From Thermoanaerobaculia bacterium (GTDB lineage: Bacteria; Acidobacteriota; Thermoanaerobaculia; Gp7-AA8): a DNA stretch of 46,683 nucleotides. Numbering within the stretch: position 1 is the first letter of the stretch; the number at the start of each line of letters is the position of its first letter. The stretch covers positions 1 through 46,683 of the forward strand of contig JBAQWH010000603.1 of the NCBI GenBank assembly GCA_049298815.1, given 5' to 3'. Below the pieces are notes generated by a model. It made no database searches. It was given only the letters and a program-made list of their open reading frames with translations, and had not been told where the DNA came from. This document shows, one piece after another, positions 1 to 46,683 of the stretch. The position numbers and the translations under genes are program-made.

Positions 1-2
1 GG

Positions 3-407
3 CGAACCGTCATCCGCGACGCGGCGCCGGCAGGACCCGTCCGCGAGCCCGACCCGCTTGCCCGGGCTCTCATGGCGCGCTACAGCCACCACGTCCAGGA
101 GCGCCTCGGCGCCGTCTACCTCGATTCGCGCAACCGCATCCTGCGTGAGCGCGAGATCTACATCGGGACGGTGAACTCCGCGACGGTGTCGACACGAGAC
201 ATCCTTCGCCACGCGCTCGACGACCACGCCGCCGGCGTCATCGTCTTCCACAACCACCCCTCCGGCGATCCCGAGCCTTCGGCGGACGACCTCGTGTTCA
301 CGAGGAAGCTTGTCGAGGCCGGAAAGATCCTCGGCGTCACGATCGTCGACCACCTCATCCTCGGGTCCAACCGTTACGTCTCGCTCGAACAGCGGGGCAT
401 GCTGTGA
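3..407 (+). CDS. radC: RadC-like JAB/MPN domain protein, probably 5'-truncated by the window edge (internal ATG at 72)
   Basis: The translation carries the JAMM signature of the RadC family ('VIVFHNHPSGDPEPSADDLVFTRKLVEAGKILGVTIVDHLILG...RYVSLEQRG'). The frame stays open from nt 3 to the ATG at 72, and the residues upstream still look RadC-like. Confidence 0.85.
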   Translation, partial: RTVIRDAAPAGPVREPDPLARALMARYSHHVQERLGAVYLDSRNRILREREIYIGTVNSATVSTRDILRHALDDHAAGVIVFHNHPSGDPEPSADDLVFTRKLVEAGKILGVTIVDHLILGSNRYVSLEQRGML

Positions 408-413
408 CTTTCA

Positions 414-445
414 CGCGGGGCTGTTTGGCCCCGCGTTTCTTTATT
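414..445 (+). terminator. Rho-independent terminator after radC
   Basis: Hairpin CGCGGGGC-TGTTTG-GCCCCGCG (414-435) followed by TTTCTTTATT. It starts 7 nt after the TGA at 405-407. Confidence 0.7.
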
Positions 446-486
446 CATGGATCGGTTACCGGTGCAGTAGCCACCATCTACGCGTC

Positions 487-1905
487 TCACATGAAGTAGC
501 GGACGTGGTAGGGGTGCGGCGCGATCTGACCCACACGCTTCACGATGTCGGCAAGTGTATGGGCGAATCCGACAGTCACAGGCAAACGGTCGTACAGGGC
601 ATCGTTGTTCCAGTTCATTTTCGTCAGCCCCATGACGTAGCGCGCCGTGTCGACGAAATCACCATGGCCGGCGAATCGGCGCAGCAATATTGGGTGCGGA
701 ATGCCTTTACCTTCTTTGAAGTAGTTCGTGCCACCGGCAGCTTCTGGGGCATTCCCCTGTGTCCAGAGTAGACAATCGCGTCCGCCGAGCTGCAGCATCG
801 TCCCTCGGTCGCAGGGATATCCTGCCGGCATGTTCTTCCCTTCGATTTTCACGCCGATCCAGCCCGCGTCCTGTTGTATCTGGACGAGATCAAGTCCTGA
901 ATCCGAACTCCAAGCGTCGAAGCACCCCTCCACCTCGTCTGGCTTGAACTCCGTCGTCTTATGAACGACCAGGCGAACGGGGGTGCGTCCGGCGTGACGC
1001 TTCTGGTAGAGCGACAGACTTCGAGCAATGACGCGGCGCATGTCCGCCCGACTCAAAAAGGGATTGTCGCGTTCGACACGGACCTCGTCGGTCTCGTACG
1101 CCACGAACTCCAATCCAGCCCCGTCCGCGTCGAAGACCTGGCTGCAACATGTCACAAAGCGCCCGCCGCCCTGCTTCCGCAGGGCGTAGCTCAAGCCTAC
1201 GAACGCTACATCCTCGGCAGTTTCCGCCAGCTTCCACGGTACGCCGCCTGCCTTCACGTACAGAGCGATGCTCTGTCGCCACATGACACTGCACCGGCAC
1301 GGGTAGGCCAAGCCACGAGACTCACGGATCAATTGACATGGTAGGCCTCGCATTGCTGTGACCGCTTTGAGGTAGTCATGCAGATCAAAGTCGTCGCCTG
1401 GACCGCCAATGAACGCCGGAGCCCAACGATCAGGCAACGCGATCAACACCACGTCGAACTCGGTCCGCATCTGTTCGAGCGTGGCGAGCGCTTCGGTCAG
1501 CTTCTCCGCCAAGACAGCGTGCGGGTTTGCCGATGCCGAAATGGCCTGATCGACGTCCGCCGAGAGCCTGACATGCGCGCTCGCGGCAGCCTCCACGAGT
1601 CGAACACCGAACACGGTTGAGAACCCAGGGAAGGGAGGGAGGTACGCGAATCGTTCCCGGGGCTGATGCGCCTTCTGGAAGTCACGGAGGAACTGAGCCA
1701 CAGGGGCAGCCAGACTTGCGGGCGATATGGTCGCCACGCGGATCGGGTCGATGACACCTGCAAGGGCGGATCGTGAATACGGTCCGAACGCCAGCAGCCC
1801 CTTCAACGGGTGGACGTCCCGGTCTTCCGTTCGATCCGGATGGAATCGCAGGATGGGCTCTGCCAACCTGAGGTGCGGCACGAGCGTGGCAGGGTGTTTC
1901 GTCAT
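487..1905 (-). CDS. Short prokaryotic Argonaute (MID-PIWI only, predicted catalytically inactive)
   Basis: About 473 aa with no N/PAZ region. It has the Ago hallmark 'SIALYVKAGGVPWKL' and a MID pocket-like 'DLHDYLKA...CQLI'. The PIWI strand 'VAFVGLSYAL' lacks the catalytic Asp. The C-terminus is 'HPYHVRYFM'. The ATG at 1905 overlaps the upstream stop as ATGA (1902-1905). The longest ORF starts at TTG 1920. Confidence 0.88.
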   Translation of the reverse strand: MTKHPATLVPHLRLAEPILRFHPDRTEDRDVHPLKGLLAFGPYSRSALAGVIDPIRVATISPASLAAPVAQFLRDFQKAHQPRERFAYLPPFPGFSTVFGVRLVEAAASAHVRLSADVDQAISASANPHAVLAEKLTEALATLEQMRTEFDVVLIALPDRWAPAFIGGPGDDFDLHDYLKAVTAMRGLPCQLIRESRGLAYPCRCSVMWRQSIALYVKAGGVPWKLAETAEDVAFVGLSYALRKQGGGRFVTCCSQVFDADGAGLEFVAYETDEVRVERDNPFLSRADMRRVIARSLSLYQKRHAGRTPVRLVVHKTTEFKPDEVEGCFDAWSSDSGLDLVQIQQDAGWIGVKIEGKNMPAGYPCDRGTMLQLGGRDCLLWTQGNAPEAAGGTNYFKEGKGIPHPILLRRFAGHGDFVDTARYVMGLTKMNWNNDALYDRLPVTVGFAHTLADIVKRVGQIAPHPYHVRYFM

Positions 1906-3617
1906 GATTTCAGTCGCCAACTAAATGCAGAGACACGATTCAGAGTGAACGCCGCGTCGAGTCCGTCCCCAATACCAAATGCCGCCACGCGCAAGTCCTG
2001 CTCGCTCCCGAATAGGAGCGACAGCCAGGCGTCGAGCAGCCGCGAGTGCTTCGCGTTGTAGAGCTTCGCCGAAACCTCCCTCGCAAAGTCTTTGACGATC
2101 TGAGCGTCGCCGTCGTCGTTCGGGTGCTCTACGGTGAGTGTCGGTTCGAGCAACAGCCACACGCGCTCAAACCGCATGTCGAGTCGAATCTCGAGACTCG
2201 GCTCGCAACGGAGCGATGTTCTCGGGACGGTATCTCCGACTCCGAGGAGGGTTCGCAGGGCTCCTGCGCGAGCATCCGCATGCGGAAGCGTCAGCCGAAA
2301 CCGGCCACCACGCCGCGAGAGGTCGAGTTGTCGCGCGCGACCCAGCCCGCGAGCGAGAGCCTCGGAGAGCATCGACATTTCGATGGAGTCGTACGCGAGG
2401 CGACGCTTCTCAATCTGATGGACGTCGAACCGTGTGATGGTGAAAGGCTCAAACGTGCGGCGGACTTCGTCATCGCTGCCGAACGCGAGGACTCCAACGT
2501 TGCGTCGTCCACCCACGACGTTCGCATTCGCCGTCCGAATCGCTTCTTGGACATCGCGCTGCCCGCCGATATCACACACAACGAGCCGACATACTGACGG
2601 CAGCGAAGTGACGCCGAGTGCGTTCGTGCGCACGACGGGGTACGCACCCTGCCCCGAAGGGTGCGGGGCGAACGTCAGTCGTTCGGTCTTCTTCTCAATC
2701 TTCGCCGCAACATCATCCGGCACGGACGCGAACTGTCCCATGACGTCGCCGAGGAGTTCGTCGAACGTCTCAACCTCCACCTTGTGGGCGTCGATGCCCC
2801 GATCCGCGGCAGTAGCCAAAAGCGTGTCTACGCGCTCGAAGGTTATGCCGTCGGAGCGAACCATCCAGAACAGGCCGAACGGGAAGGCGCCCTTCTGCCG
2901 TGCCGCCTCCTCCAGGACGTCCATGATCGAATGATCACGGCCGCTATACCCGACGACGATCAATCCAAATCGCTTGGAGGCCTCACTGAGTGCGTGTCGC
3001 ATCGCCGCGTCCTGCGTACGCAGCTCTTCGGTCGTGTTCTTCAGTCGTTCTGACTGGAAGTCCCCGTGCAACTTGACCACCAATGGGAAGCTCTGATCGT
3101 TCAGAGCACGCAGTGCGACATCCGCGGATTCGATCGCCGCAACCGTGACCGCCGACGACCCGCCGAACATGTCGTACGCGGCATCTTCGACCACGCGGTC
3201 AAAGTTCGTCGTCCACACGACACGAGCCGCGTCCATGCGCATGAGCGCGGCGAGCCCCCGATGCCCGAAGGAGGGTCGCGCGCCTGTGAGCAAGCCACTT
3301 AGAGCCGTCCGTCGATCCTTCGCGTCGGGGTAGGCGAACTCGAAGAGTGATGCGTACTCATCGGCATCCCCCGCCTTCGGAAACCGGCCGGTTGCGTCCA
3401 AGTAACCTTGAATCCGCTGCCGAACCCCCGCATCGGCGAGGTCGCCGATTGCCGACAGCGACAACTTCTGCTCCGTCGCGTAGATCGAACGCTTGAAGGA
3501 CCACATCAGGTCGGTCGCCGTCGGGACGCGTGCGCCCGCTGACGCGCCAGCACCGAGGAACCACATAAGATTCTTCGATCGGAGCGGATAGACACGCAGG
3601 AACTCAGGAAGTCGCAT
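1902..3617 (-). CDS. SIR2-APAZ protein (NADase effector partner of short pAgo)
   Basis: SIR2 motifs 'FLGAGASAGARVPT', 'VWTTNFDRVVE', 'VVKLHGDF' and 'VVGYSGRD' occupy the N-terminal half. The C-terminal half is a ~300-aa non-SIR2 region. The gene is ATGA-coupled to the short pAgo downstream. Possible starts are ATG 3617 or GTG 3620, and both overlap the res stop at 3604-3606. Confidence 0.85.
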   Translation of the reverse strand: MRLPEFLRVYPLRSKNLMWFLGAGASAGARVPTATDLMWSFKRSIYATEQKLSLSAIGDLADAGVRQRIQGYLDATGRFPKAGDADEYASLFEFAYPDAKDRRTALSGLLTGARPSFGHRGLAALMRMDAARVVWTTNFDRVVEDAAYDMFGGSSAVTVAAIESADVALRALNDQSFPLVVKLHGDFQSERLKNTTEELRTQDAAMRHALSEASKRFGLIVVGYSGRDHSIMDVLEEAARQKGAFPFGLFWMVRSDGITFERVDTLLATAADRGIDAHKVEVETFDELLGDVMGQFASVPDDVAAKIEKKTERLTFAPHPSGQGAYPVVRTNALGVTSLPSVCRLVVCDIGGQRDVQEAIRTANANVVGGRRNVGVLAFGSDDEVRRTFEPFTITRFDVHQIEKRRLAYDSIEMSMLSEALARGLGRARQLDLSRRGGRFRLTLPHADARAGALRTLLGVGDTVPRTSLRCEPSLEIRLDMRFERVWLLLEPTLTVEHPNDDGDAQIVKDFAREVSAKLYNAKHSRLLDAWLSLLFGSEQDLRVAAFGIGDGLDAAFTLNRVSAFSWRLKS

Positions 3618-6330
3618 CACGAGAGCACGCCTGAGTTAGTGCCGCGAGTGTGGCGTTGCCATTCACCGCATCATGCGGGATGAGCAGGTAGCGCCAGGGC
3701 TTCCCGTCGATCGAGCCTTCGTGCTTCGAGGCACGCTCGCACCATGCGACGGCGGCCTTCGCCTTCGCCTCGACCTCAGGGTCGGTCATTTCGTTTGTCG
3801 CCTTGATCTCGCAGATGAGCTTCTCGTCGGCCGTCTCGACGACGAAGTCGGGGACGTACTCCTGGTCGCCGCGGCCGTAGCGGTAGAAGATCCGGAGGAT
3901 GCCGCTGCTCGGGCGGAACCACTTGTCGACGCTCTTCGTGTCTTCGAGGAGGACGGAGAAGCGGCGCTCCGTGTCGGAGTCGAACTTCGCGCTCTCGTAG
4001 AGCGCCTTCTGGAAGCCGGTGAAGAGCATCCCGCGGATGTACTGCTTGTCGTCGACGGGCGCGCGGAACGACCGCGGCGACTCCCCGGCGGGGAGCGAGA
4101 AGCTGCTCGGGCGGAGCGAGACAAAGCCCTTCGCGACCTTCACGTCGAGGTCGGACTGCGTTTCCCAGTAGTGCTCCTGCATCTGCGCGTGCACGAGCTC
4201 CGCGAGCGGGCGCTGGTAGTACTGGAGGACGTTCGTGACCTCGTCGTCATCCTTCAGATACGAGCGAAGGTGCGTGACGACCTGGCCGGCAAGCTTGTAG
4301 AGGAGTTCCGACTGGTCGTCATAGGAGATGTCGTCTTCCAGAACGAGTGGGCTCACGACGTAGTTCTCAAGACGAGGCTCCTGCGGTGCCATCCGTCCAG
4401 CGGTCAACGTGTCGCGCTTGTGGGTCTGCAGGTGTTGAATCAGGATGTCGTCATCCACCGGCTGGTACCTGAGGTTCGCGAGGTTCAGGTCGAAGTCCCG
4501 GAATCCGGAGGTGATCTCGCCCGTCGGTACGACGCTGATGCGCGGGATGTCGATCGTCTTCTCGGCACGTAGCGCCAGCGTCTTCTCCACGTCGGCCGCG
4601 ATGTCGGGCCTCTCCACGATGCCCTCGATGGTCTGCTGACCCGCGTTGTAGGCCTCAGTCACCTTCTGAATGATCTGCGCCTTGATCTCGGGTTTCTGAA
4701 GGTCACGCGAACTCGGCAGCCGTTCGAAGTCCTTCACGACGTCCATCGTGATCTTCGCCACCCGCTGCGATTCGATCGTCGGGAACGGGTGCTGCGCGGC
4801 GCCCTTGATGCCGAGTTGGGTCGCATTGGGTCTGTCTGCGATGACGCCCGTCTGGACGGACGGCGTGGGTGAGGGGCCGACGAGGACGTCAATCCACGGC
4901 TTCACCTCGACGCTCTGCTTCTTCTCGAGCGGAACGTGCGTCACGACGATGCCGCCACGAATCGCGGAGTCCGGCCGGTTCGCCTCGTCGACGATCTCCT
5001 GGAAGCGGTCGTGCGCGACGATGGTTAGGCGGTCGACGGCGGTGACCCCGACGCGCTTCGCGTACGGAAGCCGTAATCCCCGCCCGATCGACTGCTCGAC
5101 GAGCGTCTTCGAGTTCGCCGTGCGAAGCGGGACGATCGTGTAGAGGTTCGTGACGTCCCAGCCCTCCTTCAACATGTTCACGTGGATGACGATCTCGGTC
5201 TTTTCGTCCGGACTCTCGACCGCGAGGAGACTCGCGATGACCTCGTCCTTTTCCTCGCCCTTCTGGTTTGAGTGGACCGTGATGACCCGGTCGCGGTAGC
5301 GGCCCTCGAAGAACTGGTCCTCCTCGATGAGCTTCTGGAGCGCGTTCGCGTGCTCCGTGTCCTTCGCGACGACGAGCACGAACGGCTTCACGATTGGCTG
5401 GTCGTAGTTCCGCGCGTACGTTTCGAGCTCGACCTTCGTCGCCTCGTGGACGCGCACGCCGTCTTCGAGCTTCAGCCGTTCTAGCTGCTCGGGCGTATAC
5501 GCATCTGCGTTGAAGTTCTCGCGTGTCGCGACGGCCGGTTCTTTCACGAAGCCATCCGCAATCGCTTGCGAGAGCGGGTAGCTGTAGATGATGTTCTTGA
5601 ACGGGATCGGGGCCTTCGAGCCCTGCTCGACCTGCGGCGTCGCCGTCAGCTCGAGGCCGAGGATCGGCTTCAGCTCGTTCAGGACGCGGACGCCGGCCTC
5701 TGCGCGGTACCGGTGCGACTCGTCCATGATGAGCACGAGGTCGGGAAGGCCCGCGAGGTACTCGAAGTAGCTCGTCCCGATGTACTCCGCGAGCCGCTTG
5801 ATCTTCGGAGTCTTTCCGCCGCGCACCTCGGCGTTGATCTTCGAGATGTTGAAGATGTTGATGTGGACGTCGTCGAAGAGCGTCGTCTGGACCCGCGTCC
5901 CCTGACCCCGCTCGTAGTCATCGCCGGTGATGATGACCGGCGGGTTGTTCGCGAACTCCGAGATTCCGTTCAGCACGTACTTCGGATGTCCGGGCGTGAA
6001 GTCCCGAATGAGCTTGTTGTAGATCGTGAGGTTCGGCGCGAGGACGAAGAAGTGGCGGATGCCCTTCGTCTGGTAGAGATAAGCGATGAAGGCGCCCATG
6101 AGGCGCGTCTTGCCGACGCCCGTAGCGAGGGCAAAGCAGAGCGACGGGAACTCGCGCTCGAAGTCCTCGACCGACGGATACTCGGACCGGATGATGTCGA
6201 GCGCCGCCGTCACGTCCGTGTCCTTCGCCGGCGGAACGATCTCTGTCACCCGCGCTAGGATCTCGAGCGCGTCGCGCTGCGGCGGGCGGAGGCTCAGGCG
6301 ACCGCTGATGGAGTTCACGTGACGGTTCAT
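3604..6330 (-). CDS. res: Type III restriction enzyme Res subunit (SF2 helicase plus C-terminal nuclease)
   Basis: Helicase motifs 'LATGVGKTRLMG', 'LIMDESHRY', 'LELTATP' and 'GRGLRL', plus a C-terminal PD-(D/E)xK-like 'YVPDFVVE...LICEIKA'. ATG 6330 overlaps the mod stop (ATGA 6327-6330). The 53 extra N-terminal codons in the ORF track lie inside mod and are Arg/Gly-rich. Confidence 0.85.
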   Translation of the reverse strand: MNRHVNSISGRLSLRPPQRDALEILARVTEIVPPAKDTDVTAALDIIRSEYPSVEDFEREFPSLCFALATGVGKTRLMGAFIAYLYQTKGIRHFFVLAPNLTIYNKLIRDFTPGHPKYVLNGISEFANNPPVIITGDDYERGQGTRVQTTLFDDVHINIFNISKINAEVRGGKTPKIKRLAEYIGTSYFEYLAGLPDLVLIMDESHRYRAEAGVRVLNELKPILGLELTATPQVEQGSKAPIPFKNIIYSYPLSQAIADGFVKEPAVATRENFNADAYTPEQLERLKLEDGVRVHEATKVELETYARNYDQPIVKPFVLVVAKDTEHANALQKLIEEDQFFEGRYRDRVITVHSNQKGEEKDEVIASLLAVESPDEKTEIVIHVNMLKEGWDVTNLYTIVPLRTANSKTLVEQSIGRGLRLPYAKRVGVTAVDRLTIVAHDRFQEIVDEANRPDSAIRGGIVVTHVPLEKKQSVEVKPWIDVLVGPSPTPSVQTGVIADRPNATQLGIKGAAQHPFPTIESQRVAKITMDVVKDFERLPSSRDLQKPEIKAQIIQKVTEAYNAGQQTIEGIVERPDIAADVEKTLALRAEKTIDIPRISVVPTGEITSGFRDFDLNLANLRYQPVDDDILIQHLQTHKRDTLTAGRMAPQEPRLENYVVSPLVLEDDISYDDQSELLYKLAGQVVTHLRSYLKDDDEVTNVLQYYQRPLAELVHAQMQEHYWETQSDLDVKVAKGFVSLRPSSFSLPAGESPRSFRAPVDDKQYIRGMLFTGFQKALYESAKFDSDTERRFSVLLEDTKSVDKWFRPSSGILRIFYRYGRGDQEYVPDFVVETADEKLICEIKATNEMTDPEVEAKAKAAVAWCERASKHEGSIDGKPWRYLLIPHDAVNGNATLAALTQACSRDATS

Positions 6331-8009
6331 TTCGTGGGGGCGATATCGAAGAGCGAGAGGGAGTCCTCCGTCGCGCTCTTCTTCGCCTTTCCTTTCGCGG
6401 ATTTCGCGGGAGGCTCGTCGTCTGCCACGCCGAGGTCCGCCGCCGCGGGAAGATTCTTGATCTGGAGGCTGTAGTCGTCGCGGCCCCACTCGCAGCGCGA
6501 GAGCACCGCGTGCGGGATCTTCTTGATCGTGAGGTTGGCGAAGGCGTCGGGTTTCGCGCGGAAGGCGGCGCAGCAGACGAGGAGCGTCCGCCCCTCGCCG
6601 ACTTCATCGCTCAGGGACTGAAGCTGATCGCGCGTGAGCTTCTGCGTCGTGACGTAGATGAAGTCGCGTTCCGTGGAGTAGCCCTGCTGCCAGTAGATGT
6701 CCGTCGGCGCGTACGTGAAGCCTTCGAGCTTGCAGACGGCCTCGGCGAGCATGTCGGCGTTGTAGCCCTTGTTGATGACCGGGTTGCCCCACTTGTCCTT
6801 CTCGATGAGGGACGAAGCGAGCTTGAAGTAGCGGAAGCCGCCTCCGCCCTTCCAATCGACGGCTTCGGTAATGCCTCCTGCATCGGTACCGTCGACGACC
6901 TTACGAAGGCGCGGAACAATGTGCGTCTTCGCGTGCTCGCCGAGTTCCACCATGATCCAGCGGCGGCCCATTTTGTGAGCAACGGCCCCCGTGGTCCCAG
7001 ATCCCGCGAACGAGTCCAGAACAATGTCACCTGGATCAGATGCGATGTGGATGATCCGCTGAAGCAGACGCTCAGGCTTCGGCGTAGAGAAGATGTCATC
7101 CCGACCAAAGATGCGGGTCACTTCTTGCTTAGCTTCTCGATTGTTCCCAACTTCCTCGTGCGACCAGACAGTAGTGGGCACCAATTCGCCCAACTCGGAA
7201 CGGAAACGCTTTCTGAAGGGAAAGGTCTTTCCAGTCTTTCCCCACCAGAGCCGGTTGTCGGCCGCAAGACCATAGAATGTCTCTCTTGAGATGCTCCACC
7301 ACCGGTTCGCACGAGGAGCGAACACGTCACCATGCGGTCCGGTGACCTCATATTTGCCGTCGGCGTACGACTTCGAAGCCGTTAGATCCGAGCGCCGCCA
7401 ATCCCCTCGTGGGTCAGAATCAGGATTCCAGAAGTCGGCATCGCTTGCTTCCGTCCGCCCAACCTTGTTGCGGCGCCAGCTCTCAATCTCTTTCGCATAC
7501 ACAAGAATGAAGTCGTGATCGGCAGAGAAAAACTGAGCGGAGTTGTTACGGGCGTGCAGCTTCTGCCAAATGACGGTCGCAACGAAGTTTCGGCGTCCAA
7601 ACACCTCGTCCAGGAGCACCTTCAGGTAGTGCCCTTCATTGTCATCGATATTGATCCAAATGCTTCCGTCATTGCGCAGTGTGCGACGAAGCAGTTCGAG
7701 GCGGTCCCGCATCAAGGACAGCCAAAGCGAATGCTCGATTCCGTCGTCATAGTGTTCAAACGCTGAGCCGGTGTTGTACGGCGGATCAATGTACACACAC
7801 CTCACTTTGCCAGTGAACTCCTGCTCCAAAGCCTTCAGAGCGAGTAGGTTGTCCCCGAAGATGAGACGGTTGTCGAAGATGTCGTTAGGTCCGACTCGAT
7901 GCGCGGCGTGGTACGACAGCTCAGGATCTTCCAACAGGATGCGCGGCTCGAGACGAGGCCGCTGATCCTTTCCGATCCACTGCAGTTCGAGTTTCTGATT
8001 CCTGGCCAT
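6327..8009 (-). CDS. mod: Type III DNA methyltransferase Mod (beta-class N6-adenine/N4-cytosine MTase)
   Basis: Motif IV 'VYIDPPYNTG' precedes motif I 'VLDSFAGSGTTG'. The N-terminus 'MARNQKLELQWIGK' is typical of Type III Mod. An AAGGA Shine-Dalgarno lies 5 nt upstream of ATG 8009. Confidence 0.9.
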   Translation of the reverse strand: MARNQKLELQWIGKDQRPRLEPRILLEDPELSYHAAHRVGPNDIFDNRLIFGDNLLALKALEQEFTGKVRCVYIDPPYNTGSAFEHYDDGIEHSLWLSLMRDRLELLRRTLRNDGSIWINIDDNEGHYLKVLLDEVFGRRNFVATVIWQKLHARNNSAQFFSADHDFILVYAKEIESWRRNKVGRTEASDADFWNPDSDPRGDWRRSDLTASKSYADGKYEVTGPHGDVFAPRANRWWSISRETFYGLAADNRLWWGKTGKTFPFRKRFRSELGELVPTTVWSHEEVGNNREAKQEVTRIFGRDDIFSTPKPERLLQRIIHIASDPGDIVLDSFAGSGTTGAVAHKMGRRWIMVELGEHAKTHIVPRLRKVVDGTDAGGITEAVDWKGGGGFRYFKLASSLIEKDKWGNPVINKGYNADMLAEAVCKLEGFTYAPTDIYWQQGYSTERDFIYVTTQKLTRDQLQSLSDEVGEGRTLLVCCAAFRAKPDAFANLTIKKIPHAVLSRCEWGRDDYSLQIKNLPAAADLGVADDEPPAKSAKGKAKKSATEDSLSLFDIAPTK

Positions 8010-8065
8010 TCAGTCCTTACAAGTAGGGCGTTCCGTCAGCGAAAACTGTACAGGCTTTGCGAGGC

Positions 8066-10888
8066 TCATGCGAGCGTCCAGCGCACCGTGAAGAGCTCTC
8101 TCGTCGAAACGCGCTGCTGGAGCTGCCGCTCGATCTCGCCGATGAGGGTGTCGCGCTTCTCGTCGATCGTGTCCTGGGCGTCGAAGAGCTCCGCCCGCTT
8201 TTTCTTCTTCTTCCCATCGAGTTCCTTCAGCTTCTTCTGGCCGGCGAGCTTCTCTGCGAGCGTGCCGCTCCCCGCCGTCGCCCGGCGGATGTCGCGGATC
8301 TCCCGATCCAGTTCCTTCAGCTCCTGCTCAAGGCCGAACTTCAGGTCCTCGGCCCACAGTTCGAGCTTCGCGACCTCTTCGTCGAAGTGCTTCGCATTCC
8401 GCGACTCAACGGACGCGACGTGCTCAGCGACGCGCGCCTTCGTCGCGTCGTCGAGCGCGCCAGTCGGCGTCGCGGCGGAGGCGTCCCCGCCGACCTTCGC
8501 GTCGAGTGCGAAGAGCTTGCGCGCGAGGTCCTCGTCGAGAAGCAGTCCGTCGTCGCTCGCGGCGATGACGTCGAGCCGGTCCTCCGCTTCGAGCGAGGTG
8601 ATCGTCGTCTTCACGACGCGCAGCCATCCGCTCTTCCCGATGAACGGCTCAAGCGCGCTGATCTTCGCGCCGTAGCCCGAGAGGTCGAACCGGACGTGCG
8701 CTAACGGAAGGTTGCGCTCCGCAGCGCGCTCAATGAGGGTCCTCGCGAGCGGATGATCCGCGCGGTAGAAGATCTCGTTCGCCGCCTCGGCACTCTTCCA
8801 GTCGAAGTTGTACGTTCCCGCAGGGGCGATTGCGCCGCGGTAGCGGAAGCGATTGCCGTCCCACTCGGCGTCGCCGTCGAGCTCCGCGTGCGTGAGGTCG
8901 CGGAGCAGTTCCTGGTGCGCGGTGAGCGCACGTTCCGACTCCGCCATCCGGAGCCTGATCCGCGCGTGGACGTCGACGTCGAAGTTCTCGAGGAGGTTCT
9001 TCCGCGTCTCGTCCATCCTCGACGCGATCTGTTCGTCGAGTTCGGCCTGGATCTTGTCGAACGCCGTCTGGATCTCCTCGGCGGTGCGGCACTCCTGGTA
9101 CACCTGTGCGATGCGCCGCTCGATGTCGACGCCGGATTCCAGTGCGCCGAGGACCTCGTCGCTCGCGCCGAACACGCCGTCGAAGAGCTTGAACTTCTCC
9201 GCGAGGAGCTTGTAGACGCGCTGATCCGCTTCGTTGCGCTTGTTCAAAAAGTTCACGACGACGACGTCGTGCTTCTGGCCGTAGCGGTGGCAGCGGCCGA
9301 TGCGCTGCTCGATGCGCTGCGGGTTCCACGGGAGGTCGTAGTTCACGACCAGGGAGCAGAACTGGAGGTTCACGCCTTCGGCCGCCGACTCCGTCGCGAT
9401 GAGGAGCGTCGCGCGGTCGCGGAACTCCTCGACGATCGCGGCCTTCGTGTCGGCCGACTTCGAGCCGGAGATGAGGTCGGAGTTCGCGTGCCGCTGCTTC
9501 CATGCTTCGTAGATCGCACGGGAGCCGGGGTCCGTGTTCGTCCCGTTCATGAGGACGATCTCTCCGGCGTAGCCCTGCTTGCCGAGGAAGTCCTGCAGGT
9601 ACGCCTGCGTGCGGCGGGACTCCGTGAAGATCACGGCCTTCCGCGGCGCGCCGAGGTCCGCGGCCTTCCGGAACGCGGCGTCGAGGGCTTTCAGGAGCGC
9701 GTCACCCTTCGCGTTGTGGTGGATCTCCTCGGCGAGCGCGGCGTACGTCCGGAGCTCCCCGAGCTCCTGCTTCAGTGATGCGCGATCGATCACGAGCTCG
9801 TCGCCGTTCTCGTTCTCCGTCCACTCGTCCTCGAGTTCCTTGATCGCCTCGAAGTCTTCCTCGTCGAACGGTCGGATCTCCTTCTCCATCGCTTCGAGCC
9901 GCTTGATGAGGCTCCGTAGCGTCCCGGCGATCGCGAAGGTCGACGACGCGAGGAGCCGGCGGAGGATGAGCGTCATGAGCGTGCGCTGGCTCGCGGGGAG
10001 CGCATGGAGCACCTCGCGCTGGAGGTACGCCGAGACCTGCTCGTAGAGCTGGTGTTCCTTCTCGGACGGCAAGAACTCCTGCGTGATCGGGACGCGCTGC
10101 GTGAAGCGGATGTACTCGAGGACCTGCCTGCGGAGTGTCCGGCGACAGAGCTGCGTGAGCCGCCGCTTCAGCTCCGTGTTCCGCGCGACTTCGTCGTTCC
10201 CGCGGAGGAACTGCTCGCGAAAGGAGATCGGGTCGCCGAACACGTGCTCGTCGATGACGGAGACCAGGCCGTAGAGCTCCATGAGGGAGTTCTGGAGCGG
10301 TGTCGCGGTGAGGAGCACCGTCGGCCGCCCCTTGATCGCCCCGACGATCGCGTTCGCCATCTTGTTCTGGGGCTTGTAGACGTTCCGGAGGCGGTGCGCC
10401 TCGTCGATGACGACGAGGTCCCAATCGACCTGCCTCACTTCTTTCGCTTTGGCAGAAACGAAGTGATACGAGGCGATCACGATCCGGCCGAGAAGATCGA
10501 ACGGATTTCCCGGCCAGAGTTTTCTCGCCGCATTGAAGTTCGCGGATTCGAGGATCGTCGTCGGGATCGAGAACTTCTCCTCGATCTCCTGCTGCCACTG
10601 CTTCCGGAGCGTCGCTGGGACGATGAGGAGGATCTTCCGCTTCCGCTCGGCCCACCGCTGCGCGATGACGATCCCCGCCTCGATCGTCTTCCCGAGGCCG
10701 ACCTCGTCGGCGAGGAGGACGCCCTTCGTGAAGGGCGAGCGGACGGCGAAGAGCGCCGCGTCGACCTGGTGCGGGTTCAGGTCGACCCGGGCGTTCGCCA
10801 TCGAGCGCGAGAGGTTCTCGACCGTCCCGGGAGGGCCTTGCAGGGTCAGGGCATGCGCCCAGTAGGCGCTATGGAAGGGGGTCTTCAT
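8066..10888 (-). CDS. SNF2-family helicase with a long coiled-coil C-terminal extension
   Basis: Motifs 'LLADEVGLGKTIEAG' (I), 'LVVIDEAHRLRN' (II), 'LLTATPLQNS' (III) and 'GVNLQ...YDLPWNPQRIEQRIGRCHRYGQK' (V-VI). There is a ~330-aa C-terminal extension ending in a Lys/Glu-rich coiled coil. Confidence 0.88.
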   Translation of the reverse strand: MKTPFHSAYWAHALTLQGPPGTVENLSRSMANARVDLNPHQVDAALFAVRSPFTKGVLLADEVGLGKTIEAGIVIAQRWAERKRKILLIVPATLRKQWQQEIEEKFSIPTTILESANFNAARKLWPGNPFDLLGRIVIASYHFVSAKAKEVRQVDWDLVVIDEAHRLRNVYKPQNKMANAIVGAIKGRPTVLLTATPLQNSLMELYGLVSVIDEHVFGDPISFREQFLRGNDEVARNTELKRRLTQLCRRTLRRQVLEYIRFTQRVPITQEFLPSEKEHQLYEQVSAYLQREVLHALPASQRTLMTLILRRLLASSTFAIAGTLRSLIKRLEAMEKEIRPFDEEDFEAIKELEDEWTENENGDELVIDRASLKQELGELRTYAALAEEIHHNAKGDALLKALDAAFRKAADLGAPRKAVIFTESRRTQAYLQDFLGKQGYAGEIVLMNGTNTDPGSRAIYEAWKQRHANSDLISGSKSADTKAAIVEEFRDRATLLIATESAAEGVNLQFCSLVVNYDLPWNPQRIEQRIGRCHRYGQKHDVVVVNFLNKRNEADQRVYKLLAEKFKLFDGVFGASDEVLGALESGVDIERRIAQVYQECRTAEEIQTAFDKIQAELDEQIASRMDETRKNLLENFDVDVHARIRLRMAESERALTAHQELLRDLTHAELDGDAEWDGNRFRYRGAIAPAGTYNFDWKSAEAANEIFYRADHPLARTLIERAAERNLPLAHVRFDLSGYGAKISALEPFIGKSGWLRVVKTTITSLEAEDRLDVIAASDDGLLLDEDLARKLFALDAKVGGDASAATPTGALDDATKARVAEHVASVESRNAKHFDEEVAKLELWAEDLKFGLEQELKELDREIRDIRRATAGSGTLAEKLAGQKKLKELDGKKKKKRAELFDAQDTIDEKRDTLIGEIERQLQQRVSTRELFTVRWTLA

Positions 10889-11028
10889 GTCTGTGGTTGT
10901 CGGGCGACCGCGCCGAGCTACCTTGAGAGAATGCCCTGAATCGCGTCGGGACGCCAGACGGAGACGTATGGGCGCGTCGACAGCGCGCCCGGGCGTGTGG
11001 TTCTCTTGAACGGAACCCTGCCTTCGCC

Positions 11029-12507
11029 ATGACTCCCACCGACCTCGCGAACTACGTCCGCTGCCCCCACCGCGTCTTCCTGGACAAGCACGGGGATCCG
11101 GCCGCGAAACTGCCTCCGAACGCCTTTACGGAGCTCCTGTGGGCCGGAGGGCTGTCCCACGAAGCGACCATCATCGACGGCCTCGAGGTCGCGACCGTGG
11201 ACACGACTCTGTCGTATCCGGAACGGGCCGCCGCGACGCACGCGCTCATGGCGCAAGGCGTCGCCGCGATCTACCACGGGATCCTCATCCTCGACGACCT
11301 GCGCGGCGAACCGGATCTCCTCGTGCGCTCCGACCGGCTCGTCACGGAGTTCGGGGCGTACGGCTACAACCCGGTCGACGTGAAGAACGGGAAGGCATTC
11401 TCAGACGCGAAGAAGTCGAAACCGAAGGCACCGTATGCAATGCAGCTCTGCGCGTACGCCGAGATGCTCCAGTTCGTGCAGGGCTGCCGACCGCCCATCG
11501 GGCAGATCATCGATGCCGACGGTGTGTGGAACTCGTACGACCTCGACGCCTTCTGGCCGGAGTACGAGCGGCTGCGCGATGAAGCGGTGGCGACGATCAA
11601 GAGGACGAAGACGACGGAGCCGGGCTGGCAGGCGGCGTGTGCGTCGTGCGCGTGGCAGCAGCACTGCTGGGCGCAGCTCGTCGCGACGGACGACCTCACG
11701 ACCGTCGACGGCGTCGGCGCGAGCTACAAGGAGCGTCTCTACACGATCGGGGTGCGGACGGCGAGCGAGCTTGCCGCGGCCGACCCAGAGACGCTCGTCG
11801 GGGTGAAGGGCATCAAGCTCGCGCGGGCGCAGGTCTGGACGCGAAAGGCGCGCGTGCAGAAGAGCGGGAGTCCCCTCTTCCTCCAAACGTGGACGCCGCC
11901 GGACGTCGACTTCGAGGTGTCGTACGACATCGAGGACTACTCGCTCGATCCGTACGTCTACCTCCACGGACTCCTCGTCCGACCGCGTGGCGCACGCCTC
12001 TTCGGGAGCGACGCCCACACGGACGCGGACTTCGGCACCTTCGAGCCCGTCTGCGCGACGTGGCCCGAGACGGAGGAGGCGGTGTGGAACGCGTTCCTCG
12101 CCAAGGTCGCCGACATCGACGCCCGGGGAACATACGTCGTCTACGTCTACTCGCACCACGAACGGACGACGTTGAAGCGCCTCGCCGCAAAGTACGGAAC
12201 CTCGGACGCACTCGACCGGTTCGTGAAGGCGTTCGTCGATCTCGAGCGCGTCATGAAGCGATCCGTCGTGATGCCCACCGACAGTTCGTCCTTAAAGGCG
12301 TACGCACGGTTCGCCGGCTTCAACTGGCGCGACGAGGATCCCGGCGGCTCGCAGAGCCTCGCGTGGTGGAACGCGTACTGGACGGACGCCGCCGCGAAGG
12401 CAGAGCTACGCGAACGCGTGATCCGCTACAACGAAGACGACGTCCGCGCAAGCTTCGTCGTGCGGGACTGGCTCGCGCGAACCAGCACTGCGTCAGGTTC
12501 GACTTAG
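11029..12507 (+). CDS. TM0106-family RecB/Cas4-like nuclease with a C-terminal RNase H-like exonuclease domain
   Basis: The N-terminus is 'DLANYVRCPHRVFLD'. The PD-(D/E)xK-like core is 'EPDLLVR...YNPVDVKNGK'. Cys12 plus 'CASCAWQQHC' resemble a Cas4-type Fe-S cluster. The C-terminal 'YDIEDYS...YVYSHHERT...YNEDDV' resembles a DEDD exonuclease. Confidence 0.7.
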   Translation: MTPTDLANYVRCPHRVFLDKHGDPAAKLPPNAFTELLWAGGLSHEATIIDGLEVATVDTTLSYPERAAATHALMAQGVAAIYHGILILDDLRGEPDLLVRSDRLVTEFGAYGYNPVDVKNGKAFSDAKKSKPKAPYAMQLCAYAEMLQFVQGCRPPIGQIIDADGVWNSYDLDAFWPEYERLRDEAVATIKRTKTTEPGWQAACASCAWQQHCWAQLVATDDLTTVDGVGASYKERLYTIGVRTASELAAADPETLVGVKGIKLARAQVWTRKARVQKSGSPLFLQTWTPPDVDFEVSYDIEDYSLDPYVYLHGLLVRPRGARLFGSDAHTDADFGTFEPVCATWPETEEAVWNAFLAKVADIDARGTYVVYVYSHHERTTLKRLAAKYGTSDALDRFVKAFVDLERVMKRSVVMPTDSSSLKAYARFAGFNWRDEDPGGSQSLAWWNAYWTDAAAKAELRERVIRYNEDDVRASFVVRDWLARTSTASGST

Positions 12508-12875
12508 TCCCGAGGAGTGAGCGTCGAGCTTCCTACCCACGAACGGCCTCGCCGCTCCACTGCACACGAGAAGTCCGTACGCAACATCGCGCCGAACGAG
12601 TTCTCGGAATCGACATACCCAAGGAGCTCGTAGGCCCGTCCGTCGTCCTTCTTGAACCCGTAGTCACGAAGCCGTTCGAGGTCTTTCAGGTTTGGGAAGA
12701 CGGCGGTCGCCGGGGCCTTCAGTTTCGCCGCGGTGAAGTCCCTGCAGACGCGATACACATCCGCCCTCACGGAGAGCTGTTCCGGCATGAGCCGATAGGC
12801 GACGGCACCGGCAACGACGATGAGTGCAAGGCCGGCGAGGAGATACGCCACTCTGCGGGGATCGATGCGTGGCAC
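12504..12875 (-). CDS. Hypothetical N-terminally membrane-anchored protein (start uncertain: GTG 12875, 12899 or 12851)
   Basis: After 'PRIDPRR' comes a hydrophobic helix 'VAYLLAGLALIVVAGAVAY', then a ~95-aa soluble domain. The N-terminal 60 codons of the track ORF overlap the upstream gene and look non-coding. Its stop overlaps the convergent RecB-like gene stop (12504-12507). Confidence 0.45.
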   Translation of the reverse strand: MPRIDPRRVAYLLAGLALIVVAGAVAYRLMPEQLSVRADVYRVCRDFTAAKLKAPATAVFPNLKDLERLRDYGFKKDDGRAYELLGYVDSENSFGAMLRTDFSCAVERRGRSWVGSSTLTPRD

Positions 12876-12952
12876 GACACAATGAGGAGGTGCCTTCACC
12901 GTACGCGTGCATCGAGTGAGGGACAAGCGTACGACGGCGCCGAATAGAGCGG

Positions 12953-13432
12953 TCACACTCCGTGTGACGGCGTGGACAGCGGGCGAAGCTCGTAGATCTC
13001 GATCGTCAGCGCGTGCGCCCGCGCCGCCCATTCGATGATCGCGCGCGAGCTCGGCTGCGCGCACTTCTTCGCCGCGCCGGGTTTCGCGATGAACACGAGC
13101 CGCTGAACCGCGTGTCCGGCGTCCTGCGCCATGACCGCCTTCAGGATGTCGCGTTCGAACTCGGAGTTCGGGTTCCGGAGGCCCATCGCGATCTCCACGA
13201 TCGTCGCATCGTCGGGGAAGTAGTAGTCGACGCAGAGGCCGTTCTCGCCGCAGATCTTCCGTTCGGCGAAGTCTTGGCCAAAGACATCCGCCGCCCGACG
13301 CCGCAACTCCTGCATGAAGGCCGCGGTGTCCTTATCGCCGACGCTCGGACCCTTGACCTCGAAGAGCGTCGGACGCTCAGTGGCCAGTTGCTCGGCGAGG
13401 CGCAGTAGGCGCGCGGCACGATCGTCCACCAT
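12953..13432 (-). CDS. Hypothetical protein (possible degenerate PD-(D/E)xK fold)
   Basis: Ordinary, non-repetitive amino-acid composition. ATG 13432 is preceded by AGGAG (13450-13446), which overlaps the upstream stop. The segment 'CVDYYFPDDATIVEIAMGL' is only weakly nuclease-like. Confidence 0.55.
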   Translation of the reverse strand: MVDDRAARLLRLAEQLATERPTLFEVKGPSVGDKDTAAFMQELRRRAADVFGQDFAERKICGENGLCVDYYFPDDATIVEIAMGLRNPNSEFERDILKAVMAQDAGHAVQRLVFIAKPGAAKKCAQPSSRAIIEWAARAHALTIEIYELRPLSTPSHGV

Positions 13433-13442
13433 TCCGGATCGT

Positions 13443-13835
13443 TCACTCCTCGTCGACGCGACGGTATCCGCGCCCCTCACAGTCGGGGCAGTGGACGAGC
13501 ATCGGTTCCGTCCGCGGTTCTCCGGTGTAGACGTTGAGGTGGTGCCGCTCCGGCGGAATGCCGCCGGCGTTCAGTCGCGCCGTAACGGCTTCGGCGTCGG
13601 ACGTCATCCCCTTCCCATTGCAGCGACGGCACAGGAGCAGGAGCACGTCCGGCCTCGTGGAAATGTAGAAGAAGTTCGGACCGTCGGGGTAGGGCGGCGG
13701 CAACGGAACGAGGACGGCCCGTTCGGGCGATGCGGCCGCACGCTGCGGTGGATCGGTAGGTACACGGCCGGCGGGTTTCGCACGGCGAGGCTCCGCCGGA
13801 TTCGATCCGAACAGCGTACGCAACCAATCCCACAC
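13443..13835 (-). CDS. Hypothetical protein with a DnaJ-type CXXCXGXG zinc finger
   Basis: Two CXXCXGXG motifs ('CRRCNGKG' and 'CPDCEGRG') follow a Pro-rich N-terminal region. The start is GTG at 13835. Confidence 0.55.
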   Translation of the reverse strand: MWDWLRTLFGSNPAEPRRAKPAGRVPTDPPQRAAASPERAVLVPLPPPYPDGPNFFYISTRPDVLLLLCRRCNGKGMTSDAEAVTARLNAGGIPPERHHLNVYTGEPRTEPMLVHCPDCEGRGYRRVDEE

Positions 13836-13923
13836 ACCGTCATCCTACGCGATGCGCACGTGGTCGATGCGAACCTGGGAAGAGAAAAAGAGTGAGCTGA
13901 CCAGGCGTCACCCTAGAGTGCAC

Positions 13924-14229
13924 TTACTTGATAGCGGCGAGTGCGGACGCCGCGATGGCCATCGCGCCCAGCGCGAGAAGCGCCCCGAGGGCCATGAGCT
14001 TGAGAACGCGCGACCCTGCGCGTTTCTCGGATTTCAGAAGGCGGGCGCGGAGGTCGTTGCCGACCGCCGCCGCCTTCGTCTCCACGCCGTTGCAGGCGAA
14101 ACAGCGCGCGATGAGACTCGAGAGCGGGCCGTCGTCGATGATGAGGTTCTTGAGGTACTCCTCGCGGCCACGCCCGAGACAGGCGGAGCAGAGACGCGAA
14201 GAGCGGACCTCCATCCAGACGCCGGTCAT
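13924..14229 (-). CDS. Hypothetical tail-anchored zinc-ribbon protein
   Basis: It has 'CSAC...CFAC' (a four-Cys ribbon) and a C-terminal hydrophobic helix 'LMALGALLALGAMAIAASALAAI'. ATG 14229 overlaps the upstream stop as ATGA (14226-14229). Confidence 0.55.
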   Translation of the reverse strand: MTGVWMEVRSSRLCSACLGRGREEYLKNLIIDDGPLSSLIARCFACNGVETKAAAVGNDLRARLLKSEKRAGSRVLKLMALGALLALGAMAIAASALAAIK

Positions 14230-14663
14230 CGGGAAGGGACGTGAAGGACGAGGTACGTGGGCAGCGGCCGGAAGACGCCGCGATCCATCTCGATGGATTC
14301 GAGGAGTTCGTCCTGCGCTTCGAGGTAGCTGCGCCCGCTGTCCATCGCGGACGGACGGGTGTCGATGACCCATTCGTTCTCGTCGGGGACGACGCGACGC
14401 GCGAGTCGTTCTTCCCGCAGGGCGCGGCGGTACTGCTCCCGGCGCTCGGCCTGGCTGCGCGGAAGGCCTTCGGAGCGAGGGAGCCGCTGATAGCGCAGAC
14501 CCTGGGTCGCACGTCGAAGGTTGTCGATGTGCGCGTACGCCTCACGGGGCGTCATGGACCGGAAGGATCGTCCTTCATCGACCGAACGGAACTCCGCCGT
14601 TCGGGAAAACATCGCAGCGAGCTTCTGATAGAGCTCGCACTGTGCCTGGGTGGGCATGAGCAT
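14226..14663 (-). CDS. Hypothetical protein (145 aa), first gene of the small-protein operon
   Basis: Non-repetitive composition, ATG start at 14663 or 14657, and ATGA-coupled to the next gene. I recognise no family motif. Confidence 0.5.
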   Translation of the reverse strand: MLMPTQAQCELYQKLAAMFSRTAEFRSVDEGRSFRSMTPREAYAHIDNLRRATQGLRYQRLPRSEGLPRSQAERREQYRRALREERLARRVVPDENEWVIDTRPSAMDSGRSYLEAQDELLESIEMDRGVFRPLPTYLVLHVPSR

Positions 14664-14820
14664 GGGGGTTAGTTGTCAACGAACCGGGCGTCACCCGGTG
14701 TGTGTTGGGTGGCGTTGAAGCTGGTCAGCTCTGGCGTGAGGCTATAGCGAAGCGCCGACAATCCGGTCGTCGTCGCGGAGCCGCATCGAGACAGGGTTGG
14801 ATCGCCTTGGATTGCGTGGG

Positions 14821-15687
14821 CTACGCGGAGGCGGCGCGGAGGAGACGCTCGAGGATGACGCCCTTGAGGCTCGCCGGATCCGCCTTCGGCAGCAATACGC
14901 GGATCGCCGCGCGGCCGAGTTCCTCCTTGAGACGCGCAGCCGCTTCGTCGCCCGACGAGTCGTGATCGAAGAGGATGCAGACCCGCGAGAAGCGACTGAG
15001 GAGCGCGCGCTGCGCTGCGGTGATCCGGCAGCCGAGCGATGCAACCACATGCGGAAAGCCGACCTGGAACACGCCGAGCGCGTCGAAGATGCCTTCGACG
15101 AGGATGACGGTCTCCGCGCCGGAAGCCTTCACCCGGTGCAGGTTGAAGAGGAGCTCACGACGGCGAACGCCGCGCTGGAAGCAGTAGCGGGGTTCGACGG
15201 CGTCATCGACGGCACGGCCGATGTGGCCGACGAGGGTGCCGTCTGGAGCGTGGAGCGGCGCGATGATCCGTCCGCCGAGCGGAGGCCGGCCGCGGAAGTA
15301 GCCGAGTCCGAAGTGCCGCGCCGTCGCCTCGTGGATCCCCCGCTCGAGGAAGTACGGATGCGTGGGATCGAGCGGCGTGAGCGGGACGACCGGCCCAATG
15401 CGTTCGGGACGTTCGTGGGCAGTTGGGCGGACGACGTCGAGCGGATCCTCTCCACGCATCCGCGCGACGAACTCCTCGATGCTCCCGCCCTCCCCGCACG
15501 CGAAGCAGAAGAAGCCGCGACCGGGGGTGAGCGCGAACGAGGAGACCCGCGTTCCGTGATGGAGCGGGCATGGCCCGCGCCACTGCGAGCCGTGCCAGGT
15601 GAGGTCGAGGCGGAACTCCTCGATGAGGTTCTCCCATGCTTCACGCGTCACGGGAGTCTCCGATGCCGACAAACCTCCGACGGTCAT
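14821..15687 (-). CDS. DnaG-like primase-related protein (CHC2 zinc finger plus TOPRIM)
   Basis: CHC2 finger 'CPLHHGTRVSSFALTPGRGFFCFACGEGG'. TOPRIM Glu in 'VILVEGIFDAL' and DxD in 'ILFDHDSSGDEAA'. The start is ATG 15687, with alternatives GTG 15651 and the track start 15735. All of them overlap the end of the upstream ATPase gene. Confidence 0.75.
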   Translation of the reverse strand: MTVGGLSASETPVTREAWENLIEEFRLDLTWHGSQWRGPCPLHHGTRVSSFALTPGRGFFCFACGEGGSIEEFVARMRGEDPLDVVRPTAHERPERIGPVVPLTPLDPTHPYFLERGIHEATARHFGLGYFRGRPPLGGRIIAPLHAPDGTLVGHIGRAVDDAVEPRYCFQRGVRRRELLFNLHRVKASGAETVILVEGIFDALGVFQVGFPHVVASLGCRITAAQRALLSRFSRVCILFDHDSSGDEAAARLKEELGRAAIRVLLPKADPASLKGVILERLLRAASA

Positions 15688-18565
15688 CCGGCTTTGGGAA
15701 ACGAAGCCAGCGCCACACGCGCTGCTGGACACCATCCACGAGACGGCGGACGGCGGCGGGAATGTCCTTCTTCTGCGTTCCGCTCGGAATCGCGAGCGGA
15801 AGGTGATCTCCGCTCGTGATCCACAGCGGCGACCGCGCGTCGCCGAAGACCGCGCGCGCCCCCTCGAAGAACTTCTGCTCGATCGCGTCGGTGCGCGTCC
15901 ACACGACGACGCGAAGTTCCGAGTCCGGCTCGGATACCTGTCCGTCGAAGGTGCGGCCCGCGTAGAACGCCTTGCTGATCGCCTGAAGCTTCCACGCTTT
16001 CACCGCGGCAAGGTCGCTCGCGTCTCGCTCGCCGAATCCGGTCTCTACCTCTCCGAGGATGATGTCGCGGATCATCCGTCCGTTCTTTTCGCGAATCGCG
16101 ACGAACGAGAAATCCGGCACGTAGGCGGTCTTCTGGAGATCGGGACCGAACAGCGGACGAAGGCGATCCGGGATCGCGCTCCCGGACAGATCCAAACGCA
16201 CGGACCTCTCGCGATCGAACCGGACGTCATCCACTCGCGCACCGCGGCCGACGAGACTCTGCATGAGCAACGTCTGCAGCGTCGACGACCAGAGGCGGTG
16301 CTCGGTCTGCGCGGGTCGATTCGACTCAACCGTCCGGCGGAAGACGCCGAGGTTCTTTGCGATCCGGCGGAGGTTCTCGTTCTCAACGTCATTCGCGGAG
16401 AGACGGTCCGCCCCCGCCGTCGTGAGGATGTAGATGATCGGTGCGGAACCCTCGCCGCGGGGCGCGAACCGCCGCACCGAATCCGCGTATCCGGCCTTCA
16501 CGAGAGACTGCAGTTCGCGAGCGGCCTTGTCGTAGCTCCAATCGAGAACAGCGAGGATGTGCTGGATCGTGCAGAGACGCACGAGGGCGATGACGCGAAG
16601 CAGTTCGATGCCGCGGTCCGCCGTCGGAGTGACGGGCGAAAGCGACACCGGAATGTCAGGTGCCGCCTCCGGGGTGGGTGTCGACTTCGCCGACCGTGGG
16701 GGCTTCTCGGTGGAACGGGACTTCGCCGGGGGGCGGGGCACGTCGACGTTCCCGAGCGCGTTGCCGGCGAGCGTGATGGCCGGGGCGAACGGCTTCCGTG
16801 CCACCGCTTTCGCCTTCCAGTAGTGATCGTGCCAGCGCGTGTAGTACTCGAGCGCGTTCACCCCTCCGATCTCCTCCGGGAACTTCCTCGGCGGGTCCAT
16901 GTCGATCTCCACGGCGTTGCCGCCGTAGCTCCAGGTCGCCTGGTAATCGGGGCGGCGGAGGAGCGCCTGCGCGCCGACCGACAGCTGCTCTTCGAACGGA
17001 ATGCGGATGATCATTTCAGCGAATGCCGCGCCGACCGTCGTGCCGAGCGTCGTGCTGCGCGAGCCGCCGGTCGATGAGGAGCTGCCATGACTGTCCGACC
17101 ACCCGTTGCCGCGCTGCGCCTGCCGGGAGAGACGGCGGTTCTCGCCGAGGTCGTCCGCCGAATCGCCGCTGGACGCGCTTTCGTTGCCGGTGATCGATGA
17201 CGAAGAGTTGATTGCTTCCTGCCACGAGTCCGTCAGCGTTTCCGAGGACGTGCGGCTCGTCGAGTCCGTACGCGTGAGCAGCCGGTGCAGCACGCCCATC
17301 GGATCGATAGGGTGCGTGCGAAGGTAGAGCTCCTTCGCCTGCTGCATTGACGTCGGCCGCCAGTCGGCGTTGAGGCTGCAGACCGATTCGCGGATGTCGG
17401 CCATCTCGTCGATGCCGGCGGCCTTCCACTGCGCGATGTTCTGGAACAGGAGCCAGGTCGAGATCCCGAGATTCCTCGCCTGCGCCATGTGCGTGAGGAT
17501 GGACCGTGGAACCCACTTGTCGGCCTCATCGAGGAAGTAGTGCAGCAGGTCGTACCTCCCACTTCCGGGGCTCCGCAGGGCGAAGTGCGCGCTGTTGATC
17601 GCGTGCACTGCAAGGAAGGCTTCCTTTCGGAGTGTCTCGTTCGGGAGATCGGTCGTGAGGAAGAAGCGTCCGTTCCCGTATGTCGCTTCCGCCGGATCGT
17701 ACGTCTCGTCGGAGCCGAAGAACGTGCCGAGCGCCGTCCCCTCGTCGTAGTCGTCCATGCTGTTCGCGAAGCTCTCCGTGCGCTGCTCGAAGACGGACTT
17801 CGGCAACGCGCGGAGTTCGAGGAGCTTCTGGAGCTGACGCTGGACGAAGATGTCGGCCGCGAGACCGTTCGCCTCGATTTCGCGCAGGAGGAACTGGAGG
17901 TAGGCGTCATCGTCCTTGTCGAGCGGCCGTGACCACTCGCAGATGCTCCGTCCGGCGGCGACGAGGACCGTGAGGACGATCTTCGCCGTACGCCGGAACC
18001 GCACGCGGAGATCCATGTCGTCGAAGCGCATGCTAAAGACGTTCAGGACGCGATCCACGACTTCCTGGACTGACTCCATCGTGCCGTCGGGGCGGCGACG
18101 CCGCTTCATGATGTCGATCCGGATCGGATTGTCTCCGCGGTACGAGATCGTCCCGAATGCGAAACGCCGGAGGAACCAGTCCGTCGCGCCGGTGAGGATC
18201 TCCGGGAACATCCTCTCGAGCGTCATGAGGATCGTCCCGAGAAACGCCTTGTGCGTCCGTGCCGCGTGAAAGCCCGTTCCGATGAAGTCCATCGCGATGA
18301 GCGCCATGTCATCGAAGGGCGACGCGAAGTCGAGTTCCTGCCCGGTCGTCGTCTTGCCGGCGCCCGTCTTGCCGTTCATGGCGACGTTCATTTCCGTCGA
18401 CCAGAGCGGGAGAGATACCGGCGCGCCGTCTCCGACGCGCCGCCCCAGATAGATCGATGGCACCGACGGGAGGAACGACCGCAGCGCCCGGAGGAAACGC
18501 GGCGGTCCGATCTCAGCGACGCTGTTCGACGTCGATCGGCGTGACGTTCGAGCGGGTAAAAACAT
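15641..18565 (-). CDS. FtsK/HerA/T4CP-like P-loop ATPase fused to a replication-relaxation-like wHTH/nuclease-fold C-terminal domain
   Basis: Walker A 'NGKTGAGKTT' is preceded by 'IYLGRRVGDGAPVSL'. Walker B is 'LHYFLDEADKW'. 'ARNLGISTWLLFQNIAQW' is coupling-protein-like. A Ser/Thr-rich linker follows. The C-terminus has 'LLRVIALVRLCTIQHILAVL...LVKAGY' (wHTH) and 'YVPDFSFV...ILGEVETG'. There are no N-terminal TM helices. Confidence 0.65.
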   Translation of the reverse strand: MFLPARTSRRSTSNSVAEIGPPRFLRALRSFLPSVPSIYLGRRVGDGAPVSLPLWSTEMNVAMNGKTGAGKTTTGQELDFASPFDDMALIAMDFIGTGFHAARTHKAFLGTILMTLERMFPEILTGATDWFLRRFAFGTISYRGDNPIRIDIMKRRRRPDGTMESVQEVVDRVLNVFSMRFDDMDLRVRFRRTAKIVLTVLVAAGRSICEWSRPLDKDDDAYLQFLLREIEANGLAADIFVQRQLQKLLELRALPKSVFEQRTESFANSMDDYDEGTALGTFFGSDETYDPAEATYGNGRFFLTTDLPNETLRKEAFLAVHAINSAHFALRSPGSGRYDLLHYFLDEADKWVPRSILTHMAQARNLGISTWLLFQNIAQWKAAGIDEMADIRESVCSLNADWRPTSMQQAKELYLRTHPIDPMGVLHRLLTRTDSTSRTSSETLTDSWQEAINSSSSITGNESASSGDSADDLGENRRLSRQAQRGNGWSDSHGSSSSTGGSRSTTLGTTVGAAFAEMIIRIPFEEQLSVGAQALLRRPDYQATWSYGGNAVEIDMDPPRKFPEEIGGVNALEYYTRWHDHYWKAKAVARKPFAPAITLAGNALGNVDVPRPPAKSRSTEKPPRSAKSTPTPEAAPDIPVSLSPVTPTADRGIELLRVIALVRLCTIQHILAVLDWSYDKAARELQSLVKAGYADSVRRFAPRGEGSAPIIYILTTAGADRLSANDVENENLRRIAKNLGVFRRTVESNRPAQTEHRLWSSTLQTLLMQSLVGRGARVDDVRFDRERSVRLDLSGSAIPDRLRPLFGPDLQKTAYVPDFSFVAIREKNGRMIRDIILGEVETGFGERDASDLAAVKAWKLQAISKAFYAGRTFDGQVSEPDSELRVVVWTRTDAIEQKFFEGARAVFGDARSPLWITSGDHLPLAIPSGTQKKDIPAAVRRLVDGVQQRVWRWLRFPKPDDRRRFVGIGDSRDA

Positions 18566-19499
18566 CGGCGCCTCCTCCGCGGTTGTACGAGTTGAACGTG
18601 GTGCGGATCTCGTCGAGGAACCCCATCTTGCGGGCCTGCTCCTCGAGGTCGAGGAAGTGCTGGTACTCGCGGCGCGCCTGGTCGAGATCCATCACGAGTT
18701 CCCCGGCATTCTCGAGACGGAGGTTGTGGAGAATCGACGCGTAGGTGTCCGACTCCGCGAGCTTGCGGTCCTGCGTGCGCATGAACCGCTCGATGAACGT
18801 CGAACCGCCGCGCGGGAGCCAGCGATCGTCCCACGTCTTCGGCTCGACCGCACCGATCACCGCGCTGTTCGTATACGACTGCGCGAGGCTACGGAGCAGA
18901 TCGTCGCTCTTCGCTTCCCCGAACGGACGCTGCGAAGCACGGATCTCCTTCTTCGGCTCCGGCTGGAGTGCTGCGTATTCCTGCTGCGCCTTCAGCAGCT
19001 CGGCCTGCGCCCGCACCTGCCTTGTTTCGGCCACGAGGCGCTTCGTCTGGATGTCCGCGAGTGCCTCGGCCTCGCGTTCGGGCCACAGGCGCTGCGCGGC
19101 GTCGTAGTTGAGGTGGAGGTCGAGCAGCTCGAGCCGGATCCCGGCTGCCTCGCGTTCGTATCCGAGGCACCGCACTTCCTGCTCCTTTACATTCCCGTAG
19201 TGCTGGACCCACTCGAGCTCGTCCTGGCGTGCGAGCCGGGACGACTGATGCTCCAGCGTCTGGCAGTCGAGTTCCATCTGGCCGAGCTCGTAGCTCGTGA
19301 GAGGGACGACGGTCGTCGTCGTGATGGGTTCGCGCGTCCCGTTGAGGAACCGATCGACGATGCCCTGCTGCGGCTGGACGGTCGTCGTAATGGACTTCGT
19401 GAACTCTTTCCGCGCGGAACTGACAGCGTTTCCCACGCGATTCACGGGCCGCGGCGGGATGCCGATGCTGCGAACGAGATCTTTCGGATTCTGGCTCAT
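18513..19499 (-). CDS. Hypothetical coiled-coil protein (328 aa)
   Basis: The central region is heptad-like and Glu/Leu/Gln/Arg-rich ('RLVAETRQVRAQAELLKAQQEYAALQ'). The start is ATGA-coupled to the upstream gene (19496-19499). The 3' end overlaps the ATPase start by 53 nt. Confidence 0.6.
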   Translation of the reverse strand: MSQNPKDLVRSIGIPPRPVNRVGNAVSSARKEFTKSITTTVQPQQGIVDRFLNGTREPITTTTVVPLTSYELGQMELDCQTLEHQSSRLARQDELEWVQHYGNVKEQEVRCLGYEREAAGIRLELLDLHLNYDAAQRLWPEREAEALADIQTKRLVAETRQVRAQAELLKAQQEYAALQPEPKKEIRASQRPFGEAKSDDLLRSLAQSYTNSAVIGAVEPKTWDDRWLPRGGSTFIERFMRTQDRKLAESDTYASILHNLRLENAGELVMDLDQARREYQHFLDLEEQARKMGFLDEIRTTFNSYNRGGGADVFTRSNVTPIDVEQRR

Positions 19500-20446
19500 A
19501 GTCTTCCTCCCTGGGCGAGGTGCATGAAGACCTGCCCTTGCTGTTCCTTCTGTCTGTTGATGAGGTCATTGAGATGCCGCTCCTGCGCGAGCATTTGTGC
19601 CTGCTTCGCGTAGAGCGACCGACGAAGTTGTTCGAGTTCCGCTTCACGCGCCGGGATCGCTTCGACGCGCTGTCGAAGCCGATCGCGTTCGGCGAGGATC
19701 GTTGCGAGGTCGCGGCGGGTCGTCGCGAGTACCGATTCCGTCGTCTGGAGCGAGAGTCGCAGGGTTTGTACTTCCCGTTGGGACGCCTCCCACGTTGACT
19801 TCAGCCGCCCGCGAAGACGCTCCTGCTCGGAATTCGCTGCGTGCAGCTCGCGCGAGACGTCGGCGGTCCTCGAGTTGGGGTTGGGATTGTTCGACTGCTG
19901 ACGGGCGAGCGCCGAACGGAGGGTCGTGACTTCGGTCAGGGCGTTGTCGCGTTCGGACATCATGCGGACACTGGACGCTCGCCAGTAATTCAGATCGCCA
20001 ACGAAGTCCCTGACGAGGCGAGCGGCGAGCACCAGGATGAAGACGCCGAGGGTGACCCCAAGCCAGAACGTCGCGGGGTTCTTCTCGCCCGGCAGCTGAG
20101 CGCCCGCGGCGACAACGTCGAGGAGCGTGAGCGTCGAGGCGTCGGTCAGGGGGCCGTTGCCGTCGCGTCGATAGCAGGCGACGCGACGACGATCGTCATC
20201 GGCGTCATACGGATTGCCGACGAGAATCATGTCACCCCAGTGCGTCACCGGTGCGTCGGCGACATGCGCGCGCGACCACGCCCGGATGTCGGCGTACGTC
20301 ACGACTGTCTGCACTCTGTTGGGATGCGACCAGATCGGAAGAGCCTCGCTCGCGGAGACGGACGTGGCGACGATCACATACAGCACGAGGTACGGAACGG
20401 CGCGGACGAGCCGTACGGTGTTGGTCGCTGTTGGATCGGATGCCAT
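19496..20446 (-). CDS. Hypothetical two-TM membrane protein with a cytoplasmic coiled-coil tail
   Basis: Hydrophobic helices 'VPYLVLYVIVATSVSA' and 'FWLGVTLGVFILVLAARLV', then ~150 aa of coiled coil ('ERLRGRLKSTWEASQREVQTLRLSLQ...'). Confidence 0.6.
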   Translation of the reverse strand: MASDPTATNTVRLVRAVPYLVLYVIVATSVSASEALPIWSHPNRVQTVVTYADIRAWSRAHVADAPVTHWGDMILVGNPYDADDDRRRVACYRRDGNGPLTDASTLTLLDVVAAGAQLPGEKNPATFWLGVTLGVFILVLAARLVRDFVGDLNYWRASSVRMMSERDNALTEVTTLRSALARQQSNNPNPNSRTADVSRELHAANSEQERLRGRLKSTWEASQREVQTLRLSLQTTESVLATTRRDLATILAERDRLRQRVEAIPAREAELEQLRRSLYAKQAQMLAQERHLNDLINRQKEQQGQVFMHLAQGGRL

Positions 20447-20482
20447 GGGCCGTCTCCGGATGCTTCGGTCTGCGCCGCGAGA

Positions 20483-20671
20483 TCAGGCGATCGCGAGGCC
20501 GGAGCGCGACGAGGCATGTTCCGGCGCCGCGTCGATGGCATCGTTGAGGATGTTCGTGACGCGCTTCTTCAACTTCTTCAGCGCGTCACGGTCGCTGAGG
20601 CTCACGGTGCGTTCGAGCGATTCGTTCGGAGAGGTGATGACGACAGCGATTTCGGTGTTCGGGATGTTCAT
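20483..20671 (-). CDS. Hypothetical small protein (62 aa), first gene of the ATPase/primase operon
   Basis: ATG 20671 is preceded by AAGGAG with a 7-nt spacer. The track start at 20689 has no Shine-Dalgarno. Confidence 0.5.
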   Translation of the reverse strand: MNIPNTEIAVVITSPNESLERTVSLSDRDALKKLKKRVTNILNDAIDAAPEHASSRSGLAIA

Positions 20672-20904
20672 GTCTTGGCTCCTTTTCATTGACTGCTGGA
20701 GCCGTTATGCCGTGGGAGATGCCGATCTCCGACTGCGTTCTTCACGGGGTGTGCGATGTGGTTGGATTTCTCTTGATGATGTTGGGCGGGCTGGGGGTCG
20801 TCGCTCAGTGCTGCAATTCAGCAGGCGCGATTCGGTACCTAGAAGGCAGGCGACAAATCGACGCGGACCTTGACCAACATCGACGGATCTCGAACACTTG
20901 AGTC

Positions 20905-22881
20905 GTGAAAATCCAAGCACTGACAATCGAGAACTTCCGGTGTGTGCGTTCCGCGCATGCGGACCTGCGCGCGCTCACTGGCTTCGTCGGGCGGAACGGC
21001 GCCGGCAAGAGCACGTTTCTTCAGGCATTGCAGCTCTTCTACGCGCCCTCAGCCACTGTCACGCCTGAGGATTACTACGCCAATGCGACAACCGAGGACA
21101 TCGCTATCCAGATCACGTACGGCGATCTACGCCCTGAAGAGAAGGCGGAACTCGAGGTCTACATGGATGGCGACACGCTGACCGTCACGAAGCGCTTTCC
21201 GGCGCTCGGCGACGGGGCAAAGGGAACGGCCGGCAAGTACTTCGCCAGCCAGCGCGTGTTCCCGCCGTTTCAGTCCGTCCGCAAGGCCACTTCCGCTGCT
21301 GACCGGAAAGCCACATACAACGACCTGATCGATAGCGCCACGTTGCCGCCCGATACGCCGAAGGCGAAGAAGGACTCCGACGTGTACGACGGCATGAAGG
21401 CGTTCGAGGCCGCGCATTCCGAGGTGCTCAAGCGCGAAGAGATGGAAACACAACTCTTCGGCGAGAAGAGTGTCGGGTCGGGGAAGATCGAGAAATTCAC
21501 GCGGTTCGTCTACGTGCCTGCCGTCAGGGACGTCACCGATGAGGCCGCAGACCGTAAAGCATCATTCGCGCAACTACTGGAGCTGGTGGTCACACCGAAG
21601 ATTCAGGCGCGCCCGGAAGTTCAACAGCTTCCAGCGAAGATCCAGGCGCTCGTCGACAACGCGTACGACAAAGCGGTCATCGGACAGGATCTCGCGACGC
21701 TTGCCTCGGATCTAAACGGGGTACTGAAACCGTTCGTCGGCGACGCCCGCCTGAGCTTCGATCTCATCGCCCCGGACGTAAAGCCGTCGGAGCCGCGCAT
21801 CGTCCCCACCGTTACCGAAGATAGTTTCGCCGGCGAGCTCTCTCGCAAGGGGCATGGCCTGCAGCGGGCGATCATCTTTACGGTGCTCTCCCATCTCGCG
21901 CGCATCCGTAGCGGAGCAGCGCCCGAGAGCCAGCCTGATCTTATCCTCGCAGTCGAGGAGCCCGAGCTCTATCAGCATCCCTCGCGTTGTCGACAGATCG
22001 CATCAGTTCTCCGTCAGCTCTCCGAGGCCTCTGCGCCGGGGAACCAAGTCCTCTTCACAACGCACTCCCCCTACTTTCTTGATATCGAGCACTTCGAAGA
22101 CGTGCGTATTGTCCGTAAGGCGCAGGGCGGTGGCGGCGCGGCCGAGTCTGCCGTCACGAAGCTGACCTTCGACGCGATTCGCGAAACGTGGGCCCGGTGT
22201 TGCGAGAAGGAGCCCAAAGAGATCACCCGAACGAGCCTTGCATCGCGTTTGACGAAGCCGTTCCTGACTTCGGCGAGTGAGGGATTCTTCGCCGATGTTG
22301 TCGTTCTCGTCGAAGGCGCAGGCGATGCCGCTCTGCTGCTCCGGCTCGCAGAACGCATGAAGAAGTCATGGGACGAGCGTGGTGTCGTCGTCATCCGCAC
22401 CGATGGGAAGGCAAACCTTGGCGCTCCATGGCTCGTCTTCCAAGCGTTCAACATCCCGACGTATGTGCTCTTCGATGGGGACGTCCGGTATCGGGGTCGT
22501 GGCGGCTCCGATGAGAACCAAGCCACGATGTACAACAAGTTCCTGCAGCGTGCGGGCGGCATCGCGACACCCGAGGCTTTCCCGGCGACGAAGGCCGGAG
22601 CGACGTTTGCGTGTCTAGAGGACGAACTGGAGACGGCCTGCAAGAACGCTGTGGGTGACGAGGCCTACAGCGCTGCTCTTAGCACCGTCGGGATGCAGAT
22701 CGGATCGAAGCCGAGCGAGGTGTTGAACAATGCGACCGGTGCTGCGTTGTTTCTCGATCACGTGTATGACTCCGGTGACCGCCTCCCCTTCGCGGAGCAG
22801 ATCGTGGAAGCGATCACGGCATTTGCGGAAGCCGCGCAGCAACCTCCGATCATCACTCCCGTGCACCAAGAGGTAGCATGA
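20905..22881 (+). CDS. OLD-family nuclease (ABC-type ATPase fused to TOPRIM)
   Basis: The N-terminus 'MKIQALTIENFRCV...GRNGAGKSTFLQAL' carries Walker A. Walker B/D-loop is 'LILAVEEPELYQHP', followed by 'FTTHSPYFL'. The C-terminal TOPRIM is 'VVLVEGAGDAALL...YVLFDGD'. The start is GTG. Confidence 0.85.
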   Translation: MKIQALTIENFRCVRSAHADLRALTGFVGRNGAGKSTFLQALQLFYAPSATVTPEDYYANATTEDIAIQITYGDLRPEEKAELEVYMDGDTLTVTKRFPALGDGAKGTAGKYFASQRVFPPFQSVRKATSAADRKATYNDLIDSATLPPDTPKAKKDSDVYDGMKAFEAAHSEVLKREEMETQLFGEKSVGSGKIEKFTRFVYVPAVRDVTDEAADRKASFAQLLELVVTPKIQARPEVQQLPAKIQALVDNAYDKAVIGQDLATLASDLNGVLKPFVGDARLSFDLIAPDVKPSEPRIVPTVTEDSFAGELSRKGHGLQRAIIFTVLSHLARIRSGAAPESQPDLILAVEEPELYQHPSRCRQIASVLRQLSEASAPGNQVLFTTHSPYFLDIEHFEDVRIVRKAQGGGGAAESAVTKLTFDAIRETWARCCEKEPKEITRTSLASRLTKPFLTSASEGFFADVVVLVEGAGDAALLLRLAERMKKSWDERGVVVIRTDGKANLGAPWLVFQAFNIPTYVLFDGDVRYRGRGGSDENQATMYNKFLQRAGGIATPEAFPATKAGATFACLEDELETACKNAVGDEAYSAALSTVGMQIGSKPSEVLNNATGAALFLDHVYDSGDRLPFAEQIVEAITAFAEAAQQPPIITPVHQEVA

Positions 22882-23093
22882 ACTACGTACCCGTAAGTTC
22901 GACCAATATTGTCGCCGTTGCGTACGACGCGACGACGAGCACGCTCGGCGTACGTTTCCACAGTGGTTCCGAATACGAGTACCGGAACGTCCCGGTCTCG
23001 ATCTTCATCGGTCTCCGTTCGTCGACGTCGGCTGGTACGTACTTCGACCAGAATGTCCGAAAGGCAGGATTTTCGTTCCGTCAGGTCCGATGA
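22878..23093 (+). CDS. KTSC-domain protein (71 aa)
   Basis: 'VSSTNIVAVAYDATTSTLGVRFHSGSEYEYRNVP...GTYFDQNVRK' matches the KTSC pattern, including the central YxY motif. The ATG overlaps the OLD stop as ATGA (22878-22881). Confidence 0.75.
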   Translation: MNYVPVSSTNIVAVAYDATTSTLGVRFHSGSEYEYRNVPVSIFIGLRSSTSAGTYFDQNVRKAGFSFRQVR

Positions 23094-23260
23094 ATCGCGA
23101 CGCGAGATCTTCGATCGAAACCCGTGAGGAGCGTGTTTCGTGTTGTGGTTCAGCAACCCCGCGCTGCGTGCAGACGTGATCCAGTCCTGCGGAAATCCTG
23201 CGCGCAGGGGCATTTTGGTCGCGTTGGAGGCAGTTGGATGGGGTTGGACGAAAACGGCCC

Positions 23261-23293
23261 CAAAAACGAGAAACCCACTGTTTCCAGTGGGTT
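23261..23293 (-). terminator. Hairpin terminator downstream of tRNA-fMet
   Basis: On the minus strand, AACCCACTG-GAAA-CAGTGGGTT is followed by TCTCGTTTTTG. It begins 15 nt after the tRNA 3' end. Confidence 0.55.
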
Positions 23294-23307
23294 CCGTTGG
23301 ATTGAAT

Positions 23308-23384
<77 letters not shown>

Positions 23385-23410
23385 ACATCGCTTTCTGCGA
23401 AGCGGGCGCG

Positions 23411-23439
23411 ATTATCGTCGCGGCCTCACCTCACGTCAA
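23411..23439 (-). promoter_or_regulatory. Sigma-70-type promoter for tRNA-fMet
   Basis: On the minus strand: TTGACG (23439-23434), an exact 17-nt spacer, GATAAT (23416-23411), then the GC-rich discriminator CGCGCCC. The -10 element ends ~26 nt upstream of the mature tRNA 5' end. Confidence 0.6.
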
Positions 23440-23454
23440 GGACCCCCTCTAACC

Positions 23455-23637
23455 TCAGGCGTGGGGCTCGTATTTCCGCTTTTTCGCATCCGGTTTCGCC
23501 GGGGCGGATTCGGTCACCGCCGGCACCCGCGGATGCAACAGACCGACCTCTGCCTGGTGCAGCGTCGGCCCGTGTTTCTCCTCGTGATGCTTCTTCGCCT
23601 TCTTCTTTTCCTTGTGCGGACTCCGGTCGTGCGCCAT
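23455..23637 (-). CDS. Candidate small basic protein (60 aa, Lys/His-rich)
   Basis: ATG 23637 is preceded by AGGAGGA ('acaggaggatccgATG'). The product is 'MAHDRSPHKEKKKAKKHHEEKHGPTLHQ...KKRKYEPHA'. The rest of the 226-aa track ORF upstream looks non-coding. Confidence 0.4.
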   Translation of the reverse strand: MAHDRSPHKEKKKAKKHHEEKHGPTLHQAEVGLLHPRVPAVTESAPAKPDAKKRKYEPHA

Positions 23638-23867
23638 CGGATCCTCCTGTCGTGCCGTCCCTGGATTCGCCAGGAAAACGATACACCTCGGCAGCCCGAC
23701 GGGACCTGTGTGGATCGCACAGCCCGGATGCGACGTGCAGCACGGGCCGGATTGATGAGCCGGCCACGCGACATCCGCCGACGAGACACCGGGCGAGACG
23801 CCGGCACTCCACCCGCCTGAGCGCGGGGATGAGACGGGGGTGCACGACTCCGCGCACCCCCGTCGAG

Positions 23868-23936
23868 CTACTTCTTGGCGTCTTTGTCTTTCTTCGGCTT
23901 CTTGGTCTCTTTGCGCTGGCTCGTGCCTTTTGCCAT
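23868..23936 (-). CDS. Candidate micro-ORF (22 aa, Lys-rich)
   Basis: ATG 23936 is preceded by AGGAGG with a 5-nt spacer. The product is 'MAKGTSQRKETKKPKKDKDAKK', ending in a TAG stop. Confidence 0.3.
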   Translation of the reverse strand: MAKGTSQRKETKKPKKDKDAKK

Positions 23937-24058
23937 GGCGTCCTCCTGAAGATGATTGCGATTCTCTCACTGTCGGCAAGGGATGGAATCCCGGCGGCGC
24001 CCGGTTCGCTCCGTGGGATTTCTCTCCGTCCTTTCGGGTAATATCCGCGCATCCGAAT

Positions 24059-24454
24059 ATGTTGAGTGATCCCGTGACGTCTCTCGACTCGTTCTTCGCA
24101 GCACTCGCTGACCGGACGCGGCTGCGGCTGATCAACCTGATGGCCTGCGGCGAGATCTGCGTCTGCTACTTCGTGGCGGTCCTCGGCGAGTCGCAGCCGA
24201 AGATCTCGCGGCACCTCGCGTACCTCCGGCGGGCCGGAGTCGTGAAAGCGCGGCGCGACGGGAAGTGGATCCACTACGGCCTGGCCGAGCCGGCCGACCC
24301 GGTGAGCGCCCGAATGCTGGCGGCGCTCGTCGAGGAGCTCCGCGACGACGATTCCTTCCAGGCCGACGTAGCGGCGCTCGCCTCGGCCTGCTGTGCACCG
24401 CAGCTGGATGCGACGCTGCGCGAGGCGCCGAAGCCGGCCATGGCAGGGGCGTAG
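24059..24454 (+). CDS. ArsR/SmtB-family metalloregulator
   Basis: 'LADRTRLRLINLMACGEICVCYFVAVLGESQPKISRHLAYLRRAGVV' is a wHTH carrying the CVC metal-site motif. ATG 24059 is in frame within the longer track ORF. Confidence 0.85.
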   Translation: MLSDPVTSLDSFFAALADRTRLRLINLMACGEICVCYFVAVLGESQPKISRHLAYLRRAGVVKARRDGKWIHYGLAEPADPVSARMLAALVEELRDDDSFQADVAALASACCAPQLDATLREAPKPAMAGA

Positions 24455-24503
24455 GGGCTCGGAGTTCCTCGGGGTTCCTCGGGTTCCTCGGGGTTCCTCG
24501 GTT
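24455..24503. repeat. Tandem array of 4 x GTTCCTCGG (period 9-10)
   Basis: Copies lie at 24464, 24474, 24483 and 24493. The array fills the whole 49-nt gap between the convergent ArsR stop (TAG 24452-24454) and the FG-GAP gene stop (24504-24506). Confidence 0.9.
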
Positions 24504-27500
24504 CTACTCCATCGTGGGACGACCCTTTGCTCCGGTCCGGATGTTCAGGATGTGAGCGGTTCTCGCCTGGTGGCCGATCGTGAGCGCCGGATCCGTGTAC
24601 ACCATCACGGAAGCTCCGAGGAGGTTGCGCGCGTCGTTGAGATTGGAGCGGAGCTCGGTCACGTCCGCCGCACGGATGAGCCCTCCGACGCTGATCGCAT
24701 TCGTATACGTCGCATTCGCCAGCCCGATCGCTGCACGGACCGCGTCGACGGCTGTTCGCAGCTCGGTCATGTGAACGGCCTTGATCACGGTGGAGCCACC
24801 GATGACCAGGTCGTCGGTGAAGACGATCGTGGTGGCGAAATCGCTGTTGCTCACAGGGCCGATCGCGTTCGCACCGTTCACGGCCCGGACTTCGTAGCGA
24901 TAGGTCGTGCTCCCGTTCAAACCCGAGTCGGAAACGTAGGTGTTGGCCGTGGGAACCCCAACGGGCGAGAACGGACCGTTGTGGTCACTGCGATAGAGCT
25001 GATAGTTCACCGCGGTCGTGACCGCATCCCAGACGACGGTGATCTGCGAAGCGGACGTGGTCGTGGCCACGAGACGGGTCGGCGCAATGAGCCCGCTCGG
25101 GTTCACCGTTGCCGGGTCGCTTGCGGCGTTGTTGGCCGTGTTGATCTCGCCACCGATCGACACCGTGGCCGTGTTCGTCTCGGTCGCCGCGGCGTTGCTG
25201 CGGACGTTTGCGGTGACGGTGATGGGCGGGTAGCTCCCTGATGCGGCGAGGGCATCGCTTCGCGTGCAGGTGAGGGTCGCGAGCTCGCAGGCCCAGCCGC
25301 TTCCGGCAATCGCCGTTGCGACCAGCCCGGTGGGGAGGCTGTCGGTCACGGTGACCGTCCCGACGGTCCCGACCGGACCGGCATTGCTGGCCGTCAACGT
25401 GTACGACACGCCGGCCTGACCCTGCGTGAAGTCGCCGGTATGACTCTTGGCGATCGTCAGATCGGCACACGCGCTGAGCAGGATCGAGACATTCAACGAT
25501 TGAAAGTTGGCAACTGCCAGGTCGGGTCGCCCATCGCCGTTGAAGTCGCCCGCGGTCACGAACGTCGGCTCCTGGCCAGCGCCGTAGTTCACCGCGGTCG
25601 CGAAGGTGCCGCTCCCGCTTCCGAACAGGACCTGCACGTTGTGGGAATCGCCGCTCGCAACCGCCAGGTCCGGATTGCCGTCGCCGTTGAAGTCCTCGAT
25701 GGTCACGGAACGAGGCGTGGTGCCGACAGAGTAGAGGACTGCCGTAGCGAAGCTGCCGTCCCCGTTCCCCATCAGGATCGAGACGTAGTTGGAAAGCTGA
25801 CTGGTGGCGGCGAGATCCGGCTTGCCGTCGCCGTTGAAATCCCCGACGGCCACAGAAATGGGGGCCTGGATGATGAAATGGTCGACCTTTGCGGCGAAGG
25901 TGCCGTTGCCGTTCCCCGCCAGGATCGACACGTTGTTGGTGCCCCAGTTGGCGACCGCAAGATCGAGCTTGCCGTCGGCATTGAAATCGGCGACGGTCAG
26001 GGACATTGGACGATCGGCGACGGCATAGCTGACTGCGGCCGCGAAGGTGCCGTTCCCGTTTCCGATCAGGACCGACACGTTGTCGGATTCGGAGTTTGCG
26101 GTGGCGAGATCGAGCTTCCCGTCGCCGTTGAAGTCTTCGATGACGACGGACATCGGAGTCGCGCCGACGGCATAGTTGACCGCGGCGACGAACGTCGCAT
26201 CCCCGTTCCCGATCAGCACTGACGCGTTGCCCGAACCGGAGTTCGCGGTGACGAGATCGAGGTTCCCGTCGCCGTTGAAGTCGCCCGCTGCGACAGAACG
26301 GGGAGCATCGCCCACCGCACGACCGACTGACGAGGTGAGCGTACCGGTGCCGCTGCCGATCAGGATCGAGACGTAGTCCCACGACTCGCCCGCGGTGGCG
26401 AGGTCGAGCTTCCCGTCCTTGTTGAAGTCCCCGACGGCGATGGAAGCGAGGCTGCTGTTGACCCCGGGGTCGTAATTGACCGCCGGGGTGAACGAACCGC
26501 AGTACGGCACGCCGGGGTCGATGGTGGTCGGATCGCTCGCGACGTCGTTCGCCGTGTTGGTCTGGCCGCCGCCGGAGACGGTGGCGACGTTCGTGACGGA
26601 TGCCGGAGCGTCGCTGGCCACGTTCACCGTCACGGTGATCACCGGATGGCTCGCACCGCCGGCAAGCGCGTCGCTCCTCGTGCAGGTGAGAGTCGCGAGA
26701 ACGCAGCTCCACCCGTTGCCGCGGATCGCCGTGGCCGTGAGTCCTGCCGGAAGCGTGTCGACCATCGTGACGGTGCCGCTCGTCGCTGCTCCCCCTGCAT
26801 TGCGCACCGCGATCGAGTAGTTCCTGCTGGTCTGTCTCTGCTTGAAGTTGCCGGCGTGACTCTTCGTGACCGCGAGATCGGGCACCTGAACGACGGTGGT
26901 CGGATCGGTCGCAGTGTCGTTCGCCGTGTAGTTCTGCGAGCCGCCGGCGACGGCGACGCTGTTGGTCACCGTGGACGCGGCGGTCGTTGCGACGTCGACG
27001 GTGAGCGTGATCGCCGGATAGCTGCTTCCGGATGCGAGGGCGTTGCTCCTCGTGCAGCTGCGCGTGCCGAGCGTGCAGACCCAGCCGTCTCCGCTGATCG
27101 CAGTCGCGGTCAGGCCGGCAGGCAGCGTGTCGGTGACGGTCACCGGGCCGGACGAGGCGACTCCTCCAATGTTGGTGACGGTGATCGTGTACGAGGCGCC
27201 CACCTGTCCCTGTGTGAAGTTGCCGGTGTGCGTCTTCGTGACAGTCATGTCGGCGAACTGATTGACGTTCGTCAGCACCGACGCGGTGTCGTTCGCGGTA
27301 TTGGCCTGACTGCCACCCGAGACCGCGGACGTGACCGTGACCGTTGCCGGGGCGTTGCTCGCCACATTGACTTCGAGAGTGATCGACTCATACCCGCTGT
27401 TGCCCGCCAGTGAGTCGCTCCGCCTGCACGTGAGTGTGGCGAGGGTGCAATCCCAATTCGTCCCGCTGATACCCGTCGCCGTGAGACCGGCCGGCAGCGT

Positions 27501-29870
27501 GGCGGTCGCGGTCACCCTCCCCGTCGTCGCGATGGCCAGGGCGTTGGTCACGAAGATCCAGTAGCCACCCGACCCTCCCTGATTGAGGCCTCCGACATTC
27601 TGAATGCTGAGCGTCAGGTCCGGCGGCGGGCAGCTGTTGAGCACGACGGAGGTGTTCGTCGAGCTGCCGTTGTTCGCACTGGCGAGGTCGAGCTTTCCGT
27701 CGAGGTTCAGATCCACGGCGGCAAGCGACGACAGCGTCTGCGCAGCGTCCTGCGTGATGGGAGACGCGGCTGCGAACCCGCCGCTCCCGTCGCCGCGAAG
27801 CATCGACAGCGTGCCTACGTTGCCGACCGCGAGGTCGAGCTTCCCGTCGTTGTCGAAGTCGGCAATCGTGATGGCGGAAGGGCTCGTGCCGGCGGACGTG
27901 TTGCTGGCTGCCGCGAAGCCGCCGCTCCCGTTGCCCAGCAGGATCGAGACGTTGTTCGAAACGGAGTTGGAGACGGCGAGATCGAGCTTCCCGTCGCGGT
28001 TGAAATCGCCCGCCTCGACGGCCCTCGGGCCGACGTCGGTGGCCACGCTGCCGATCGACAGGAAGGAACCGCTCCCGTCTCCCTGCAGGATCATCACGGA
28101 GCCGGCATTCGTCCCGTCACCGTAGACGGCGAAGGCGAGATCGAGCTTCCCGTCGCGATCGAAGTCTCCCGTCGCGATCCCTCTCTGCAGGGAGGCGAGG
28201 GACGCGATGGCAGACGAGTTAAAGCTCGGCGTGCCGGATCCGAGCGCGGTGGTGTTGAGCAGGATGGCAACGCCTTGCGTGACTCCGCAGGTGACGGCAA
28301 CGTCGGGCTTCCCGTCGCGGTTGAAGTCCCCGACGACGAGCGCCTGCGGCCCCGACTCGGTCACGGGGATCGCGATGCTGGTGGCCGATCCGAAGCCTCC
28401 GATCCCGTCGCCGAGGAGGATGGAGACGCTGTCCGAGGATTCGTTGGCGACCGCGAGGTCCGGCTTCCCATCGCGATTGAAGTCGGCGACCTCGACTCCC
28501 ACCGGGTTCGTGCCGACTGCATGGTCGGTCGGCGATCCGAGGCTGCCGGAGCCGTTTCCGAGGAGGACGGAAACTTTGGATCCTCCGATCACGACCGCGA
28601 GATCGGGCTTTCCGTCGCGGTCGAAATCGGCAGACGCCACCGACTTGCCGTCGAAGCCGCCGAAGGTGGATCCGAAGTTCGTTGCGGAGCCGAACGTCGC
28701 GCAGTTCGCATGGCAGGCACCGTCGTTGAGCAGGATGGCGACGCCGGCCGCATTCGGGACCGCGAGGTCGGTCTTGCCATCGCCGTCGAAGTCGCTCGTG
28801 GCGATCGCCTGCGGAGTGGTGCCGGCCGCGTAGTTGTGCGCCGCCGCAAAGGTGCCGCTCCCGCTGCCGATCAGGATCGAGGCGTTGTTGGAGCTGCTGT
28901 TCGCGACCGCCAGATCGGTTTTGCCGTCGCGGTTGAAATCGCCGACGGACACCCCGCTCGGCGCGGTGCCGGCCGGATAGTTCACCGCCGCCGCGAAGGT
29001 GCCGCTGCCGCTGCCGATCAGGATGGAGACGCTGTTCGAGCCATAGTTCGCGACCGCGAGGTCGCTGCTGCCGTCGCCGTTGAAATCGCCGATGGCAACG
29101 GACCAAGGGTTGAACGCCGTGGCGTAGCTGACGGCCGCCGGGAAGGTCCCGTTTCCGTTCCCGAGGAGGATCGAAACGGTGTTCGGAGCGTAGTTGGCGA
29201 CCGCGAGGTCGGCCTTCCCGTCGCCGTTGAAATCGCCGATGGCAAGAGCCGCCGCCTCGAGACCGGCGGTGTAGTTGACCGCCGTCGCGAAGGTGCCGCT
29301 TCCGTTCGCAAGCAGAATCGAGACGTCGCCGGAGCCCGAGTTCGCGACTGCGAGATCGAGCCTCCCGTCGCGGTCGAAGTCTCCGGTGGCGACGAACCTG
29401 GGAGCGGTGTGAACTCCGTAGGTATTCGTGTTGGTGAAGCCACCACTCCCGTTGCCCTGCAGGATCGACACGGTGTCGGCCGTGTTGTTGGCGACGGCGA
29501 GATCGAGCAGACCGTCTCCGTTGAAGTCGCCCGCGGCAACGGAGGCCGGAGCGGTTCCGGTGGCAACGGTCGATGGCGCGCCGAACGTCCCGCCGGGCCC
29601 TCCCGCGAGGATGGCCACGTTGTTCGCCTGGGGGTTCGCGATCGCGAGATCACCTCTCCCGTCGCCGTTGAAGTCGCCGACCGTGACCGAGGCGGGGCTG
29701 GTCCCGGCGGGGTAGGTCGCCGCCGCCGCAAAATCGGGACAGCCTGCTCGAGCGGCCGGCGCGAGGATCAGCAGCGCGAAGACGACGGCCGGAATCCGCG
29801 CACTGCGCAGAGACGGCGGGACTAGAGGATTCAGGGAAGTAACAGGGACGACGAAGGGGCGACGAGACAT
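24504..29870 (-). CDS. Giant secreted FG-GAP/VCBS-repeat protein with DUF11-like modules and a C-terminal FN3 domain
   Basis: It has a signal peptide ('IPAVVFALLILAPAARA') and dozens of 'GDFNGDGK.DLAVAN...VSILLGNG.G.F' repeats. Four 'LPAGLTATAISG.GW.C...C.RSDALA' modules are present, plus an FN3-like 'ITVVWDAVTTAVNYQLYRS...YRYEVRAVN'. Confidence 0.9.
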   Translation of the reverse strand: MSRRPFVVPVTSLNPLVPPSLRSARIPAVVFALLILAPAARAGCPDFAAAATYPAGTSPASVTVGDFNGDGRGDLAIANPQANNVAILAGGPGGTFGAPSTVATGTAPASVAAGDFNGDGLLDLAVANNTADTVSILQGNGSGGFTNTNTYGVHTAPRFVATGDFDRDGRLDLAVANSGSGDVSILLANGSGTFATAVNYTAGLEAAALAIGDFNGDGKADLAVANYAPNTVSILLGNGNGTFPAAVSYATAFNPWSVAIGDFNGDGSSDLAVANYGSNSVSILIGSGSGTFAAAVNYPAGTAPSGVSVGDFNRDGKTDLAVANSSSNNASILIGSGSGTFAAAHNYAAGTTPQAIATSDFDGDGKTDLAVPNAAGVAILLNDGACHANCATFGSATNFGSTFGGFDGKSVASADFDRDGKPDLAVVIGGSKVSVLLGNGSGSLGSPTDHAVGTNPVGVEVADFNRDGKPDLAVANESSDSVSILLGDGIGGFGSATSIAIPVTESGPQALVVGDFNRDGKPDVAVTCGVTQGVAILLNTTALGSGTPSFNSSAIASLASLQRGIATGDFDRDGKLDLAFAVYGDGTNAGSVMILQGDGSGSFLSIGSVATDVGPRAVEAGDFNRDGKLDLAVSNSVSNNVSILLGNGSGGFAAASNTSAGTSPSAITIADFDNDGKLDLAVGNVGTLSMLRGDGSGGFAAASPITQDAAQTLSSLAAVDLNLDGKLDLASANNGSSTNTSVVLNSCPPPDLTLSIQNVGGLNQGGSGGYWIFVTNALAIATTGRVTATATLPAGLTATGISGTNWDCTLATLTCRRSDSLAGNSGYESITLEVNVASNAPATVTVTSAVSGGSQANTANDTASVLTNVNQFADMTVTKTHTGNFTQGQVGASYTITVTNIGGVASSGPVTVTDTLPAGLTATAISGDGWVCTLGTRSCTRSNALASGSSYPAITLTVDVATTAASTVTNSVAVAGGSQNYTANDTATDPTTVVQVPDLAVTKSHAGNFKQRQTSRNYSIAVRNAGGAATSGTVTMVDTLPAGLTATAIRGNGWSCVLATLTCTRSDALAGGASHPVITVTVNVASDAPASVTNVATVSGGGQTNTANDVASDPTTIDPGVPYCGSFTPAVNYDPGVNSSLASIAVGDFNKDGKLDLATAGESWDYVSILIGSGTGTLTSSVGRAVGDAPRSVAAGDFNGDGNLDLVTANSGSGNASVLIGNGDATFVAAVNYAVGATPMSVVIEDFNGDGKLDLATANSESDNVSVLIGNGNGTFAAAVSYAVADRPMSLTVADFNADGKLDLAVANWGTNNVSILAGNGNGTFAAKVDHFIIQAPISVAVGDFNGDGKPDLAATSQLSNYVSILMGNGDGSFATAVLYSVGTTPRSVTIEDFNGDGNPDLAVASGDSHNVQVLFGSGSGTFATAVNYGAGQEPTFVTAGDFNGDGRPDLAVANFQSLNVSILLSACADLTIAKSHTGDFTQGQAGVSYTLTASNAGPVGTVGTVTVTDSLPTGLVATAIAGSGWACELATLTCTRSDALAASGSYPPITVTANVRSNAAATETNTATVSIGGEINTANNAASDPATVNPSGLIAPTRLVATTTSASQITVVWDAVTTAVNYQLYRSDHNGPFSPVGVPTANTYVSDSGLNGSTTYRYEVRAVNGANAIGPVSNSDFATTIVFTDDLVIGGSTVIKAVHMTELRTAVDAVRAAIGLANATYTNAISVGGLIRAADVTELRSNLNDARNLLGASVMVYTDPALTIGHQARTAHILNIRTGAKGRPTME

Positions 29871-30070
29871 GACGCTGAACTCCGGAGGCAGGCCGCCCCC
29901 CTGTAATGCGTTCTGCCCCTGGCTGCCGCTCAGCGGTCGAGCAAACCGCGATTCCCAATCACAGTGACGATGTGATGGATGCTACGTGGTTTCCGGAATG
30001 CGGCTGTGGGGCAAGTCACACAATCAACCCTTTGGGGAGTAGGACTTAGCCGATGCGGCTCCGGGGGATG

Positions 30071-30154
30071 GGGGCTCGGTTCCTCGGGGTTCCTCGGGGG
30101 TTCCTCGGGGTTCCACGGGGTTCCTCGGTCCCTTGGTCCCTCGGTCCCTCGGGG
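30071..30154. repeat. Tandem array of GTTCCTCGG units grading into GTCCCTCGG units (left arm)
   Basis: Copies lie at 30079, 30089, 30100, 30110 (variant) and 30120, followed by GTCCCTTGG and GTCCCTCGG units. The unit, orientation and 'GGGGCTCGG' lead-in match the array at 24455-24503. Confidence 0.9.
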
Positions 30155-30216
30155 AATCTGCTTCCCAAGGGACTGCCTTCTTCCGGCTCGCGGGGTGAAG
30201 ACGAAGAGCGGCGCAG

Positions 30217-30277
30217 CCGAGGAGCCAACGAGGAACCGAGGAACCGAGGAACCCGAGGAACCCGAGGAACCCCAAGG
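30217..30277. repeat. Inverted tandem array of CCGAGGAAC units (right arm)
   Basis: About five or six CCGAGGAAC copies (30228-30270). This is the reverse complement of the left-arm unit, so the two arms could pair as a long imperfect stem around a ~60-nt spacer. Confidence 0.9.
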
Positions 30278-30279
30278 CA

Positions 30280-30308
30280 CCCCCCCCCGCCCGCCCCGCC
30301 CCGCCCGC
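30280..30308. repeat. C9 homopolymer plus CCCGCC repeats (G-run-rich on the minus strand)
   Basis: The sequence is 'CCCCCCCCCGCCCGCCCCGCCCCGCCCGC'. On the minus strand it has at least four G3+ runs. It sits ~150 nt upstream of the oxidoreductase start codon. Confidence 0.85.
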
Positions 30309-30318
30309 AGCTTCTCTC

Positions 30319-30332
30319 GTGACACGTGTCAC
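30319..30332. promoter_or_regulatory. Perfect 14-bp palindrome GTGACACGTGTCAC (candidate operator)
   Basis: The sequence is self-complementary and lies 122 nt upstream of the oxidoreductase ATG (30454), in the divergent intergenic region. Confidence 0.35.
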
Positions 30333-30453
30333 ATCCTCCTGTGCGAGACGTCTTTGTTCCCCCTTCGCTCCCGACCTATCGTCAGGGTCGCCGAGGCAGC
30401 GCACACGCACGGCATCCCACCACCTGCGCTGGCCTCCCACGAGAGGATCGCGA

Positions 30454-31877
30454 ATGACGACGACCACCCCGACACCGCCGCGTAAAGAACGGCCTAAACC
30501 GTTCCTCGTCGATCACTTCTGCAAAGGCTGCGGACGGTGCATCGACTCGTGCAACAAACACTGCATCACGCCCGGAACGGAGATCGACCCGCTGACCGGA
30601 CTGATCCCGGTCCAGCTCGACCTCGACGCCTGCAACGGCTGCGGTCTGTGCATCTCCGCGTGCCCCGAGCCGTACGGCCTGCGGCCGCGCTCCGAGGCGA
30701 TCTCGCCGGAAGAGTACGAGCTGCAGGACCCGACCAAGCTCTTCGGCTCGAGGGAGTCGACGGCGCCGGTGCCGGTGACGATCCCCGACGTGATGGTGCC
30801 GCTGCCGAAGCTCGAGCCGCTGGTCATCAAGGGGAACTACGCGTCGGCGGTCGGTGCGCTGCTCGCGGGTTGCCGCCACTTCTTCGGCTACCCGATCACG
30901 CCGTCGACGGAAGGGGCCGAGCTGATGGCGAAGCTGCTGCCGAAGCTCGACGGTGTCTTCCTGCAGGCGGTGAGCGAGGTCGCGACGGTCAACATCATGT
31001 ACGGCGCCGGCGGCGCCGGGATGCGCGCGATGACGTTCACGTCGTCGCCGGGATTCAGCCTGATGCTCGAAGGGATCAGCTACATGATCGGCTCCGAGGT
31101 CCCGGGCGTCTTCGTGAACGTGATGCGCGGCGGCCCTGGCCTGGGCAACATCGCGCCTGAGCAGTCGGACGTGAAGCTGGCGACGCGCGGACTCGGCCAC
31201 GGCAACACGCAGGCGATCTGCCTGTCGCCGTCGACGCCGCAGGAGATGCTCGACCTGACGATGCTCGCGTTCGAGCTGACCTTCAAGTACCGCAACCCGG
31301 TGATCATCCTCAGCGACGGCTACCTCGGCCAGATGACCGGTAAGGTCACGCTGCCCGAAGCGATGGTGAAGCCGGGCATCCCGGATTGGGCGGTCTACGG
31401 CGACGCGATGCACCGCGGGAACCTGATCTGCTCGATCTACCTCGCGGAGAACGACCTCGAGGCGCACAACGTGATGCTCAACGAGAAGTACGCGCGGATG
31501 ACTGCGAACGAGCAGCGCGCGGACCTCTTCCAGACCGACGACGCCGACGTGCTGATCGTGGCGTGCAACACGCCGGGACGCATCGCCAAGGGGGCGGTCG
31601 AGGAGCTTCGGAAGGAAGGGATCAAGGCGGGGCTGTTCCGCCCGGTCACTGTCTGGCCGTTCCCGATCGACCTGCTCCGCGAGCCGGTGAGCCGTGCGAA
31701 GCGGATCATCGTGGTCGAAGCGAGCAACGGACAGCTCGAGGATGAGATCCGGATCGCGCTCTCGAAGGCAGGGATCAGGAACTACCCCGAGCTCGAGCAC
31801 GTCCGCCGGTTCGGCGGCAACCTCCCCGGCCTCGACGAGATCATCGCCAAAGTGAAGTCAGGAATCGAGGTGGTGGC

Positions 31878-31881
<4 letters not shown>
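30454..31881 (+). CDS. 2-oxoacid:ferredoxin oxidoreductase alpha subunit with an N-terminal 2x[4Fe-4S] ferredoxin domain
   Basis: 'CKGCGRCIDSC' and 'CNGCGLCISACP' are followed by the POR-alpha core 'GNYASAVGALLAGCRHFFGYPITPSTE'. ATG 30454 is preceded by GAGAGGA. The upstream part of the track ORF covers the palindrome and looks non-coding. Confidence 0.85.
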
Positions 31882-33308
<1,427 letters not shown>

Positions 33309-33332
33309 GTTCCGGACCAGCGGCTTCGATCG

Positions 33333-33366
33333 ACGGGCGGCCCCAAAGGCCGCCCGTTTTGTTTTT
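33333..33366 (+). terminator. Rho-independent terminator after the oxidoreductase operon
   Basis: ACGGGCGGCC-CCAAA-GGCCGCCCGT followed by TTTTGTTTTT. Confidence 0.8.
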
Positions 33367-33502
33367 CCGGAGAGCGGACTTCAGTCCGCGCGTGCCGGAC
33401 TTCAGTCCGGCACGGGTGGTGTGATGGGCGGTAAGGAGCGTGTCGCCATCACCGCGGTCGGACTGAAGTCCGACCGCGGTCGGACTGAAGTCCGCTCTCC
33501 GG
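33367..33502. repeat. REPIN: two REP doublets in inverted orientation (GGACTNNAGTCC palindromes)
   Basis: The left arm is CCGGAGAGCGGACTTCAGTCCGC...GCCGGACTTCAGTCCGGC (33367-33411). The right arm contains CGGTCGGACTGAAGTCCGACCG and ends in CGGACTGAAGTCCGCTCTCCGG (33457-33502). The outer 22 nt are exact reverse complements. Confidence 0.9.
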
Positions 33503-33663
33503 CGGCGCCGGCGAGATGCCCGCCGTCCAGGCACACAGCGCCGTGTCGTCGTCCCACACCCCCGCCTGTGACATTCGTCCCTATACGGGGTGCATGCCGA
33601 GGCCTATCGTGAGGCTCACGTTCTCTCCACCGGGAGTGTCCTTTCCATAACTCGAGGGAGGCT

Positions 33664-34881
33664 ATGAGCATCAGTCAACTCGCACGATCGATCAAAGCGT
33701 CGCCCACGCTCAAACTGAACGAGACCGCCGCCAAGCTCCGGGAAAAGGGCGAGCCGGTCATTCACCTCGGCGGGGGTGAGCCGAAGAGCAAAGCGCCGCT
33801 CGATGCCGTGCTCAACTGCGCGAACCAGCTCAACACCGGCGAGATCCGCTATGCCCCGGCCGACGGCCTTCCGGCGATGAAGAAGGCGGTCATCCGCTAC
33901 ACCGAGGAGTTCTACGGCCGGATGGTCGCGCCGGAAAACGTCCTCGTCTCCAGCGGCGCCAAGCAGTCGATCATGATGCTCCTCTACTCGATCCTGGAAC
34001 CGAAGGACGAGGTGATCTTCCCCGCGCCGTACTGGGTCAGCTACCCCGAGATGGTCAAGCTCGCAGGCGGCGTGCCGGTCGCGGTCACCCCCGAGGACGG
34101 CTCGTTCCAGCCGAGCCTCAAGGAGATCGAAGAGAACATCGGGCAGTACACGAAGGCGATCATCATCAACAGCCCGAACAACCCGAGCGGCGTGATGTAC
34201 TCGAAGGAGTTCATCGCAGGGATCGTCGAGCTGTGCGAGCGGCACAACCTCTGGCTCGTGATGGACGATCTCTACAACCGGCTCGTCTTCGACGGTGCGA
34301 TTCCCGCCAACCCCTATCAGTTCGCGCGCGACCTCGGCCCGGCGTCGAAGATCGTCGTGGTGCAGGGCATCTCGAAGATGTACGCGATGACCGGCTTCCG
34401 CATCGGCTGGGCGATCGCGAACGCGGAAGTCATCGAAGCGATGACGAACATCCAGTCGCACCAGACCTCGGGTCCCGTGACGGTGTCGCAGTGGGCGGCG
34501 ATCGGCGCGATGACCGGCGTGCAGTCGTCGATCGACACGCTGAAGCTCACGCTGCAGAACAACCGCGACGTGATGCTCGACCGCCTGCGCACGATCCCCG
34601 GGGTCCACGTGACGAAGCCGAACGGCACCTTCTACTGCTTCCCCGACTTCAGCGCCTACTCGCACGACTCGGCGAAGCTCGCCGAGTTCCTGCTCGAGAA
34701 GGTCCGCGTGGTCGTCGTCCCCGGAAAAGAGTTCGGGATGGAAGGCCACATCCGGCTCAGCTACTGCGGGACGATCAAGGACATCATGGACGGACTCGAG
34801 CGCATCAAATGGGCGCTCGACTTCGAGTCCCCGAATGAGCTGTTCATTGGCGACCGCAAGCTCGTGAGGGACTGGGCATGA
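33664..34881 (+). CDS. Class I/II PLP-dependent aminotransferase (aspartate aminotransferase-like)
   Basis: 'SPNNPSG', 'DDLYNRLVF' and the PLP-lysine motif 'SKMYAMTGFRIGW'. A GGGAGG Shine-Dalgarno precedes the ATG. Confidence 0.88.
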   Translation: MSISQLARSIKASPTLKLNETAAKLREKGEPVIHLGGGEPKSKAPLDAVLNCANQLNTGEIRYAPADGLPAMKKAVIRYTEEFYGRMVAPENVLVSSGAKQSIMMLLYSILEPKDEVIFPAPYWVSYPEMVKLAGGVPVAVTPEDGSFQPSLKEIEENIGQYTKAIIINSPNNPSGVMYSKEFIAGIVELCERHNLWLVMDDLYNRLVFDGAIPANPYQFARDLGPASKIVVVQGISKMYAMTGFRIGWAIANAEVIEAMTNIQSHQTSGPVTVSQWAAIGAMTGVQSSIDTLKLTLQNNRDVMLDRLRTIPGVHVTKPNGTFYCFPDFSAYSHDSAKLAEFLLEKVRVVVVPGKEFGMEGHIRLSYCGTIKDIMDGLERIKWALDFESPNELFIGDRKLVRDWA

Positions 34882-36548
34882 ACATCTATCTCGACGTCTC
34901 ATCACCGGCGATCCGTCAGGCAGGCGCGCTCTCGGCCCGGTACGGGCTCGAGAACCACGGGCTGACGTCGCTGCGGACCGTCTACTGGAACCTCCCGACG
35001 GCCGCGCTGTACGAAGAGGCGGTGTTCCGCTCCGAGGGGCAGATGGCGTCGGCCGGCCCGTTCATCGTCAACACCGGCAAGCACACGGCGCGCGCCGCGT
35101 CCGACAAGTTCGTCGTGCGCGAGCACACGACCGACGAGAACGTCTGGTGGGGACAGTACAACCGGCCGTTCAACCCGGAGACCTTCAGCTCGCTGCACGC
35201 GCGCCTGACCGGCTACCTGCAGGGGCGCGACGTCTTCGTGCAGGACGTGTTCGCGGGAGCGGATCCCGACCACCGCATCGCGGTCCGCGTGATCACGCAG
35301 AAGGCGTGGCACTCGATGTTCGCCCGGACGATGTTCCTCAAGAACACGACGATCGAGCAGGCGAAGACGCACGTCCCGGACTTCACCGTCATCGCCGCGC
35401 CCGGGTTCAAGGCGAACCCGATGATCGACGGCACGCGGAGCGAGACGTTCATCGTCCTCAACTTCCGGCAGCGGCTCGCCATCATCGGCGGCACCGGCTA
35501 CGCGGGCGAGATCAAGAAGACGGTCTTCACGATCCTCAACTACCTCCTGCCGCTGGACGGTGTGCTCTCGATGCACTGCTCGGCGAACGTCGGCGCCACG
35601 GGCGACGTCGCGATCTTCTTCGGCCTCTCGGGCACCGGCAAGACGACGCTCTCGGCGGACCCGGCGCGCAGCCTCATCGGCGACGACGAGCACGGCTGGG
35701 GAAGCAACGGCGTCTTCAACATCGAGGACGGCTGCTACGCCAAGGTGATTCGCCTGTCCGCAGACGCGGAGCCGCAGATCTTCTCGACGACGCGCCGCTT
35801 CGGCACGATCCTGGAGAACGTCGTCTACGATCCGGTGACCCGCATCCTCGACCTCAACGACGAGCGGATGACCGAGAACACGCGAGGCGCGTACCCGCTC
35901 GACTTCATCGACAACGCACAGCCGTCGAAGCGCGCGGGCCATCCGAAGAACATCGTCTTCCTCACCTGCGACGCGAGCGGCGTCATGCCGCCGATCTCGC
36001 GGCTCTCACCCGAGCAGTCGATCTACCACTTCATCTCCGGCTACACGAGCAAGATCGCCGGCACCGAGATCGGCCTCGGCGTCGAGCCGGAGATCACGTT
36101 CTCCGCATGCTTCGGCGGACCGTTCATGGTGCACCACCCCTACGTCTACGCCGACCTGCTGCGGCGCAAGGCACTGCAGTACGGAGCCACCTGCTGGCTG
36201 GTCAACACCGGCTGGACCGGCGGCCCCTTCGGCATCGGCAAGCGGATCTCGATTCGCCACACCCGCCGCCTGCTTAACGCCGCGCTCTCCGGTGAGCTCG
36301 ACAACGTGCCGTACCGGAAGGACCCGCTGTTCGGATTCGAAGTCCCGACGGTCTGCCCCGACGTCCCGTCGGACATCCTCGATCCGGCCAACACCTGGGG
36401 CAGCCGCGAGGAGTACTTCAAGAAATACGACGCCCTCGCCGCCCGCTTCATCGAGAACTTCAAGATCCTCGCTCCCGGCTGCCCCGCCGAAGTCGTGAAC
36501 GCCGGCCCGAAGCGCTTGAAGAACGTGGAGGTCGGGGCGGGCGTGTAG
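34878..36548 (+). CDS. pckA: Phosphoenolpyruvate carboxykinase (ATP)
   Basis: Kinase-1a loop 'FFGLSGTGKTTLS', plus 'IGDDEHGW' and 'FNIEDGCYAK'. It is 556 aa and ATGA-coupled to the aminotransferase (34878-34881). Confidence 0.92.
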   Translation: MNIYLDVSSPAIRQAGALSARYGLENHGLTSLRTVYWNLPTAALYEEAVFRSEGQMASAGPFIVNTGKHTARAASDKFVVREHTTDENVWWGQYNRPFNPETFSSLHARLTGYLQGRDVFVQDVFAGADPDHRIAVRVITQKAWHSMFARTMFLKNTTIEQAKTHVPDFTVIAAPGFKANPMIDGTRSETFIVLNFRQRLAIIGGTGYAGEIKKTVFTILNYLLPLDGVLSMHCSANVGATGDVAIFFGLSGTGKTTLSADPARSLIGDDEHGWGSNGVFNIEDGCYAKVIRLSADAEPQIFSTTRRFGTILENVVYDPVTRILDLNDERMTENTRGAYPLDFIDNAQPSKRAGHPKNIVFLTCDASGVMPPISRLSPEQSIYHFISGYTSKIAGTEIGLGVEPEITFSACFGGPFMVHHPYVYADLLRRKALQYGATCWLVNTGWTGGPFGIGKRISIRHTRRLLNAALSGELDNVPYRKDPLFGFEVPTVCPDVPSDILDPANTWGSREEYFKKYDALAARFIENFKILAPGCPAEVVNAGPKRLKNVEVGAGV

Positions 36549-36555
36549 GGGAATT

Positions 36556-36614
36556 GGAGAGCGGACTTCAGTCCGCGGCTGCCGGACTTCAGTCCGGCAG
36601 CGGTCCGCTCTCTC
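36556..36614. repeat. REP doublet (GGAGAGCGGACTTCAGTCCGC...GCCGGACTTCAGTCCGGC)
   Basis: Same sequence family and orientation as the left arm at 33367-33411. It starts 8 nt after the pckA stop. Confidence 0.9.
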
Positions 36615-36629
36615 TGACGCCCGGAGCCA

Positions 36630-37274
36630 TCAGGTCCGCAACGGCTCTACCATCAGGTACGGCGCAGCACGCTCCCAATCGACCGCCACCCAAGGCCAGT
36701 CTCTGAGGCCGGCACGTCGAGGATTCGCCTCGACATATCCCATCCACGCGCGTAGTTCCCTGGGATCGCGGATGCTGCGATCGAAGTAGTCCTGCTGCCA
36801 GAACGACTGCCCTGCCCGGTTCATGTACTGGTTCGCATCGCGCGCACTTCGACCCTTCCACCTCTTGACCATCACGGCGACTGGCCCGGTCGATGGCGCG
36901 ACGACGTGCACGTGGTTGGGCATTACGCACCATGCGAACAGCTCGATCGCGTCGGCTGTGATGTCTTGCACGACGAGTCTTGCTATCTCCGGATCCATCA
37001 TGAAGGACGACCCGTGGCCCTGATCCATCAGGTCGAAGATCTTGCGTCGCAGCGCTCGCTCAATCGCCGCTTCCTCCGCAAAGGAGGGCCGGCCACGTGC
37101 GGCGCGAATCCGCTCGCGCTGGAGCTCGGCTTCATGCCGAAGGCGCGTCAGGCGGTCTGCGGGTACCGCGTCGAACAGATTGAAGGTGATCGCGTAAATC
37201 CCGGGATCACAGTCCCAGTGAGGCAAGCGAGACCGCTTGTGAACCGACGTTGGTGAGGCGAACGTCCGGTACAT
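36630..37274 (-). CDS. REP-associated tyrosine transposase (RAYT, IS200/IS605-like Y1 HUH enzyme)
   Basis: 'RLPHWD...GIYAITFNL', the HUH motif 'WCVMPNHVHVV' and a Tyr region 'WMGYVEANPRRAGL'. The start is ATG 37274, or GTG 37304 for the longest ORF. Confidence 0.8.
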   Translation of the reverse strand: MYRTFASPTSVHKRSRLPHWDCDPGIYAITFNLFDAVPADRLTRLRHEAELQRERIRAARGRPSFAEEAAIERALRRKIFDLMDQGHGSSFMMDPEIARLVVQDITADAIELFAWCVMPNHVHVVAPSTGPVAVMVKRWKGRSARDANQYMNRAGQSFWQQDYFDRSIRDPRELRAWMGYVEANPRRAGLRDWPWVAVDWERAAPYLMVEPLRT

Positions 37275-37346
37275 GGCCAATCCGAGGATACCTCGGAGGC
37301 GCACCGGGCGGGCCGGGGTCGGCCGACCGTCGACATACGGTGCTGA

Positions 37347-37395
37347 CCGCGGCCGGACTGAAGTCCGGCCGCCGCGGACTGAAGTCCGCTCTCCG
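37347..37395. repeat. REP doublet, inverted orientation (GGCCGGACTGAAGTCCGGCC...GCGGACTGAAGTCCGCTCTCC)
   Basis: This is the reverse-complement orientation of the 36556 doublet. It sits between the RAYT start and the TerC stop. Confidence 0.9.
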
Positions 37396-37436
37396 AGGCG
37401 AAGCAGCCGCGGCCGAGACGGCCGCCGTCCTACTGC

Positions 37437-38435
37437 CTACAGCGCGACTTTCTCGTGAGGGGCGTCGAGGCCCTCGGGGTTGGTGCGCGGGTCCGGCACG
37501 ATGTCGCCGTGGTCGGGCAGGCGCTTCGCGCGGATGACCGAGGCGATGACAGCGAGGGTGAGGACGCCGGCAATGACGATGAGCGAGGTGGAGATCGGGA
37601 TCTTCACCCAGTGCACGATCACCATCTTCACGCCGACGAACGTCAGGATGACCGAGAGCGCGTGCTTGAGGTAGTAGAACCGGTCGACGATTCCCGCGAG
37701 GAGGAAGTAGAGCGACCGCAGGCCGAGAATCGCAAAGACGTTCGACGTGTAGACGATGAACGGGTCCTGCGTCACGGCGAACACCGCGGGGATCGAATCG
37801 ACCGCGAAGATGAGGTCCGAGGTCTCGATCACCACGAGCACGAGCGCGAGCGGCGTGAAGAGCCGCCTGCCGTTCTCGTAGATCCAGAACTTCGAGTCGA
37901 CGTAGTGCTCGGTCAGGCTGATGTGCCGCTTCACGAAGCGCACGACCGCGTTCTCGCCGACCTCGAGTCCCTCGGGCTCCTTGTTGAGCGCGATCTTGAT
38001 GCCGGTGTAGATGAGGAAGGCGCCGAAGATGTAGAGGACCCAATGGAACGTCGCGATGAGCGCCGCACCGATCCCGATCATCACGCCGCGCATCACGAAC
38101 GCACCGAGAATGCCCCAGAAGAGCACCCGGTGCTGCGCCGTCGCCGGAACCCGGAACGACGTGAAGATCAGTACGAAGACGAAGATGTTGTCGACGCTGA
38201 GCGAGTACTCGATCAAATAGCCGGAGAGGAATTCGAGCGCCGACTGCGAGCCGCGGAAGTAGACGATCCCGGCGGCGAACGCGAGCGCGAGGGTGACCCA
38301 CACGATCGTCCAGTTCGTCGCTTCCCGGAGCGAGACCGCATGCGACTTCCGGTGGAAGACGCCGAGATCGAGCGCGAGAATGCCGAGGACTGCGACCGTG
38401 AAGATGACCCAGGGAAGGACGACGGAAAGAGTCAA
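37437..38435 (-). CDS. TerC-family integral membrane protein
   Basis: Multiple TM helices and the duplicated TerC motifs 'EYSLSVDNIFVF' and 'IFAVDSIPAVFA'. The TTG start at 38435 has a GGAGG Shine-Dalgarno 5 nt upstream. Confidence 0.88.
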   Translation of the reverse strand: MTLSVVLPWVIFTVAVLGILALDLGVFHRKSHAVSLREATNWTIVWVTLALAFAAGIVYFRGSQSALEFLSGYLIEYSLSVDNIFVFVLIFTSFRVPATAQHRVLFWGILGAFVMRGVMIGIGAALIATFHWVLYIFGAFLIYTGIKIALNKEPEGLEVGENAVVRFVKRHISLTEHYVDSKFWIYENGRRLFTPLALVLVVIETSDLIFAVDSIPAVFAVTQDPFIVYTSNVFAILGLRSLYFLLAGIVDRFYYLKHALSVILTFVGVKMVIVHWVKIPISTSLIVIAGVLTLAVIASVIRAKRLPDHGDIVPDPRTNPEGLDAPHEKVAL

Positions 38436-38543
38436 GGAAACCTCCGCGCGGCATGATATCGGCTGCGGTGGCCGATCACGTGCGCGACGTCAGGCGAAGG
38501 ACGTGCTGGGATCACGCATCCCGCGTGAGTAACCGCAGATCAG

Positions 38544-38741
38544 CTAGGCGCCGACGAACGTCAGGAACTCGCGCTCTTCGAGCAGCGCGAACGCCTCTTC
38601 CATCCCGGCGTTCGTATAGAGATCGCTCTGGCCGGACTCGATGAGCTGCAACTCGGTCTCGGTGATCTCGAGGGCGGCAGCGAGCTCGGAGAGCGACAGC
38701 CCCAGCTCGAGTCGGCGCAGCTTGATCTGATTCGGCGTCAT
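38544..38741 (-). CDS. XRE-family helix-turn-helix protein (65 aa)
   Basis: 'LRRLELGLSLSELAAALEITETELQLIESG' is an HTH_3-like segment. A GAGGTGA Shine-Dalgarno lies 7 nt upstream of the ATG. Confidence 0.75.
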   Translation of the reverse strand: MTPNQIKLRRLELGLSLSELAAALEITETELQLIESGQSDLYTNAGMEEAFALLEEREFLTFVGA

Positions 38742-38984
38742 CTGATTTCACCTCGGTCCGGGGACTGCCGGCTCGTGCGGGACCGGCGCGGGACGGGGAG
38801 CATTGTCCCCCTCGCACTTCGTCCTCGACCTGTGACGTCGCGCACGCGGTCTGGTGTGATTCGCCAGAGCCAGACCGTCGTGGCGAGCCGCAGCATCACC
38901 CCTTGACGTTCGGTCGACGGGGAATGAACACCGATCACCCAAACGGATTATCGAACGGTCGACGGCAGCTGCTATACGACAGGG

Positions 38985-39614
38985 GTGCGCCGCGTGCCGA
39001 AATGCACTGACACCTGCGACCAGGTCCGCCATCTGCTCGCCGACGCAGTGGACCGGATCGCCGTCGGCATCGCGGTGGTCTCCCCTGCCGGCAAGATCCT
39101 CGAGCTGAACCGAGCCGCGCGCGAGATCGTCACGAGCGACGACGTGCTCGACATCGACGGTGGAGTTCTCGTCGCATCGAATCCTCTGAACGCGGCGGTC
39201 CTGGCGGACACTCTCGCAAAGGTCACCGCGGGGAACGTGCGGAGCGGCAGCTTCGCCGCTCTGGCCCGGAACGGGCGACGCGCCCCCCTGCACGTCTTTG
39301 CCGCACCGCTCCGTCTCGACGGTGAGCGCCGCGCTTCCGCCGTGGCGCTCTACCTCTCGATCCCGGAACGGACGCTCCGCGCGAACGAGCAGCTCCTGAA
39401 GATCCTCTTCGGACTCTCGGGCGCCGAGGCGCGCGTCGCCGCAGGCATCGTCGAAGGGCTCGCGGTGCCCGACCTCGCGGAGAAGCTCCACGTCAGCGTG
39501 CACACGGTCCGGACCCAGCTCAAGAGCATCTTCGCCAAGACCGGAGCCCAGCGCCAGAGCGATCTGGTCCGGCTGATCACGAGCGGTCTCGCGCTGGTAG
39601 CGACCGAGCGGTAG
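38985..39614 (+). CDS. LuxR/GerE-family transcriptional regulator with a PAS-like N-terminal domain
   Basis: The C-terminal 'LSGAEARVAAGIVEGLAVPDLAEKLHVSVHTVRTQLKSIFAKTG' is a GerE HTH. The start is GTG 38985 or 38994. Confidence 0.8.
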   Translation: MRRVPKCTDTCDQVRHLLADAVDRIAVGIAVVSPAGKILELNRAAREIVTSDDVLDIDGGVLVASNPLNAAVLADTLAKVTAGNVRSGSFAALARNGRRAPLHVFAAPLRLDGERRASAVALYLSIPERTLRANEQLLKILFGLSGAEARVAAGIVEGLAVPDLAEKLHVSVHTVRTQLKSIFAKTGAQRQSDLVRLITSGLALVATER

Positions 39615-39663
39615 AGCAATAGGACAATAGGACCTATAGGACCTATGGGACCTATAGGAGCCC
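39615..39663. repeat. Tandem array of ATAGGACCT-type 9-mers (left arm)
   Basis: Five ATAGGAC/ATGGGAC/ATAGGAG cores lie at 39619, 39627, 39636, 39645 and 39654. The array starts directly after the LuxR TAG stop (39612-39614). Confidence 0.9.
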
Positions 39664-39727
39664 ACCCACCCGGATAGGACGGGCCCACCTCCGGCGAAAA
39701 CCCGTGCTGTCCCTCTCGGGCGGGCGT

Positions 39728-39782
39728 GTCCTATTGGTCCCATAGGTCCTATTGGTCCTATTCGTCCTATTCGTCCTCTTCG
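39728..39782. repeat. Inverted tandem array of GTCCTATNN 9-mers (right arm)
   Basis: Six copies at exact 9-nt period (39728, 39737, 39746, 39755, 39764, 39773). They are the reverse complement of the left-arm unit. Confidence 0.9.
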
Positions 39783-39800
39783 CCCCATCCCCAGAAAGGG

Positions 39801-39832
39801 AAAGCCCCCGCCGATTGCTCGGCGGGGGCTTT
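39801..39832 (-). terminator. GC-rich hairpin terminator shared by convergent genes
   Basis: AAAGCCCCCGCCG-ATTGCT-CGGCGGGGGCTTT. On the minus strand it is followed by CCCTTTCT. It lies 24 nt downstream of the giant gene stop (39856). Confidence 0.7.
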
Positions 39833-39855
39833 CTGGTTAATGCGTGAACTAGTGA

Positions 39856-42800
39856 CTACCGCTCAGCGGGGACGAAGGTCGGATCCTGGGTCTTCTGGTC
39901 GATGACCGAAGCGTACCCGATGATCTTTCCGTCGCCTTCGATCACACGCACCGCGATGCGTGCGTTGTAGATCTCGCTGTTCAGGCCGAACTTGGAGCTG
40001 AAGACGTTGACGAGCTGGACGAACTCGTTGGCCTTGAGGTCGACCGTCACGCGCGGCGTGGCGAGCGAGCCCGGGATCACTGCGATGAGCTCGACCTTCG
40101 CGCCCTTTCCGCTCACCTCGGCGACGCCGAGGTTGGTGCGGTAGGCCGCGGAGCTTTCGAGCTGCTGCAGCTGGACCGTCCCTTCGCCCACGCCGAGACC
40201 TTCGCTCTTCGGCACGCCCGGGATGAACTGCCCGTACGAGCCGGTCGGGGTCAGGTTGAAGGTGCGGGCGGTGACGAGGAGCGGCGTGCTCACGGCGGTC
40301 GTCACGTGGACCGAGCCGCCGACGCCGGCGAGAGCGAAGGAGTTGCGGAGGATGTCCTTGAGCTCCTTCGTGCTGCGCGGGCCGATCGAGGTCGGGATGG
40401 TCTTCGACGCCGTCGGATCGCCGCTCGGGTAGAAGATCAAGTTCGCGTTGACCGTCGAAGCCGTCGGGTTGTAGATGCGGACGTCCGTGCGCCAGCGGGC
40501 GGCACCGGTGTCGAGGTCGGCGACGCCTGCGAGGACCCACGCGGTATCGGCAACCGGCACGTCGCCGGTGACGAGGAGCGGGTCGTTCGTCTGGTTGTCG
40601 ACGACCGAGGCGTACGCCATCACGCGGCCGGTGTCGGAGGTGACTTCGACGTTGACGCGCGCGTTGTCGTTGGTGATGCCCCGCGTGCCCAGGAAGCTGT
40701 TCATCTGAATGTGCTCACCGGCGCGGAGGTACTGGTCGAAGGTGGTCAGCTGCGCGCCGTTCGCGTCGAAGACGGTGACGCGGACGTTGGCGCCCTGGCC
40801 CGAGCCCTCGACGAGTCCGAGGTTGGTGCGCGCGGTGGCCGACTGGTTGATCTCGGAGAGCGTGAGGACGTTGCCCTTGCCGACGAAGTCGCTCACCGGG
40901 ATCGCCGGGATGAACTGGCCGTAGGTACCGGAGGCGGTGCGGTTGTAGGTACGGCTGGAGCCGAGGAGCGTGCGTCCGCGGCGGTTGCTGGTCGTTGCGC
41001 CAGACTTGAGCGAACGGACTTCGACGACACCCGAGAGGCTCTGTCCCGGGCGCGCGCCGAACCAGTTGCGGAGGACGCTGTCGAGCGCCATCGAGGAGCC
41101 GGCGGGAACGTCGATCGTGGTCTGGTTGCTCACGCGGCCCGCGTCGTTCTGCGACGGGGTGAAGTTGACCTGGTAGCGGCCCGGCTCACCCGAAGCGTTC
41201 GTGACGCGGATGTCGGAGACCCACTGCGAGTTGTTGGCGCCGTCGGCTGCGGCGACCGCCGGGATGATGAGCGCGTCCGAAGGCGGCTCGGTCTTTCCCT
41301 GGCTGCTCACCGGGGTGACGAGGTTGACCGTGACCGGAACGGTGTAGACGGTCGTGGCCTGCGAGGCCGTGCCGTTCGCACCGGCCGTGGTGAACTCGAC
41401 GAGGATCGTGCCGGCGTTCGTGCCGGCCACGAGGTCTCGCGGATCGGCCACGATCGAGAGCGTGATGCCGGCGGCCGGCATCGTGCCCGACGCAGGCGAG
41501 ACGCGGAGCCACGCCACGTCGGTGCGGGCCGTGAAGGGCGTCGGCGCGTTGAACGGGTTGGCGAAGAAGGTCGACTGAACGACGACTTCCTGCGCGCCCA
41601 CGCTCAGGTTCGAGTCGTTCGTCTGCGCCGGTGCTTCCACAGTGACGTCCTCGACCTGCGACGAGACGCTGATCGTGTTGTTGCACGAGCTCTTTGCCAG
41701 GACGCGGTAGTAGTACGTCGTGTCGACCGCGACCTCGTGGTTGAACATCGTCTGCGTGCCGGTCACGGTCTGCGTCGTGATGCTGCCCGCGGTGAAGCTG
41801 GCAGAGGTCGACTCGTCGATCTCGTAGCTCAGCGCGTTCGCGACCTGCCTCCAGCCGACGATGTACGACTGGTTCGAGGAGGCCTTGCGCTGGACGGTCA
41901 GCCTCGGCGCGTCAGGCGTGGTGCACGGCGGCGGTGCGACGACCGTGAACCTCGCCTCGGCCGAGAAGGCGGAGCCGCAGTTCGGGACGTTCGCACGGAC
42001 CTTCCAGGTGACTCCACCCGGCTGCGCCGAGTAGACGAACGTGATGTTGCCGCTGCCGGCGGGCTGGCTGACCGTGGCGACCGGCGCCATCGGGCTCGTG
42101 TCCGTCTCGATGTAGACGTCGTAGGTCGTCGCGTTCGCGACGCGCGTCCAGCTCAGCGTGACCGGAGAGGTAAAGGTGCCGGTCGTCCCGTCCGGTCCGG
42201 AGATCGTCGGGGCGGTGACGACGCAGGGGGCGGTGATGGTGAGGGTGCGATGGAGCGACTCGACTCCCGGGCAGCCGGGGTAGATCGCTTCGACCCACCA
42301 CTCGCTGACACCGAGAGGCATGCTGTACTCGGCCGAACGGGTGGAGGCGTTCAGCATCTCGCCGTTCAGCTTGGTCGGTGCGCCACCGTTGAAAGCGGTC
42401 CAGACGTTGTAGCCGGTCGCACCGGTCACGCGGTCCCAGTTGAACTGAATCGTGCGCGAGGTCGTGGAGTTCCCGGCGGCGGGCGACTGCAGGACCGGAC
42501 GATCGGTGCTGCAGACCTTCGCCTTGCGGAACTTCATCGTGCTGCGCGCCGACTGCGCGTGCGTGCAGCGGGCGCCGCCGTGCGCCTCGACGTACCACTC
42601 GAGCGGCGACAGGTCGTCGGTGCCGAAGGTGAGGTCGAGGAAGTCGAACGTCCTCTCGAGCGAGAGGTCGGTCGTCGTTCCGAGAAGCTCACGGTCGGCC
42701 GAGCCGGCGCCGGTCCGGCGGTAGACGCGGTACTCGGTCGCGTTCGGGACGCTGGACCAGCCGAAGACGACGGTCGGCGAGAGGGTCTCGCTGTTGTTCG

Positions 42801-44709
42801 TCGGCTGGATGAGCGCCGGCGTGTTGAGGACACAGGGGGGCGGGGCGTTCACGGTCAGCGTGCGGGCCGCCGAGGCGACCGGGGCGCAGCTGCCACCGTA
42901 GTTCGCGGCCACCGACCAGTTGACGGTGCCGTTCGGCACGTCGAGATTGTAGATCGTCCCCGTGAGTTGGACCGTGGCGATCGTCCCGACGGTGAGCGTG
43001 TACGACGTCGCACCGGCAACCGGCTCCCAGACGAACGAGACCAGCTCGCCCGGCTCACGGGTGATCGTCGCGTTGGCCGCCGGAGTGCTGAGCACCGGAG
43101 CGGCGGTCGGGCAGGTCGCAACCGTGCCGACCGTGAAGGACGACGTGGCGGACGTCACGGAGGGGCAGCCCGAGAAGTAGGCCGTGACACTCCAGTTGCG
43201 CGGACCTTCGGGGATGACGCGCGTGTTGGAGGTCGAGGTCGTGATGATGGTCGCAATGCCTTCGATGCGGAGGGAGTAGTAGCTGCGTCCCGCCACCGGC
43301 TCCCAGGAGAACGTGACCGGGGAGGCCACGCCGGTTGCACCGGCGGCCGGAGTGAGAAGCGTCGGGGCGGTCGTCGGGCAGGTGGACGCAGCCGGGACCG
43401 TGAAGGTGAAGGTGGAGGAACGGACCGGGGCGCAGTTCGTGAAGAGCGACTCGACGAACCAGCTGTGCGTGCCGGTCGGCGCGGTGAAGGTCGCGGTCGT
43501 GGTCGACGCGTTGACCTCGGCGACGACGCCGGCGGTGGCGCCCGAAATCGCGACATAGACCTTGTAGCCGGTCAGGCCGACGGTCGTCGCATTCGGCTGC
43601 GCGTTCCAGCTGAACGCAACCGGCGAGGTGACGCTCGCGGCGTTGTTGGCCGGGGCGGTCAGCGTGACGCCGGCCGTCGGGCAGATGTCGGTCACCGTGA
43701 AGGTGCCGTTGGCCGAGGTCAGATTGCCGCAGCCGGCCGAGAGCGCCTCGACGCGCCAGGTGTAGGTCCCGGGGCCCGGGAGGGTCGCGGTGAGGCTCGT
43801 GCCGGCGAGCTCGGTCCCCTCGCGGGGGCCGGTCAGCCGGACTTCAGTGCCGCCGTTGCGGCTGTAAATGACGTCGTAGCCGTCAGCACCGGAGACCGCG
43901 GACCAGGAGAAGTTCACGCCGGTCGGCGAGCTGATCGCCTGGCCGGAGGAGGGGGTCACGAGGCTCGGCGCGCCGGTCGGGCAGGCGGTGCCGAAGGTCC
44001 AGGTGGCCGAGCGGGCCGGAGCGCAGGTGCCCGGCAGAATCCCCTGGACGTACCAGCGGTGCATGCCGGCGGGGATGACCTTGGTGAGCTCGAAGGTCGT
44101 CGCGTTGGTGGTGCCCTGCGAGACGAACGGCGCACTCGGGTTGTTCACGCCGTTGATCGCGACGAAGACCTCGTAGCCGGTCGGGCTGCCGAGGATCGGG
44201 TCCCAGGCGAAGACGACGGTGAGGTGGTCGTCGGTCGCGGCGTCGGGCGGGTTGATCAGCGTCGGGCCGTTCGAGTGGCAGGCGCTGGTCGTGAACGTCT
44301 GGCACGAACTGACGACGGTCGTGCAACCGTTCTTCACCGCCTCGACCTTCCACGAGTACTGCGTGTTCGGCGCGAGGTCGAAGTAGTTCGCCTGCATGTA
44401 GAACGTCGTCCCGCCCGGGGTGACCAGGTCAGGCGTCGTCGACGCGCAGGGGTTGTCGGCGGTAGCGCCGAAGTAAACGTTGAAGTAGTCGGCGGCGACA
44501 TTGCCGGGCGTCGACCACGTGAGAGTGCCCTGAGTGGCGACTCCGGTCGAGCCGTTGGCCGGCGCAGTGAGGGTCACGCCCGTCGGGCAGGTCTGCGCGA
44601 GTGCGGCCGGGGCCATCGCCATCGTGGCGATCGTCACCAGCAGCACCGCGAGAAGCACCCGGACCGACTTGGCTGTGGACCGGTTGGTGTCAGCAGAATA
44701 CTGGACCAT
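39856..44709 (-). CDS. Giant secreted protein: ~13 FN3/Ig-like repeats plus two tandem copies of an uncharacterised ~230-aa C-terminal domain
   Basis: ATG 44709 has a GGGAG Shine-Dalgarno 7 nt upstream. The signal peptide is 'VRVLLAVLLVTIATMAMAPAALA'. Modules of the form 'CPT..P.L..P..GA....V.FSW..V.GA..Y.V' recur along the protein. The Arg-rich 70 codons upstream in the track ORF look non-coding. Confidence 0.85.
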   Translation of the reverse strand: MVQYSADTNRSTAKSVRVLLAVLLVTIATMAMAPAALAQTCPTGVTLTAPANGSTGVATQGTLTWSTPGNVAADYFNVYFGATADNPCASTTPDLVTPGGTTFYMQANYFDLAPNTQYSWKVEAVKNGCTTVVSSCQTFTTSACHSNGPTLINPPDAATDDHLTVVFAWDPILGSPTGYEVFVAINGVNNPSAPFVSQGTTNATTFELTKVIPAGMHRWYVQGILPGTCAPARSATWTFGTACPTGAPSLVTPSSGQAISSPTGVNFSWSAVSGADGYDVIYSRNGGTEVRLTGPREGTELAGTSLTATLPGPGTYTWRVEALSAGCGNLTSANGTFTVTDICPTAGVTLTAPANNAASVTSPVAFSWNAQPNATTVGLTGYKVYVAISGATAGVVAEVNASTTTATFTAPTGTHSWFVESLFTNCAPVRSSTFTFTVPAASTCPTTAPTLLTPAAGATGVASPVTFSWEPVAGRSYYSLRIEGIATIITTSTSNTRVIPEGPRNWSVTAYFSGCPSVTSATSSFTVGTVATCPTAAPVLSTPAANATITREPGELVSFVWEPVAGATSYTLTVGTIATVQLTGTIYNLDVPNGTVNWSVAANYGGSCAPVASAARTLTVNAPPPCVLNTPALIQPTNNSETLSPTVVFGWSSVPNATEYRVYRRTGAGSADRELLGTTTDLSLERTFDFLDLTFGTDDLSPLEWYVEAHGGARCTHAQSARSTMKFRKAKVCSTDRPVLQSPAAGNSTTSRTIQFNWDRVTGATGYNVWTAFNGGAPTKLNGEMLNASTRSAEYSMPLGVSEWWVEAIYPGCPGVESLHRTLTITAPCVVTAPTISGPDGTTGTFTSPVTLSWTRVANATTYDVYIETDTSPMAPVATVSQPAGSGNITFVYSAQPGGVTWKVRANVPNCGSAFSAEARFTVVAPPPCTTPDAPRLTVQRKASSNQSYIVGWRQVANALSYEIDESTSASFTAGSITTQTVTGTQTMFNHEVAVDTTYYYRVLAKSSCNNTISVSSQVEDVTVEAPAQTNDSNLSVGAQEVVVQSTFFANPFNAPTPFTARTDVAWLRVSPASGTMPAAGITLSIVADPRDLVAGTNAGTILVEFTTAGANGTASQATTVYTVPVTVNLVTPVSSQGKTEPPSDALIIPAVAAADGANNSQWVSDIRVTNASGEPGRYQVNFTPSQNDAGRVSNQTTIDVPAGSSMALDSVLRNWFGARPGQSLSGVVEVRSLKSGATTSNRRGRTLLGSSRTYNRTASGTYGQFIPAIPVSDFVGKGNVLTLSEINQSATARTNLGLVEGSGQGANVRVTVFDANGAQLTTFDQYLRAGEHIQMNSFLGTRGITNDNARVNVEVTSDTGRVMAYASVVDNQTNDPLLVTGDVPVADTAWVLAGVADLDTGAARWRTDVRIYNPTASTVNANLIFYPSGDPTASKTIPTSIGPRSTKELKDILRNSFALAGVGGSVHVTTAVSTPLLVTARTFNLTPTGSYGQFIPGVPKSEGLGVGEGTVQLQQLESSAAYRTNLGVAEVSGKGAKVELIAVIPGSLATPRVTVDLKANEFVQLVNVFSSKFGLNSEIYNARIAVRVIEGDGKIIGYASVIDQKTQDPTFVPAER

Positions 44710-44758
44710 GATCTGCTCCCTGTTCGGATTTCTGTTCATGTCTGGCGTCTGCTGCGGA

Positions 44759-45508
44759 CTACGGGCGGGCCGGTGAAACCGGCGGCTCGAGTCGCGGCCT
44801 CGGTGCCTGCGGAGCCTGCGGCGCACGGCGCGGCCGGCGGTGGTGGTACGGCGTGAGACCCGGCCCCTCTTCCGTGATGGTGGAAGGGGCGGAGGCGCGC
44901 GTCTTGTCGTTCGCGGCATTCGCGGCGGCAGCGTTGTTGTTGTTCGTCTGCACGACCGAGGTGTCGACGGCGACCTGGGCGACCGCTCCGTCCGTGCACG
45001 GCTTCTGCGCGTGGAGCTTGCCCGAGTCGTCGATCGTCCCGATGATCCCTTCGCAGCGGAAGCCGATCGGCGCCACGAGCGCCTTCGACGTCATGCCGAC
45101 GACGATCATCGAGGCCTGCCTCGCCTGCTCCGGCGAGAGCTTCGCCGGGCACGACCTGGAGACCGCGATCACGCCGCTCGCGCGGGTCGTGAATGCACCC
45201 TTGGCGTCGCGAGCTGCGACGCGGTACTGCACTTCCGTCGTCCCGGATGCGACCTGCGGCAGCACGGCCTGGAACCGGCCGCCTTCGCGGCGCATGTCGA
45301 CGTAGTGCTCCGTCTTCGCGTTCGCGGACCTGAAGTAGATGCGGGCCGCGCTGACTGCGCGCTCCGCCGGCCACTCCACGACCGCGTTGCGATTCTCGGC
45401 CACGCACGATGTCGCTTTCGCGCCCGTCGGTGAGGACGGCGCGGCCGCCGCACTCGTGGCGACGACGCAGACTGCGATGCCGAGCAAAGCGGCGCTGATC
45501 TTAAGCAT
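44759..45508 (-). CDS. Hypothetical secreted protein (249 aa)
   Basis: ATG 45508 has an AGGAGG Shine-Dalgarno 6 nt upstream. The signal peptide is 'MLKISAALLGIAVCVVATSAAAA'. It lies 50 nt upstream of, and co-directional with, the giant FN3 gene. Confidence 0.65.
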   Translation of the reverse strand: MLKISAALLGIAVCVVATSAAAAPSSPTGAKATSCVAENRNAVVEWPAERAVSAARIYFRSANAKTEHYVDMRREGGRFQAVLPQVASGTTEVQYRVAARDAKGAFTTRASGVIAVSRSCPAKLSPEQARQASMIVVGMTSKALVAPIGFRCEGIIGTIDDSGKLHAQKPCTDGAVAQVAVDTSVVQTNNNNAAAANAANDKTRASAPSTITEEGPGLTPYHHRRPRRAPQAPQAPRPRLEPPVSPARP

Positions 45509-45707
45509 GAGAGCCTCCTGCCCTGTGCTGATTCCCGGAGACACGCCGGGACTACCTCGAAAAAAAATGAGAAACGAACCTTCGGACCAAAGATGATTCG
45601 GTGCCCCGGATTATAGGGAGAGTGCCATCCAAATCCATCACCCAATTCGGGTATTCACCCGGCTGCTATGCTGACGCCTCCCCATATCTAACCCGAAGAG
45701 GTGAGAC

Positions 45708-46655
45708 TTGAAGATTCTCGCGTGCACGATCATCGCGCTCCTTTCCGTTCCGGTCGTGTCGGCCGTCACCGTAAAAGAGATGCTGTCGCAACTATCCCGA
45801 CGTGACTCCGCCCCGCGCAGCGAGCGCTTCGGCGCCCCGCGCGCGAACGTCGGCATGGAGTTCGTCGATCACGACTTCGTCATCCCGGTCGCCGGCAACA
45901 CCCCCGGCAACTTCGGCACGCACTGGAAGTCCGAGGTCGTCATCAGCAACTTCCGGAGCCAGCGCCAGCGGATCGCCGTCTCGATCCTCGAGCAGGGGAA
46001 GAACAGCGGTACCAGCGAGCCAGTCATCCTCGAGCTCCCCTCCTTCGAAGAGGAAGGCGAGCTCGCGATCGTGACCGAGGACTTCATGGGCTACCTCGGC
46101 AAGACCGGCCTCGCATCGATCGTCGTCCAGGCGGTGCAGTCGGACGGCAAGACGATCGACGAGGGAGCCATCATCGACGGCTACTCGCGCATCTGGACCC
46201 TGCAGCCGCAGGACCCCGCGCAGCCCTGCGCCCCTGCGCAGCGCGGCACCGTCTCGCAGGGGATGATGACCGTCACCCCCGACTCGGTCACCGGCCATGA
46301 GTTCCCCGCCTTCGCCGTCGGCCTCAAACAGGACGAGACCTACCGGACCAACGTCGGCATCGTGAACCTCTCGCCGAACCAGGTGACCTGGCTCGTCGAG
46401 GTCGTCGCCCGAGGCCGCGCCGGCACGACGTTCAAGATGACCGTCCCCGGCAACTCGATGATCCAGCAGCCGATCCCTGCAGGCATCTACGGCGTCATGA
46501 GCATCATCTTCAGCGTCGACGACGCGAGCCTCGCGAAGACCCCCGGCGCGATCGAGAGCCAGCACACCGGCGACGGCGCGCTCCTCTGGAACGCCTACGC
46601 CTCGTCCGTCGACAACCGGAGCGGGGACGGCTGGACGAGACAGGCGGCGCCGTAG
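45708..46655 (+). CDS. Hypothetical secreted protein carrying one copy of the giant protein's C-terminal domain
   Basis: The signal peptide is 'MKILACTIIALLSVPVVSA'. The motifs 'FVIPVAGN..G.FGTHWKSEVVISN', 'YRTNVGIVN' and 'AYASSVDNRSGDG' parallel those in both C-terminal domains of the 39856-44709 protein. Confidence 0.7.
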   Translation: MKILACTIIALLSVPVVSAVTVKEMLSQLSRRDSAPRSERFGAPRANVGMEFVDHDFVIPVAGNTPGNFGTHWKSEVVISNFRSQRQRIAVSILEQGKNSGTSEPVILELPSFEEEGELAIVTEDFMGYLGKTGLASIVVQAVQSDGKTIDEGAIIDGYSRIWTLQPQDPAQPCAPAQRGTVSQGMMTVTPDSVTGHEFPAFAVGLKQDETYRTNVGIVNLSPNQVTWLVEVVARGRAGTTFKMTVPGNSMIQQPIPAGIYGVMSIIFSVDDASLAKTPGAIESQHTGDGALLWNAYASSVDNRSGDGWTRQAAP

Positions 46656-46683
46656 GAAGAAGTAAGAAGTGTGAAGTGTGAAG
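46656..46683. repeat. Tandem GAAGTGT-type 7-mer array, cut by the window end
   Basis: 'GAAGAAGTAAGAAGTGTGAAGTGTGAAG' begins immediately after the TAG stop at 46653-46655. Confidence 0.7.

What the first reader, a model, noticed from the sequence alone, without database searches (positions are those of the whole stretch)
487..3620. SIR2-APAZ plus short pAgo operon (SPARSA-type Argonaute immune module)
Seen in the sequence: a 572-aa protein carries SIR2 motifs (GAGAS, TTNFD, LHGD) in its N-terminal half and has a long non-SIR2 C-terminal half. It is ATGA-coupled (1902-1905) to a ~473-aa MID-PIWI-only Argonaute. The Argonaute PIWI strand 'FVGLSYAL' lacks the catalytic Asp.

Established knowledge: the short-pAgo/SIR2-APAZ pairing is the architecture shown to deplete NAD+ after guide-dependent recognition of invader nucleic acid, an abortive-infection type of immunity.

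Inference: both genes are intact here and therefore probably functional.
Basis: partly seen in the sequence, partly recalled or inferred. Interest (0 to 1): 0.7.

Follow-up and report, generated by a model that had tools for sequence, protein, structure and literature searches.

The report
Sir2-APAZ plus short Argonaute defence pair
This is an intact but ordinary new copy of a known bacterial immune module, in which a small Argonaute detects invading DNA and its Sir2 partner destroys the cell's NAD+; here it sits directly behind a Type III restriction-modification system on an acquired genomic island.

Summary
The finding is confirmed. On the minus strand, 1902-3617 encodes a 571-aa SIR2-APAZ protein. 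It matches the PADLOC model Aga_SIR2-PNTD1-PNTD2 at E 8e-168 over its full length. Bases 487-1905 encode a 472-aa MID-PIWI-only Argonaute (PADLOC pAgo_I, E 3e-185, full length). The two genes overlap in ATGA at 1905-1902.

The closest solved structures are the Geobacter sulfurreducens SPARSA (GsSir2/Ago) subunits, at E 4e-113 and 6e-75. AlphaFold models match the same complex. The Sir2 NAD-site and catalytic residues, the HK-type MID 5'-phosphate pocket and the C-terminal Met are all conserved. The PIWI Asp positions are replaced.

In 78 of 80 related genome loci a SIR2-APAZ gene lies directly upstream of the pAgo. Comparison with an 83%-identical relative indicates strong purifying selection.

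It is a new member of a known kind. Identity to the characterised Gs system is 44% (pAgo) and 33% (SIR2-APAZ).

Features specific to this copy:
- Tyr replaces the Gs Arg190 that reads guide base 2.
- The Gs tetramer-interface residues are not conserved.
- All four genes, Type III mod, res, sir2-apaz and pago, are joined by overlaps.

NADase activity and protection are inferred, not shown.

The parts
1902..3617 (-). sir2-apaz gene, 571 aa from ATG 3617 (GTG 3620 is one codon upstream; stop 1904-1902)
   Evidence: ORF. PADLOC Aga_SIR2-PNTD1-PNTD2, E 8.4e-168, residues 13-568 on model 3-555/558. GsSir2-APAZ (8in8_B/8jkz_A), E 6e-75 over residues 6-540. Homologues are 571 aa.
2688..3617 (-). SIR2 NADase domain, about residues 1-310. 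Contains GAGAS 22-26 (3540-3554), N138 (3204-3206), H184 (3066-3068) and D228 (2934-2936)
   Evidence: Pfam SIR2_2, E 2.5e-15. The residues equal GsSir2 N142/H186/D230/A26/A37 and are invariant in 64 family members. Foldseek finds ThsA and DSR2 Sir2 domains after SPARSA.
1905..2630 (-). APAZ region, about residues 330-571, after a low-confidence linker at 319-330
   Evidence: Aligned to the GsSir2 APAZ region. In the AF2 model (pLDDT 83), this half matches the APAZ-only chain 8in8_B with TMt 0.80 and rmsd 3.0, then the TIR-APAZ chains of SPARTA.
1902..1905 (-). ATGA overlap: the sir2-apaz stop TGA overlaps the pago start ATG
   Evidence: Read directly. The same 4-nt overlap occurs in most of 78 related loci.
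487..1905 (-). short pAgo gene, 472 aa, MID-PIWI only (stop 489-487)
   Evidence: PADLOC pAgo_I, E 3.1e-185, residues 7-472 on model 4-457/457. GsAgo (8in8_C), E 3.7e-113 over residues 6-472. AF2 model matches 8jkz_B with TM 0.85.
1252..1380 (-). MID 5'-phosphate pocket, HK type: H176, K180, Q191, K218. Also Y201 at the position of GsAgo R190
   Evidence: Mapped on GsAgo H166/K170/Q181/K207. Invariant in alignments A1 and of 72 family members. Codons checked.
955..1203 (-). PIWI segments where catalytic Asp residues would lie: FVGLSYAL (235-242; S239) and H315-K316-T317
   Evidence: Same residues as GsAgo S228 and H306-K307-T308. The GsAgo PIWI is described as inactive in PMC11452484 and bioRxiv 10.1101/2021.12.14.472599. 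A weak hhalign result puts GLSY opposite GADV of human AGO2.
3604..3617 (-). 14-nt overlap between the end of the Type III res gene and the start of sir2-apaz
   Evidence: Sequence GTGATGCGACTTCCTGA. The same 14-nt overlap is present in the 83% relative L001.
3604..6330 (-). context: Type III restriction subunit (res), 908 aa from ATG 6330
   Evidence: PADLOC REase_III, E 5e-226; Pfam ResIII and Helicase_C. The ATGA overlap with the mod gene at 6330-6327 was read.
6327..8009 (-). context: Type III DNA methyltransferase (mod), 560 aa, with AAGGA 4 nt before the ATG
   Evidence: PADLOC MTase_III, E 1.1e-220; Pfam N6_N4_Mtase, E 8e-48. Sequence read.
413..436 (.). G+C-rich hairpin, 10 pairs, between the convergent RadC and pago genes, 51 nt after the pago stop
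   Evidence: Terminator scan. The T-run is on the + strand only, so it is a canonical terminator for RadC and only a possible one for the pago transcript.

Best explanation
The two genes encode a SPARSA-type (Sir2/Ago) abortive-infection module. This is the split arrangement: a separate SIR2-APAZ gene followed by a short pAgo gene, as in G. sulfurreducens GsSir2/Ago.

The mechanism below is inferred from the Gs system.
1. The 571-aa SIR2-APAZ and the 472-aa catalytically dead MID-PIWI Argonaute form a 1:1 heterodimer. In it, APAZ supplies the N/L1/L2-like lobe.
2. The MID pocket (H176/K180/Q191/K218, plus the C-terminal carboxylate and a metal ion) holds the 5'-phosphate of a short guide RNA. 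The guide derives from highly transcribed or invading DNA.
3. Pairing of the guide with complementary invader ssDNA triggers oligomerisation.
4. Oligomerisation positions Sir2 H184 next to N138. NAD+ is hydrolysed, and the infected or transformed cell dies or stops growing, which protects the population.

Shown here: gene integrity, domain content, conservation of the functional residues, conserved gene pairing, and purifying selection. Inferred: complex formation, guide type, activation and NAD+ depletion.

The pair is expressed as the distal end of a string of overlap-joined genes, mod-res-sir2apaz-pago, on a horizontally acquired island.
For: - **Profile matches.** Full-length matches to the SIR2-APAZ and short pAgo class I models, E 8e-168 and 3e-185.
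- **Closest solved structures.** The closest chains by sequence are the Gs SPARSA subunits, E 3.7e-113 and 6e-75. The next Argonaute hit scores 101 bits against 382 bits.
- **Predicted folds.** Best matches are SPARSA chains: TM 0.85 for pAgo, E 7e-43 for the whole SIR2-APAZ, and TMt 0.80 for the APAZ half.
- **Sir2 residues.** N138, H184, D228, A23 and A34 correspond to GsSir2 N142, H186, D230, A26 and A37. Mutating each of those abolishes activity or NAD+ binding (PMC11452484; bioRxiv 10.1101/2021.12.14.472599). They are invariant in 64 family members.
- **pAgo residues.** The MID HK-type pocket and the terminal Met are invariant or nearly so.
- **Gene pairing.** A SIR2-APAZ gene lies immediately upstream in 78 of 80 GTDB loci, mostly with the same 4-nt overlap.
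- **Selection.** dN/dS is 0.086 for SIR2-APAZ. For pAgo, dN is 0.116 with dS saturated, measured against the 83% relative.
- **Setting.** The pair sits among other defence genes: a Type III R-M system, a DrmD-like helicase and an OLD nuclease.
Against: - **No experiment.** Nothing has been tested in the laboratory.
- **Distance from the characterised system.** Identity to Gs is only 44% for pAgo and 33% for SIR2-APAZ.
- **Tetramer interface.** GsSir2 Y168, Q192 and R296, which are needed for activation in Gs, are D, E and G here and vary across the family. The oligomer interface may therefore differ.
- **Guide reading.** GsAgo R190, which reads guide base 2, is Tyr here.
- **Expression signals.** No sigma-70-like promoter was found in 1-11200, and there is no clear Shine-Dalgarno sequence before either gene. 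Expression seems to depend on upstream genes.
- **Alternative gene call.** A database gene call of 520 aa (P0121) would remove the GAGAS loop if it were the true start.
- **PIWI inactivity.** It is shown only by homology and by a non-significant alignment (E 0.078).
Confidence: 0.85

Rival explanations
1. The pair is one arm of a functionally integrated four-gene system with the Type III R-M enzyme. For example, restriction or translocation by Res could generate or expose the nucleic acids that pAgo loads or senses, or the Abi arm could back up restriction. On this reading it is not an autonomous module that merely sits next to R-M.
For: - All three junctions are overlaps: ATGA at 6330-6327, 14 nt at 3617-3604, and ATGA at 1905-1902.
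- The same order and the same overlaps are kept in L001, although synonymous sites are saturated.
- Relatives at 70-71% identity sit inside Type I operons in the order hsdM-sir2apaz-pago-hsdS.
- At least 10 of 80 wider relatives have R-M genes within 8 kb.
Against: - GsSir2/Ago and CcSir2/Ago work alone in E. coli (bioRxiv 10.1101/2021.12.14.472599).
- Most relatives (about 70 of 80 loci, plus L004 and L085) have no adjacent R-M system.
- The R-M partner is of two unrelated types.
- Embedding unrelated defence genes in R-M clusters is a known general pattern (PMC11411939).
Confidence: 0.1
2. The module uses the same mechanism but serves the mobile island rather than the host. It would exclude competing plasmids or other elements, or stabilise the island, instead of acting mainly against phage.
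For: - The pair lies in a lower-GC segment: 0.62 against 0.66 for the chromosomal part.
- That segment carries RadC, a Replic_Relax protein and other mobile or defence genes, and ends near tRNA-Met.
- L001 carries the same cassette next to relaxase-like genes.
- GsSir2/Ago blocks CloDF13/ColE1-type plasmids (PMC11452484).
Against: No integrase, conjugation genes or island repeats were identified in the window. GsSir2/Ago also protects against phages (bioRxiv 10.1101/2021.12.14.472599). The two roles are not mutually exclusive.
Confidence: 0.04
3. The genes look intact but the module is silent or inactive in this host. It might not be transcribed, might be a recently acquired passenger, or might use the truncated 520-aa SIR2 start.
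For: - No promoter-like site was found.
- An alternative 520-aa gene call exists.
- The Gs oligomer-interface residues are not conserved.
Against: - Purifying selection is strong and all catalytic residues are kept.
- 571-aa homologues align from residue 1.
- The promoter scan covers only a sigma-70 consensus in an unknown host.
Confidence: 0.01

Closest known systems
Geobacter sulfurreducens GsSir2/Ago (SPARSA); PDB 8IN8, 8JKZ, 8JL0, 8Y7Z, 8Y80, 8Y82
   Same: - Two overlapping genes in the order sir2-apaz then pago.
- The same domain layout over the full length of both proteins.
- Sir2 N/H/D catalytic and NAD-site residues, the HK-type MID pocket, S and H-K-T at the PIWI positions, and the C-terminal Met.
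   Different: - Identity is 44% (pAgo) and 33% (SIR2-APAZ).
- GsAgo R190 is Tyr here, and in all 72 relatives examined.
- GsSir2 tetramer-interface residues Y168, Q192 and R296 are D, E and G here.
- GsSir2 APAZ residues Y530 and F532 are K and Y here.
- The gene overlap is 4 nt here against 11 nt in Gs.
- Here the pair follows a Type III R-M system.
SPARTA (TIR-APAZ + short pAgo; e.g. CrtSPARTA, MapSPARTA)
   Same: Short inactive pAgo with an APAZ partner. The logic is the same: a guide RNA and target ssDNA activate an NADase. The pAgo fold matches at TM 0.75-0.8, and the APAZ half matches TIR-APAZ chains.
   Different: The effector domain is TIR, not SIR2. Sequence similarity is far lower: 76-86 bits against 382 bits for GsAgo.
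SPARDA / SPARHA (nuclease-APAZ + short pAgo)
   Same: The short pAgo fold is similar, TM about 0.8. By sequence these are the second-best PDB hits, at 88-101 bits.
   Different: The effector is a DREN/HNH nuclease that forms filaments. No nuclease domain is present here.
Fused SIR2-APAZ-pAgo (e.g. Paraburkholderia graminis PgSir2-Ago)
   Same: The same three modules. The PADLOC fused models (PDLC02420, PDLC02384) match both proteins, at E 4e-83 and 2e-102.
   Different: There the modules form a single polypeptide. Here there are two genes, and the split-type models score much higher.
Thoeris ThsA and DSR2 Sir2 NADases
   Same: Sir2 fold with the catalytic Asn/His pair. Foldseek matches the Sir2 half at E 1e-6 to 1e-8. 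PADLOC gives a weak ThsA hit.
   Different: They have different sensors (SLOG/cADPR, or phage tail tube protein). They have no APAZ domain and no Argonaute partner.

Membership tests
SPARSA / Sir2-Ago short pAgo system (split type) | The Argonaute consists of MID and PIWI only, with no N or PAZ domains | tested here: met
   472 aa. End-to-end alignment to the 473-aa GsAgo and to the 457-position PADLOC pAgo_I model. The fold matches short pAgo chains at TM 0.85.
SPARSA / Sir2-Ago short pAgo system (split type) | The PIWI domain lacks the DEDX catalytic tetrad | tested here: met
   S239 and H315-K316-T317 are identical to GsAgo S228 and H306-K307-T308. The GsAgo PIWI is reported inactive (PMC11452484). 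The strand FVGLSYAL has no acidic residue.
SPARSA / Sir2-Ago short pAgo system (split type) | HK-type MID pocket for the guide 5'-phosphate, and a free conserved C-terminus | tested here: met
   H176, K180, Q191 and K218 are invariant in A1 and in 72 relatives. The terminal Met is kept in 68 of 72.
SPARSA / Sir2-Ago short pAgo system (split type) | The partner protein has an N-terminal SIR2 domain and a C-terminal APAZ domain | tested here: met
   PADLOC Aga_SIR2-PNTD1-PNTD2, E 8e-168. Pfam SIR2_2. GsSir2-APAZ, E 6e-75. The AF2 APAZ half matches 8in8_B at TMt 0.80.
SPARSA / Sir2-Ago short pAgo system (split type) | Sir2 catalytic and NAD-binding residues (Gs N142, H186, D230, A26, A37) | tested here: met
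   N138, H184, D228, A23 and A34 (571-aa numbering) are all present and are invariant in 64 relatives.
SPARSA / Sir2-Ago short pAgo system (split type) | The two genes are adjacent, co-directional and overlapping (one operon) | tested here: met
   ATGA overlap at 1905-1902. The same arrangement is found in 78 of 80 related loci.
SPARSA / Sir2-Ago short pAgo system (split type) | The pAgo belongs to the Sir2-associated short pAgo clade rather than to the SPARTA or SPARDA clades | tested here: met
   Tested by best hits only: GsAgo scores 382 bits, against at most 101 bits for SPARDA, SPARTA and SPARHA pAgos. No tree with reference sets was built.
SPARSA / Sir2-Ago short pAgo system (split type) | Stable 1:1 heterodimer of the two proteins | not testable with these tools
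   No complex prediction or experiment was available.
SPARSA / Sir2-Ago short pAgo system (split type) | Oligomerisation and NADase activation dependent on guide RNA and target ssDNA | not testable with these tools
   The Gs tetramer-interface residues Y168, Q192 and R296 are not conserved here, so the interface cannot be assumed to be identical.
SPARSA / Sir2-Ago short pAgo system (split type) | NAD+ depletion and protection against phage or plasmid in vivo | not testable with these tools
   This needs an experiment.
Type III restriction-modification (neighbouring genes) | A Mod methyltransferase plus a Res helicase-nuclease, adjacent and co-directional | tested here: met
   PADLOC MTase_III, E 1e-220, and REase_III, E 5e-226. 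Pfam N6_N4_Mtase, ResIII and Helicase_C. ATGA overlap at 6330-6327.

The most novel reading that the evidence does not exclude
The Sir2/Ago pair and the Type III R-M enzyme may form one co-translated four-gene unit whose arms cooperate. For example, Res translocation or cleavage could supply or expose the ssDNA or RNA that the Argonaute senses, so that NAD+ depletion fires only when restriction is engaged or has failed. The same logic might apply to the relatives embedded in Type I operons (hsdM-sir2apaz-pago-hsdS).
Probability: 0.08. Interest if true: 0.6.

Novelty: new member of a known kind. Interest (0 to 1): 0.2.

Why it matters
It adds one more intact, selectively maintained SPARSA module from an uncharacterised high-GC bacterium. 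Standard defence-system annotation (PADLOC) would find it automatically, so it changes nothing conceptually.

There are two modest points of value.
- It belongs to a large subfamily. More than 2,300 pAgo clusters match at E<=1e-20, and at least 545 loci were found in species-representative genomes. In every member examined, a Tyr sits where GsAgo uses Arg190 to read guide base 2. The subfamily also lacks the Gs Sir2 tetramer contacts. Guide preference and the activation interface worked out for Gs may therefore not transfer to it.
- In this clade the pair is repeatedly wired in-line into R-M operons. This gives a clean natural case for testing whether restriction and Argonaute-triggered abortive infection cooperate.

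Tried and rejected
- **Pfam on the pAgo.** It gave no hit at E<=0.01. This is a limit of the Pfam Piwi model for short pAgos, not evidence against the assignment. PADLOC, PDB and fold searches all agree.
- **Direct proof of DEDX loss.** Only a non-significant 52-column alignment resulted (E 0.078). I treat it as a lead only.
- **PDB alignments to an active long pAgo.** The PDB search lists an active long pAgo (CpAgo) at rank 11. Alignments can be printed only for the top 5, so that route was closed.
- **Promoter and terminator scan.** No promoter-like site was found in 1-11200. The hairpin after pago has its T-run on the other strand, so the transcript ends remain undefined.
- **Rfam.** It found nothing but the tRNA. 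There is no known RNA element in or near the pair.
- **Source organism.** The genome scan did not find the source organism. The best genome hit is a 70%-identical pAgo in a Gammaproteobacteria MAG. I ran no further search on taxonomy.
- **Plasmid collection.** Relatives there are at most 52% identical and are annotated only as hypothetical protein or 'nuclease PIN'.
- **Plus-strand ORFs inside 487-3620** (for example 2046-2597 and 961-1344). I considered them and dismissed them as the usual antisense ORFs of high-GC coding DNA. The minus-strand frames are under strong purifying selection.
- **A different SIR2 chemistry** (deacetylase or ADP-ribosyltransferase). I rejected this because the closest relatives by sequence and fold are all NADase effectors.

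Full report
**Observation**

The minus strand of 487-3620 carries two long ORFs.

- **Upstream ORF.** It runs 1902-3620 (572 aa) if read from GTG 3620. The next codon is ATG 3617, and the closest homologues are 571 aa and align from residue 1. I therefore use the 571-aa form.
- **SIR2 motifs.**
- **Downstream ORF.** It runs 487-1905 (472 aa from ATG). An upstream TTG at 1920 would add five residues, but homologues are 472-474 aa.
- **Overlap.** The stop of the first gene and the start of the second overlap in ATGA at 1905-1902.
- **PIWI strand.** 'FVGLSYAL' is pAgo residues 235-242 and has no acidic residue.

**What the proteins are**

Against PADLOC-DB, the first protein matches Aga_SIR2-PNTD1-PNTD2 (SIR2-APAZ) at E 8.4e-168 over 13-568 of the protein and 3-555 of 558 model positions. 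The second matches pAgo_I at E 3.1e-185 over 7-472 and 4-457 of 457.

Pfam finds SIR2_2 in the N-terminal half of the first protein and nothing in the pAgo. This is a known weakness of the Piwi model on short pAgos.

Among solved structures, the best sequence matches are the two chains shared by entries 8IN8, 8JKZ, 8JL0, 8Y7Z, 8Y80 and 8Y82. The pAgo scores E 3.7e-113 (382 bits, residues 6-472). The SIR2-APAZ scores E 6e-75 (residues 6-540). These entries are the Geobacter sulfurreducens SIR2-APAZ/Ago (SPARSA) complex (PMC10474274, PMC10781750, PMC11452484). The next Argonaute hits are SPARDA, SPARHA and SPARTA pAgos at 101 bits or less.

AlphaFold2 models were built with family alignments, giving pLDDT 73 for the pAgo and 83 for SIR2-APAZ.

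- The pAgo model matches the SPARSA pAgo at TM 0.85.
- The SIR2-APAZ model matches full-length SPARSA Sir2-APAZ at E 7e-43. The global TM is only 0.49 because the two domains are placed arbitrarily in a monomer model.
- The APAZ half matches the APAZ-only chain 8in8_B at TMt 0.80 and rmsd 3.0.
- These are followed by the TIR-APAZ chains of SPARTA, and by ThsA and DSR2 Sir2 domains.

**Functional residues**

I mapped the Gs residues through the HMMER alignments and through a MAFFT alignment with 64 (SIR2-APAZ) and 72 (pAgo) relatives taken from the fetched loci. Numbering is 571-aa for SIR2-APAZ and 472-aa for pAgo.

| Gs residue | Here | Role in Gs |
|---|---|---|
| GsSir2 N142, H186 | N138, H184 | catalytic (PMC11452484) |
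| GsSir2 D230 | D228 | NAD+ binding (bioRxiv 10.1101/2021.12.14.472599) |
| GsSir2 A26, A37 | A23, A34 | cofactor loop |
| GsAgo H166, K170, Q181, K207 | H176, K180, Q191, K218 | my motif-based assignment to the HK-type MID pocket (the paper names the type, not the positions) |
| GsAgo F158 | F165 | stacks on the flipped guide base 1 (PMC10474274) |
| GsAgo S228, H306-K307-T308 | S239, H315-K316-T317 | the positions I assign to the two catalytic Asp by motif comparison with human AGO2 |

The Sir2 residues above are invariant in all 64 relatives. K180, Q191 and K218 are invariant in 72 relatives, and H176 in 71. The terminal Met is kept.

My attempt at a direct alignment to human AGO2 placed GLSY opposite GADV but was not significant (E 0.078).

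**Differences from Gs**

- Identity is 43.7% for pAgo and 32.8% for SIR2-APAZ.
- GsAgo R190, which orients guide base 2 and is used to explain the 5'-AU bias (PMC10474274, PMC10781750), is Tyr201 here. It is Tyr in all 72 relatives.
- GsSir2 Y168, Q192 and R296, the tetramer contacts needed for activation (PMC11452484), are D, E and G here and vary across the family.
- GsSir2 APAZ residues Y530 and F532 are K and Y here.

**Is it maintained?**

The pAgo family is large. There are 2,388 clusters at E<=1e-20 among the candidates scored, and the nearest relative is 83% identical. At least 545 loci were confirmed in species-representative genomes across many phyla.

In 78 of the 80 loci fetched, a SIR2-APAZ ORF lies immediately upstream on the same strand, usually with a 4-nt overlap. 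A few of these are split across frames. One locus is cut by a contig end. One (L005) keeps only a C-terminal remnant of SIR2-APAZ.

Against the 83% relative (L001), SIR2-APAZ has dN 0.214, dS 2.48 and dN/dS 0.086. The pAgo has dN 0.116 with dS saturated. Neither gene has an internal stop. The genes are therefore intact and under purifying selection.

**Surroundings**

The pair is the distal end of a string of four minus-strand genes joined by overlaps.

- Type III mod is at 6327-8009 (PADLOC MTase_III, E 1e-220).
- It overlaps in ATGA at 6330-6327 with Type III res at 3604-6330 (REase_III, E 5e-226).
- res overlaps sir2-apaz by 14 nt (3617-3604).
- sir2-apaz overlaps pago in ATGA.
- The mod gene has an AAGGA 4 nt before its ATG and lies 56 nt after a DrmD-like SNF2 helicase at 8066-10888.
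- No sigma-70-like promoter was found in 1-11200.
- A 10-pair hairpin at 413-436 separates pago from a convergent RadC/JAB gene at 72-407. Its T-run is on the RadC side.

Further along are several other genes:

- a Cas4-like/RNase_H_2 protein;
- a Replic_Relax protein;
- an OLD-family nuclease;
- a tRNA-Met at 23308-23384.

Beyond these lie housekeeping genes (POR, aminotransferase, PEPCK). GC is 0.62 for the pair and the R-M genes, against 0.66 for 24.5-46.7 kb. This is a defence-rich, probably acquired island.

**R-M linkage in relatives**

- L001 (83%) has the same mod-res-sir2apaz-pago-RadC order and the same overlaps.
- Relatives at 70-71% (L002/L003/L028 and L086/L087) have the pair inserted in a Type I operon in the order hsdM-sir2apaz-pago-hsdS. 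In L002 this is followed by DarT, a Macro-domain protein and hsdR.
- L004 (75%) and L085 (72%) have no R-M neighbour.
- About 10 of the 80 wider loci have Type I hits within 8 kb, and one has a Type III pair.

Embedding other defence genes inside R-M clusters is a described general pattern (PMC11411939). I read this as defence-island packing and give true functional coupling a low probability.

**Mechanism and verdict**

The best explanation is a SPARSA-type abortive-infection module that works as in Gs:

1. The two proteins form a heterodimer.
2. A 5'-P guide RNA sits in the MID pocket.
3. Recognition of complementary ssDNA drives oligomerisation.
4. Oligomerisation aligns the Sir2 His with the Asn, and NAD+ is hydrolysed.

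Only the sequence-level prerequisites are shown here. Complex formation, guide type, the activation interface and NAD+ depletion are inferred. The altered interface and the Tyr201 substitution mean that details may differ from Gs.

This is a new member of a known kind and would be picked up by routine defence-system annotation, so its interest is low.

Noticed in passing
window 487-8009 (-); L001 3897-11419: Type III mod, Type III res, sir2-apaz and pago form one string joined only by overlaps: ATGA at 6330-6327, 14 nt at 3617-3604, and ATGA at 1905-1902. The same order and overlaps are kept in the 83%-identical relative, although synonymous sites are saturated.
   Followed up: partly
L002 6283-17567 (same contig as L028); L003; L052; L086/L087: In relatives with 70-71% identical pAgo, the pair is inserted inside a Type I R-M operon (hsdM-sir2apaz-pago-hsdS). 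In L002 and L052 a DarT gene also sits before hsdR, and in L002 it is followed by a Macro-domain gene (only L002/L003 had called genes with Pfam hits). About 10 of 80 wider relatives have Type I genes within 8 kb, and L072 has a convergent Type III pair.
   Followed up: partly
window 23308-23384 (-): tRNA-Met (ARAGORN and Rfam). It lies at the transition between the defence/mobile gene block (GC about 0.62-0.64) and chromosomal genes (GC about 0.66), so it may be an island integration site. No integrase or flanking direct repeat was searched for.
   Followed up: no
window 8066-10888 (-): A 940-aa SNF2 helicase lies 56 nt upstream of mod. Its best PADLOC hit is DrmD of DISARM (E 1e-211), with hits also to BrxH and HmaA. 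No other DISARM, BREX or Hma genes were seen next to it. L001 carries a 943-aa counterpart.
   Followed up: no
window 20905-22881 (+): A 658-aa OLD-family nuclease (AAA_15 plus OLD-like TOPRIM; PADLOC Old E 9e-57, with hits also to AriA and GajA). No obvious partner gene was checked.
   Followed up: no
window 11029-12507 (+) and 14821-15735 (-): A 492-aa protein with RNase_H_2 and HHH_5 domains and weak Cas4 hits. A 304-aa ORF has weak matches to the primase-like part of DRT/UG29 models (E 4e-21). Their functions were not pursued.
   Followed up: no
window 1902-3617 (-); protein P0121: The public gene call for this SIR2-APAZ is 520 aa, missing the first 51 residues including the GAGAS NAD-binding loop. 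571-aa homologues that align from residue 1 indicate that the call is too short, probably because of the overlap with res.
   Followed up: yes
L005 7756-9398: An intact pAgo (58% identical) is preceded only by a remnant of the SIR2-APAZ C-terminus (residues 504-568). This is either an orphaned short pAgo or a decaying locus.
   Followed up: partly
pAgo residue 239 (window 1189-1191); alignment of 72 relatives: At the position I take to be that of the first PIWI catalytic Asp, 12 of 72 relatives have Asp instead of Ser. The H-K-(T/S/N) segment at the position I take to be the second Asp stays non-acidic in all of them.
   Followed up: no
window 24504-29870 (-) and 39856-44919 (-): Two giant ORFs. 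One is a 1788-aa protein with about 19 FG-GAP repeats plus DUF11 and fn3 domains. The other is a 1687-aa protein with almost no Pfam signal.
   Followed up: no
window 72-407 (+): The RadC/JAB ORF here is only 111 aa (JAB domain only). The RadC in the same position in L001 is 228 aa. It may be N-terminally truncated or cut by the start of the window.
   Followed up: no

What the first reader, a model, noticed from the sequence alone, without database searches (positions are those of the whole stretch)
487..10888. R-M and Argonaute systems fused into one overlap-coupled five-gene array (SNF2-Mod-Res-SIR2-APAZ-pAgo)
Seen in the sequence: all five genes are on the minus strand with almost no intergenic space.
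- SNF2 to mod: a 56-nt gap with a Shine-Dalgarno.
- mod to res: ATGA overlap at 6327-6330.
- res to SIR2-APAZ: the SIR2-APAZ start (3617 or 3620) lies 14-17 nt inside res.
- SIR2-APAZ to pAgo: ATGA overlap at 1902-1905.

I found no hairpin terminator between res and SIR2-APAZ. The first convincing hairpin is at 414-445.

Inference: a restriction-type system and an abortive-infection Argonaute appear to be transcribed, and partly translated, as one unit rather than merely sitting side by side. This suggests co-regulated layered immunity or a functional dependency. As far as I know, SPARSA is normally described as a stand-alone two-gene operon.
Basis: partly seen in the sequence, partly recalled or inferred. 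Interest (0 to 1): 0.75.

Follow-up and report, generated by a model that had tools for sequence, protein, structure and literature searches.

The report
Argonaute cassette plugged into restriction operon
A two-gene Argonaute suicide-defence module (SPARSA) sits, with no promoter space of its own, in a swappable cargo slot at the end of a three-gene restriction-modification operon on a mobile island; this is a new example of the known habit of defence genes nesting inside restriction operons, not evidence that the two systems need each other.

Summary

- The closest relatives of the backbone (res 86-91% identical) keep SNF2-mod-res and the convergent radC. Between res and radC they carry other cargo: Abi_C, a 511-aa unknown or a 238-aa unknown.
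- DNA homology to these relatives breaks about 35-60 nt before the res stop (window ~3640-3660) and resumes at the radC terminator hairpin (413-436).
- The cassette has GC3 0.72 against 0.90 for the backbone.

SPARSA is therefore a foreign, promoterless cargo cassette in a variable slot.

The linkage is still not a one-off.
- The nearest SPARSA relative (73% identity) has the same res tail and the same 14-nt overlap.
- The next nearest follows a different MTase/ResIII pair.
- Four other close-clade contexts place SPARSA directly after hsdM of a Type I system, with hsdS following pAgo in three.
- About 15% of 74 species-level SPARSA loci follow an R-M gene directly.

The most likely reading is co-transcribed but mechanistically independent layers, as described for "embedded" defences (Payne et al. 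2024). Co-transcription and any dependency remain untested.

The parts
10889..11028 (-). 5' intergenic region between SNF2 and the divergent RNase_H_2/HHH_5 gene. It is the presumed promoter region of the array.
   Evidence: Sequence. DNA homology to L006 and L007 runs through it. No sigma-70-like match was found, so the promoter is inferred, not shown.
8066..10888 (-). SNF2-family helicase (940 aa), DrmD-like. It is the first gene of the conserved SNF2-mod-res triad.
   Evidence: Pfam SNF2-rel_dom 1.7e-36 and Helicase_C. PADLOC DrmD 1.2e-211. NCBIfam DrmD_b 712 bits, below the 950 cutoff. GLGKT at residue 64 and DEAH at residue 162. Present upstream of mod in 30 of 34 related loci.
8010..8065 (-). 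56-nt spacer with the Shine-Dalgarno-like AAGGA before the mod ATG.
   Evidence: The spacing is conserved at 58-62 nt in L005-L007.
6327..8009 (-). Type III Mod adenine methyltransferase (560 aa). Its stop overlaps the res start (ATGA 6327-6330).
   Evidence: N6_N4_Mtase 7.7e-48. MTase_III 1.1e-220. DPPY at residue 75 precedes FAGSG at residue 334. Junction. The central region (~7100-7550) has no DNA homology to L005 or L007, which suggests a swapped target-recognition domain.
3604..6330 (-). Type III Res helicase-nuclease (908 aa). Its last ~12-20 codons belong to the cargo cassette.
   Evidence: ResIII 1.9e-20 and Helicase_C. REase_III 3.9e-226. PD...EIK motif at residues 827-843. Relatives at 91% and 86% identity. 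Tail comparison.
1902..3617 (-). SIR2-APAZ (571 aa). Its start (ATG 3617, or GTG 3620) lies 14-17 nt inside res.
   Evidence: SIR2_2 2.5e-15. Aga_SIR2-PNTD 8.4e-168. PDB GsSir2 6.8e-75, with TTNFD, HGD, GYSGRD and TFDE aligned. These positions are invariant across 22 homologues.
487..1905 (-). Short pAgo (472 aa, MID-PIWI). Its start overlaps the SIR2-APAZ stop (ATGA 1902-1905).
   Evidence: pAgo_I 3.1e-185. PDB 8in8_C 3.7e-113 over the full length. Junction.
437..3650 (.). Variable cargo cassette: the res tail, SIR2-APAZ, pAgo and a 50-nt spacer. It is bounded by conserved backbone on both sides.
   Evidence: blastn breakpoints are at 3663 / 3647 / 3638 on one side and 436-438 on the other, against L006, L005 and L007. 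Homology to L001 spans 3768-489. GC3 is 0.72 against 0.90 for the backbone, p = 1e-8.
413..436 (+). G+C-rich hairpin followed by a T-run on the + strand. It is the terminator of the convergent radC gene and marks the right edge of the cargo slot. It may also stop the array's transcript.
   Evidence: Conserved in L006 and L007.
1..407 (+). radC (JAB domain), convergent with the array and part of the conserved backbone. Its 5' end lies outside the window.
   Evidence: RadC 1.4e-38. It is in the same position in L006 and L007.
23308..23384 (-). tRNA-Met, the likely integration site and boundary of the mobile island that carries the array.
   Evidence: Island genes (primase, Replic_Relax, OLD nuclease) lie at 14821-22881. 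Housekeeping genes lie beyond 24.5 kb.

Best explanation
The array has two parts. The first is a conserved three-gene core: a DrmD-like SNF2 helicase, Type III Mod and Type III Res. The second is a horizontally swapped two-gene SPARSA cassette in a variable cargo slot directly after res. The whole array sits on a tRNA-Met-linked mobile island in an Acidobacteriota-like genome.

Shown here:
- The gene identities and the junctions.
- Conservation of the triad.
- The cassette boundaries, alternative cargo in the same slot, and the foreign composition of the cassette.
- A conserved res|SIR2 junction in one diverged relative.
- Recurrent placement of related SPARSA pairs inside or after R-M operons.

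Inferred:
- The cassette has no promoter of its own and is transcribed by read-through from the operon promoter upstream of SNF2.
- Translation is coupled at the ATGA junctions and at the 14-nt overlap, by termination and re-initiation.
- The two systems act as independent layers. The R-M core methylates self DNA and cuts unmodified invaders. SPARSA (an RNA-guided pAgo/SIR2-APAZ heterodimer) senses invader DNA that escapes, hydrolyses NAD+ and aborts the infection.
- Linkage benefits the cassette through hitch-hiking and shared expression, and gives the host backup defence. The two systems have no biochemical need for each other.
For: Gene identities. Junctions.

Variable slot:
- The closest res relatives (91%, 86%, 86%) share SNF2-mod-res, and L006 and L007 share the convergent radC. 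After res they carry Abi_C (L005), a 511-aa unknown (L006) or a 238-aa unknown (L007), with gaps of 3-9 nt.
- blastn homology stops at window 3638-3663 and resumes at 436-438, exactly at the conserved hairpin.
- GC3 is 0.90 for res and SNF2 against 0.72 for SPARSA (p = 1e-8). Cargo in L005-L007 also has lower GC3 than its backbone.

Wider res family:
- In 80 further loci, 25 have a co-directional gene within 100 nt after res. These include GmrSD x3, TIR, JetA-like and a RecD-like helicase.
- Genes are also embedded between SNF2 and mod and between mod and res: AIPR, OLD, RhuM, YhcG and Schlafen.

Catalytic equipment is intact:
- SIR2 NFD, H and Y aligned with GsSir2 F143/D144/H186/Y226.
- Mod DPPY and FxGxG; Res PD..ExK.

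No terminator-like site lies at the res/SIR2 junction.

The general phenomenon and the co-regulation idea are published (Payne et al. 2024; TgvAB).
Against: - No transcription data exist. The promoter scan found nothing anywhere, including upstream of SNF2, so it cannot exclude an internal promoter in the 3' end of res.
- The res|SIR2 overlap is conserved between two loci whose SPARSA proteins are only 73% identical.
- 7 of 11 contexts in the close SPARSA clade have an R-M gene directly upstream. This is more persistent than random hitch-hiking might predict and leaves room for a functional link.
- The cargo sits after the last gene rather than between genes, so it is 'appended' rather than strictly 'embedded'.
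Confidence: 0.65

Rival explanations
1. Guardian model (PrrC-like). SPARSA in this clade is functionally wired to the R-M complex. It could be held inactive by Res/Mod and released when a phage inhibits restriction. Alternatively it could be fed by ssDNA or ends produced by the Res/SNF2 translocases. Under this model the tight coupling reflects a required stoichiometry or interaction.
For: - The junction, including the res tail, is conserved in L001.
- The close SPARSA clade is repeatedly placed directly after unrelated R-M genes, with overlapping or near-overlapping starts: Type III res, another MTase/ResIII pair, and Type I hsdM. This looks like independent capture into R-M operons.
- About 15% of 74 species-level loci follow an R-M gene.
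- There is precedent in PrrC/EcoprrI.
Against: - The same backbone works with other cargo or with none.
- None of 80 further res relatives has SPARSA next to res.
- Many SPARSA loci have no R-M neighbour.
- The R-M partners are of unrelated types, which makes a specific protein-protein interaction unlikely.
- GsSir2/Ago is characterised as a stand-alone operon and is activated in vitro by guide RNA plus target DNA alone.
Confidence: 0.12
2. Adjacent but separately transcribed. A promoter embedded in the conserved 3' end of res (or weak read-through plus such a promoter) drives whatever cargo sits in the slot. R-M and SPARSA would then be neighbours in a defence island, not one transcription unit.
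For: - All cargo types share the same conserved upstream res sequence to within ~35-60 nt of the stop. An internal, slot-serving promoter is therefore conceivable, much as an integron Pc promoter serves its cassettes.
- The scan's failure to find the presumably real promoter upstream of SNF2 shows it is insensitive in this genome.
Against: - There is no promoter-like match in 1-11300.
- There is no terminator-like site at the junction.
- The start codon lies inside res with at best a weak SD, which favours coupling to upstream translation.
- In relatives, the SIR2-APAZ start also overlaps the stop of whatever gene precedes it.
Confidence: 0.18
3. The arrangement is an annotation or assembly artefact, or a decayed remnant: a chimeric contig or pseudogenised SPARSA.
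For: There is a sharp GC3 step at the junction.
Against: - The same junction is found in an independent assembly, L001.
- All five ORFs are full length relative to homologues, and the catalytic motifs are intact.
- Homology to the backbone resumes on the far side of the cassette.
Confidence: 0.02

Closest known systems
SPARSA (short pAgo + SIR2-APAZ), e.g. Geobacter sulfurreducens GsSir2/Ago (PDB 8IN8, 8JKZ)
   Same: - Two genes, SIR2-APAZ first, with overlapping stop and start.
- Full-length sequence matches: 6.8e-75 and 3.7e-113.
- The NAD+-site residues equivalent to F143, D144, H186, Y226 and F287 are conserved.
   Different: - There is no upstream intergenic region. The start codon lies inside a Type III res gene, and the cassette occupies a cargo slot of an R-M operon.
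- The residue aligned with GsAgo N184 appears to be R. This is a hand count and was not verified.
Type III restriction-modification (Mod + Res, EcoP15I-like organisation)
   Same: - mod precedes res, with an ATGA overlap.
- Mod has DPPY before FxGxG, with a variable middle region.
- Res has an SF2 helicase followed by a C-terminal PD..ExK nuclease.
   Different: - A DrmD-like SNF2 helicase gene is conserved immediately upstream, in 30 of 34 related loci.
- The family frequently carries extra genes between and after its own genes.
Defence systems genetically embedded in multi-gene defence operons (Payne et al. 2024 bioRxiv 10.1101/2024.01.29.577857; PrrC in EcoprrI; TgvAB in the V. cholerae Type I R-M, PMC11411939; BrxU in BREX)
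   Same: - A second, self-sufficient defence module is nested in the same orientation in a modification-based system.
- Cargo differs between otherwise identical hosts.
- Cargo types found here (GmrSD, OLD/ABC ATPases) match those reported.
   Different: - The host system is a SNF2-associated Type III R-M, which is not among the four surveyed (Hma, BREX, DISARM, Type I).
- The cargo is SPARSA. Searches for Argonaute/pAgo/SIR2 found no listing as embedded cargo in that paper's text or its 11 supplementary files.
- In the window the cargo follows the last gene rather than lying between genes.
DISARM class 1 (DrmD, DrmMI, DrmA, DrmB, DrmC)
   Same: An SNF2 helicase of the DrmD family lies next to an adenine methyltransferase.
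   Different: - No DrmA, DrmB (DUF1998) or DrmC (PLD) was found among the predicted genes of the window that were scanned.
- The SNF2 scores below both DrmD equivalog cutoffs.
- The nuclease partner is a Type III Res.
Variable cargo hotspots flanked by conserved core genes on mobile elements (integron cassettes; defence hotspots of P2/P4-like elements and ICEs). This comparison rests on my own knowledge.
   Same: - Conserved flanks (res, and radC with its hairpin) surround unrelated, compositionally foreign cargo.
- The cargo is apparently promoterless.
   Different: No integrase-linked attC-like site or other recombination signal was found at the cassette edges. Exchange is more simply explained by homologous recombination in the flanks.

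Membership tests
SPARSA (short pAgo / SIR2-APAZ) | Short pAgo of about 470 aa containing only MID and PIWI | tested here: met
   472 aa. PADLOC pAgo_I 3.1e-185 over 7-472. Aligns end to end with GsAgo 8in8_C, 3.7e-113.
SPARSA (short pAgo / SIR2-APAZ) | Partner protein with N-terminal SIR2 and C-terminal APAZ, encoded immediately upstream in the same operon | tested here: met
   571 aa. SIR2_2 at residues 134-260. Aga_SIR2-PNTD1-PNTD2 8.4e-168 over the full length. GsSir2 6.8e-75 over residues 5-539. ATGA overlap with pAgo.
SPARSA (short pAgo / SIR2-APAZ) | Intact SIR2 NAD+-binding and catalytic residues | tested here: met
   N138-F139-D140, H184, Y224 and F285 are invariant in 22 homologues. 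They align with GsSir2 F143, D144, H186, Y226 and F287.
SPARSA (short pAgo / SIR2-APAZ) | PIWI lacking the DEDX catalytic tetrad; MID 5'-phosphate pocket | not tested
   Individual residues were not mapped rigorously. Only the overall alignment to GsAgo was made.
SPARSA (short pAgo / SIR2-APAZ) | Guide-RNA/target-DNA-activated NADase causing abortive infection | not testable with these tools
   Needs biochemistry and phage assays.
Type III restriction-modification | Mod: beta-class N6-adenine MTase (DPPY before FxGxG) with a central specificity region | tested here: met
   N6_N4_Mtase 7.7e-48. MTase_III 1.1e-220. DPPY at residue 75 and FAGSG at residue 334. The central region is swapped relative to L005 and L007.
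Type III restriction-modification | Res: SF2 helicase ATPase plus a C-terminal PD-(D/E)xK nuclease, encoded directly after mod | tested here: met
   ResIII and Helicase_C. REase_III 3.9e-226. PDFVV...EIK at residues 827-843. ATGA overlap. A Walker A motif was not found by my simple regex.
Type III restriction-modification | Hemi-methylation of an asymmetric site and ATP-dependent cleavage | not testable with these tools
   Needs methylome and enzyme assays.
DISARM | Core genes drmA (helicase), drmB (DUF1998) and drmC (PLD) together with drmD and a methylase | tested here: not met
   Only a DrmD-like SNF2 is present. It scores 712 bits against the 950 cutoff and 243 bits against the 610 cutoff. 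No DUF1998 or PLD protein was found among the predicted genes of the window that were scanned.
Hma (helicase, methylase, ATPase) | HmaA, HmaB and HmaC trio | tested here: not met
   The SNF2 hits HmaA only weakly (2.3e-51, against DrmD 1e-211). mod and res best match the Type III models. No HmaC was found.
Genetically embedded defence (Payne et al. 2024) | Cargo lies between genes of a multi-gene defence system, in the same orientation | tested here: inconclusive
   The orientation is the same, but in the window the cargo follows the last gene (res) and is bounded by radC. Strict embedding is seen for related SPARSA pairs in Type I loci: L004, L088 and L170 (hsdM | SPARSA | hsdS) and L121 and L150 (hsdS | SPARSA ... 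hsdR). L174 has hsdM upstream, but its downstream gene is unidentified.
PrrC-type R-M guardian | Effector is kept latent by the R-M complex and is triggered by anti-restriction proteins | not testable with these tools
   Only the genetic linkage could be examined. The variable cargo and unrelated R-M partners argue against a specific interaction.

The most novel reading that the evidence does not exclude
This SPARSA clade may be a specialised, promoterless hitch-hiker of restriction operons whose activity is functionally tied to its host R-M system. Two versions are possible: a PrrC-like guardian that fires when Res/Mod (or HsdMSR) is inhibited by phage anti-restriction proteins, or a sensor fed by ssDNA or DNA ends produced by the Res/SNF2 translocases. 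That would explain three things: why its start codon repeatedly overlaps the stop codon of unrelated R-M genes (Type III res, hsdM); why the res tail travels with it; and why 7 of 11 close-clade contexts have an R-M gene directly upstream.
Probability: 0.12. Interest if true: 0.8.

Novelty: new member of a known kind. Interest (0 to 1): 0.38.

Why it matters
If the array is one transcript, it is a compact natural example of layered immunity: restriction first, NAD+-depleting suicide second. Both layers would be expressed from one promoter and move as one unit on a mobile island.

The comparative result is more useful than the single locus.
- The slot after res, and the gaps inside this SNF2-mod-res family, collect defence genes. 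Several of these have no known family, for example L006 (511 aa), L007 (238 aa), L012 (732 aa), L060 (513 aa) and L070 (947 aa). They are candidates for new defences by 'guilt by embedding'.
- One SPARSA clade turns out to be habitually embedded in Type I and Type III R-M operons. That makes a PrrC-style guardian relationship for an Argonaute system directly testable.

The finding does not change how SPARSA or Type III R-M are thought to work.

Tried and rejected
- **Promoter scan.** No sigma-70-like site was found anywhere in 1-11300, including upstream of SNF2. The negative result says nothing about an internal promoter.
- **Terminator scan.** Ten sites were found against 7.5 expected, all inside coding sequence and none at the junctions. 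There is no evidence for a break, but the test is weak.
- **RNA folding of the three overlap junctions and of the L001 junction.** z-scores were -0.44, +1.66, +0.60 and -0.75. There is no significant start-sequestering structure. A 7-8 bp stem around the SIR2 start in the window is only partly kept in L001.
- **Rfam on the whole window.** Only the tRNA was found.
- **DISARM and Hma membership.** Both were rejected because partner genes are missing and scores are below cutoff.
- **PADLOC and Pfam on alternative cargo proteins.** L006 511 aa, L007 238 aa, L012, L060 and L070 remain unidentified.
- **Plasmid collection search with SIR2-APAZ.** It gave only 5 distant hits and was not followed up.
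- **Search of the Payne et al. text and supplements for pAgo, SIR2 or Type III.** No embedded Argonaute or Type III host was found.
- **Literature search for a described SNF2 + Type III Mod/Res triad.** Nothing specific was found.
- **Recombination signal at the cassette ends.** No shared motif was seen beyond the backbone hairpin.
- **Artefact or chimeric contig.** Rejected because L001 independently shows the same junction.

Full report

Yes. The ORF list shows five long minus-strand ORFs. Family searches identify them firmly:
- 487-1905: short pAgo (PADLOC pAgo_I 3e-185; full-length match to the Geobacter SPARSA Argonaute 8in8_C, 3.7e-113).
- 1902-3617: SIR2-APAZ (Pfam SIR2_2; PADLOC 8e-168; GsSir2 6.8e-75).
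- 3604-6330: Type III Res (ResIII and Helicase_C; REase_III 4e-226).
- 6327-8009: Type III Mod (N6_N4_Mtase 8e-48; MTase_III 1e-220).
- 8066-10888: SNF2 helicase of the DrmD family (PADLOC 1e-211; NCBIfam DrmD_b 712 bits, below its 950 cutoff).

Reading the junctions directly confirms each detail:
- ATGA at 1902-1905 and at 6327-6330.
- The res stop TGA at 3604-3606, with GTG 3620 / ATG 3617 of SIR2-APAZ upstream of it.
- A 56-nt spacer with AAGGA before mod.

The early SIR2-APAZ start is real. Homologues are 571 aa at 99-100% coverage, and residues 6-13 are conserved across 22 sequences. The public gene call of 520 aa is too short.

There is one correction. The hairpin is at 413-436 and carries its T-run on the + strand, so it is the terminator of the convergent radC gene. 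Stop/start overlaps are ordinary operon grammar and are not improbable in themselves.

**2. What is it? The backbone and the slot.**

res has much closer relatives in public data (91%, 86%, 86%... identity, from Acidobacteriota and Thermoanaerobaculia MAGs) than SIR2-APAZ does (73%, then 63% and below).

The three closest res loci share the gene order SNF2 (about 940 aa), mod, res. In L007 (and as a remnant in L006) a divergent RNase_H_2/HHH_5 gene lies upstream. In L006 and L007 a convergent radC lies downstream. Between res and radC, or the next gene, they carry other cargo:
- Abi_C (L005), 9 nt after res.
- A 511-aa unknown (L006), 7 nt after res.
- A 238-aa unknown (L007), 3 nt after res.

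blastn makes the boundaries explicit.
- Window 11126-3663 aligns with L006 at 81%. Homology then vanishes and resumes at window 436-7.
- The breakpoints against L005 and L007 are at 3647 and at 3638/438.
- The right edge coincides with the hairpin, which is conserved in L006 and L007 while the sequence before it is not.

So a cassette of about 3.2 kb (window ~437-3650) is the variable part. It comprises the last 12-20 codons of res, SIR2-APAZ, pAgo and a 50-nt spacer.

Composition agrees. GC3 is 0.91 (SNF2) and 0.88 (res) but 0.73 and 0.71 for the SPARSA genes. In 150-nt windows the means are 0.90 and 0.72, Mann-Whitney p = 1e-8. The alternative cargo genes in L005-L007 are likewise poorer in GC3 than their backbones.

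The surrounding 1-23.3 kb has the character of a tRNA-associated mobile island:
- Primase, a Replic_Relax protein and an OLD-family nuclease.
- tRNA-Met at 23308-23384.
- Housekeeping genes beyond it.

**3. Is the res-SPARSA linkage a one-off?**

No, but it is rare within the res family and recurrent within the SPARSA clade.

*Within the res family.* A metagenome scan with res returned 80 loci at 55-73% identity. None has SIR2-APAZ or pAgo next to res.

The SNF2-mod-res triad itself is conserved: SNF2 lies upstream of mod in 30 of 34 loci with enough sequence. The triad is strikingly prone to carrying extra genes.
- After res, 25 loci have a co-directional ORF of at least 100 aa within 100 nt. 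Those scanned include GmrSD (three times, once with a 4-nt overlap), a TIR protein, a DUF3375/JetA-like gene followed by two more genes, a RecD-like helicase, several unknowns and some housekeeping genes.
- Between SNF2 and mod, 26 of 32 loci carry inserts. Those scanned include AIPR, OLD-type ATPase-TOPRIM, an ABC ATPase and a Schlafen/AlbA_2 protein.
- Between mod and res, 34 of 73 loci carry inserts. Those scanned include RhuM and YhcG/DUF1016.

*Within the SPARSA clade.*
- The nearest relative (L001; SIR2-APAZ 73% and pAgo 83% identical) is preceded by a homologous res C-terminus and by the same 14-nt overlap (CTCTCGTGATG...CTGAGTT).
- The res tails of the window and L001 (...SRDATS*...SRDEIS*) resemble each other. 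They differ from those of L005-L007 (...RYxRxxA...*). The tail therefore travels with the cassette.
- The next relative (L173, 63%) follows a different methyltransferase plus ResIII/SWI2_SNF2 protein that is only 25% identical to the window's Res.
- L004, L088, L170/171 and L174 (57-59%) place SPARSA directly after hsdM of a Type I system, with its start overlapping or close to the hsdM stop. In L004, L088 and L170/171 hsdS follows pAgo. Further along come DarT/DarG or a Schlafen ATPase, and hsdR in L170.
- The other contexts are a Peptidase_S24 gene (L168), Z1 plus DUF3800 (L172), DUF4238 genes on both sides (L169) and unknowns (L002/3).
- In total, 7 of 11 distinct contexts in the close clade have an R-M gene directly upstream.

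*Species-level survey.* In 80 species-representative genomes (39-59% identity), 74 loci had enough upstream sequence. Of these, 48 had a co-directional neighbour within 300 nt. Those neighbours included 6 HsdR, 2 HsdM, 2 HsdS and 1 N6_N4 methyltransferase. That is about 15% of all loci. Downstream neighbours included HsdS x2, HsdR x2 (with YgjP), DarT x2 and Mrr.

**4. How does it most likely work?**

*Shown:*
- All parts look functional. Mod has DPPY and FxGxG. Res has a C-terminal PD..ExK. SNF2 has GLGKT and DEAH.
- The SIR2 residues equivalent to GsSir2 F143, D144, H186, Y226 and F287, which the structural study found essential (PMC10781750), are invariant.

*Inferred:*
- The cassette has no room for a promoter, and its start codon lies inside res with at best a weak Shine-Dalgarno sequence.
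- It is therefore most simply expressed by read-through from the promoter upstream of SNF2. Translation would be coupled at the ATGA sites and by re-initiation a few nucleotides upstream of the res stop.
- The SNF2-Type III core would provide modification-based restriction.
- SPARSA would act as an independent second layer, through RNA-guided detection of invader DNA, NAD+ hydrolysis and abortive infection. This is established for the Geobacter homologue.

I give this reading a confidence of about 0.65.

*Rivals:*
- **PrrC-like guardian or another functional dependency (about 0.12).** The conserved junction and the repeated capture by unrelated R-M operons favour it. The swappable cargo, the unrelated partners and the self-sufficiency of characterised SPARSA count against it.
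- **Separate transcription from a promoter inside the res 3' end (about 0.18).** I cannot exclude this, because the promoter scan found nothing even where a promoter must exist.
- **RNA structure at the junctions.** Folding gave no significant structures.

**5. Comparison with what is known.**

- The SPARSA genes pass every membership test I could run.
- Mod and Res fit Type III.
- The locus is not DISARM (no DrmA, DrmB or DrmC) and not Hma.
- The overall arrangement belongs to the published phenomenon of defence genes nested in modification-based systems. Examples are PrrC in EcoprrI, TgvAB in a Vibrio Type I system and BrxU in BREX. Payne et al. 2024 surveyed Hma, BREX, DISARM and Type I R-M. 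They report 96.7% same-orientation embedding and propose co-regulation and backup defence.
- Ryazansky et al. 2018 had already listed Type III restriction-endonuclease-like, methyltransferase and HsdS orthogroups in pAgo 'operons'.
- I found no explicit description of SPARSA as embedded cargo, or of a SNF2-associated Type III system as a host. The library does not cover subscription journals.

**6. Verdict.**

The array is best described as a SPARSA cassette in the variable cargo slot of a SNF2-Type III R-M operon. It is a new member of a known kind. The interest is moderate (0.38) and lies mainly in two comparative results:
- An embedding-prone SNF2-mod-res family whose unidentified cargo genes are candidate new defences.
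- A SPARSA clade that habitually lives inside R-M operons, which makes a guardian-type link testable.

Noticed in passing
window 8066-10888 with 6327-8009 and 3604-6330; loci L005-L087: A DrmD-like SNF2 helicase is conserved upstream of this Type III mod/res family, in 30 of 34 loci with enough sequence. I found no description of this SNF2-Mod-Res triad as a named system. It frequently carries inserted genes between its own genes: AIPR, OLD-type nuclease, ABC ATPase, Schlafen/AlbA_2, RhuM and YhcG.
   Followed up: partly
L006 12741-14276; L007 12728-13444; L012 9983-12181; L060 12747-14288; L070 3195-6038: Proteins of 511, 238, 732, 513 and 947 aa are tightly appended after res and have no Pfam or PADLOC match. 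They occupy the same slot as SPARSA, Abi_C, GmrSD and TIR elsewhere, so they are candidate new defence genes.
   Followed up: partly
L004 7989-16344; L088 7995-15217; L170 731-12012; L174 4314-9977: In L004, L088 and L170, SPARSA sits between hsdM and hsdS of Type I R-M systems, with its start overlapping or close to the hsdM stop. DarT/DarG (L004, L088) or a Schlafen-type ATPase and then hsdR (L170) follow. L174 has hsdM directly upstream, but its downstream gene is cut off and unidentified. These are three to four defence modules in one co-directional string.
   Followed up: partly
window 7100-7550 (within mod): The central part of mod has no DNA homology to L005 or L007 but is conserved with L006. 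The N-terminal two thirds of mod has low GC3 (0.62-0.70) compared with its C-terminus (0.84-0.93). This is consistent with exchange of the target-recognition domain.
   Followed up: partly
window 20905-22881 (+): An OLD-family nuclease (AAA_15 ATPase plus OLD-like TOPRIM, 658 aa) lies on the same island. It is a further probable defence gene with low GC3 (0.74).
   Followed up: no
window 23308-23384 (-), and 14821-18565: tRNA-Met marks the likely island boundary. The island carries a CHC2/Toprim primase and a 974-aa protein with a Replic_Relax domain. Similar genes flank the triad in L006 and L007, and L007 also has an integrase.
   Followed up: partly
window 11029-12507 (+): A 492-aa protein with HHH_5 and RNase_H_2 domains (weak DUF2779 match) is transcribed divergently from the array. 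It is conserved in that position in L007 (64% identity) and, more distantly, in L047. Its function is unknown.
   Followed up: no
L108, L109, L115, L142, L146, L158 (and, with slightly different sizes, L102 and L124), about 7770-9890: A recurrent pair of genes (about 423 aa and 278 aa) lies directly upstream of SPARSA, about 100 nt away, mostly in alphaproteobacterial genomes. The 278-aa protein had no Pfam family.
   Followed up: no
L033 19757-20629: A distant pAgo-like match (28% identity to the window's pAgo) lies about 7 kb downstream of a related res gene. It is the only Argonaute-like hit among the 80 res loci.
   Followed up: no
window 1902-3617: The public protein collection holds the window's SIR2-APAZ as a 520-aa product (P0001). 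That call uses a downstream start, apparently to avoid the overlap with res. Homologues support the 571-aa form.
   Followed up: yes
window 36630-37304 (-); 24504-29870 (-); 39856-44919 (-): Outside the island there is an IS200-like Y1 transposase gene among the housekeeping genes, and two very large secreted-type proteins (1788 aa with FG-GAP/DUF11 repeats, and 1687 aa).
   Followed up: no

Follow-up and report, generated by a model that had tools for sequence, protein, structure and literature searches.

The question raised by this locus is whether an operon situated in a defence island belongs to the defences or to the element that carries them. The operon lies in a 46,683-nucleotide stretch of DNA from a Thermoanaerobaculia bacterium (the window), and a first-pass annotation had offered two readings: (i) that it is the replication/transfer backbone of an integrative mobilisable element, whether minimal or decayed, with defence genes as cargo; or (ii) that it is a translocase-nuclease complex acting in defence itself. 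We consider it probable that the operon serves an integrative mobilisable element, located at a tRNA-fMet gene, as its module for DNA processing and transfer, and that the defence genes are cargo. Most likely the element is of a rare type, centred on a fusion of a coupling ATPase to a MOBC relaxase.

Organization of the module

An ORF check located all five genes named in the first-pass annotation on the minus strand, where and in the order it had placed them; its description of them as tightly overlapping fails at one point, a 36-nt gap after the 62-aa gene. The conserved unit is also larger than five genes, since genes for a 145-aa and a 101-aa protein extend it to seven, as far as position 13924. 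The module encodes a 62-aa protein, variable membrane/coiled-coil proteins, a 328-aa protein, the fusion, a DnaG-type primase, the 145-aa protein and a tail-anchored zinc-ribbon protein. Because the same gene order is kept in five independent metagenomic loci (L001, L002, L003, L005 and L006), with ATPases at 37-65% identity, the operon is more than a chance arrangement.

A coupling protein fused to a relaxase

The N-terminal half of the 974-aa protein (gene at 15641-18565, minus strand) is a TM-less type IV coupling protein. All three motifs noted at the outset were located in it: Walker A GKTGAGKTT at residues 65-73, Walker B FLDEAD at 344-349, and LLFQNIAQW at 372-380, with a Q-x3-Q motif; Walker A, Walker B and Q-x3-Q are intact and conserved. 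With the full model as query, Foldseek ranks TrwB (E = 1.7e-5), Cagbeta and DotL first, above HerA and VirB4. In Pfam, the fusion's own TraG-D_C match (residues 341-383) is below the cut-off, at 18.8 bits versus 22, and among 70 relatives TrwB_AAD_bind is matched by 32, TraG-D_C by 23 and T4SS-DNA_transf by 7. The ATPase part covers residues ~38-424 (17294..18454) and includes an all-helical insertion at ~166-295. No TM segment is detected by hydropathy in the 974-aa protein, in agreement with the reported lack of an N-terminal anchor. An N-terminal membrane domain is essential in TrwB, PcfC and CloDF13 MobB (PMC7431656); it is missing in the fusion, which counts against our best reading.

The two halves are joined by a region (16619..17293) that begins with the Ser/Thr-rich linker of the original description, at residues 425-521 (34 Ser/Thr per 97 residues, predicted disordered). 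It is followed by a conserved middle domain of small size (522-592) and then by another linker (593-649); pLDDT is <50 over the two linkers and 57-75 over the middle domain.

The C-terminal half (15641..16618) is a MOBC-type relaxase domain, in which a winged helix (residues 650-725) precedes a PD-(D/E)XK-like core (726-955) that carries a D-E-E metal site. Replic_Relax (PF13814) matches residues 656-731 at 33.2 bits, against a cut-off of 25.3, and a relative, P0011, matches positions 2-157 of the 191 in the profile. Similarity to both coupling proteins and Replic_Relax proteins, as first proposed, was upheld by profile searches and by fold searches. Replic_Relax and the MOBC relaxases are one and the same family (PMC5357655, PMC12857230), characterised by a DEE metal site (PMC6736028); the window therefore does contain a relaxase. 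The first-pass annotation had correctly seen a winged helix and a Replic_Relax-like C-terminus; it did not recognise them as a MOBC relaxase, and its statement that the window has no relaxase, T4SS or integrase was wrong for the relaxase, while T4SS and integrase genes were indeed not found there. The core has conserved H756, D818, E839 and E841; its H, PD and ExE align with those of bona fide Replic_Relax proteins, and D818 and E839-x-E841 are the predicted DEE site. The domain model (pLDDT 88, pTM 0.89) has its best matches among Bacillus phage proteins of ~275 aa, found in BFVD (E = 4e-9). In the PDB, its fold matches are MarR-type wHTH and, weakly, MspJI/Cas4-like, with nothing below E = 1e-3.

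The fusion unites two protein kinds that are known to act together. Mobilisable plasmids and IMEs with their own coupling protein are few, and they also encode a MOBC relaxase (PMC5704250, PMC7431656). Split forms are present among 310 relatives, as ATPase-only proteins of ~600 aa and relaxase-only proteins of ~350 aa.

Primase and partner proteins

A DnaG-type primase gene (core at 14821..15735, minus strand) is translationally coupled to the fusion gene, whose end it overlaps; to judge from homologues, its translation may begin no earlier than Met17 (15687). The predicted CHC2 and TOPRIM domains were both confirmed by profile searches (Zn_ribbon_DnaG, 1.7e-8; Toprim_2, 1e-13), and phrog_47 DNA primase is matched at 6e-41; TIGR01391 gives 117 bits versus a cut-off of 283.6. 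The motifs are C-x-H and C-x2-C at residues 56-59 and 77-80, EG at 214-215 and DHD at 257-259, and the helicase-binding C-terminal domain is absent. Homologues with 49-65% identity lie directly 3′ of the fusion gene in five of five loci.

The full ORF of the first gene is 20483-20689 (68 aa), but homologues and an AAAGGAG ribosome-binding site place the start at 20671, which upholds the annotated size of 62 aa (20483..20671, minus strand). Homologues of 58-59 aa (78-88% identity) stand first in the operon of L001, L002 and L003. The protein has no family match above cut-off in profile searches; we infer that it is a regulator or a relaxosome accessory factor.

The second gene (19496..20446, minus strand) encodes a 316-aa protein whose annotation as a two-TM coiled-coil protein is borne out by hydropathy (TM segments at residues 13-31 and 127-145) and by weak SMC/CENP-F-type coiled-coil matches over residues ~164-303. 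Its conservation is confined to the last ~100 residues, in comparison with 188-aa and 374-aa proteins of L001, L003 and L005, and different small TM proteins occupy the slot in L002 and L006. It is a candidate membrane tether for the TM-less ATPase.

The 328-aa gene (18513..19499, minus strand) is ATGA-coupled at 19496-19499, as originally noted, and overlaps the ATPase gene by 53 nt. Homologues 51-62% identical to its product hold the same position in L001, L003 and L005. Seven relatives, all unnamed, were found among 5.8 billion proteins, and there is no match in Pfam, PHROG, PADLOC or the PDB.

The two genes added to the module have homologues in all five loci. Those of the 145-aa protein (14226..14663, minus strand) are 40-57% identical; their genes come after the primase in L002, L005 and L006, whereas in L001 and L003 they have been relocated along with the partner gene. 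That partner, ATGA-coupled to the 145-aa gene, encodes the 101-aa protein (13924..14229, minus strand), which has a four-Cys zinc ribbon and a C-terminal TM anchor; its homologues are 43-56% identical, each with a C-terminal TM segment. A 175-aa accessory protein (12953..13480, minus strand) is shared with the L003 element, having 76% identity to the product of a 150-aa gene that adjoins the primase there.

Genomic context

In its relatives the seven-gene module is conserved beside a tyrosine recombinase, a protein of 214-279 aa encoded 1.5-7 kb from the module in four of the five loci; L003 also has an S24 repressor-like gene. In the window, the module lies in a defence island between OLD/KTSC genes and an R-M/pAgo array, and the island starts at the 3′ side of a tRNA-fMet gene (23308..23384, minus strand; ARAGORN, Rfam). 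The L003 module lies at this tRNA-fMet too and is oriented likewise; between its tRNA and module, unrelated genes for 69 and 281 aa take the place of the OLD nuclease and KTSC protein (20905..23093, plus strand; Pfam, PADLOC). The flanking cargo genes differ in every locus, and an OLD+KTSC pair (OLD 41% identical) also occurs within islands bearing a stand-alone relaxase-like relative. The recombinases of the relatives, the tRNA-fMet and the varying cargo support the first of the two original readings.

Just inside the island, ~50 nt past the tRNA terminator, are three tandem (A/G)TCCAAC repeats (23223..23248, minus strand). In L003 the same tandem motif lies beside the tRNA, and in L001, L002 and L003 it stands upstream of the module operons; the ~160 kb scanned hold no further copy. 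In a genome of the same family, the tRNA-fMet locus, which may itself carry an insert, keeps the terminator and diverges before the motif. The repeats may be where the recombinase, the relaxase or a regulator binds.

Neither an integrase nor an att repeat was found in the window, and the genome has no close homologue of the relatives' recombinase. It does have two extra 46-nt copies of the 3′ part of tRNA-fMet, one of them on an integrase-bearing contig. The window copy may be immobilised, or it may have been severed from its recombinase by the contig end. A search of the 98.7%-complete assembly found no VirB4-type T4SS ATPase, so no helper is apparent. No oriT is defined, and element ends were not found in any of the relatives. 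The fusion family is rare: in a sample of 401 genomes of the phylum, one had it.

Comparison with known systems

Our best reading is of a relaxosome, coupling and primase module most similar to CloDF13 MobB and MobC, but fused. CloDF13, one of the MOBC1 mobilisable plasmids, likewise has its own VirD4-type coupling ATPase and a PD-(D/E)XK-type MOBC relaxase and lacks mating-pore genes, and its MobB also participates in relaxation (PMC7431656, PMC5704250). By their descriptions, however, MobB and MobC are separate proteins, and MobB has three essential TM helices, whereas here both functions are on one polypeptide and the ATPase has no membrane domain; the present element is integrated, and its module adds a primase and five further conserved genes. 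Similarity of the fusion to plasmid proteins was too low to detect by tblastn. In TraX of pAD1, the studied MOBC relaxase, a winged helix at the N-terminus likewise precedes a restriction-endonuclease-like core that bears a D-E-E metal site, and the protein binds direct repeats some distance from nic (PMC12857230, PMC6736028); TraX differs in being a stand-alone protein of a conjugative plasmid, and the Tyr reported to be essential in it lacks an invariant equivalent in the fusion family's nuclease-like core.

Streptococcal IMEs of the IME_SsalCCHSS3_ND type are integrated, encode their own VirD4 coupling protein and a MobC-family (PF13814) relaxase, and lack mating-pore genes (PMC5357655, PMC5704250), but the genes are separate and the hosts monoderm, whereas the present genes are fused, with other partner genes, in a diderm host. 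A 'DNA translocation operon' in Bacillus phages 0305phi8-36 and SPO1 combines a MobC-like relaxase, a VirD4-like ATPase and membrane anchors in one operon outside any conjugative element (PMC3357382). There, in contrast, the genes are separate, belong to lytic phages and can be dispensed with in the laboratory; the present module has no phage structural genes near it.

Possible mechanism

We infer a pathway of excision, nicking, motor docking, membrane tethering and priming. After excision, the winged helix would bind repeats at the origin of transfer, for which the TCCAAC repeats are candidates, and the nuclease-like core would nick one strand. Acting as a hexameric motor, the ATPase half would dock on a type IV secretion system supplied by a helper conjugative element and feed the strand in. 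This ATPase lacks its own membrane anchor; the two-TM coiled-coil protein and the tail-anchored zinc-ribbon protein of the operon would keep it at the membrane. The primase would then begin synthesis of the complementary strand. MOBC relaxases reportedly form no lasting covalent bond to the nicked DNA, and the fusion of relaxase to coupling ATPase would supply the missing physical link.

Alternative explanations

There are other possible scenarios. The operon could be solely a replication module, in which the relaxase-like domain is a rolling-circle nicking initiator of an excised or plasmid-like element, the ATPase a translocase or unwinding motor and the primase a primer of the lagging strand, with no transfer between cells. 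PF13814 takes its name from roles in plasmid replication as well as relaxation (PMC3424549), there is a weak match to the PHROG 'replication initiation by nicking', and in Bacillus phage Izhevsk a Replic_Relax gene adjoins a Xer-type recombinase and partition genes (PMC7685451). Coupling of the fusion gene to a primase without a DnaB-binding domain, the shortness of the relatives' recombinases and the lack of a detected T4SS in the genome would also fit. However, the ATPase is nearest to coupling proteins rather than replicative helicases, partition genes were not found in the loci, and conserved membrane proteins are unexpected in a purely cytoplasmic replisome; we regard this scenario as unlikely. 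It is highly improbable that the module is a self-contained export device, in which cell-to-cell movement of the element would need neither a VirB4-type T4SS nor a helper and would be driven by the TM-less ATPase-relaxase together with the membrane and coiled-coil proteins of the operon, like transfer by the single FtsK-like TraB of actinomycetes. The missing VirB4, several conserved membrane-associated proteins of unknown function and the comparable Bacillus phage operon (PMC3357382) are in its favour, but the Omp85 proteins of the host imply two membranes to cross, the operon has no candidate outer-membrane or pilus component, and a T4CP acting without a T4SS has no known experimental precedent.

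The second original reading, elaborated here as a relaxosome-derived ATPase-nuclease complex directed at the membrane against plasmid or phage DNA entering the cell, in which the TOPRIM protein would serve as sensor or second nuclease, is slightly less plausible than replication alone and is not favoured here. It draws on the position of the module within the defence island, on stand-alone relaxase-like relatives among AIPR, Mrr, OLD and PLD-SNF2 genes (integrases are found there as well), and on HerA-nuclease defence complexes among the lower Foldseek matches. MAD7-MAD8, a HerA/FtsK/T4CP superfamily ATPase paired with a nuclease in a defence island, is required for MADS defence (PMC13662399), and PADLOC mad8 is matched weakly by the ATPase (E = 6e-3, 14 bits) and better by distant relatives (P0115 at 7e-18). 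This is the sole link to a known defence system, and the mad8 model was built from HHpred/PDB alignments (bioRxiv 10.1101/2023.03.30.534895) and is therefore generic for the ATPase superfamily. The operon matches neither mad7 nor any further PADLOC model, and it lacks the methyltransferase, kinase and specificity genes of MADS. Moreover, the primase zinc ribbon and core are intact, and the module keeps a fixed place relative to recombinase and tRNA while the neighbouring defence genes vary, which is the behaviour of backbone rather than cargo.

ATPase and relaxase halves of the 974-aa protein

The motifs that the first-pass annotation had recognised in the 974-aa protein (15641-18565, minus strand) are all present: GKTGAGKTT at residues 65-73, FLDEAD at 344-349 and LLFQNIAQW at 372-380. 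Across the family, the conserved residues are GKTGAGKT (65-72; Walker A), DE (346-347; Walker B) and Q375/Q379 (a conserved Gln motif). As had been reported, the protein has no TM segment; a hydrophobic segment before the P-loop is missing from all six family members checked, that is, the N-terminal transmembrane domain of coupling proteins is absent. The Ser/Thr-rich linker that had also been described corresponds to a disordered stretch at residues 425-521, in which 34 of 97 residues are Ser or Thr.

The earlier label of the ATPase as "T4CP/HerA-like" holds as regards T4CP and not as regards HerA. When the full-length AlphaFold model, of moderate quality (pLDDT 62), was compared with the PDB using Foldseek, the predicted fold matched TrwB, Cagbeta and DotL in the top 37 positions, and HerA and VirB4 ranked after them. 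The best match was TrwB of R388 (E = 1.7e-5), with a TM-score of ~0.48 when normalised to the target. The Pfam profile TraG-D_C scores 18.8 bits on the 974-aa protein, below its cut-off of 22, and two relatives, P0097 and P0115, pass curated coupling-protein family profiles. Among 70 relatives scanned, matches were obtained to TrwB_AAD_bind (32), TraG-D_C (23), T4SS-DNA_transf (7), the HerA central domain DUF87 (27) and FtsK (7). Because of the order of the fold search and the profile matches among relatives, we class the N-terminal half with the coupling-protein-type ATPases, without the membrane domain usual in that family. The same fold ranking led us to reject HerA, despite the DUF87 cross-matches. 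A virus-packaging ATPase was rejected because all six loci lack capsid or tail genes.

The proposed similarity of the C-terminal half to replication-relaxation proteins is borne out by a match to Replic_Relax (PF13814) above the cut-off (33.2 bits versus 25.3), which covers only the winged-helix part (profile positions 1-76). Of the 191 profile positions, relatives P0011 and P0115 match 2-157 and 4-179, respectively. The literature treats PF13814 as the MOBC relaxase family, with pAD1 TraX and CloDF13 MobC as members; these relaxases are PD-(D/E)XK enzymes in which a winged helix forms the N-terminus and D-E-E residues make up the metal site (PMC3424549, PMC5357655, PMC12857230, PMC6736028). 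The MOBC motif definition follows papers citing Francia et al. 2013. When fused and stand-alone forms are aligned with bona fide family members, H756, PD (D818) and E-x-E (E839, E841) are seen to be conserved. D818 opens a strand and E839-x-E841 lies on the strand that follows; these residues are invariant or nearly so, and they align with the PD and E-x-(E/D) of the bona fide members.

A separate, confident model of residues 640-974 (pLDDT 88, pTM 0.89) predicts the expected order of a helix, strands bearing D and E-x-E, and a helix. Residues 650-725 are modelled as a winged helix of three helices and a beta-hairpin, for which MarR-family folds are matched with probability 1.00. Against the PDB, the same model gave weak matches to restriction-enzyme (MspJI) and Cas4-family folds (E = 6e-3 to 2e-2), and among viral models the best fold matches were ~275-aa Bacillus phage proteins (E = 4e-9); MobC-like genes are known in Bacillus phages (PMC3357382, PMC7685451). 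Sequence and model together point to a MOBC-type relaxase domain as the second half of the ATPase protein. Since the predicted relaxase is the C-terminal half of a protein already listed, the earlier statement that the window holds no relaxase was wrong.

A second Replic_Relax gene is found elsewhere in the same genome, at 5168-6433 of contig C533 (E = 1e-12, nearly the full profile). It adjoins an AAA ATPase and an N6_Mtase-SNF2 fusion protein, and a coupling protein is absent nearby.

A conserved seven-gene module

The five genes originally listed are present on the minus strand between 20689 and 14821, and their main features were confirmed. The first encodes 62 aa, its start being placed at 20671 by homologue alignment and an AAAGGAG ribosome-binding site. 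The two-TM coiled-coil protein is a 316-aa protein with hydrophobic segments at residues 13-31 and 127-145, for which coiled-coil (SMC-type) matches are weak, and the ATGA overlap at 19496-19499 was verified. The extent of the operon is where the earlier description falls short: all five genes belong to it, but the conserved set numbers seven, with two further minus-strand genes outside 14821-20671. These are gene 6, for a 145-aa protein (14226-14663), and gene 7, for a 101-aa tail-anchored zinc-ribbon protein (13924-14229).

The order of the module is a small leader, one or two membrane or coiled-coil proteins, a 328-aa protein, the fusion, the primase, the 145-aa protein and the 101-aa protein. 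The last four of these products are encoded in all five relatives' loci, and the small leader and the 328-aa protein each in three of five. The membrane or coiled-coil proteins at the second position are poorly conserved, with one or two per locus. A ~30-nt block immediately preceding the ribosome-binding site of the 62-aa gene, GGCAT...GGCTCC.AGCA, is conserved in four elements (window 20700-20735, minus strand, and matching parts of the relatives' loci L001, L002 and L003); it may be a promoter or leader element. Within the small-gene cluster downstream of the module, a 175-aa protein (12953-13480) is 76% identical to the product of an L003 gene adjoining the primase, and therefore at least part of this cluster travels with the element.

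In the CHC2/TOPRIM protein, encoded by the last of the five genes, both named parts, the zinc ribbon and the TOPRIM domain, were confirmed, together with the acidic TOPRIM residues of a primase RNA-polymerase core; Pfam Zn_ribbon_DnaG and Toprim_2/4 score above cut-off and phrog_47 reaches 6e-41. The C-terminus of the protein lies ~25 residues past the TOPRIM domain, and TIGR01391 gives 117 bits versus a cut-off of 283.6. Judged by NCBIfam and PHROGs, the predicted protein is a DnaG-type primase core without the helicase (DnaB)-binding end.

Genomic context and boundaries

A short tyrosine recombinase is encoded 1.5-7 kb beyond the primase in four of the five relatives' loci, and L003 has an S24 repressor-like gene. 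In L003 the module adjoins a tRNA-fMet almost identical to that of the window (23308-23384, minus strand) and has the same orientation, but other genes lie between the two. What flanks the module varies from locus to locus, and defence genes are frequent there. A fixed place relative to recombinase and tRNA, with variable surroundings, is the behaviour of an element backbone. Three relatives have a gene, divergent from that of the recombinase, for a ~540-aa TPR-like protein (L002 17659-20974, L003 19823-22703, L006 15886-17523); the protein has two TM segments in L002 and L006, and the L003 gene contains four 231-nt internal repeats.

The contig lacks an integrase gene, as first stated, and nothing closely homologous to the relatives' recombinase is encoded in the genome. 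Because the window is a complete 46.7-kb contig, out of 775 in a genome bin that is 98.7% complete, the far end of the element is missing. The left contig end overlaps with no other contig. There are no att repeats in the window, neither the window nor L003 has a second copy of the tRNA 3' end, and L002, L003 and L006 show no convincing flanking direct repeats. A same-family genome, G403, was considered as an empty site and is not a clean one, because a partial copy of its tRNA lies at a distance of 1.6 kb.

The host genome does contain two 46-nt sequences that copy the 3' part of tRNA-fMet without being tRNA genes, at 112-157 of contig C710 and 5247-5292 of contig C656. C710 also carries genes for a 421-aa tyrosine integrase, an HTH protein, DUF2188, a multiubiquitin protein and a JAB-ThiF protein, and its positions 233-285 are 83% identical to window 23185-23237; the C656 copy adjoins an S8 peptidase. 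The two copies are probably junctions or junction remnants of elements at this tRNA, and they cannot be joined to the window.

Rarity of the fusion and its split forms

Close full-length relatives are rare, with only ten among 5.8 billion proteins, of which five loci were read. An exhaustive profile search of 1.84 billion representatives gave 310 relatives, 41 of them below 1e-30; they include ATPase-only proteins (~600 aa), relaxase-only proteins (~350 aa) and fusions (940-1120 aa). No relative was found in a set of one genome per species (pattern scans with the protein and with the alignment), in IMG/VR viral contigs, in 400 other genomes of the phylum (full-length and C-terminal profiles) or in a PDB sequence search. 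Likewise, tblastn against 72,556 plasmids gave no match for the C-terminal domain or for the genome's other Replic_Relax protein. The CloDF13 MobB/MobC fragments gave no Replic_Relax match in a record that lacks clean ORFs for both. A full-text search with exact phrases for a relaxase-coupling-protein fusion returned no paper, which is weak evidence of absence.

Mobilisable plasmids and integrative mobilisable elements rarely have a coupling protein of their own, and where one is present a MOBC relaxase is encoded as well; CloDF13 MobB is coupling protein and relaxation factor at once (PMC5704250, PMC7431656). Given this association and the split forms among relatives, the fusion unites partners that already cooperate as separate proteins.

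Stand-alone relaxase-like relatives of 367-370 aa occur at L021 10001-12072 and L023 10001-12042, and in each case the next gene encodes an unannotated 310-320-aa protein. Their surroundings also contain integrases, an S8 peptidase/SLH protein and the defence genes Mrr, AIPR, PLD-SNF2, OLD+KTSC and Mod/Res.

Possible functions of the module

The reading that we favour, and consider reasonably probable, is that the operon forms the backbone of an integrative mobilisable element and supplies its relaxosome, coupling and primase functions; the hallmark of this backbone is the fusion of a TM-less coupling ATPase with a MOBC relaxase. Such elements have a relaxase and lack mating-pore genes. Both features are found here: the relaxase domain lies inside the fusion, and T4SS genes are absent from the window, as the first-pass annotation had noted, and equally from the relatives' loci. 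Such elements further have a recombinase and att junction repeats of their own, neither of which was found in the window. Coupling proteins act with a type IV secretion system; the genome as a whole (98.7% complete, 775 contigs) contains no match to a VirB4-type ATPase (PF03135, PF12846), and a helper might reside in another cell or on unassembled DNA. The genome encodes Omp85, hence a diderm, and has a GC content of about 65%. That the module might nevertheless move DNA between cells by itself, without any VirB4-type secretion system, seems to us highly improbable. A module serving replication only, for which its primase might be cited, is unlikely.

Another scenario is that the T4CP-relaxase fusion assembles at the membrane with its membrane partners and the primase-like TOPRIM protein, and that this system recognises and cuts incoming conjugative or phage DNA; an integrative element would then carry a defence system that arose from conjugation machinery. 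The ATPase does match the PADLOC mad8 model, albeit weakly (14.1 bits, E = 6e-3), and distant relatives match it better; MAD7-MAD8 is an ATPase-nuclease module of MADS (PMC13662399). However, the mad8 model was built from HHpred/PDB alignments and is generic (bioRxiv 10.1101/2023.03.30.534895), and there is no match to mad7, to other mad models or to any other defence model. MADS is moreover accompanied by methyltransferase, kinase and specificity genes, which are absent from the operon in the window. The stand-alone relaxase-like relatives sit among defence genes, but also with integrases, and the OLD of the OLD+KTSC pair near them is 41% identical to the OLD of the window; the sharing of cargo between elements fits this as well as defence does. 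We regard the defence scenario as somewhat less likely still than replication alone.

If the operon is the backbone of a mobilisable element, the fusion bears on a gap in what is known of MOBC relaxases. These are the least understood relaxase family, and because a covalent DNA adduct has never been detected for them, it is unclear how the nicked strand reaches the coupling ATPase (PMC12857230, PMC6736028). That the two occur naturally in one chain is a Rosetta-stone argument that relaxase and coupling ATPase act as one physical unit, and the fusion provides a compact protein for biochemical and structural work. It lacks a membrane domain while separate membrane proteins are conserved, which suggests that anchoring of the coupling protein is split between polypeptides. 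The backbone would also equip a defence island (OLD/KTSC, R-M, short pAgo) of an uncultured diderm lineage with a means of moving, and its seven genes would be a marker set for a rare tRNA-fMet-associated element family that standard relaxase and T4CP profiles largely miss.

Candidate cis-acting repeats

Tandem repeats of the form (A/G)TCCAAC-N3-4-TCCAA(C/T) are present ~50 nt beyond the tRNA terminator both in the window (23223-23248) and in L003, and mark the tRNA-proximal end of the island. They also occur upstream of the module's operons in L001, L002 and L003, and nowhere else in the ~160 kb scanned; all positions in the relatives are L001 7634-7649 and 19286-19301, L002 8198-8213, and L003 5930-5945, 7635-7650 and 15528-15543. 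For an oriT at which the relaxase would nick, these repeats are the only candidates. At the tRNA-fMet locus of a same-family genome, which may carry an insert of its own, the terminator is kept and divergence begins before the repeat motif. The repeats could be sites for the recombinase, for the winged helix of the relaxase or for a regulator.

What the first reader, a model, noticed from the sequence alone, without database searches (positions are those of the whole stretch)
20905..23093. OLD-family ATPase-TOPRIM nuclease translationally coupled to a KTSC-domain protein
Seen in the sequence: the 658-aa OLD-type protein ('GRNGAGKST', 'EEPELYQHP', TOPRIM 'LVEGAGD...LFDGD') ends in an ATGA overlap (22878-22881) with a 71-aa KTSC protein carrying the YxY motif 'YEY'. 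No UvrD-like helicase follows, so this is not Gabija. ATPase and TOPRIM are fused in one protein, so this is not PARIS.

Established knowledge: OLD/TOPRIM nucleases are recurrent defence effectors. The PARIS TOPRIM effector has been reported to cleave host tRNA-Lys. KTSC is named for its occurrence at the C-terminus of some lysyl-tRNA synthetases and is suspected to bind RNA.

Inference: the KTSC partner could be a tRNA/RNA-binding adaptor or a trigger sensor for the nuclease. If so, this would be an undescribed two-gene OLD subclass. The pair sits ~215 nt from a tRNA gene.

A possible TTGACC-17 nt-AACACT promoter (20870-20898) would make the mRNA nearly leaderless. My confidence in that promoter is low.
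Basis: partly seen in the sequence, partly recalled or inferred. Interest (0 to 1): 0.7.

Follow-up and report, generated by a model that had tools for sequence, protein, structure and literature searches.

The report
OLD nuclease with conserved KTSC partner
A DNA-cutting OLD-type defence enzyme is encoded together with a tiny KTSC protein of unknown function, and the same pairing recurs across many bacteria and archaea, which points to an undescribed two-gene type of OLD system and to KTSC as an overlooked accessory of several anti-phage systems.

Summary
A 658-aa OLD-family ABC-ATPase/TOPRIM gene (20905-22881) overlaps by ATGA a 71-aa KTSC gene (22878-23093).

The pairing is not chance. Of 145 evaluable homologous loci from bacteria and archaea, 68 have a KTSC gene directly next to the OLD gene on the same strand. 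Most have it upstream (5-12 nt gap); the window's clade (51-77% identity) has it downstream. Only one non-adjacent KTSC was found in the flanks. The two proteins co-vary (Mantel 0/2000) and are under equal purifying selection. No third gene is conserved.

PADLOC has no KTSC model, and no paper in the searched library describes the pair. It differs from OLD classes 1-5.

- The tRNA-Met next door marks the edge of a mobile island, and tRNA adjacency is absent in 50 homologous loci.
- The OLD is closest to Class 1 DNA nucleases.
- The KTSC fold matches no RNA-binding fold.

KTSC also follows SIR2-HerA (and is fused to HerA in PDB 8wiv), E2-E1 pairs and a type I R-M operon, and it occurs as lone prophage genes. 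Its sequence does not sort by partner.

Best reading: OLD is the effector and KTSC is a portable regulatory or sensor subunit.

The parts
20905..22881 (+). OLD-family gene: ABC-type ATPase plus TOPRIM nuclease, 658 aa, GTG start
   Evidence: ORF; Pfam AAA_15/AAA_21/OLD-like_TOPRIM; PADLOC 'Old' 9e-57; AlphaFold model pLDDT 87, best PDB fold match Ts OLD 6p74
20989..21015 (+). Walker A / P-loop GRNGAGKST (aa 29-37)
   Evidence: Sequence; G29, G32, G34, K35 and S36 are invariant in 70 homologues
21847..21981 (+). ABC signature-like KGHGLQRA (aa 315-322) through Walker B / D-loop EEPELYQHP (aa 351-359)
   Evidence: Invariant G316-R321, E352-E354, H358 and P359. The Walker B glutamate aligns with Ts OLD 'IIEEPE', where E276 is essential (PMC7049728)
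22285..22482 (+). TOPRIM nuclease domain (aa 461-526) with catalytic E470 (VEG) and D524-x-D526 (DGD)
   Evidence: Pfam PF20469 aa 461-526; E470, G471, G501, D524 and D526 invariant, K502 nearly invariant (>=90%)
22504..22836 (+). C-terminal helical region of the OLD protein (aa 534-644), absent from the Class 1 reference Ts OLD
   Evidence: AlphaFold model: five helices at pLDDT 93-98. Ts OLD lacks a C-terminal helical domain (PMC7049728)
22870..22873 (+). Shine-Dalgarno GAGG for the KTSC gene, inside the 3' end of the OLD gene
   Evidence: Sequence read
22878..22881 (+). ATGA overlap of the KTSC start and the OLD stop (translational coupling)
   Evidence: Sequence. The same 4-nt overlap occurs in L001/L002, L003 and L254
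22878..23093 (+). KTSC-domain gene, 71 aa, basic (pI 9.7)
   Evidence: Pfam PF13619 1.8e-19; AlphaFold pLDDT 95; fold equals PDB 7x8c / 4rgi; dN/dS about 0.1

Best explanation
This is a self-contained two-gene OLD-KTSC module. It is carried as cargo at the tRNA-proximal edge of a mobile island that is rich in defence genes.

The OLD protein is the effector. It is an ATP-driven, metal-dependent TOPRIM nuclease of the Class 1-like kind, and it most likely nicks or degrades DNA once activated.

The KTSC protein is made from the same mRNA by coupled translation. It is a small, basic, probably oligomeric accessory subunit that docks on the OLD ATPase assembly and controls when or on what it acts. 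That makes it a regulatory or sensor subunit, not a tRNA adaptor.

KTSC is a portable module. Near-identical versions are plugged into other ATP-using conflict enzymes: SIR2-HerA, E1/E2 pairs and type I R-M.

Shown here: the two genes, their intact catalytic motifs, their coupling, their co-conservation, co-variation and equal selective constraint, the absence of any third conserved gene, and the mobile/defence contexts.

Inferred: physical binding of KTSC to OLD, the DNA target, the anti-phage role, and the regulatory nature of KTSC.
For: Co-conservation:
- KTSC is adjacent on the same strand in 68 of 145 evaluable OLD loci: 58 upstream (modal gap 5-12 nt) and 10 downstream.
- Only one non-adjacent KTSC was found in all flanks.
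- The downstream arrangement holds in the window's clade at 77, 64, 56 and 51% identity. It also holds with an OLD only 26% identical.
- The pair is found in cultured Haloferax volcanii, Halorarius, Janthinobacterium and Paraburkholderia.

Co-evolution:
- Mirror-tree r = 0.52, Mantel 0/2000.
- dN/dS is about 0.1 for both genes, with equal dN.

Effector:
- All ATPase and TOPRIM catalytic residues are invariant.
- The closest structure is Ts OLD, Class 1.

Context:
- The window island holds SIR2_2, a methylase, SNF2 and ResIII helicases, a primase and a relaxase-like gene.
- Homologous pairs sit by type I R-M, pAgo, integrases and transposases.
- The nearest neighbours at 55 loci are heterogeneous, and no third partner is conserved.

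KTSC as an accessory of ATPases:
- It is fused to the C-terminus of a defence HerA, within the inter-subunit 'arm domain' (PMC11472057).
- It is a separate third gene in SIR2-HerA-KTSC operons.
- It follows an E2-E1 pair and precedes HsdR.
- KTSC sequences do not sort by partner.
Against: - No direct evidence of a physical OLD-KTSC interaction; no complex model could be evaluated here.
- About half of this OLD family, of the same length and with no distinguishing motif, lacks KTSC. This includes the window clade's nearest 43% relatives. OLD can evidently work without it.
- No natural OLD-KTSC fusion was seen among the 10 long or multi-KTSC proteins checked out of the top 150 hits.
- KTSC also occurs in non-defence settings, such as Klebsiella between ompK37 and uspF, and reportedly at the C-terminus of LysRS (Pfam description).
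- The anti-phage role is inferred from family and context only. The archaeal OLD Cran1 is not a defence protein (PMC12796447).
- P2 Old has reported RNase activity in vitro (PMC7049728), so an RNA target is not excluded.
Confidence: 0.55

Rival explanations
1. KTSC is an antitoxin-like safety catch. It binds and silences a toxic OLD nuclease until infection removes or titrates it. Lone KTSC genes in phages would then be decoys that keep OLD switched off, acting as a counter-defence.
For: - KTSC is a small protein, tightly coupled, and most often encoded first, as in type II toxin-antitoxin operons.
- KTSC is basic (median pI 9.2) and OLD is acidic (pI 5.3).
- 329 KTSC matches on viral contigs; none of the 80 loci examined has an OLD gene. 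The two prophage loci inspected have KTSC as a lone gene on the opposite strand, placed like a moron.
- Viral KTSCs are up to 53% identical to the window's.
Against: - Half of the family, including near relatives, carries an intact OLD without KTSC.
- KTSC is highly conserved across phyla and across unrelated partners, unlike fast-evolving antitoxins.
- It is permanently fused to HerA in one system.
- In L167 the OLD gene is broken but KTSC is kept.
Confidence: 0.15
2. One reading: KTSC is a tRNA/RNA-binding adaptor that directs the TOPRIM nuclease to tRNA, as AriB of PARIS cleaves tRNA-Lys.
For: - The KTSC name derives from the C-terminus of lysyl-tRNA synthetases (Pfam description). One paper calls it an RNA-binding domain (PMC7824862).
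- KTSC is basic.
- PARIS AriB is a TOPRIM tRNA nuclease (PMC11464382, PMC12409363).
- P2 Old shows RNase activity in vitro (PMC7049728).
Against: - No experiment shows RNA binding by KTSC. The same authors later call it DNA-binding (PMC9503650).
- The KTSC fold matches no RNA-binding fold in PDB.
- Its other partners are DNA motors or nucleases (HerA, HsdR) or an E1 enzyme.
- The OLD is Class 1-like, with a fused TOPRIM of the OLD-like Pfam type.
- tRNA adjacency is not conserved, 0 of 50 loci.
Confidence: 0.08
3. The pair is not an immune system. It is a DNA repair or chromosome-maintenance module, as with the archaeal OLD Cran1, and KTSC is a DNA-binding cofactor.
For: - Cran1 shows that OLD proteins can have housekeeping roles (PMC12796447).
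- RmuC is the commonest neighbour, at 5 of 94.
- Some loci sit among ordinary metabolic genes.
Against: - The distribution is patchy, with bacteria and archaea mixed in one clade, which indicates horizontal transfer.
- The pairs lie on plasmids, next to integrases and transposases, and in R-M or pAgo islands.
- Genomic position is variable, and the window copy lies in a mobile island.
Confidence: 0.12
4. The adjacency is fortuitous: a small KTSC gene happens to lie after an ordinary stand-alone Class 1 OLD gene.
For: Many members of the family are stand-alone.
Against: - 68 adjacent pairs against one non-adjacent KTSC in about 1.3 Mb of flanks.
- Both gene orders occur.
- Start/stop overlaps are conserved.
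- The two proteins co-vary and have equal dN.
Confidence: 0.02

Closest known systems
Class 1 OLD nucleases (phage P2 Old, Thermus scotoductus OLD PDB 6p74, Vibrio cholerae OLD)
   Same: A single polypeptide with an N-terminal ABC ATPase, a helical insertion and a C-terminal TOPRIM. It gives the best sequence and fold match and the best PADLOC model, 'Old'. About 30% identical to the Old protein of P2-like phage KS5.
   Different: Class 1 is defined as a lone gene without a conserved neighbour (PMC7049728, PMC12796447), whereas here a KTSC gene is conserved next to it. The protein is about 130 aa longer than Ts OLD and has a confident C-terminal helical region that Ts OLD lacks. Only 18% identical to Ts OLD in the structural alignment.
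Gabija (Class 2 OLD GajA plus UvrD-like helicase GajB)
   Same: A two-gene system built on an OLD ATPase-TOPRIM nuclease. GajA models match weakly. Like Class 2, the protein has extra helices after the TOPRIM domain.
   Different: The partner is a 71-aa KTSC protein, not an SF1 helicase. No UvrD-like gene is nearby.
PARIS (Class 4: AriA ATPase plus AriB TOPRIM)
   Same: An OLD-type ABC ATPase; the AriA model matches aa 1-392. Also a two-gene defence module.
   Different: The ATPase and TOPRIM are fused here. The second gene is not a nuclease. There is no evidence of tRNA targeting.
Retron-Eco8 (Class 3 OLD) and Class 5 Cran1 with its membrane-protein neighbour
   Same: OLD-family proteins that work with a conserved genomic partner.
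   Different: No reverse transcriptase or retron RNA. Not restricted to Sulfolobales. The partner is soluble KTSC, not a membrane protein (PMC12796447).
SIR2-HerA anti-phage system with a KTSC module (Paenibacillus sp. 453MF HerA, PDB 8wiv/8wld; E. coli C5 plasmid A SIR2-HerA-KTSC)
   Same: The same KTSC fold (TM 0.79-0.86) attached to an oligomeric defence ATPase, either fused or as the next gene. This is the only structural context in which KTSC has been seen together with a partner.
   Different: The partner ATPase is a HerA/FtsK-type hexamer with a SIR2 effector, not an ABC-type OLD nuclease. The paper does not name the domain as KTSC or test it separately (PMC11472057).

Membership tests
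OLD family nucleases | N-terminal ABC-type ATPase with P-loop lysine, Walker B glutamate and H-loop histidine | tested here: met
   K35, E352 and H387 are present and invariant in 70 homologues. They align to Ts OLD K34/E276/H310 motifs (PMC7049728). Pfam AAA_15 8.6e-35.
OLD family nucleases | C-terminal TOPRIM domain with a catalytic glutamate and a DxD motif | tested here: met
   PF20469 1.4e-16 at aa 461-526; E470 and D524/D526 are invariant.
OLD family nucleases | ATP-dependent, metal-dependent nuclease activity | not testable with these tools
   Needs biochemistry.
OLD Class 1 | A stand-alone gene in a variable neighbourhood, without a conserved partner | tested here: not met
   A KTSC gene is adjacent in 68 of 145 loci and in every member of the window's clade at 51% identity or above.
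OLD Class 1 | Three-domain architecture with no C-terminal helical domain after the TOPRIM (as in Ts OLD) | tested here: inconclusive
   The model shows about 110 aa of confident helices after the TOPRIM domain. Whether they are equivalent to the Class 2 helical domain was not tested.
Gabija (OLD Class 2) | [quoted passage not shown] | tested here: not met
   Downstream is KTSC, then a tRNA. No UvrD-type domain in the neighbouring ORFs.
Retron-associated OLD (Class 3) | An adjacent reverse transcriptase and msr/msd non-coding RNA | tested here: not met
   No RT domain in the flanking ORFs. Rfam finds only the tRNA in the window.
PARIS (OLD Class 4) | ATPase (AriA) and TOPRIM (AriB) on separate polypeptides | tested here: not met
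   Both domains lie in one 658-aa ORF.
OLD Class 5 (Cran1) | Sulfolobales-specific, vertically inherited, in an operon with a membrane protein | tested here: not met
   The family is spread across many bacterial and archaeal phyla. The partner is a soluble 71-aa protein.
KTSC domain family (PF13619) | A domain of about 60 aa with a conserved YxY motif, scoring above the Pfam gathering threshold | tested here: met
   69.6 bits against a cutoff of 25. Y33-E-Y35 is present, and Y33/Y35 are invariant.
KTSC domain family (PF13619) | The KTSC fold seen in solved structures (beta3-alpha2-beta) | tested here: met
   Model pLDDT 95. TM 0.93 to 7x8c and 0.88 to 4rgi.
KTSC domain family (PF13619) | Nucleic-acid (RNA) binding, as conjectured in annotation | not testable with these tools
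   No experimental report found. No fold similarity to known nucleic-acid binders. The basic pI is only suggestive.

The most novel reading that the evidence does not exclude
KTSC is a universal plug-in sensor or regulator whose sequence does not depend on its partner. It would read one common cue and pass it to unrelated ATP-using immune effectors: OLD, SIR2-HerA, E1/E2 conjugation systems and type I restriction enzymes.

The cue could be a nucleotide or adenylate-type small molecule (LysRS, E1, ABC and HerA enzymes all handle ATP or adenylates), or a conserved phage or nucleic-acid signal.

The many lone KTSC genes in prophages would then be decoys that jam this shared input. OLD-KTSC would be a sixth class of OLD systems and the simplest model in which to study the module.
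Probability: 0.15. Interest if true: 0.85.

Novelty: new variant of a known kind. Interest (0 to 1): 0.64.

Why it matters
OLD nucleases are among the most widespread defence proteins, yet how the single-gene Class 1 enzymes are triggered is unknown. A conserved 70-aa partner gives a concrete handle on regulation and would add a further class to the OLD scheme (currently classes 1-5).

Annotation pipelines label such loci as a lone 'Old' gene plus a 'KTSC domain-containing' or 'hypothetical' protein, so the module is invisible to them.

More broadly, KTSC has about 31,000 representative clusters and two orphan crystal structures, but no known function. This work links it to four kinds of conflict system: OLD, SIR2-HerA, E1/E2 and type I R-M. 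It also links it to prophage morons.

That turns an old 'domain of unknown function' question into a testable one. Cultured sources exist: Haloferax volcanii, Paraburkholderia caffeinilytica CF1 plasmid p1, and E. coli C5 plasmid A.

Tried and rejected
Nearer relatives had to be fetched one by one.
2. A single-sequence KTSC search found only 3 proteins; a profile was needed.
3. I looked for an alternative conserved small neighbour in KTSC-less loci and found none.
4. I looked for OLD residues or insertions that track KTSC presence. Only clade-specific differences appeared, which the window protein mostly does not share, and lengths were the same.
5. I looked for a direct repeat of the tRNA-Met 3' end (an att site) and for an integrase inside the window, and found neither.
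6. The promoter was not called by the scan and is not conserved.
7. The supplementary files of the Cran1 paper contain no KTSC, Haloferax volcanii, Halorarius or Janthinobacterium entries, so the pair could not be placed in that paper's clades U1-U10.
8. I looked for natural OLD-KTSC fusions among the top KTSC representatives. There were none; the fusions are to TPR, ankyrin/Mrr_N, Sel1 and PIN_8.
9. A complex prediction was not attempted. The structure tool takes one chain, accepts only window or database sequences, and returns no interface metrics.
10. The first two neighbourhood scans exceeded the residue limit and were redone with fewer ORFs.
Full report
**1. What is in the window**

A 658-aa ORF runs 20905-22881 on the + strand. 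Its GTG is the first start codon after the upstream stop, and its N-terminus aligns with those of its homologues. A 71-aa ORF runs 22878-23093, and its ATG overlaps the stop codon of the first ORF (ATGA).

Pfam calls AAA_15 (8.6e-35), AAA_21 and OLD-like_TOPRIM (1.4e-16, aa 461-526) on the large protein, and KTSC PF13619 (1.8e-19) on the small one. The best PADLOC model is 'Old' (9e-57). The AriA and GajA models hit more weakly, and no PADLOC model matches the KTSC protein. No NCBIfam model reaches its cutoff.

All catalytic positions are present and invariant in 70 homologues:
- P-loop K35
- signature-like G316-R321
- Walker B E352
- H-loop H387
- TOPRIM E470
- D524-x-D526

A GAGG Shine-Dalgarno sits 4 nt before the KTSC ATG, inside the OLD gene.

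The proposed promoter is not. The consensus scan does not call it, and the upstream region is not conserved among homologous loci.

**2. Is the pairing more than chance?**

The OLD protein belongs to a large family of proteins of about 660 aa (3,523 hits). I fetched 80 loci from species-representative genomes and 80 from metagenomes. I translated them in six frames and searched them with a KTSC profile built by jackhmmer from the window protein.

| Result over 145 loci with enough flank to judge | Loci |
|---|---|
| KTSC directly upstream of OLD, same strand (modal gap 5-12 nt) | 58 |
| KTSC directly downstream (overlap of 4 nt, or gap of 1 nt) | 10 |
| No KTSC | 77 |

In the first 84 sources, only one KTSC gene lay anywhere else in the flanks (L049, 3.3 kb away).

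The KTSC-positive loci come from many lineages. They include Thaumarchaeota, Methanoregula, Dehalococcoidia, Acidobacteria, Bacteroidota, Verrucomicrobia, Thermotogae, Acidimicrobiia, Latescibacterota, Desulfacinum infernum DSM 9756 and others.

Relatives of the window protein:

| Relative | Identity to window OLD | KTSC |
|---|---|---|
| P0002 | 77% | downstream |
| P0004 | 64% | downstream (gene had not been called) |
| P0007 | 56% | downstream |
| P0006 | 51% | downstream |
| P0011, P0013, P0017 | 43% | none |

A KTSC 59% identical to the window's also sits downstream, again with a 4-nt overlap, of an OLD that is only 26% identical.

On a neighbour-joining tree, the window clade (KTSC downstream) is sister to a KTSC-less clade. 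The other large clade mostly has KTSC upstream, with scattered losses and a few downstream switches.

The reverse test agrees. Three of the four best standalone KTSC proteins I looked up lie immediately upstream of an OLD gene: Haloferax volcanii, Janthinobacterium and Halorarius.

Other lines of evidence:
- Pairwise distances of the two proteins are correlated (r = 0.52; 0 of 2000 Mantel permutations reach it).
- In the window clade both genes have dN/dS of about 0.1 and nearly equal dN.
- The nearest long ORFs at 55 pair-bearing loci are heterogeneous: RmuC, Schlafen/AlbA-HATPase, methylases, Fic, integrases, R-M parts, a phage portal and housekeeping genes. No third gene is conserved.

The pair is therefore a real, self-contained two-gene unit that is inherited and moved together.

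**3. Surroundings in the window**

Everything to the left of tRNA-Met(CAT) (23308-23384, minus strand) looks like a mobile or defence island:
- a SIR2_2 protein
- a ResIII helicase with a TnsA-like nuclease end
- an N6/N4 DNA methylase
- an SNF2 helicase
- an HHH+RNase_H_2 protein
- a DnaG-like primase
- a 974-aa Replic_Relax/TraG-like protein

To the right are chromosomal genes: ArsR, a 1788-aa FG-GAP protein, pyruvate:ferredoxin oxidoreductase and an aminotransferase.

The tRNA has its own promoter-like site and terminator. None of 50 homologous pair loci has an adjacent tRNA. The tRNA is therefore an island boundary, not a functional clue. I found no att repeat or integrase inside the window.

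Homologous pairs sit beside type I R-M, Y1 transposases, NACHT-like genes and integrases, a pAgo cluster and on a plasmid.

**4. What the two proteins are like**

*OLD.* The AlphaFold model (pLDDT 87, pTM 0.82) matches Thermus scotoductus OLD (Class 1, 6p74) best, followed by GajA and Retron-Eco8 OLD. Sequence searches agree. About 30% identity links it to the Old protein of the P2-like phage KS5. Unlike Ts OLD, it has about 110 aa of confident helices after the TOPRIM domain (aa 534-644).

*KTSC.* The model is very confident (pLDDT 95), with a beta-beta-beta-alpha-alpha-beta topology. It matches only the two orphan KTSC crystal structures, 7x8c (TM 0.93) and 4rgi (TM 0.88), and the C-terminus of HerA in the Paenibacillus SIR2-HerA complex (TM 0.79-0.86). 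Nothing else scores below E = 0.4, and no known nucleic-acid-binding fold appears.

In that HerA, the KTSC-like segment (633-689) is part of the 'arm domain' (576-696). The arm domain contacts the neighbouring ATPase subunit and stabilises the split-spiral hexamer (PMC11472057).

OLD-linked KTSC proteins are basic (median pI 9.2; the window's is 9.7), whereas the OLD protein is acidic (pI 5.3). The invariant KTSC positions are S8, F27, Y33, Y35, S51 and G53.

**5. KTSC beyond OLD**

KTSC is a large family: 31,246 representative clusters at E <= 1e-3. The contexts I found:

| Context | Example |
|---|---|
| Third gene of bona fide SIR2-HerA operons | E. coli C5 plasmid A; Sulfitobacter |
| Last gene of a prokaryotic E2-E1(ThiF) operon | Halorubrum plasmid |
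| Inside a type I R-M operon, just before HsdR | L172/L173 |
| Lone gene, no OLD nearby (0 of 80 viral loci; 329 viral matches); on the opposite strand in the three loci inspected | two prophages; a Bacillus phage-plasmid |
| Lone gene in a housekeeping context | Klebsiella |

Fusion proteins join KTSC to TPR, ankyrin+Mrr_N or Sel1 repeat arrays and to a PIN-like nuclease. Tandem arrays of 2-4 KTSC copies also occur.

KTSC sequences do not sort by partner:
- a ThiF-linked haloarchaeal KTSC is 73% identical to the OLD-linked Haloferax one
- the HsdR-linked one reaches 69%
- viral ones have a median best identity of 60%
- OLD-linked ones have a median of 50% among themselves

**6. How it most likely works**

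*Shown:*
- a coupled two-gene operon
- intact ATPase and nuclease motifs
- co-inheritance and co-variation of the two genes
- mobile and defence contexts
- a KTSC fold that, in the one solved complex, is an appendage of an oligomeric defence ATPase

*Inferred:*
- OLD is the effector, a Class 1-like ATP-dependent DNA nickase or exonuclease
- KTSC binds the OLD oligomer and sets its activity or specificity

KTSC is conserved regardless of its partner and is often fused to protein-interaction repeats. I therefore favour a generic regulatory or sensor role over a substrate adaptor.

*Rivals:*
- An antitoxin-like safety catch, with phage KTSC genes as decoys. This is attractive, but it is weakened by the many KTSC-less OLDs and by KTSC's strong conservation.
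There is no supporting evidence. The literature calls KTSC 'RNA-binding' in one paper and 'DNA-binding' in another, without experiments (PMC7824862, PMC9503650).
- A non-defence repair role, as for Cran1 (PMC12796447).
- Chance adjacency, which the census refutes.

**7. Comparison with what is known**

OLD systems are sorted into these classes (PMC7049728, PMC12796447):

| Class | Defining arrangement |
|---|---|
| 1 | lone gene |
| 2 | Gabija, with GajB |
| 3 | retron-linked |
| 4 | PARIS, split AriA/AriB |
| 5 | Cran1, with a membrane protein |
| U1-U10 | uncharacterised clades |

This pair meets the family definition. It fails the defining neighbourhood feature of every class (see the membership table).

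Full-text searches returned no paper that links KTSC to OLD. The terms were 'KTSC' with 'OLD', 'KTSC domain', 'PF13619', and KTSC with defence terms. The nearest statement is a one-line 'unpublished observation' that KTSC genes accompany HerA-like ATPases and endoDNases (PMC9503650). I therefore rate it a new variant of a known kind.

**8. Limits**

- There is no experimental evidence and no complex model.
- The census covers 145 loci, not all genomes.
- The tree is neighbour-joining, and dS is saturated.
- The window's organism was not identified.
- The window clade's KTSC association may be an independent acquisition or an ancient one that was later rearranged. The data do not decide between these.

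Noticed in passing
L265 (E. coli C5 plasmid A NZ_CP010123.1 171133-174429); L264 (Sulfitobacter faviae plasmid); PDB 8wiv: Bona fide SIR2-HerA defence operons (PADLOC E about 1e-160 for both genes) carry a third, KTSC gene for which PADLOC has no model. In Paenibacillus the same module is fused to the HerA C-terminus. The E. coli operon is present in only 1 of 5,426 complete E. coli genomes.
   Followed up: partly
L263 (Halorubrum sp. CBA1229 plasmid pCBA1229, locus 681-3713); also hit H18 (Halorarius plasmid): A prokaryotic E2, then ThiF (E1), then KTSC operon, with a 4-nt overlap between E1 and KTSC. This KTSC is 73% identical to the OLD-linked KTSC of Haloferax volcanii.
   Followed up: partly
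L172 5001-5213 and L173 4496-4708: A KTSC gene sits inside a type I restriction-modification operon (HsdM, RelE-like, HsdS, HEPN, KTSC, HsdR), directly upstream of HsdR.
   Followed up: no
L174-L253 (viral contigs), e.g. L174 4001-4216, L218 3989-4204; L267 (Bacillus cereus arbitrium phage-plasmid): KTSC genes are common on viral contigs (329 matches; phrog_3292, function unknown). None of the 80 loci examined has an OLD gene. In the three loci inspected, KTSC is a lone gene on the strand opposite its neighbours, placed like a moron. These could be decoys or exclusion factors.
   Followed up: partly
P0263, P0249, P0254, P0245, P0316, P0244 (database proteins): KTSC is fused to ankyrin repeats plus Mrr_N, to TPR arrays, to Sel1 repeats and to a PIN_8 nuclease domain. 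It also occurs as tandem arrays of 2-4 copies. This suggests oligomerisation and a role in conflict-type multidomain proteins.
   Followed up: partly
window 1902-10888 (minus strand): A run of likely defence genes: a SIR2_2 protein (1902-3620) overlapping a 961-aa ResIII/SWI2-SNF2 helicase with a TnsA-like endonuclease C-terminus (3604-6489), an N6/N4 DNA methylase (6327-8009) and an SNF2 helicase (8066-10888). I did not assign these to a named system.
   Followed up: no
window 11029-12507 (+) and L168 599-2146: An HHH_5 + RNase_H_2 protein in the window has the same domain architecture as the gene that lies between a pAgo (Piwi) gene and a DEAD/MZB helicase next to the Haloferax volcanii KTSC-OLD pair.
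   Followed up: no
window 14821-18565 (minus strand): A DnaG-like primase (zinc ribbon plus Toprim) and a 974-aa protein with TraG-D_C and Replic_Relax matches suggest an integrative mobilisable element. No integrase or att repeat lies within the window.
   Followed up: partly
window 23270-23439 (minus strand): tRNA-Met(CAT) has its own promoter-like site (TTGACG-17-GATAAT, 23439 to 23411) and a terminator hairpin (23295-23270). It is therefore an independent transcription unit facing the KTSC gene.
   Followed up: no
L167 5001-7195: In the 56%-identical homologue the OLD gene is split (518 aa plus 128 aa, a likely frameshift), while the downstream KTSC gene is intact. Two phage-type integrases follow.
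   Followed up: no
L258 (Citrobacter freundii plasmid) and L260 (Roseibium plasmid): More distant OLD relatives without KTSC sit in other apparent operons: helicase, DUF4391, OLD, DUF2130, DNA methyltransferase; and AAA ATPase, OLD, an overlapping hypothetical protein. These may be further uncharacterised OLD neighbourhoods.
   Followed up: no
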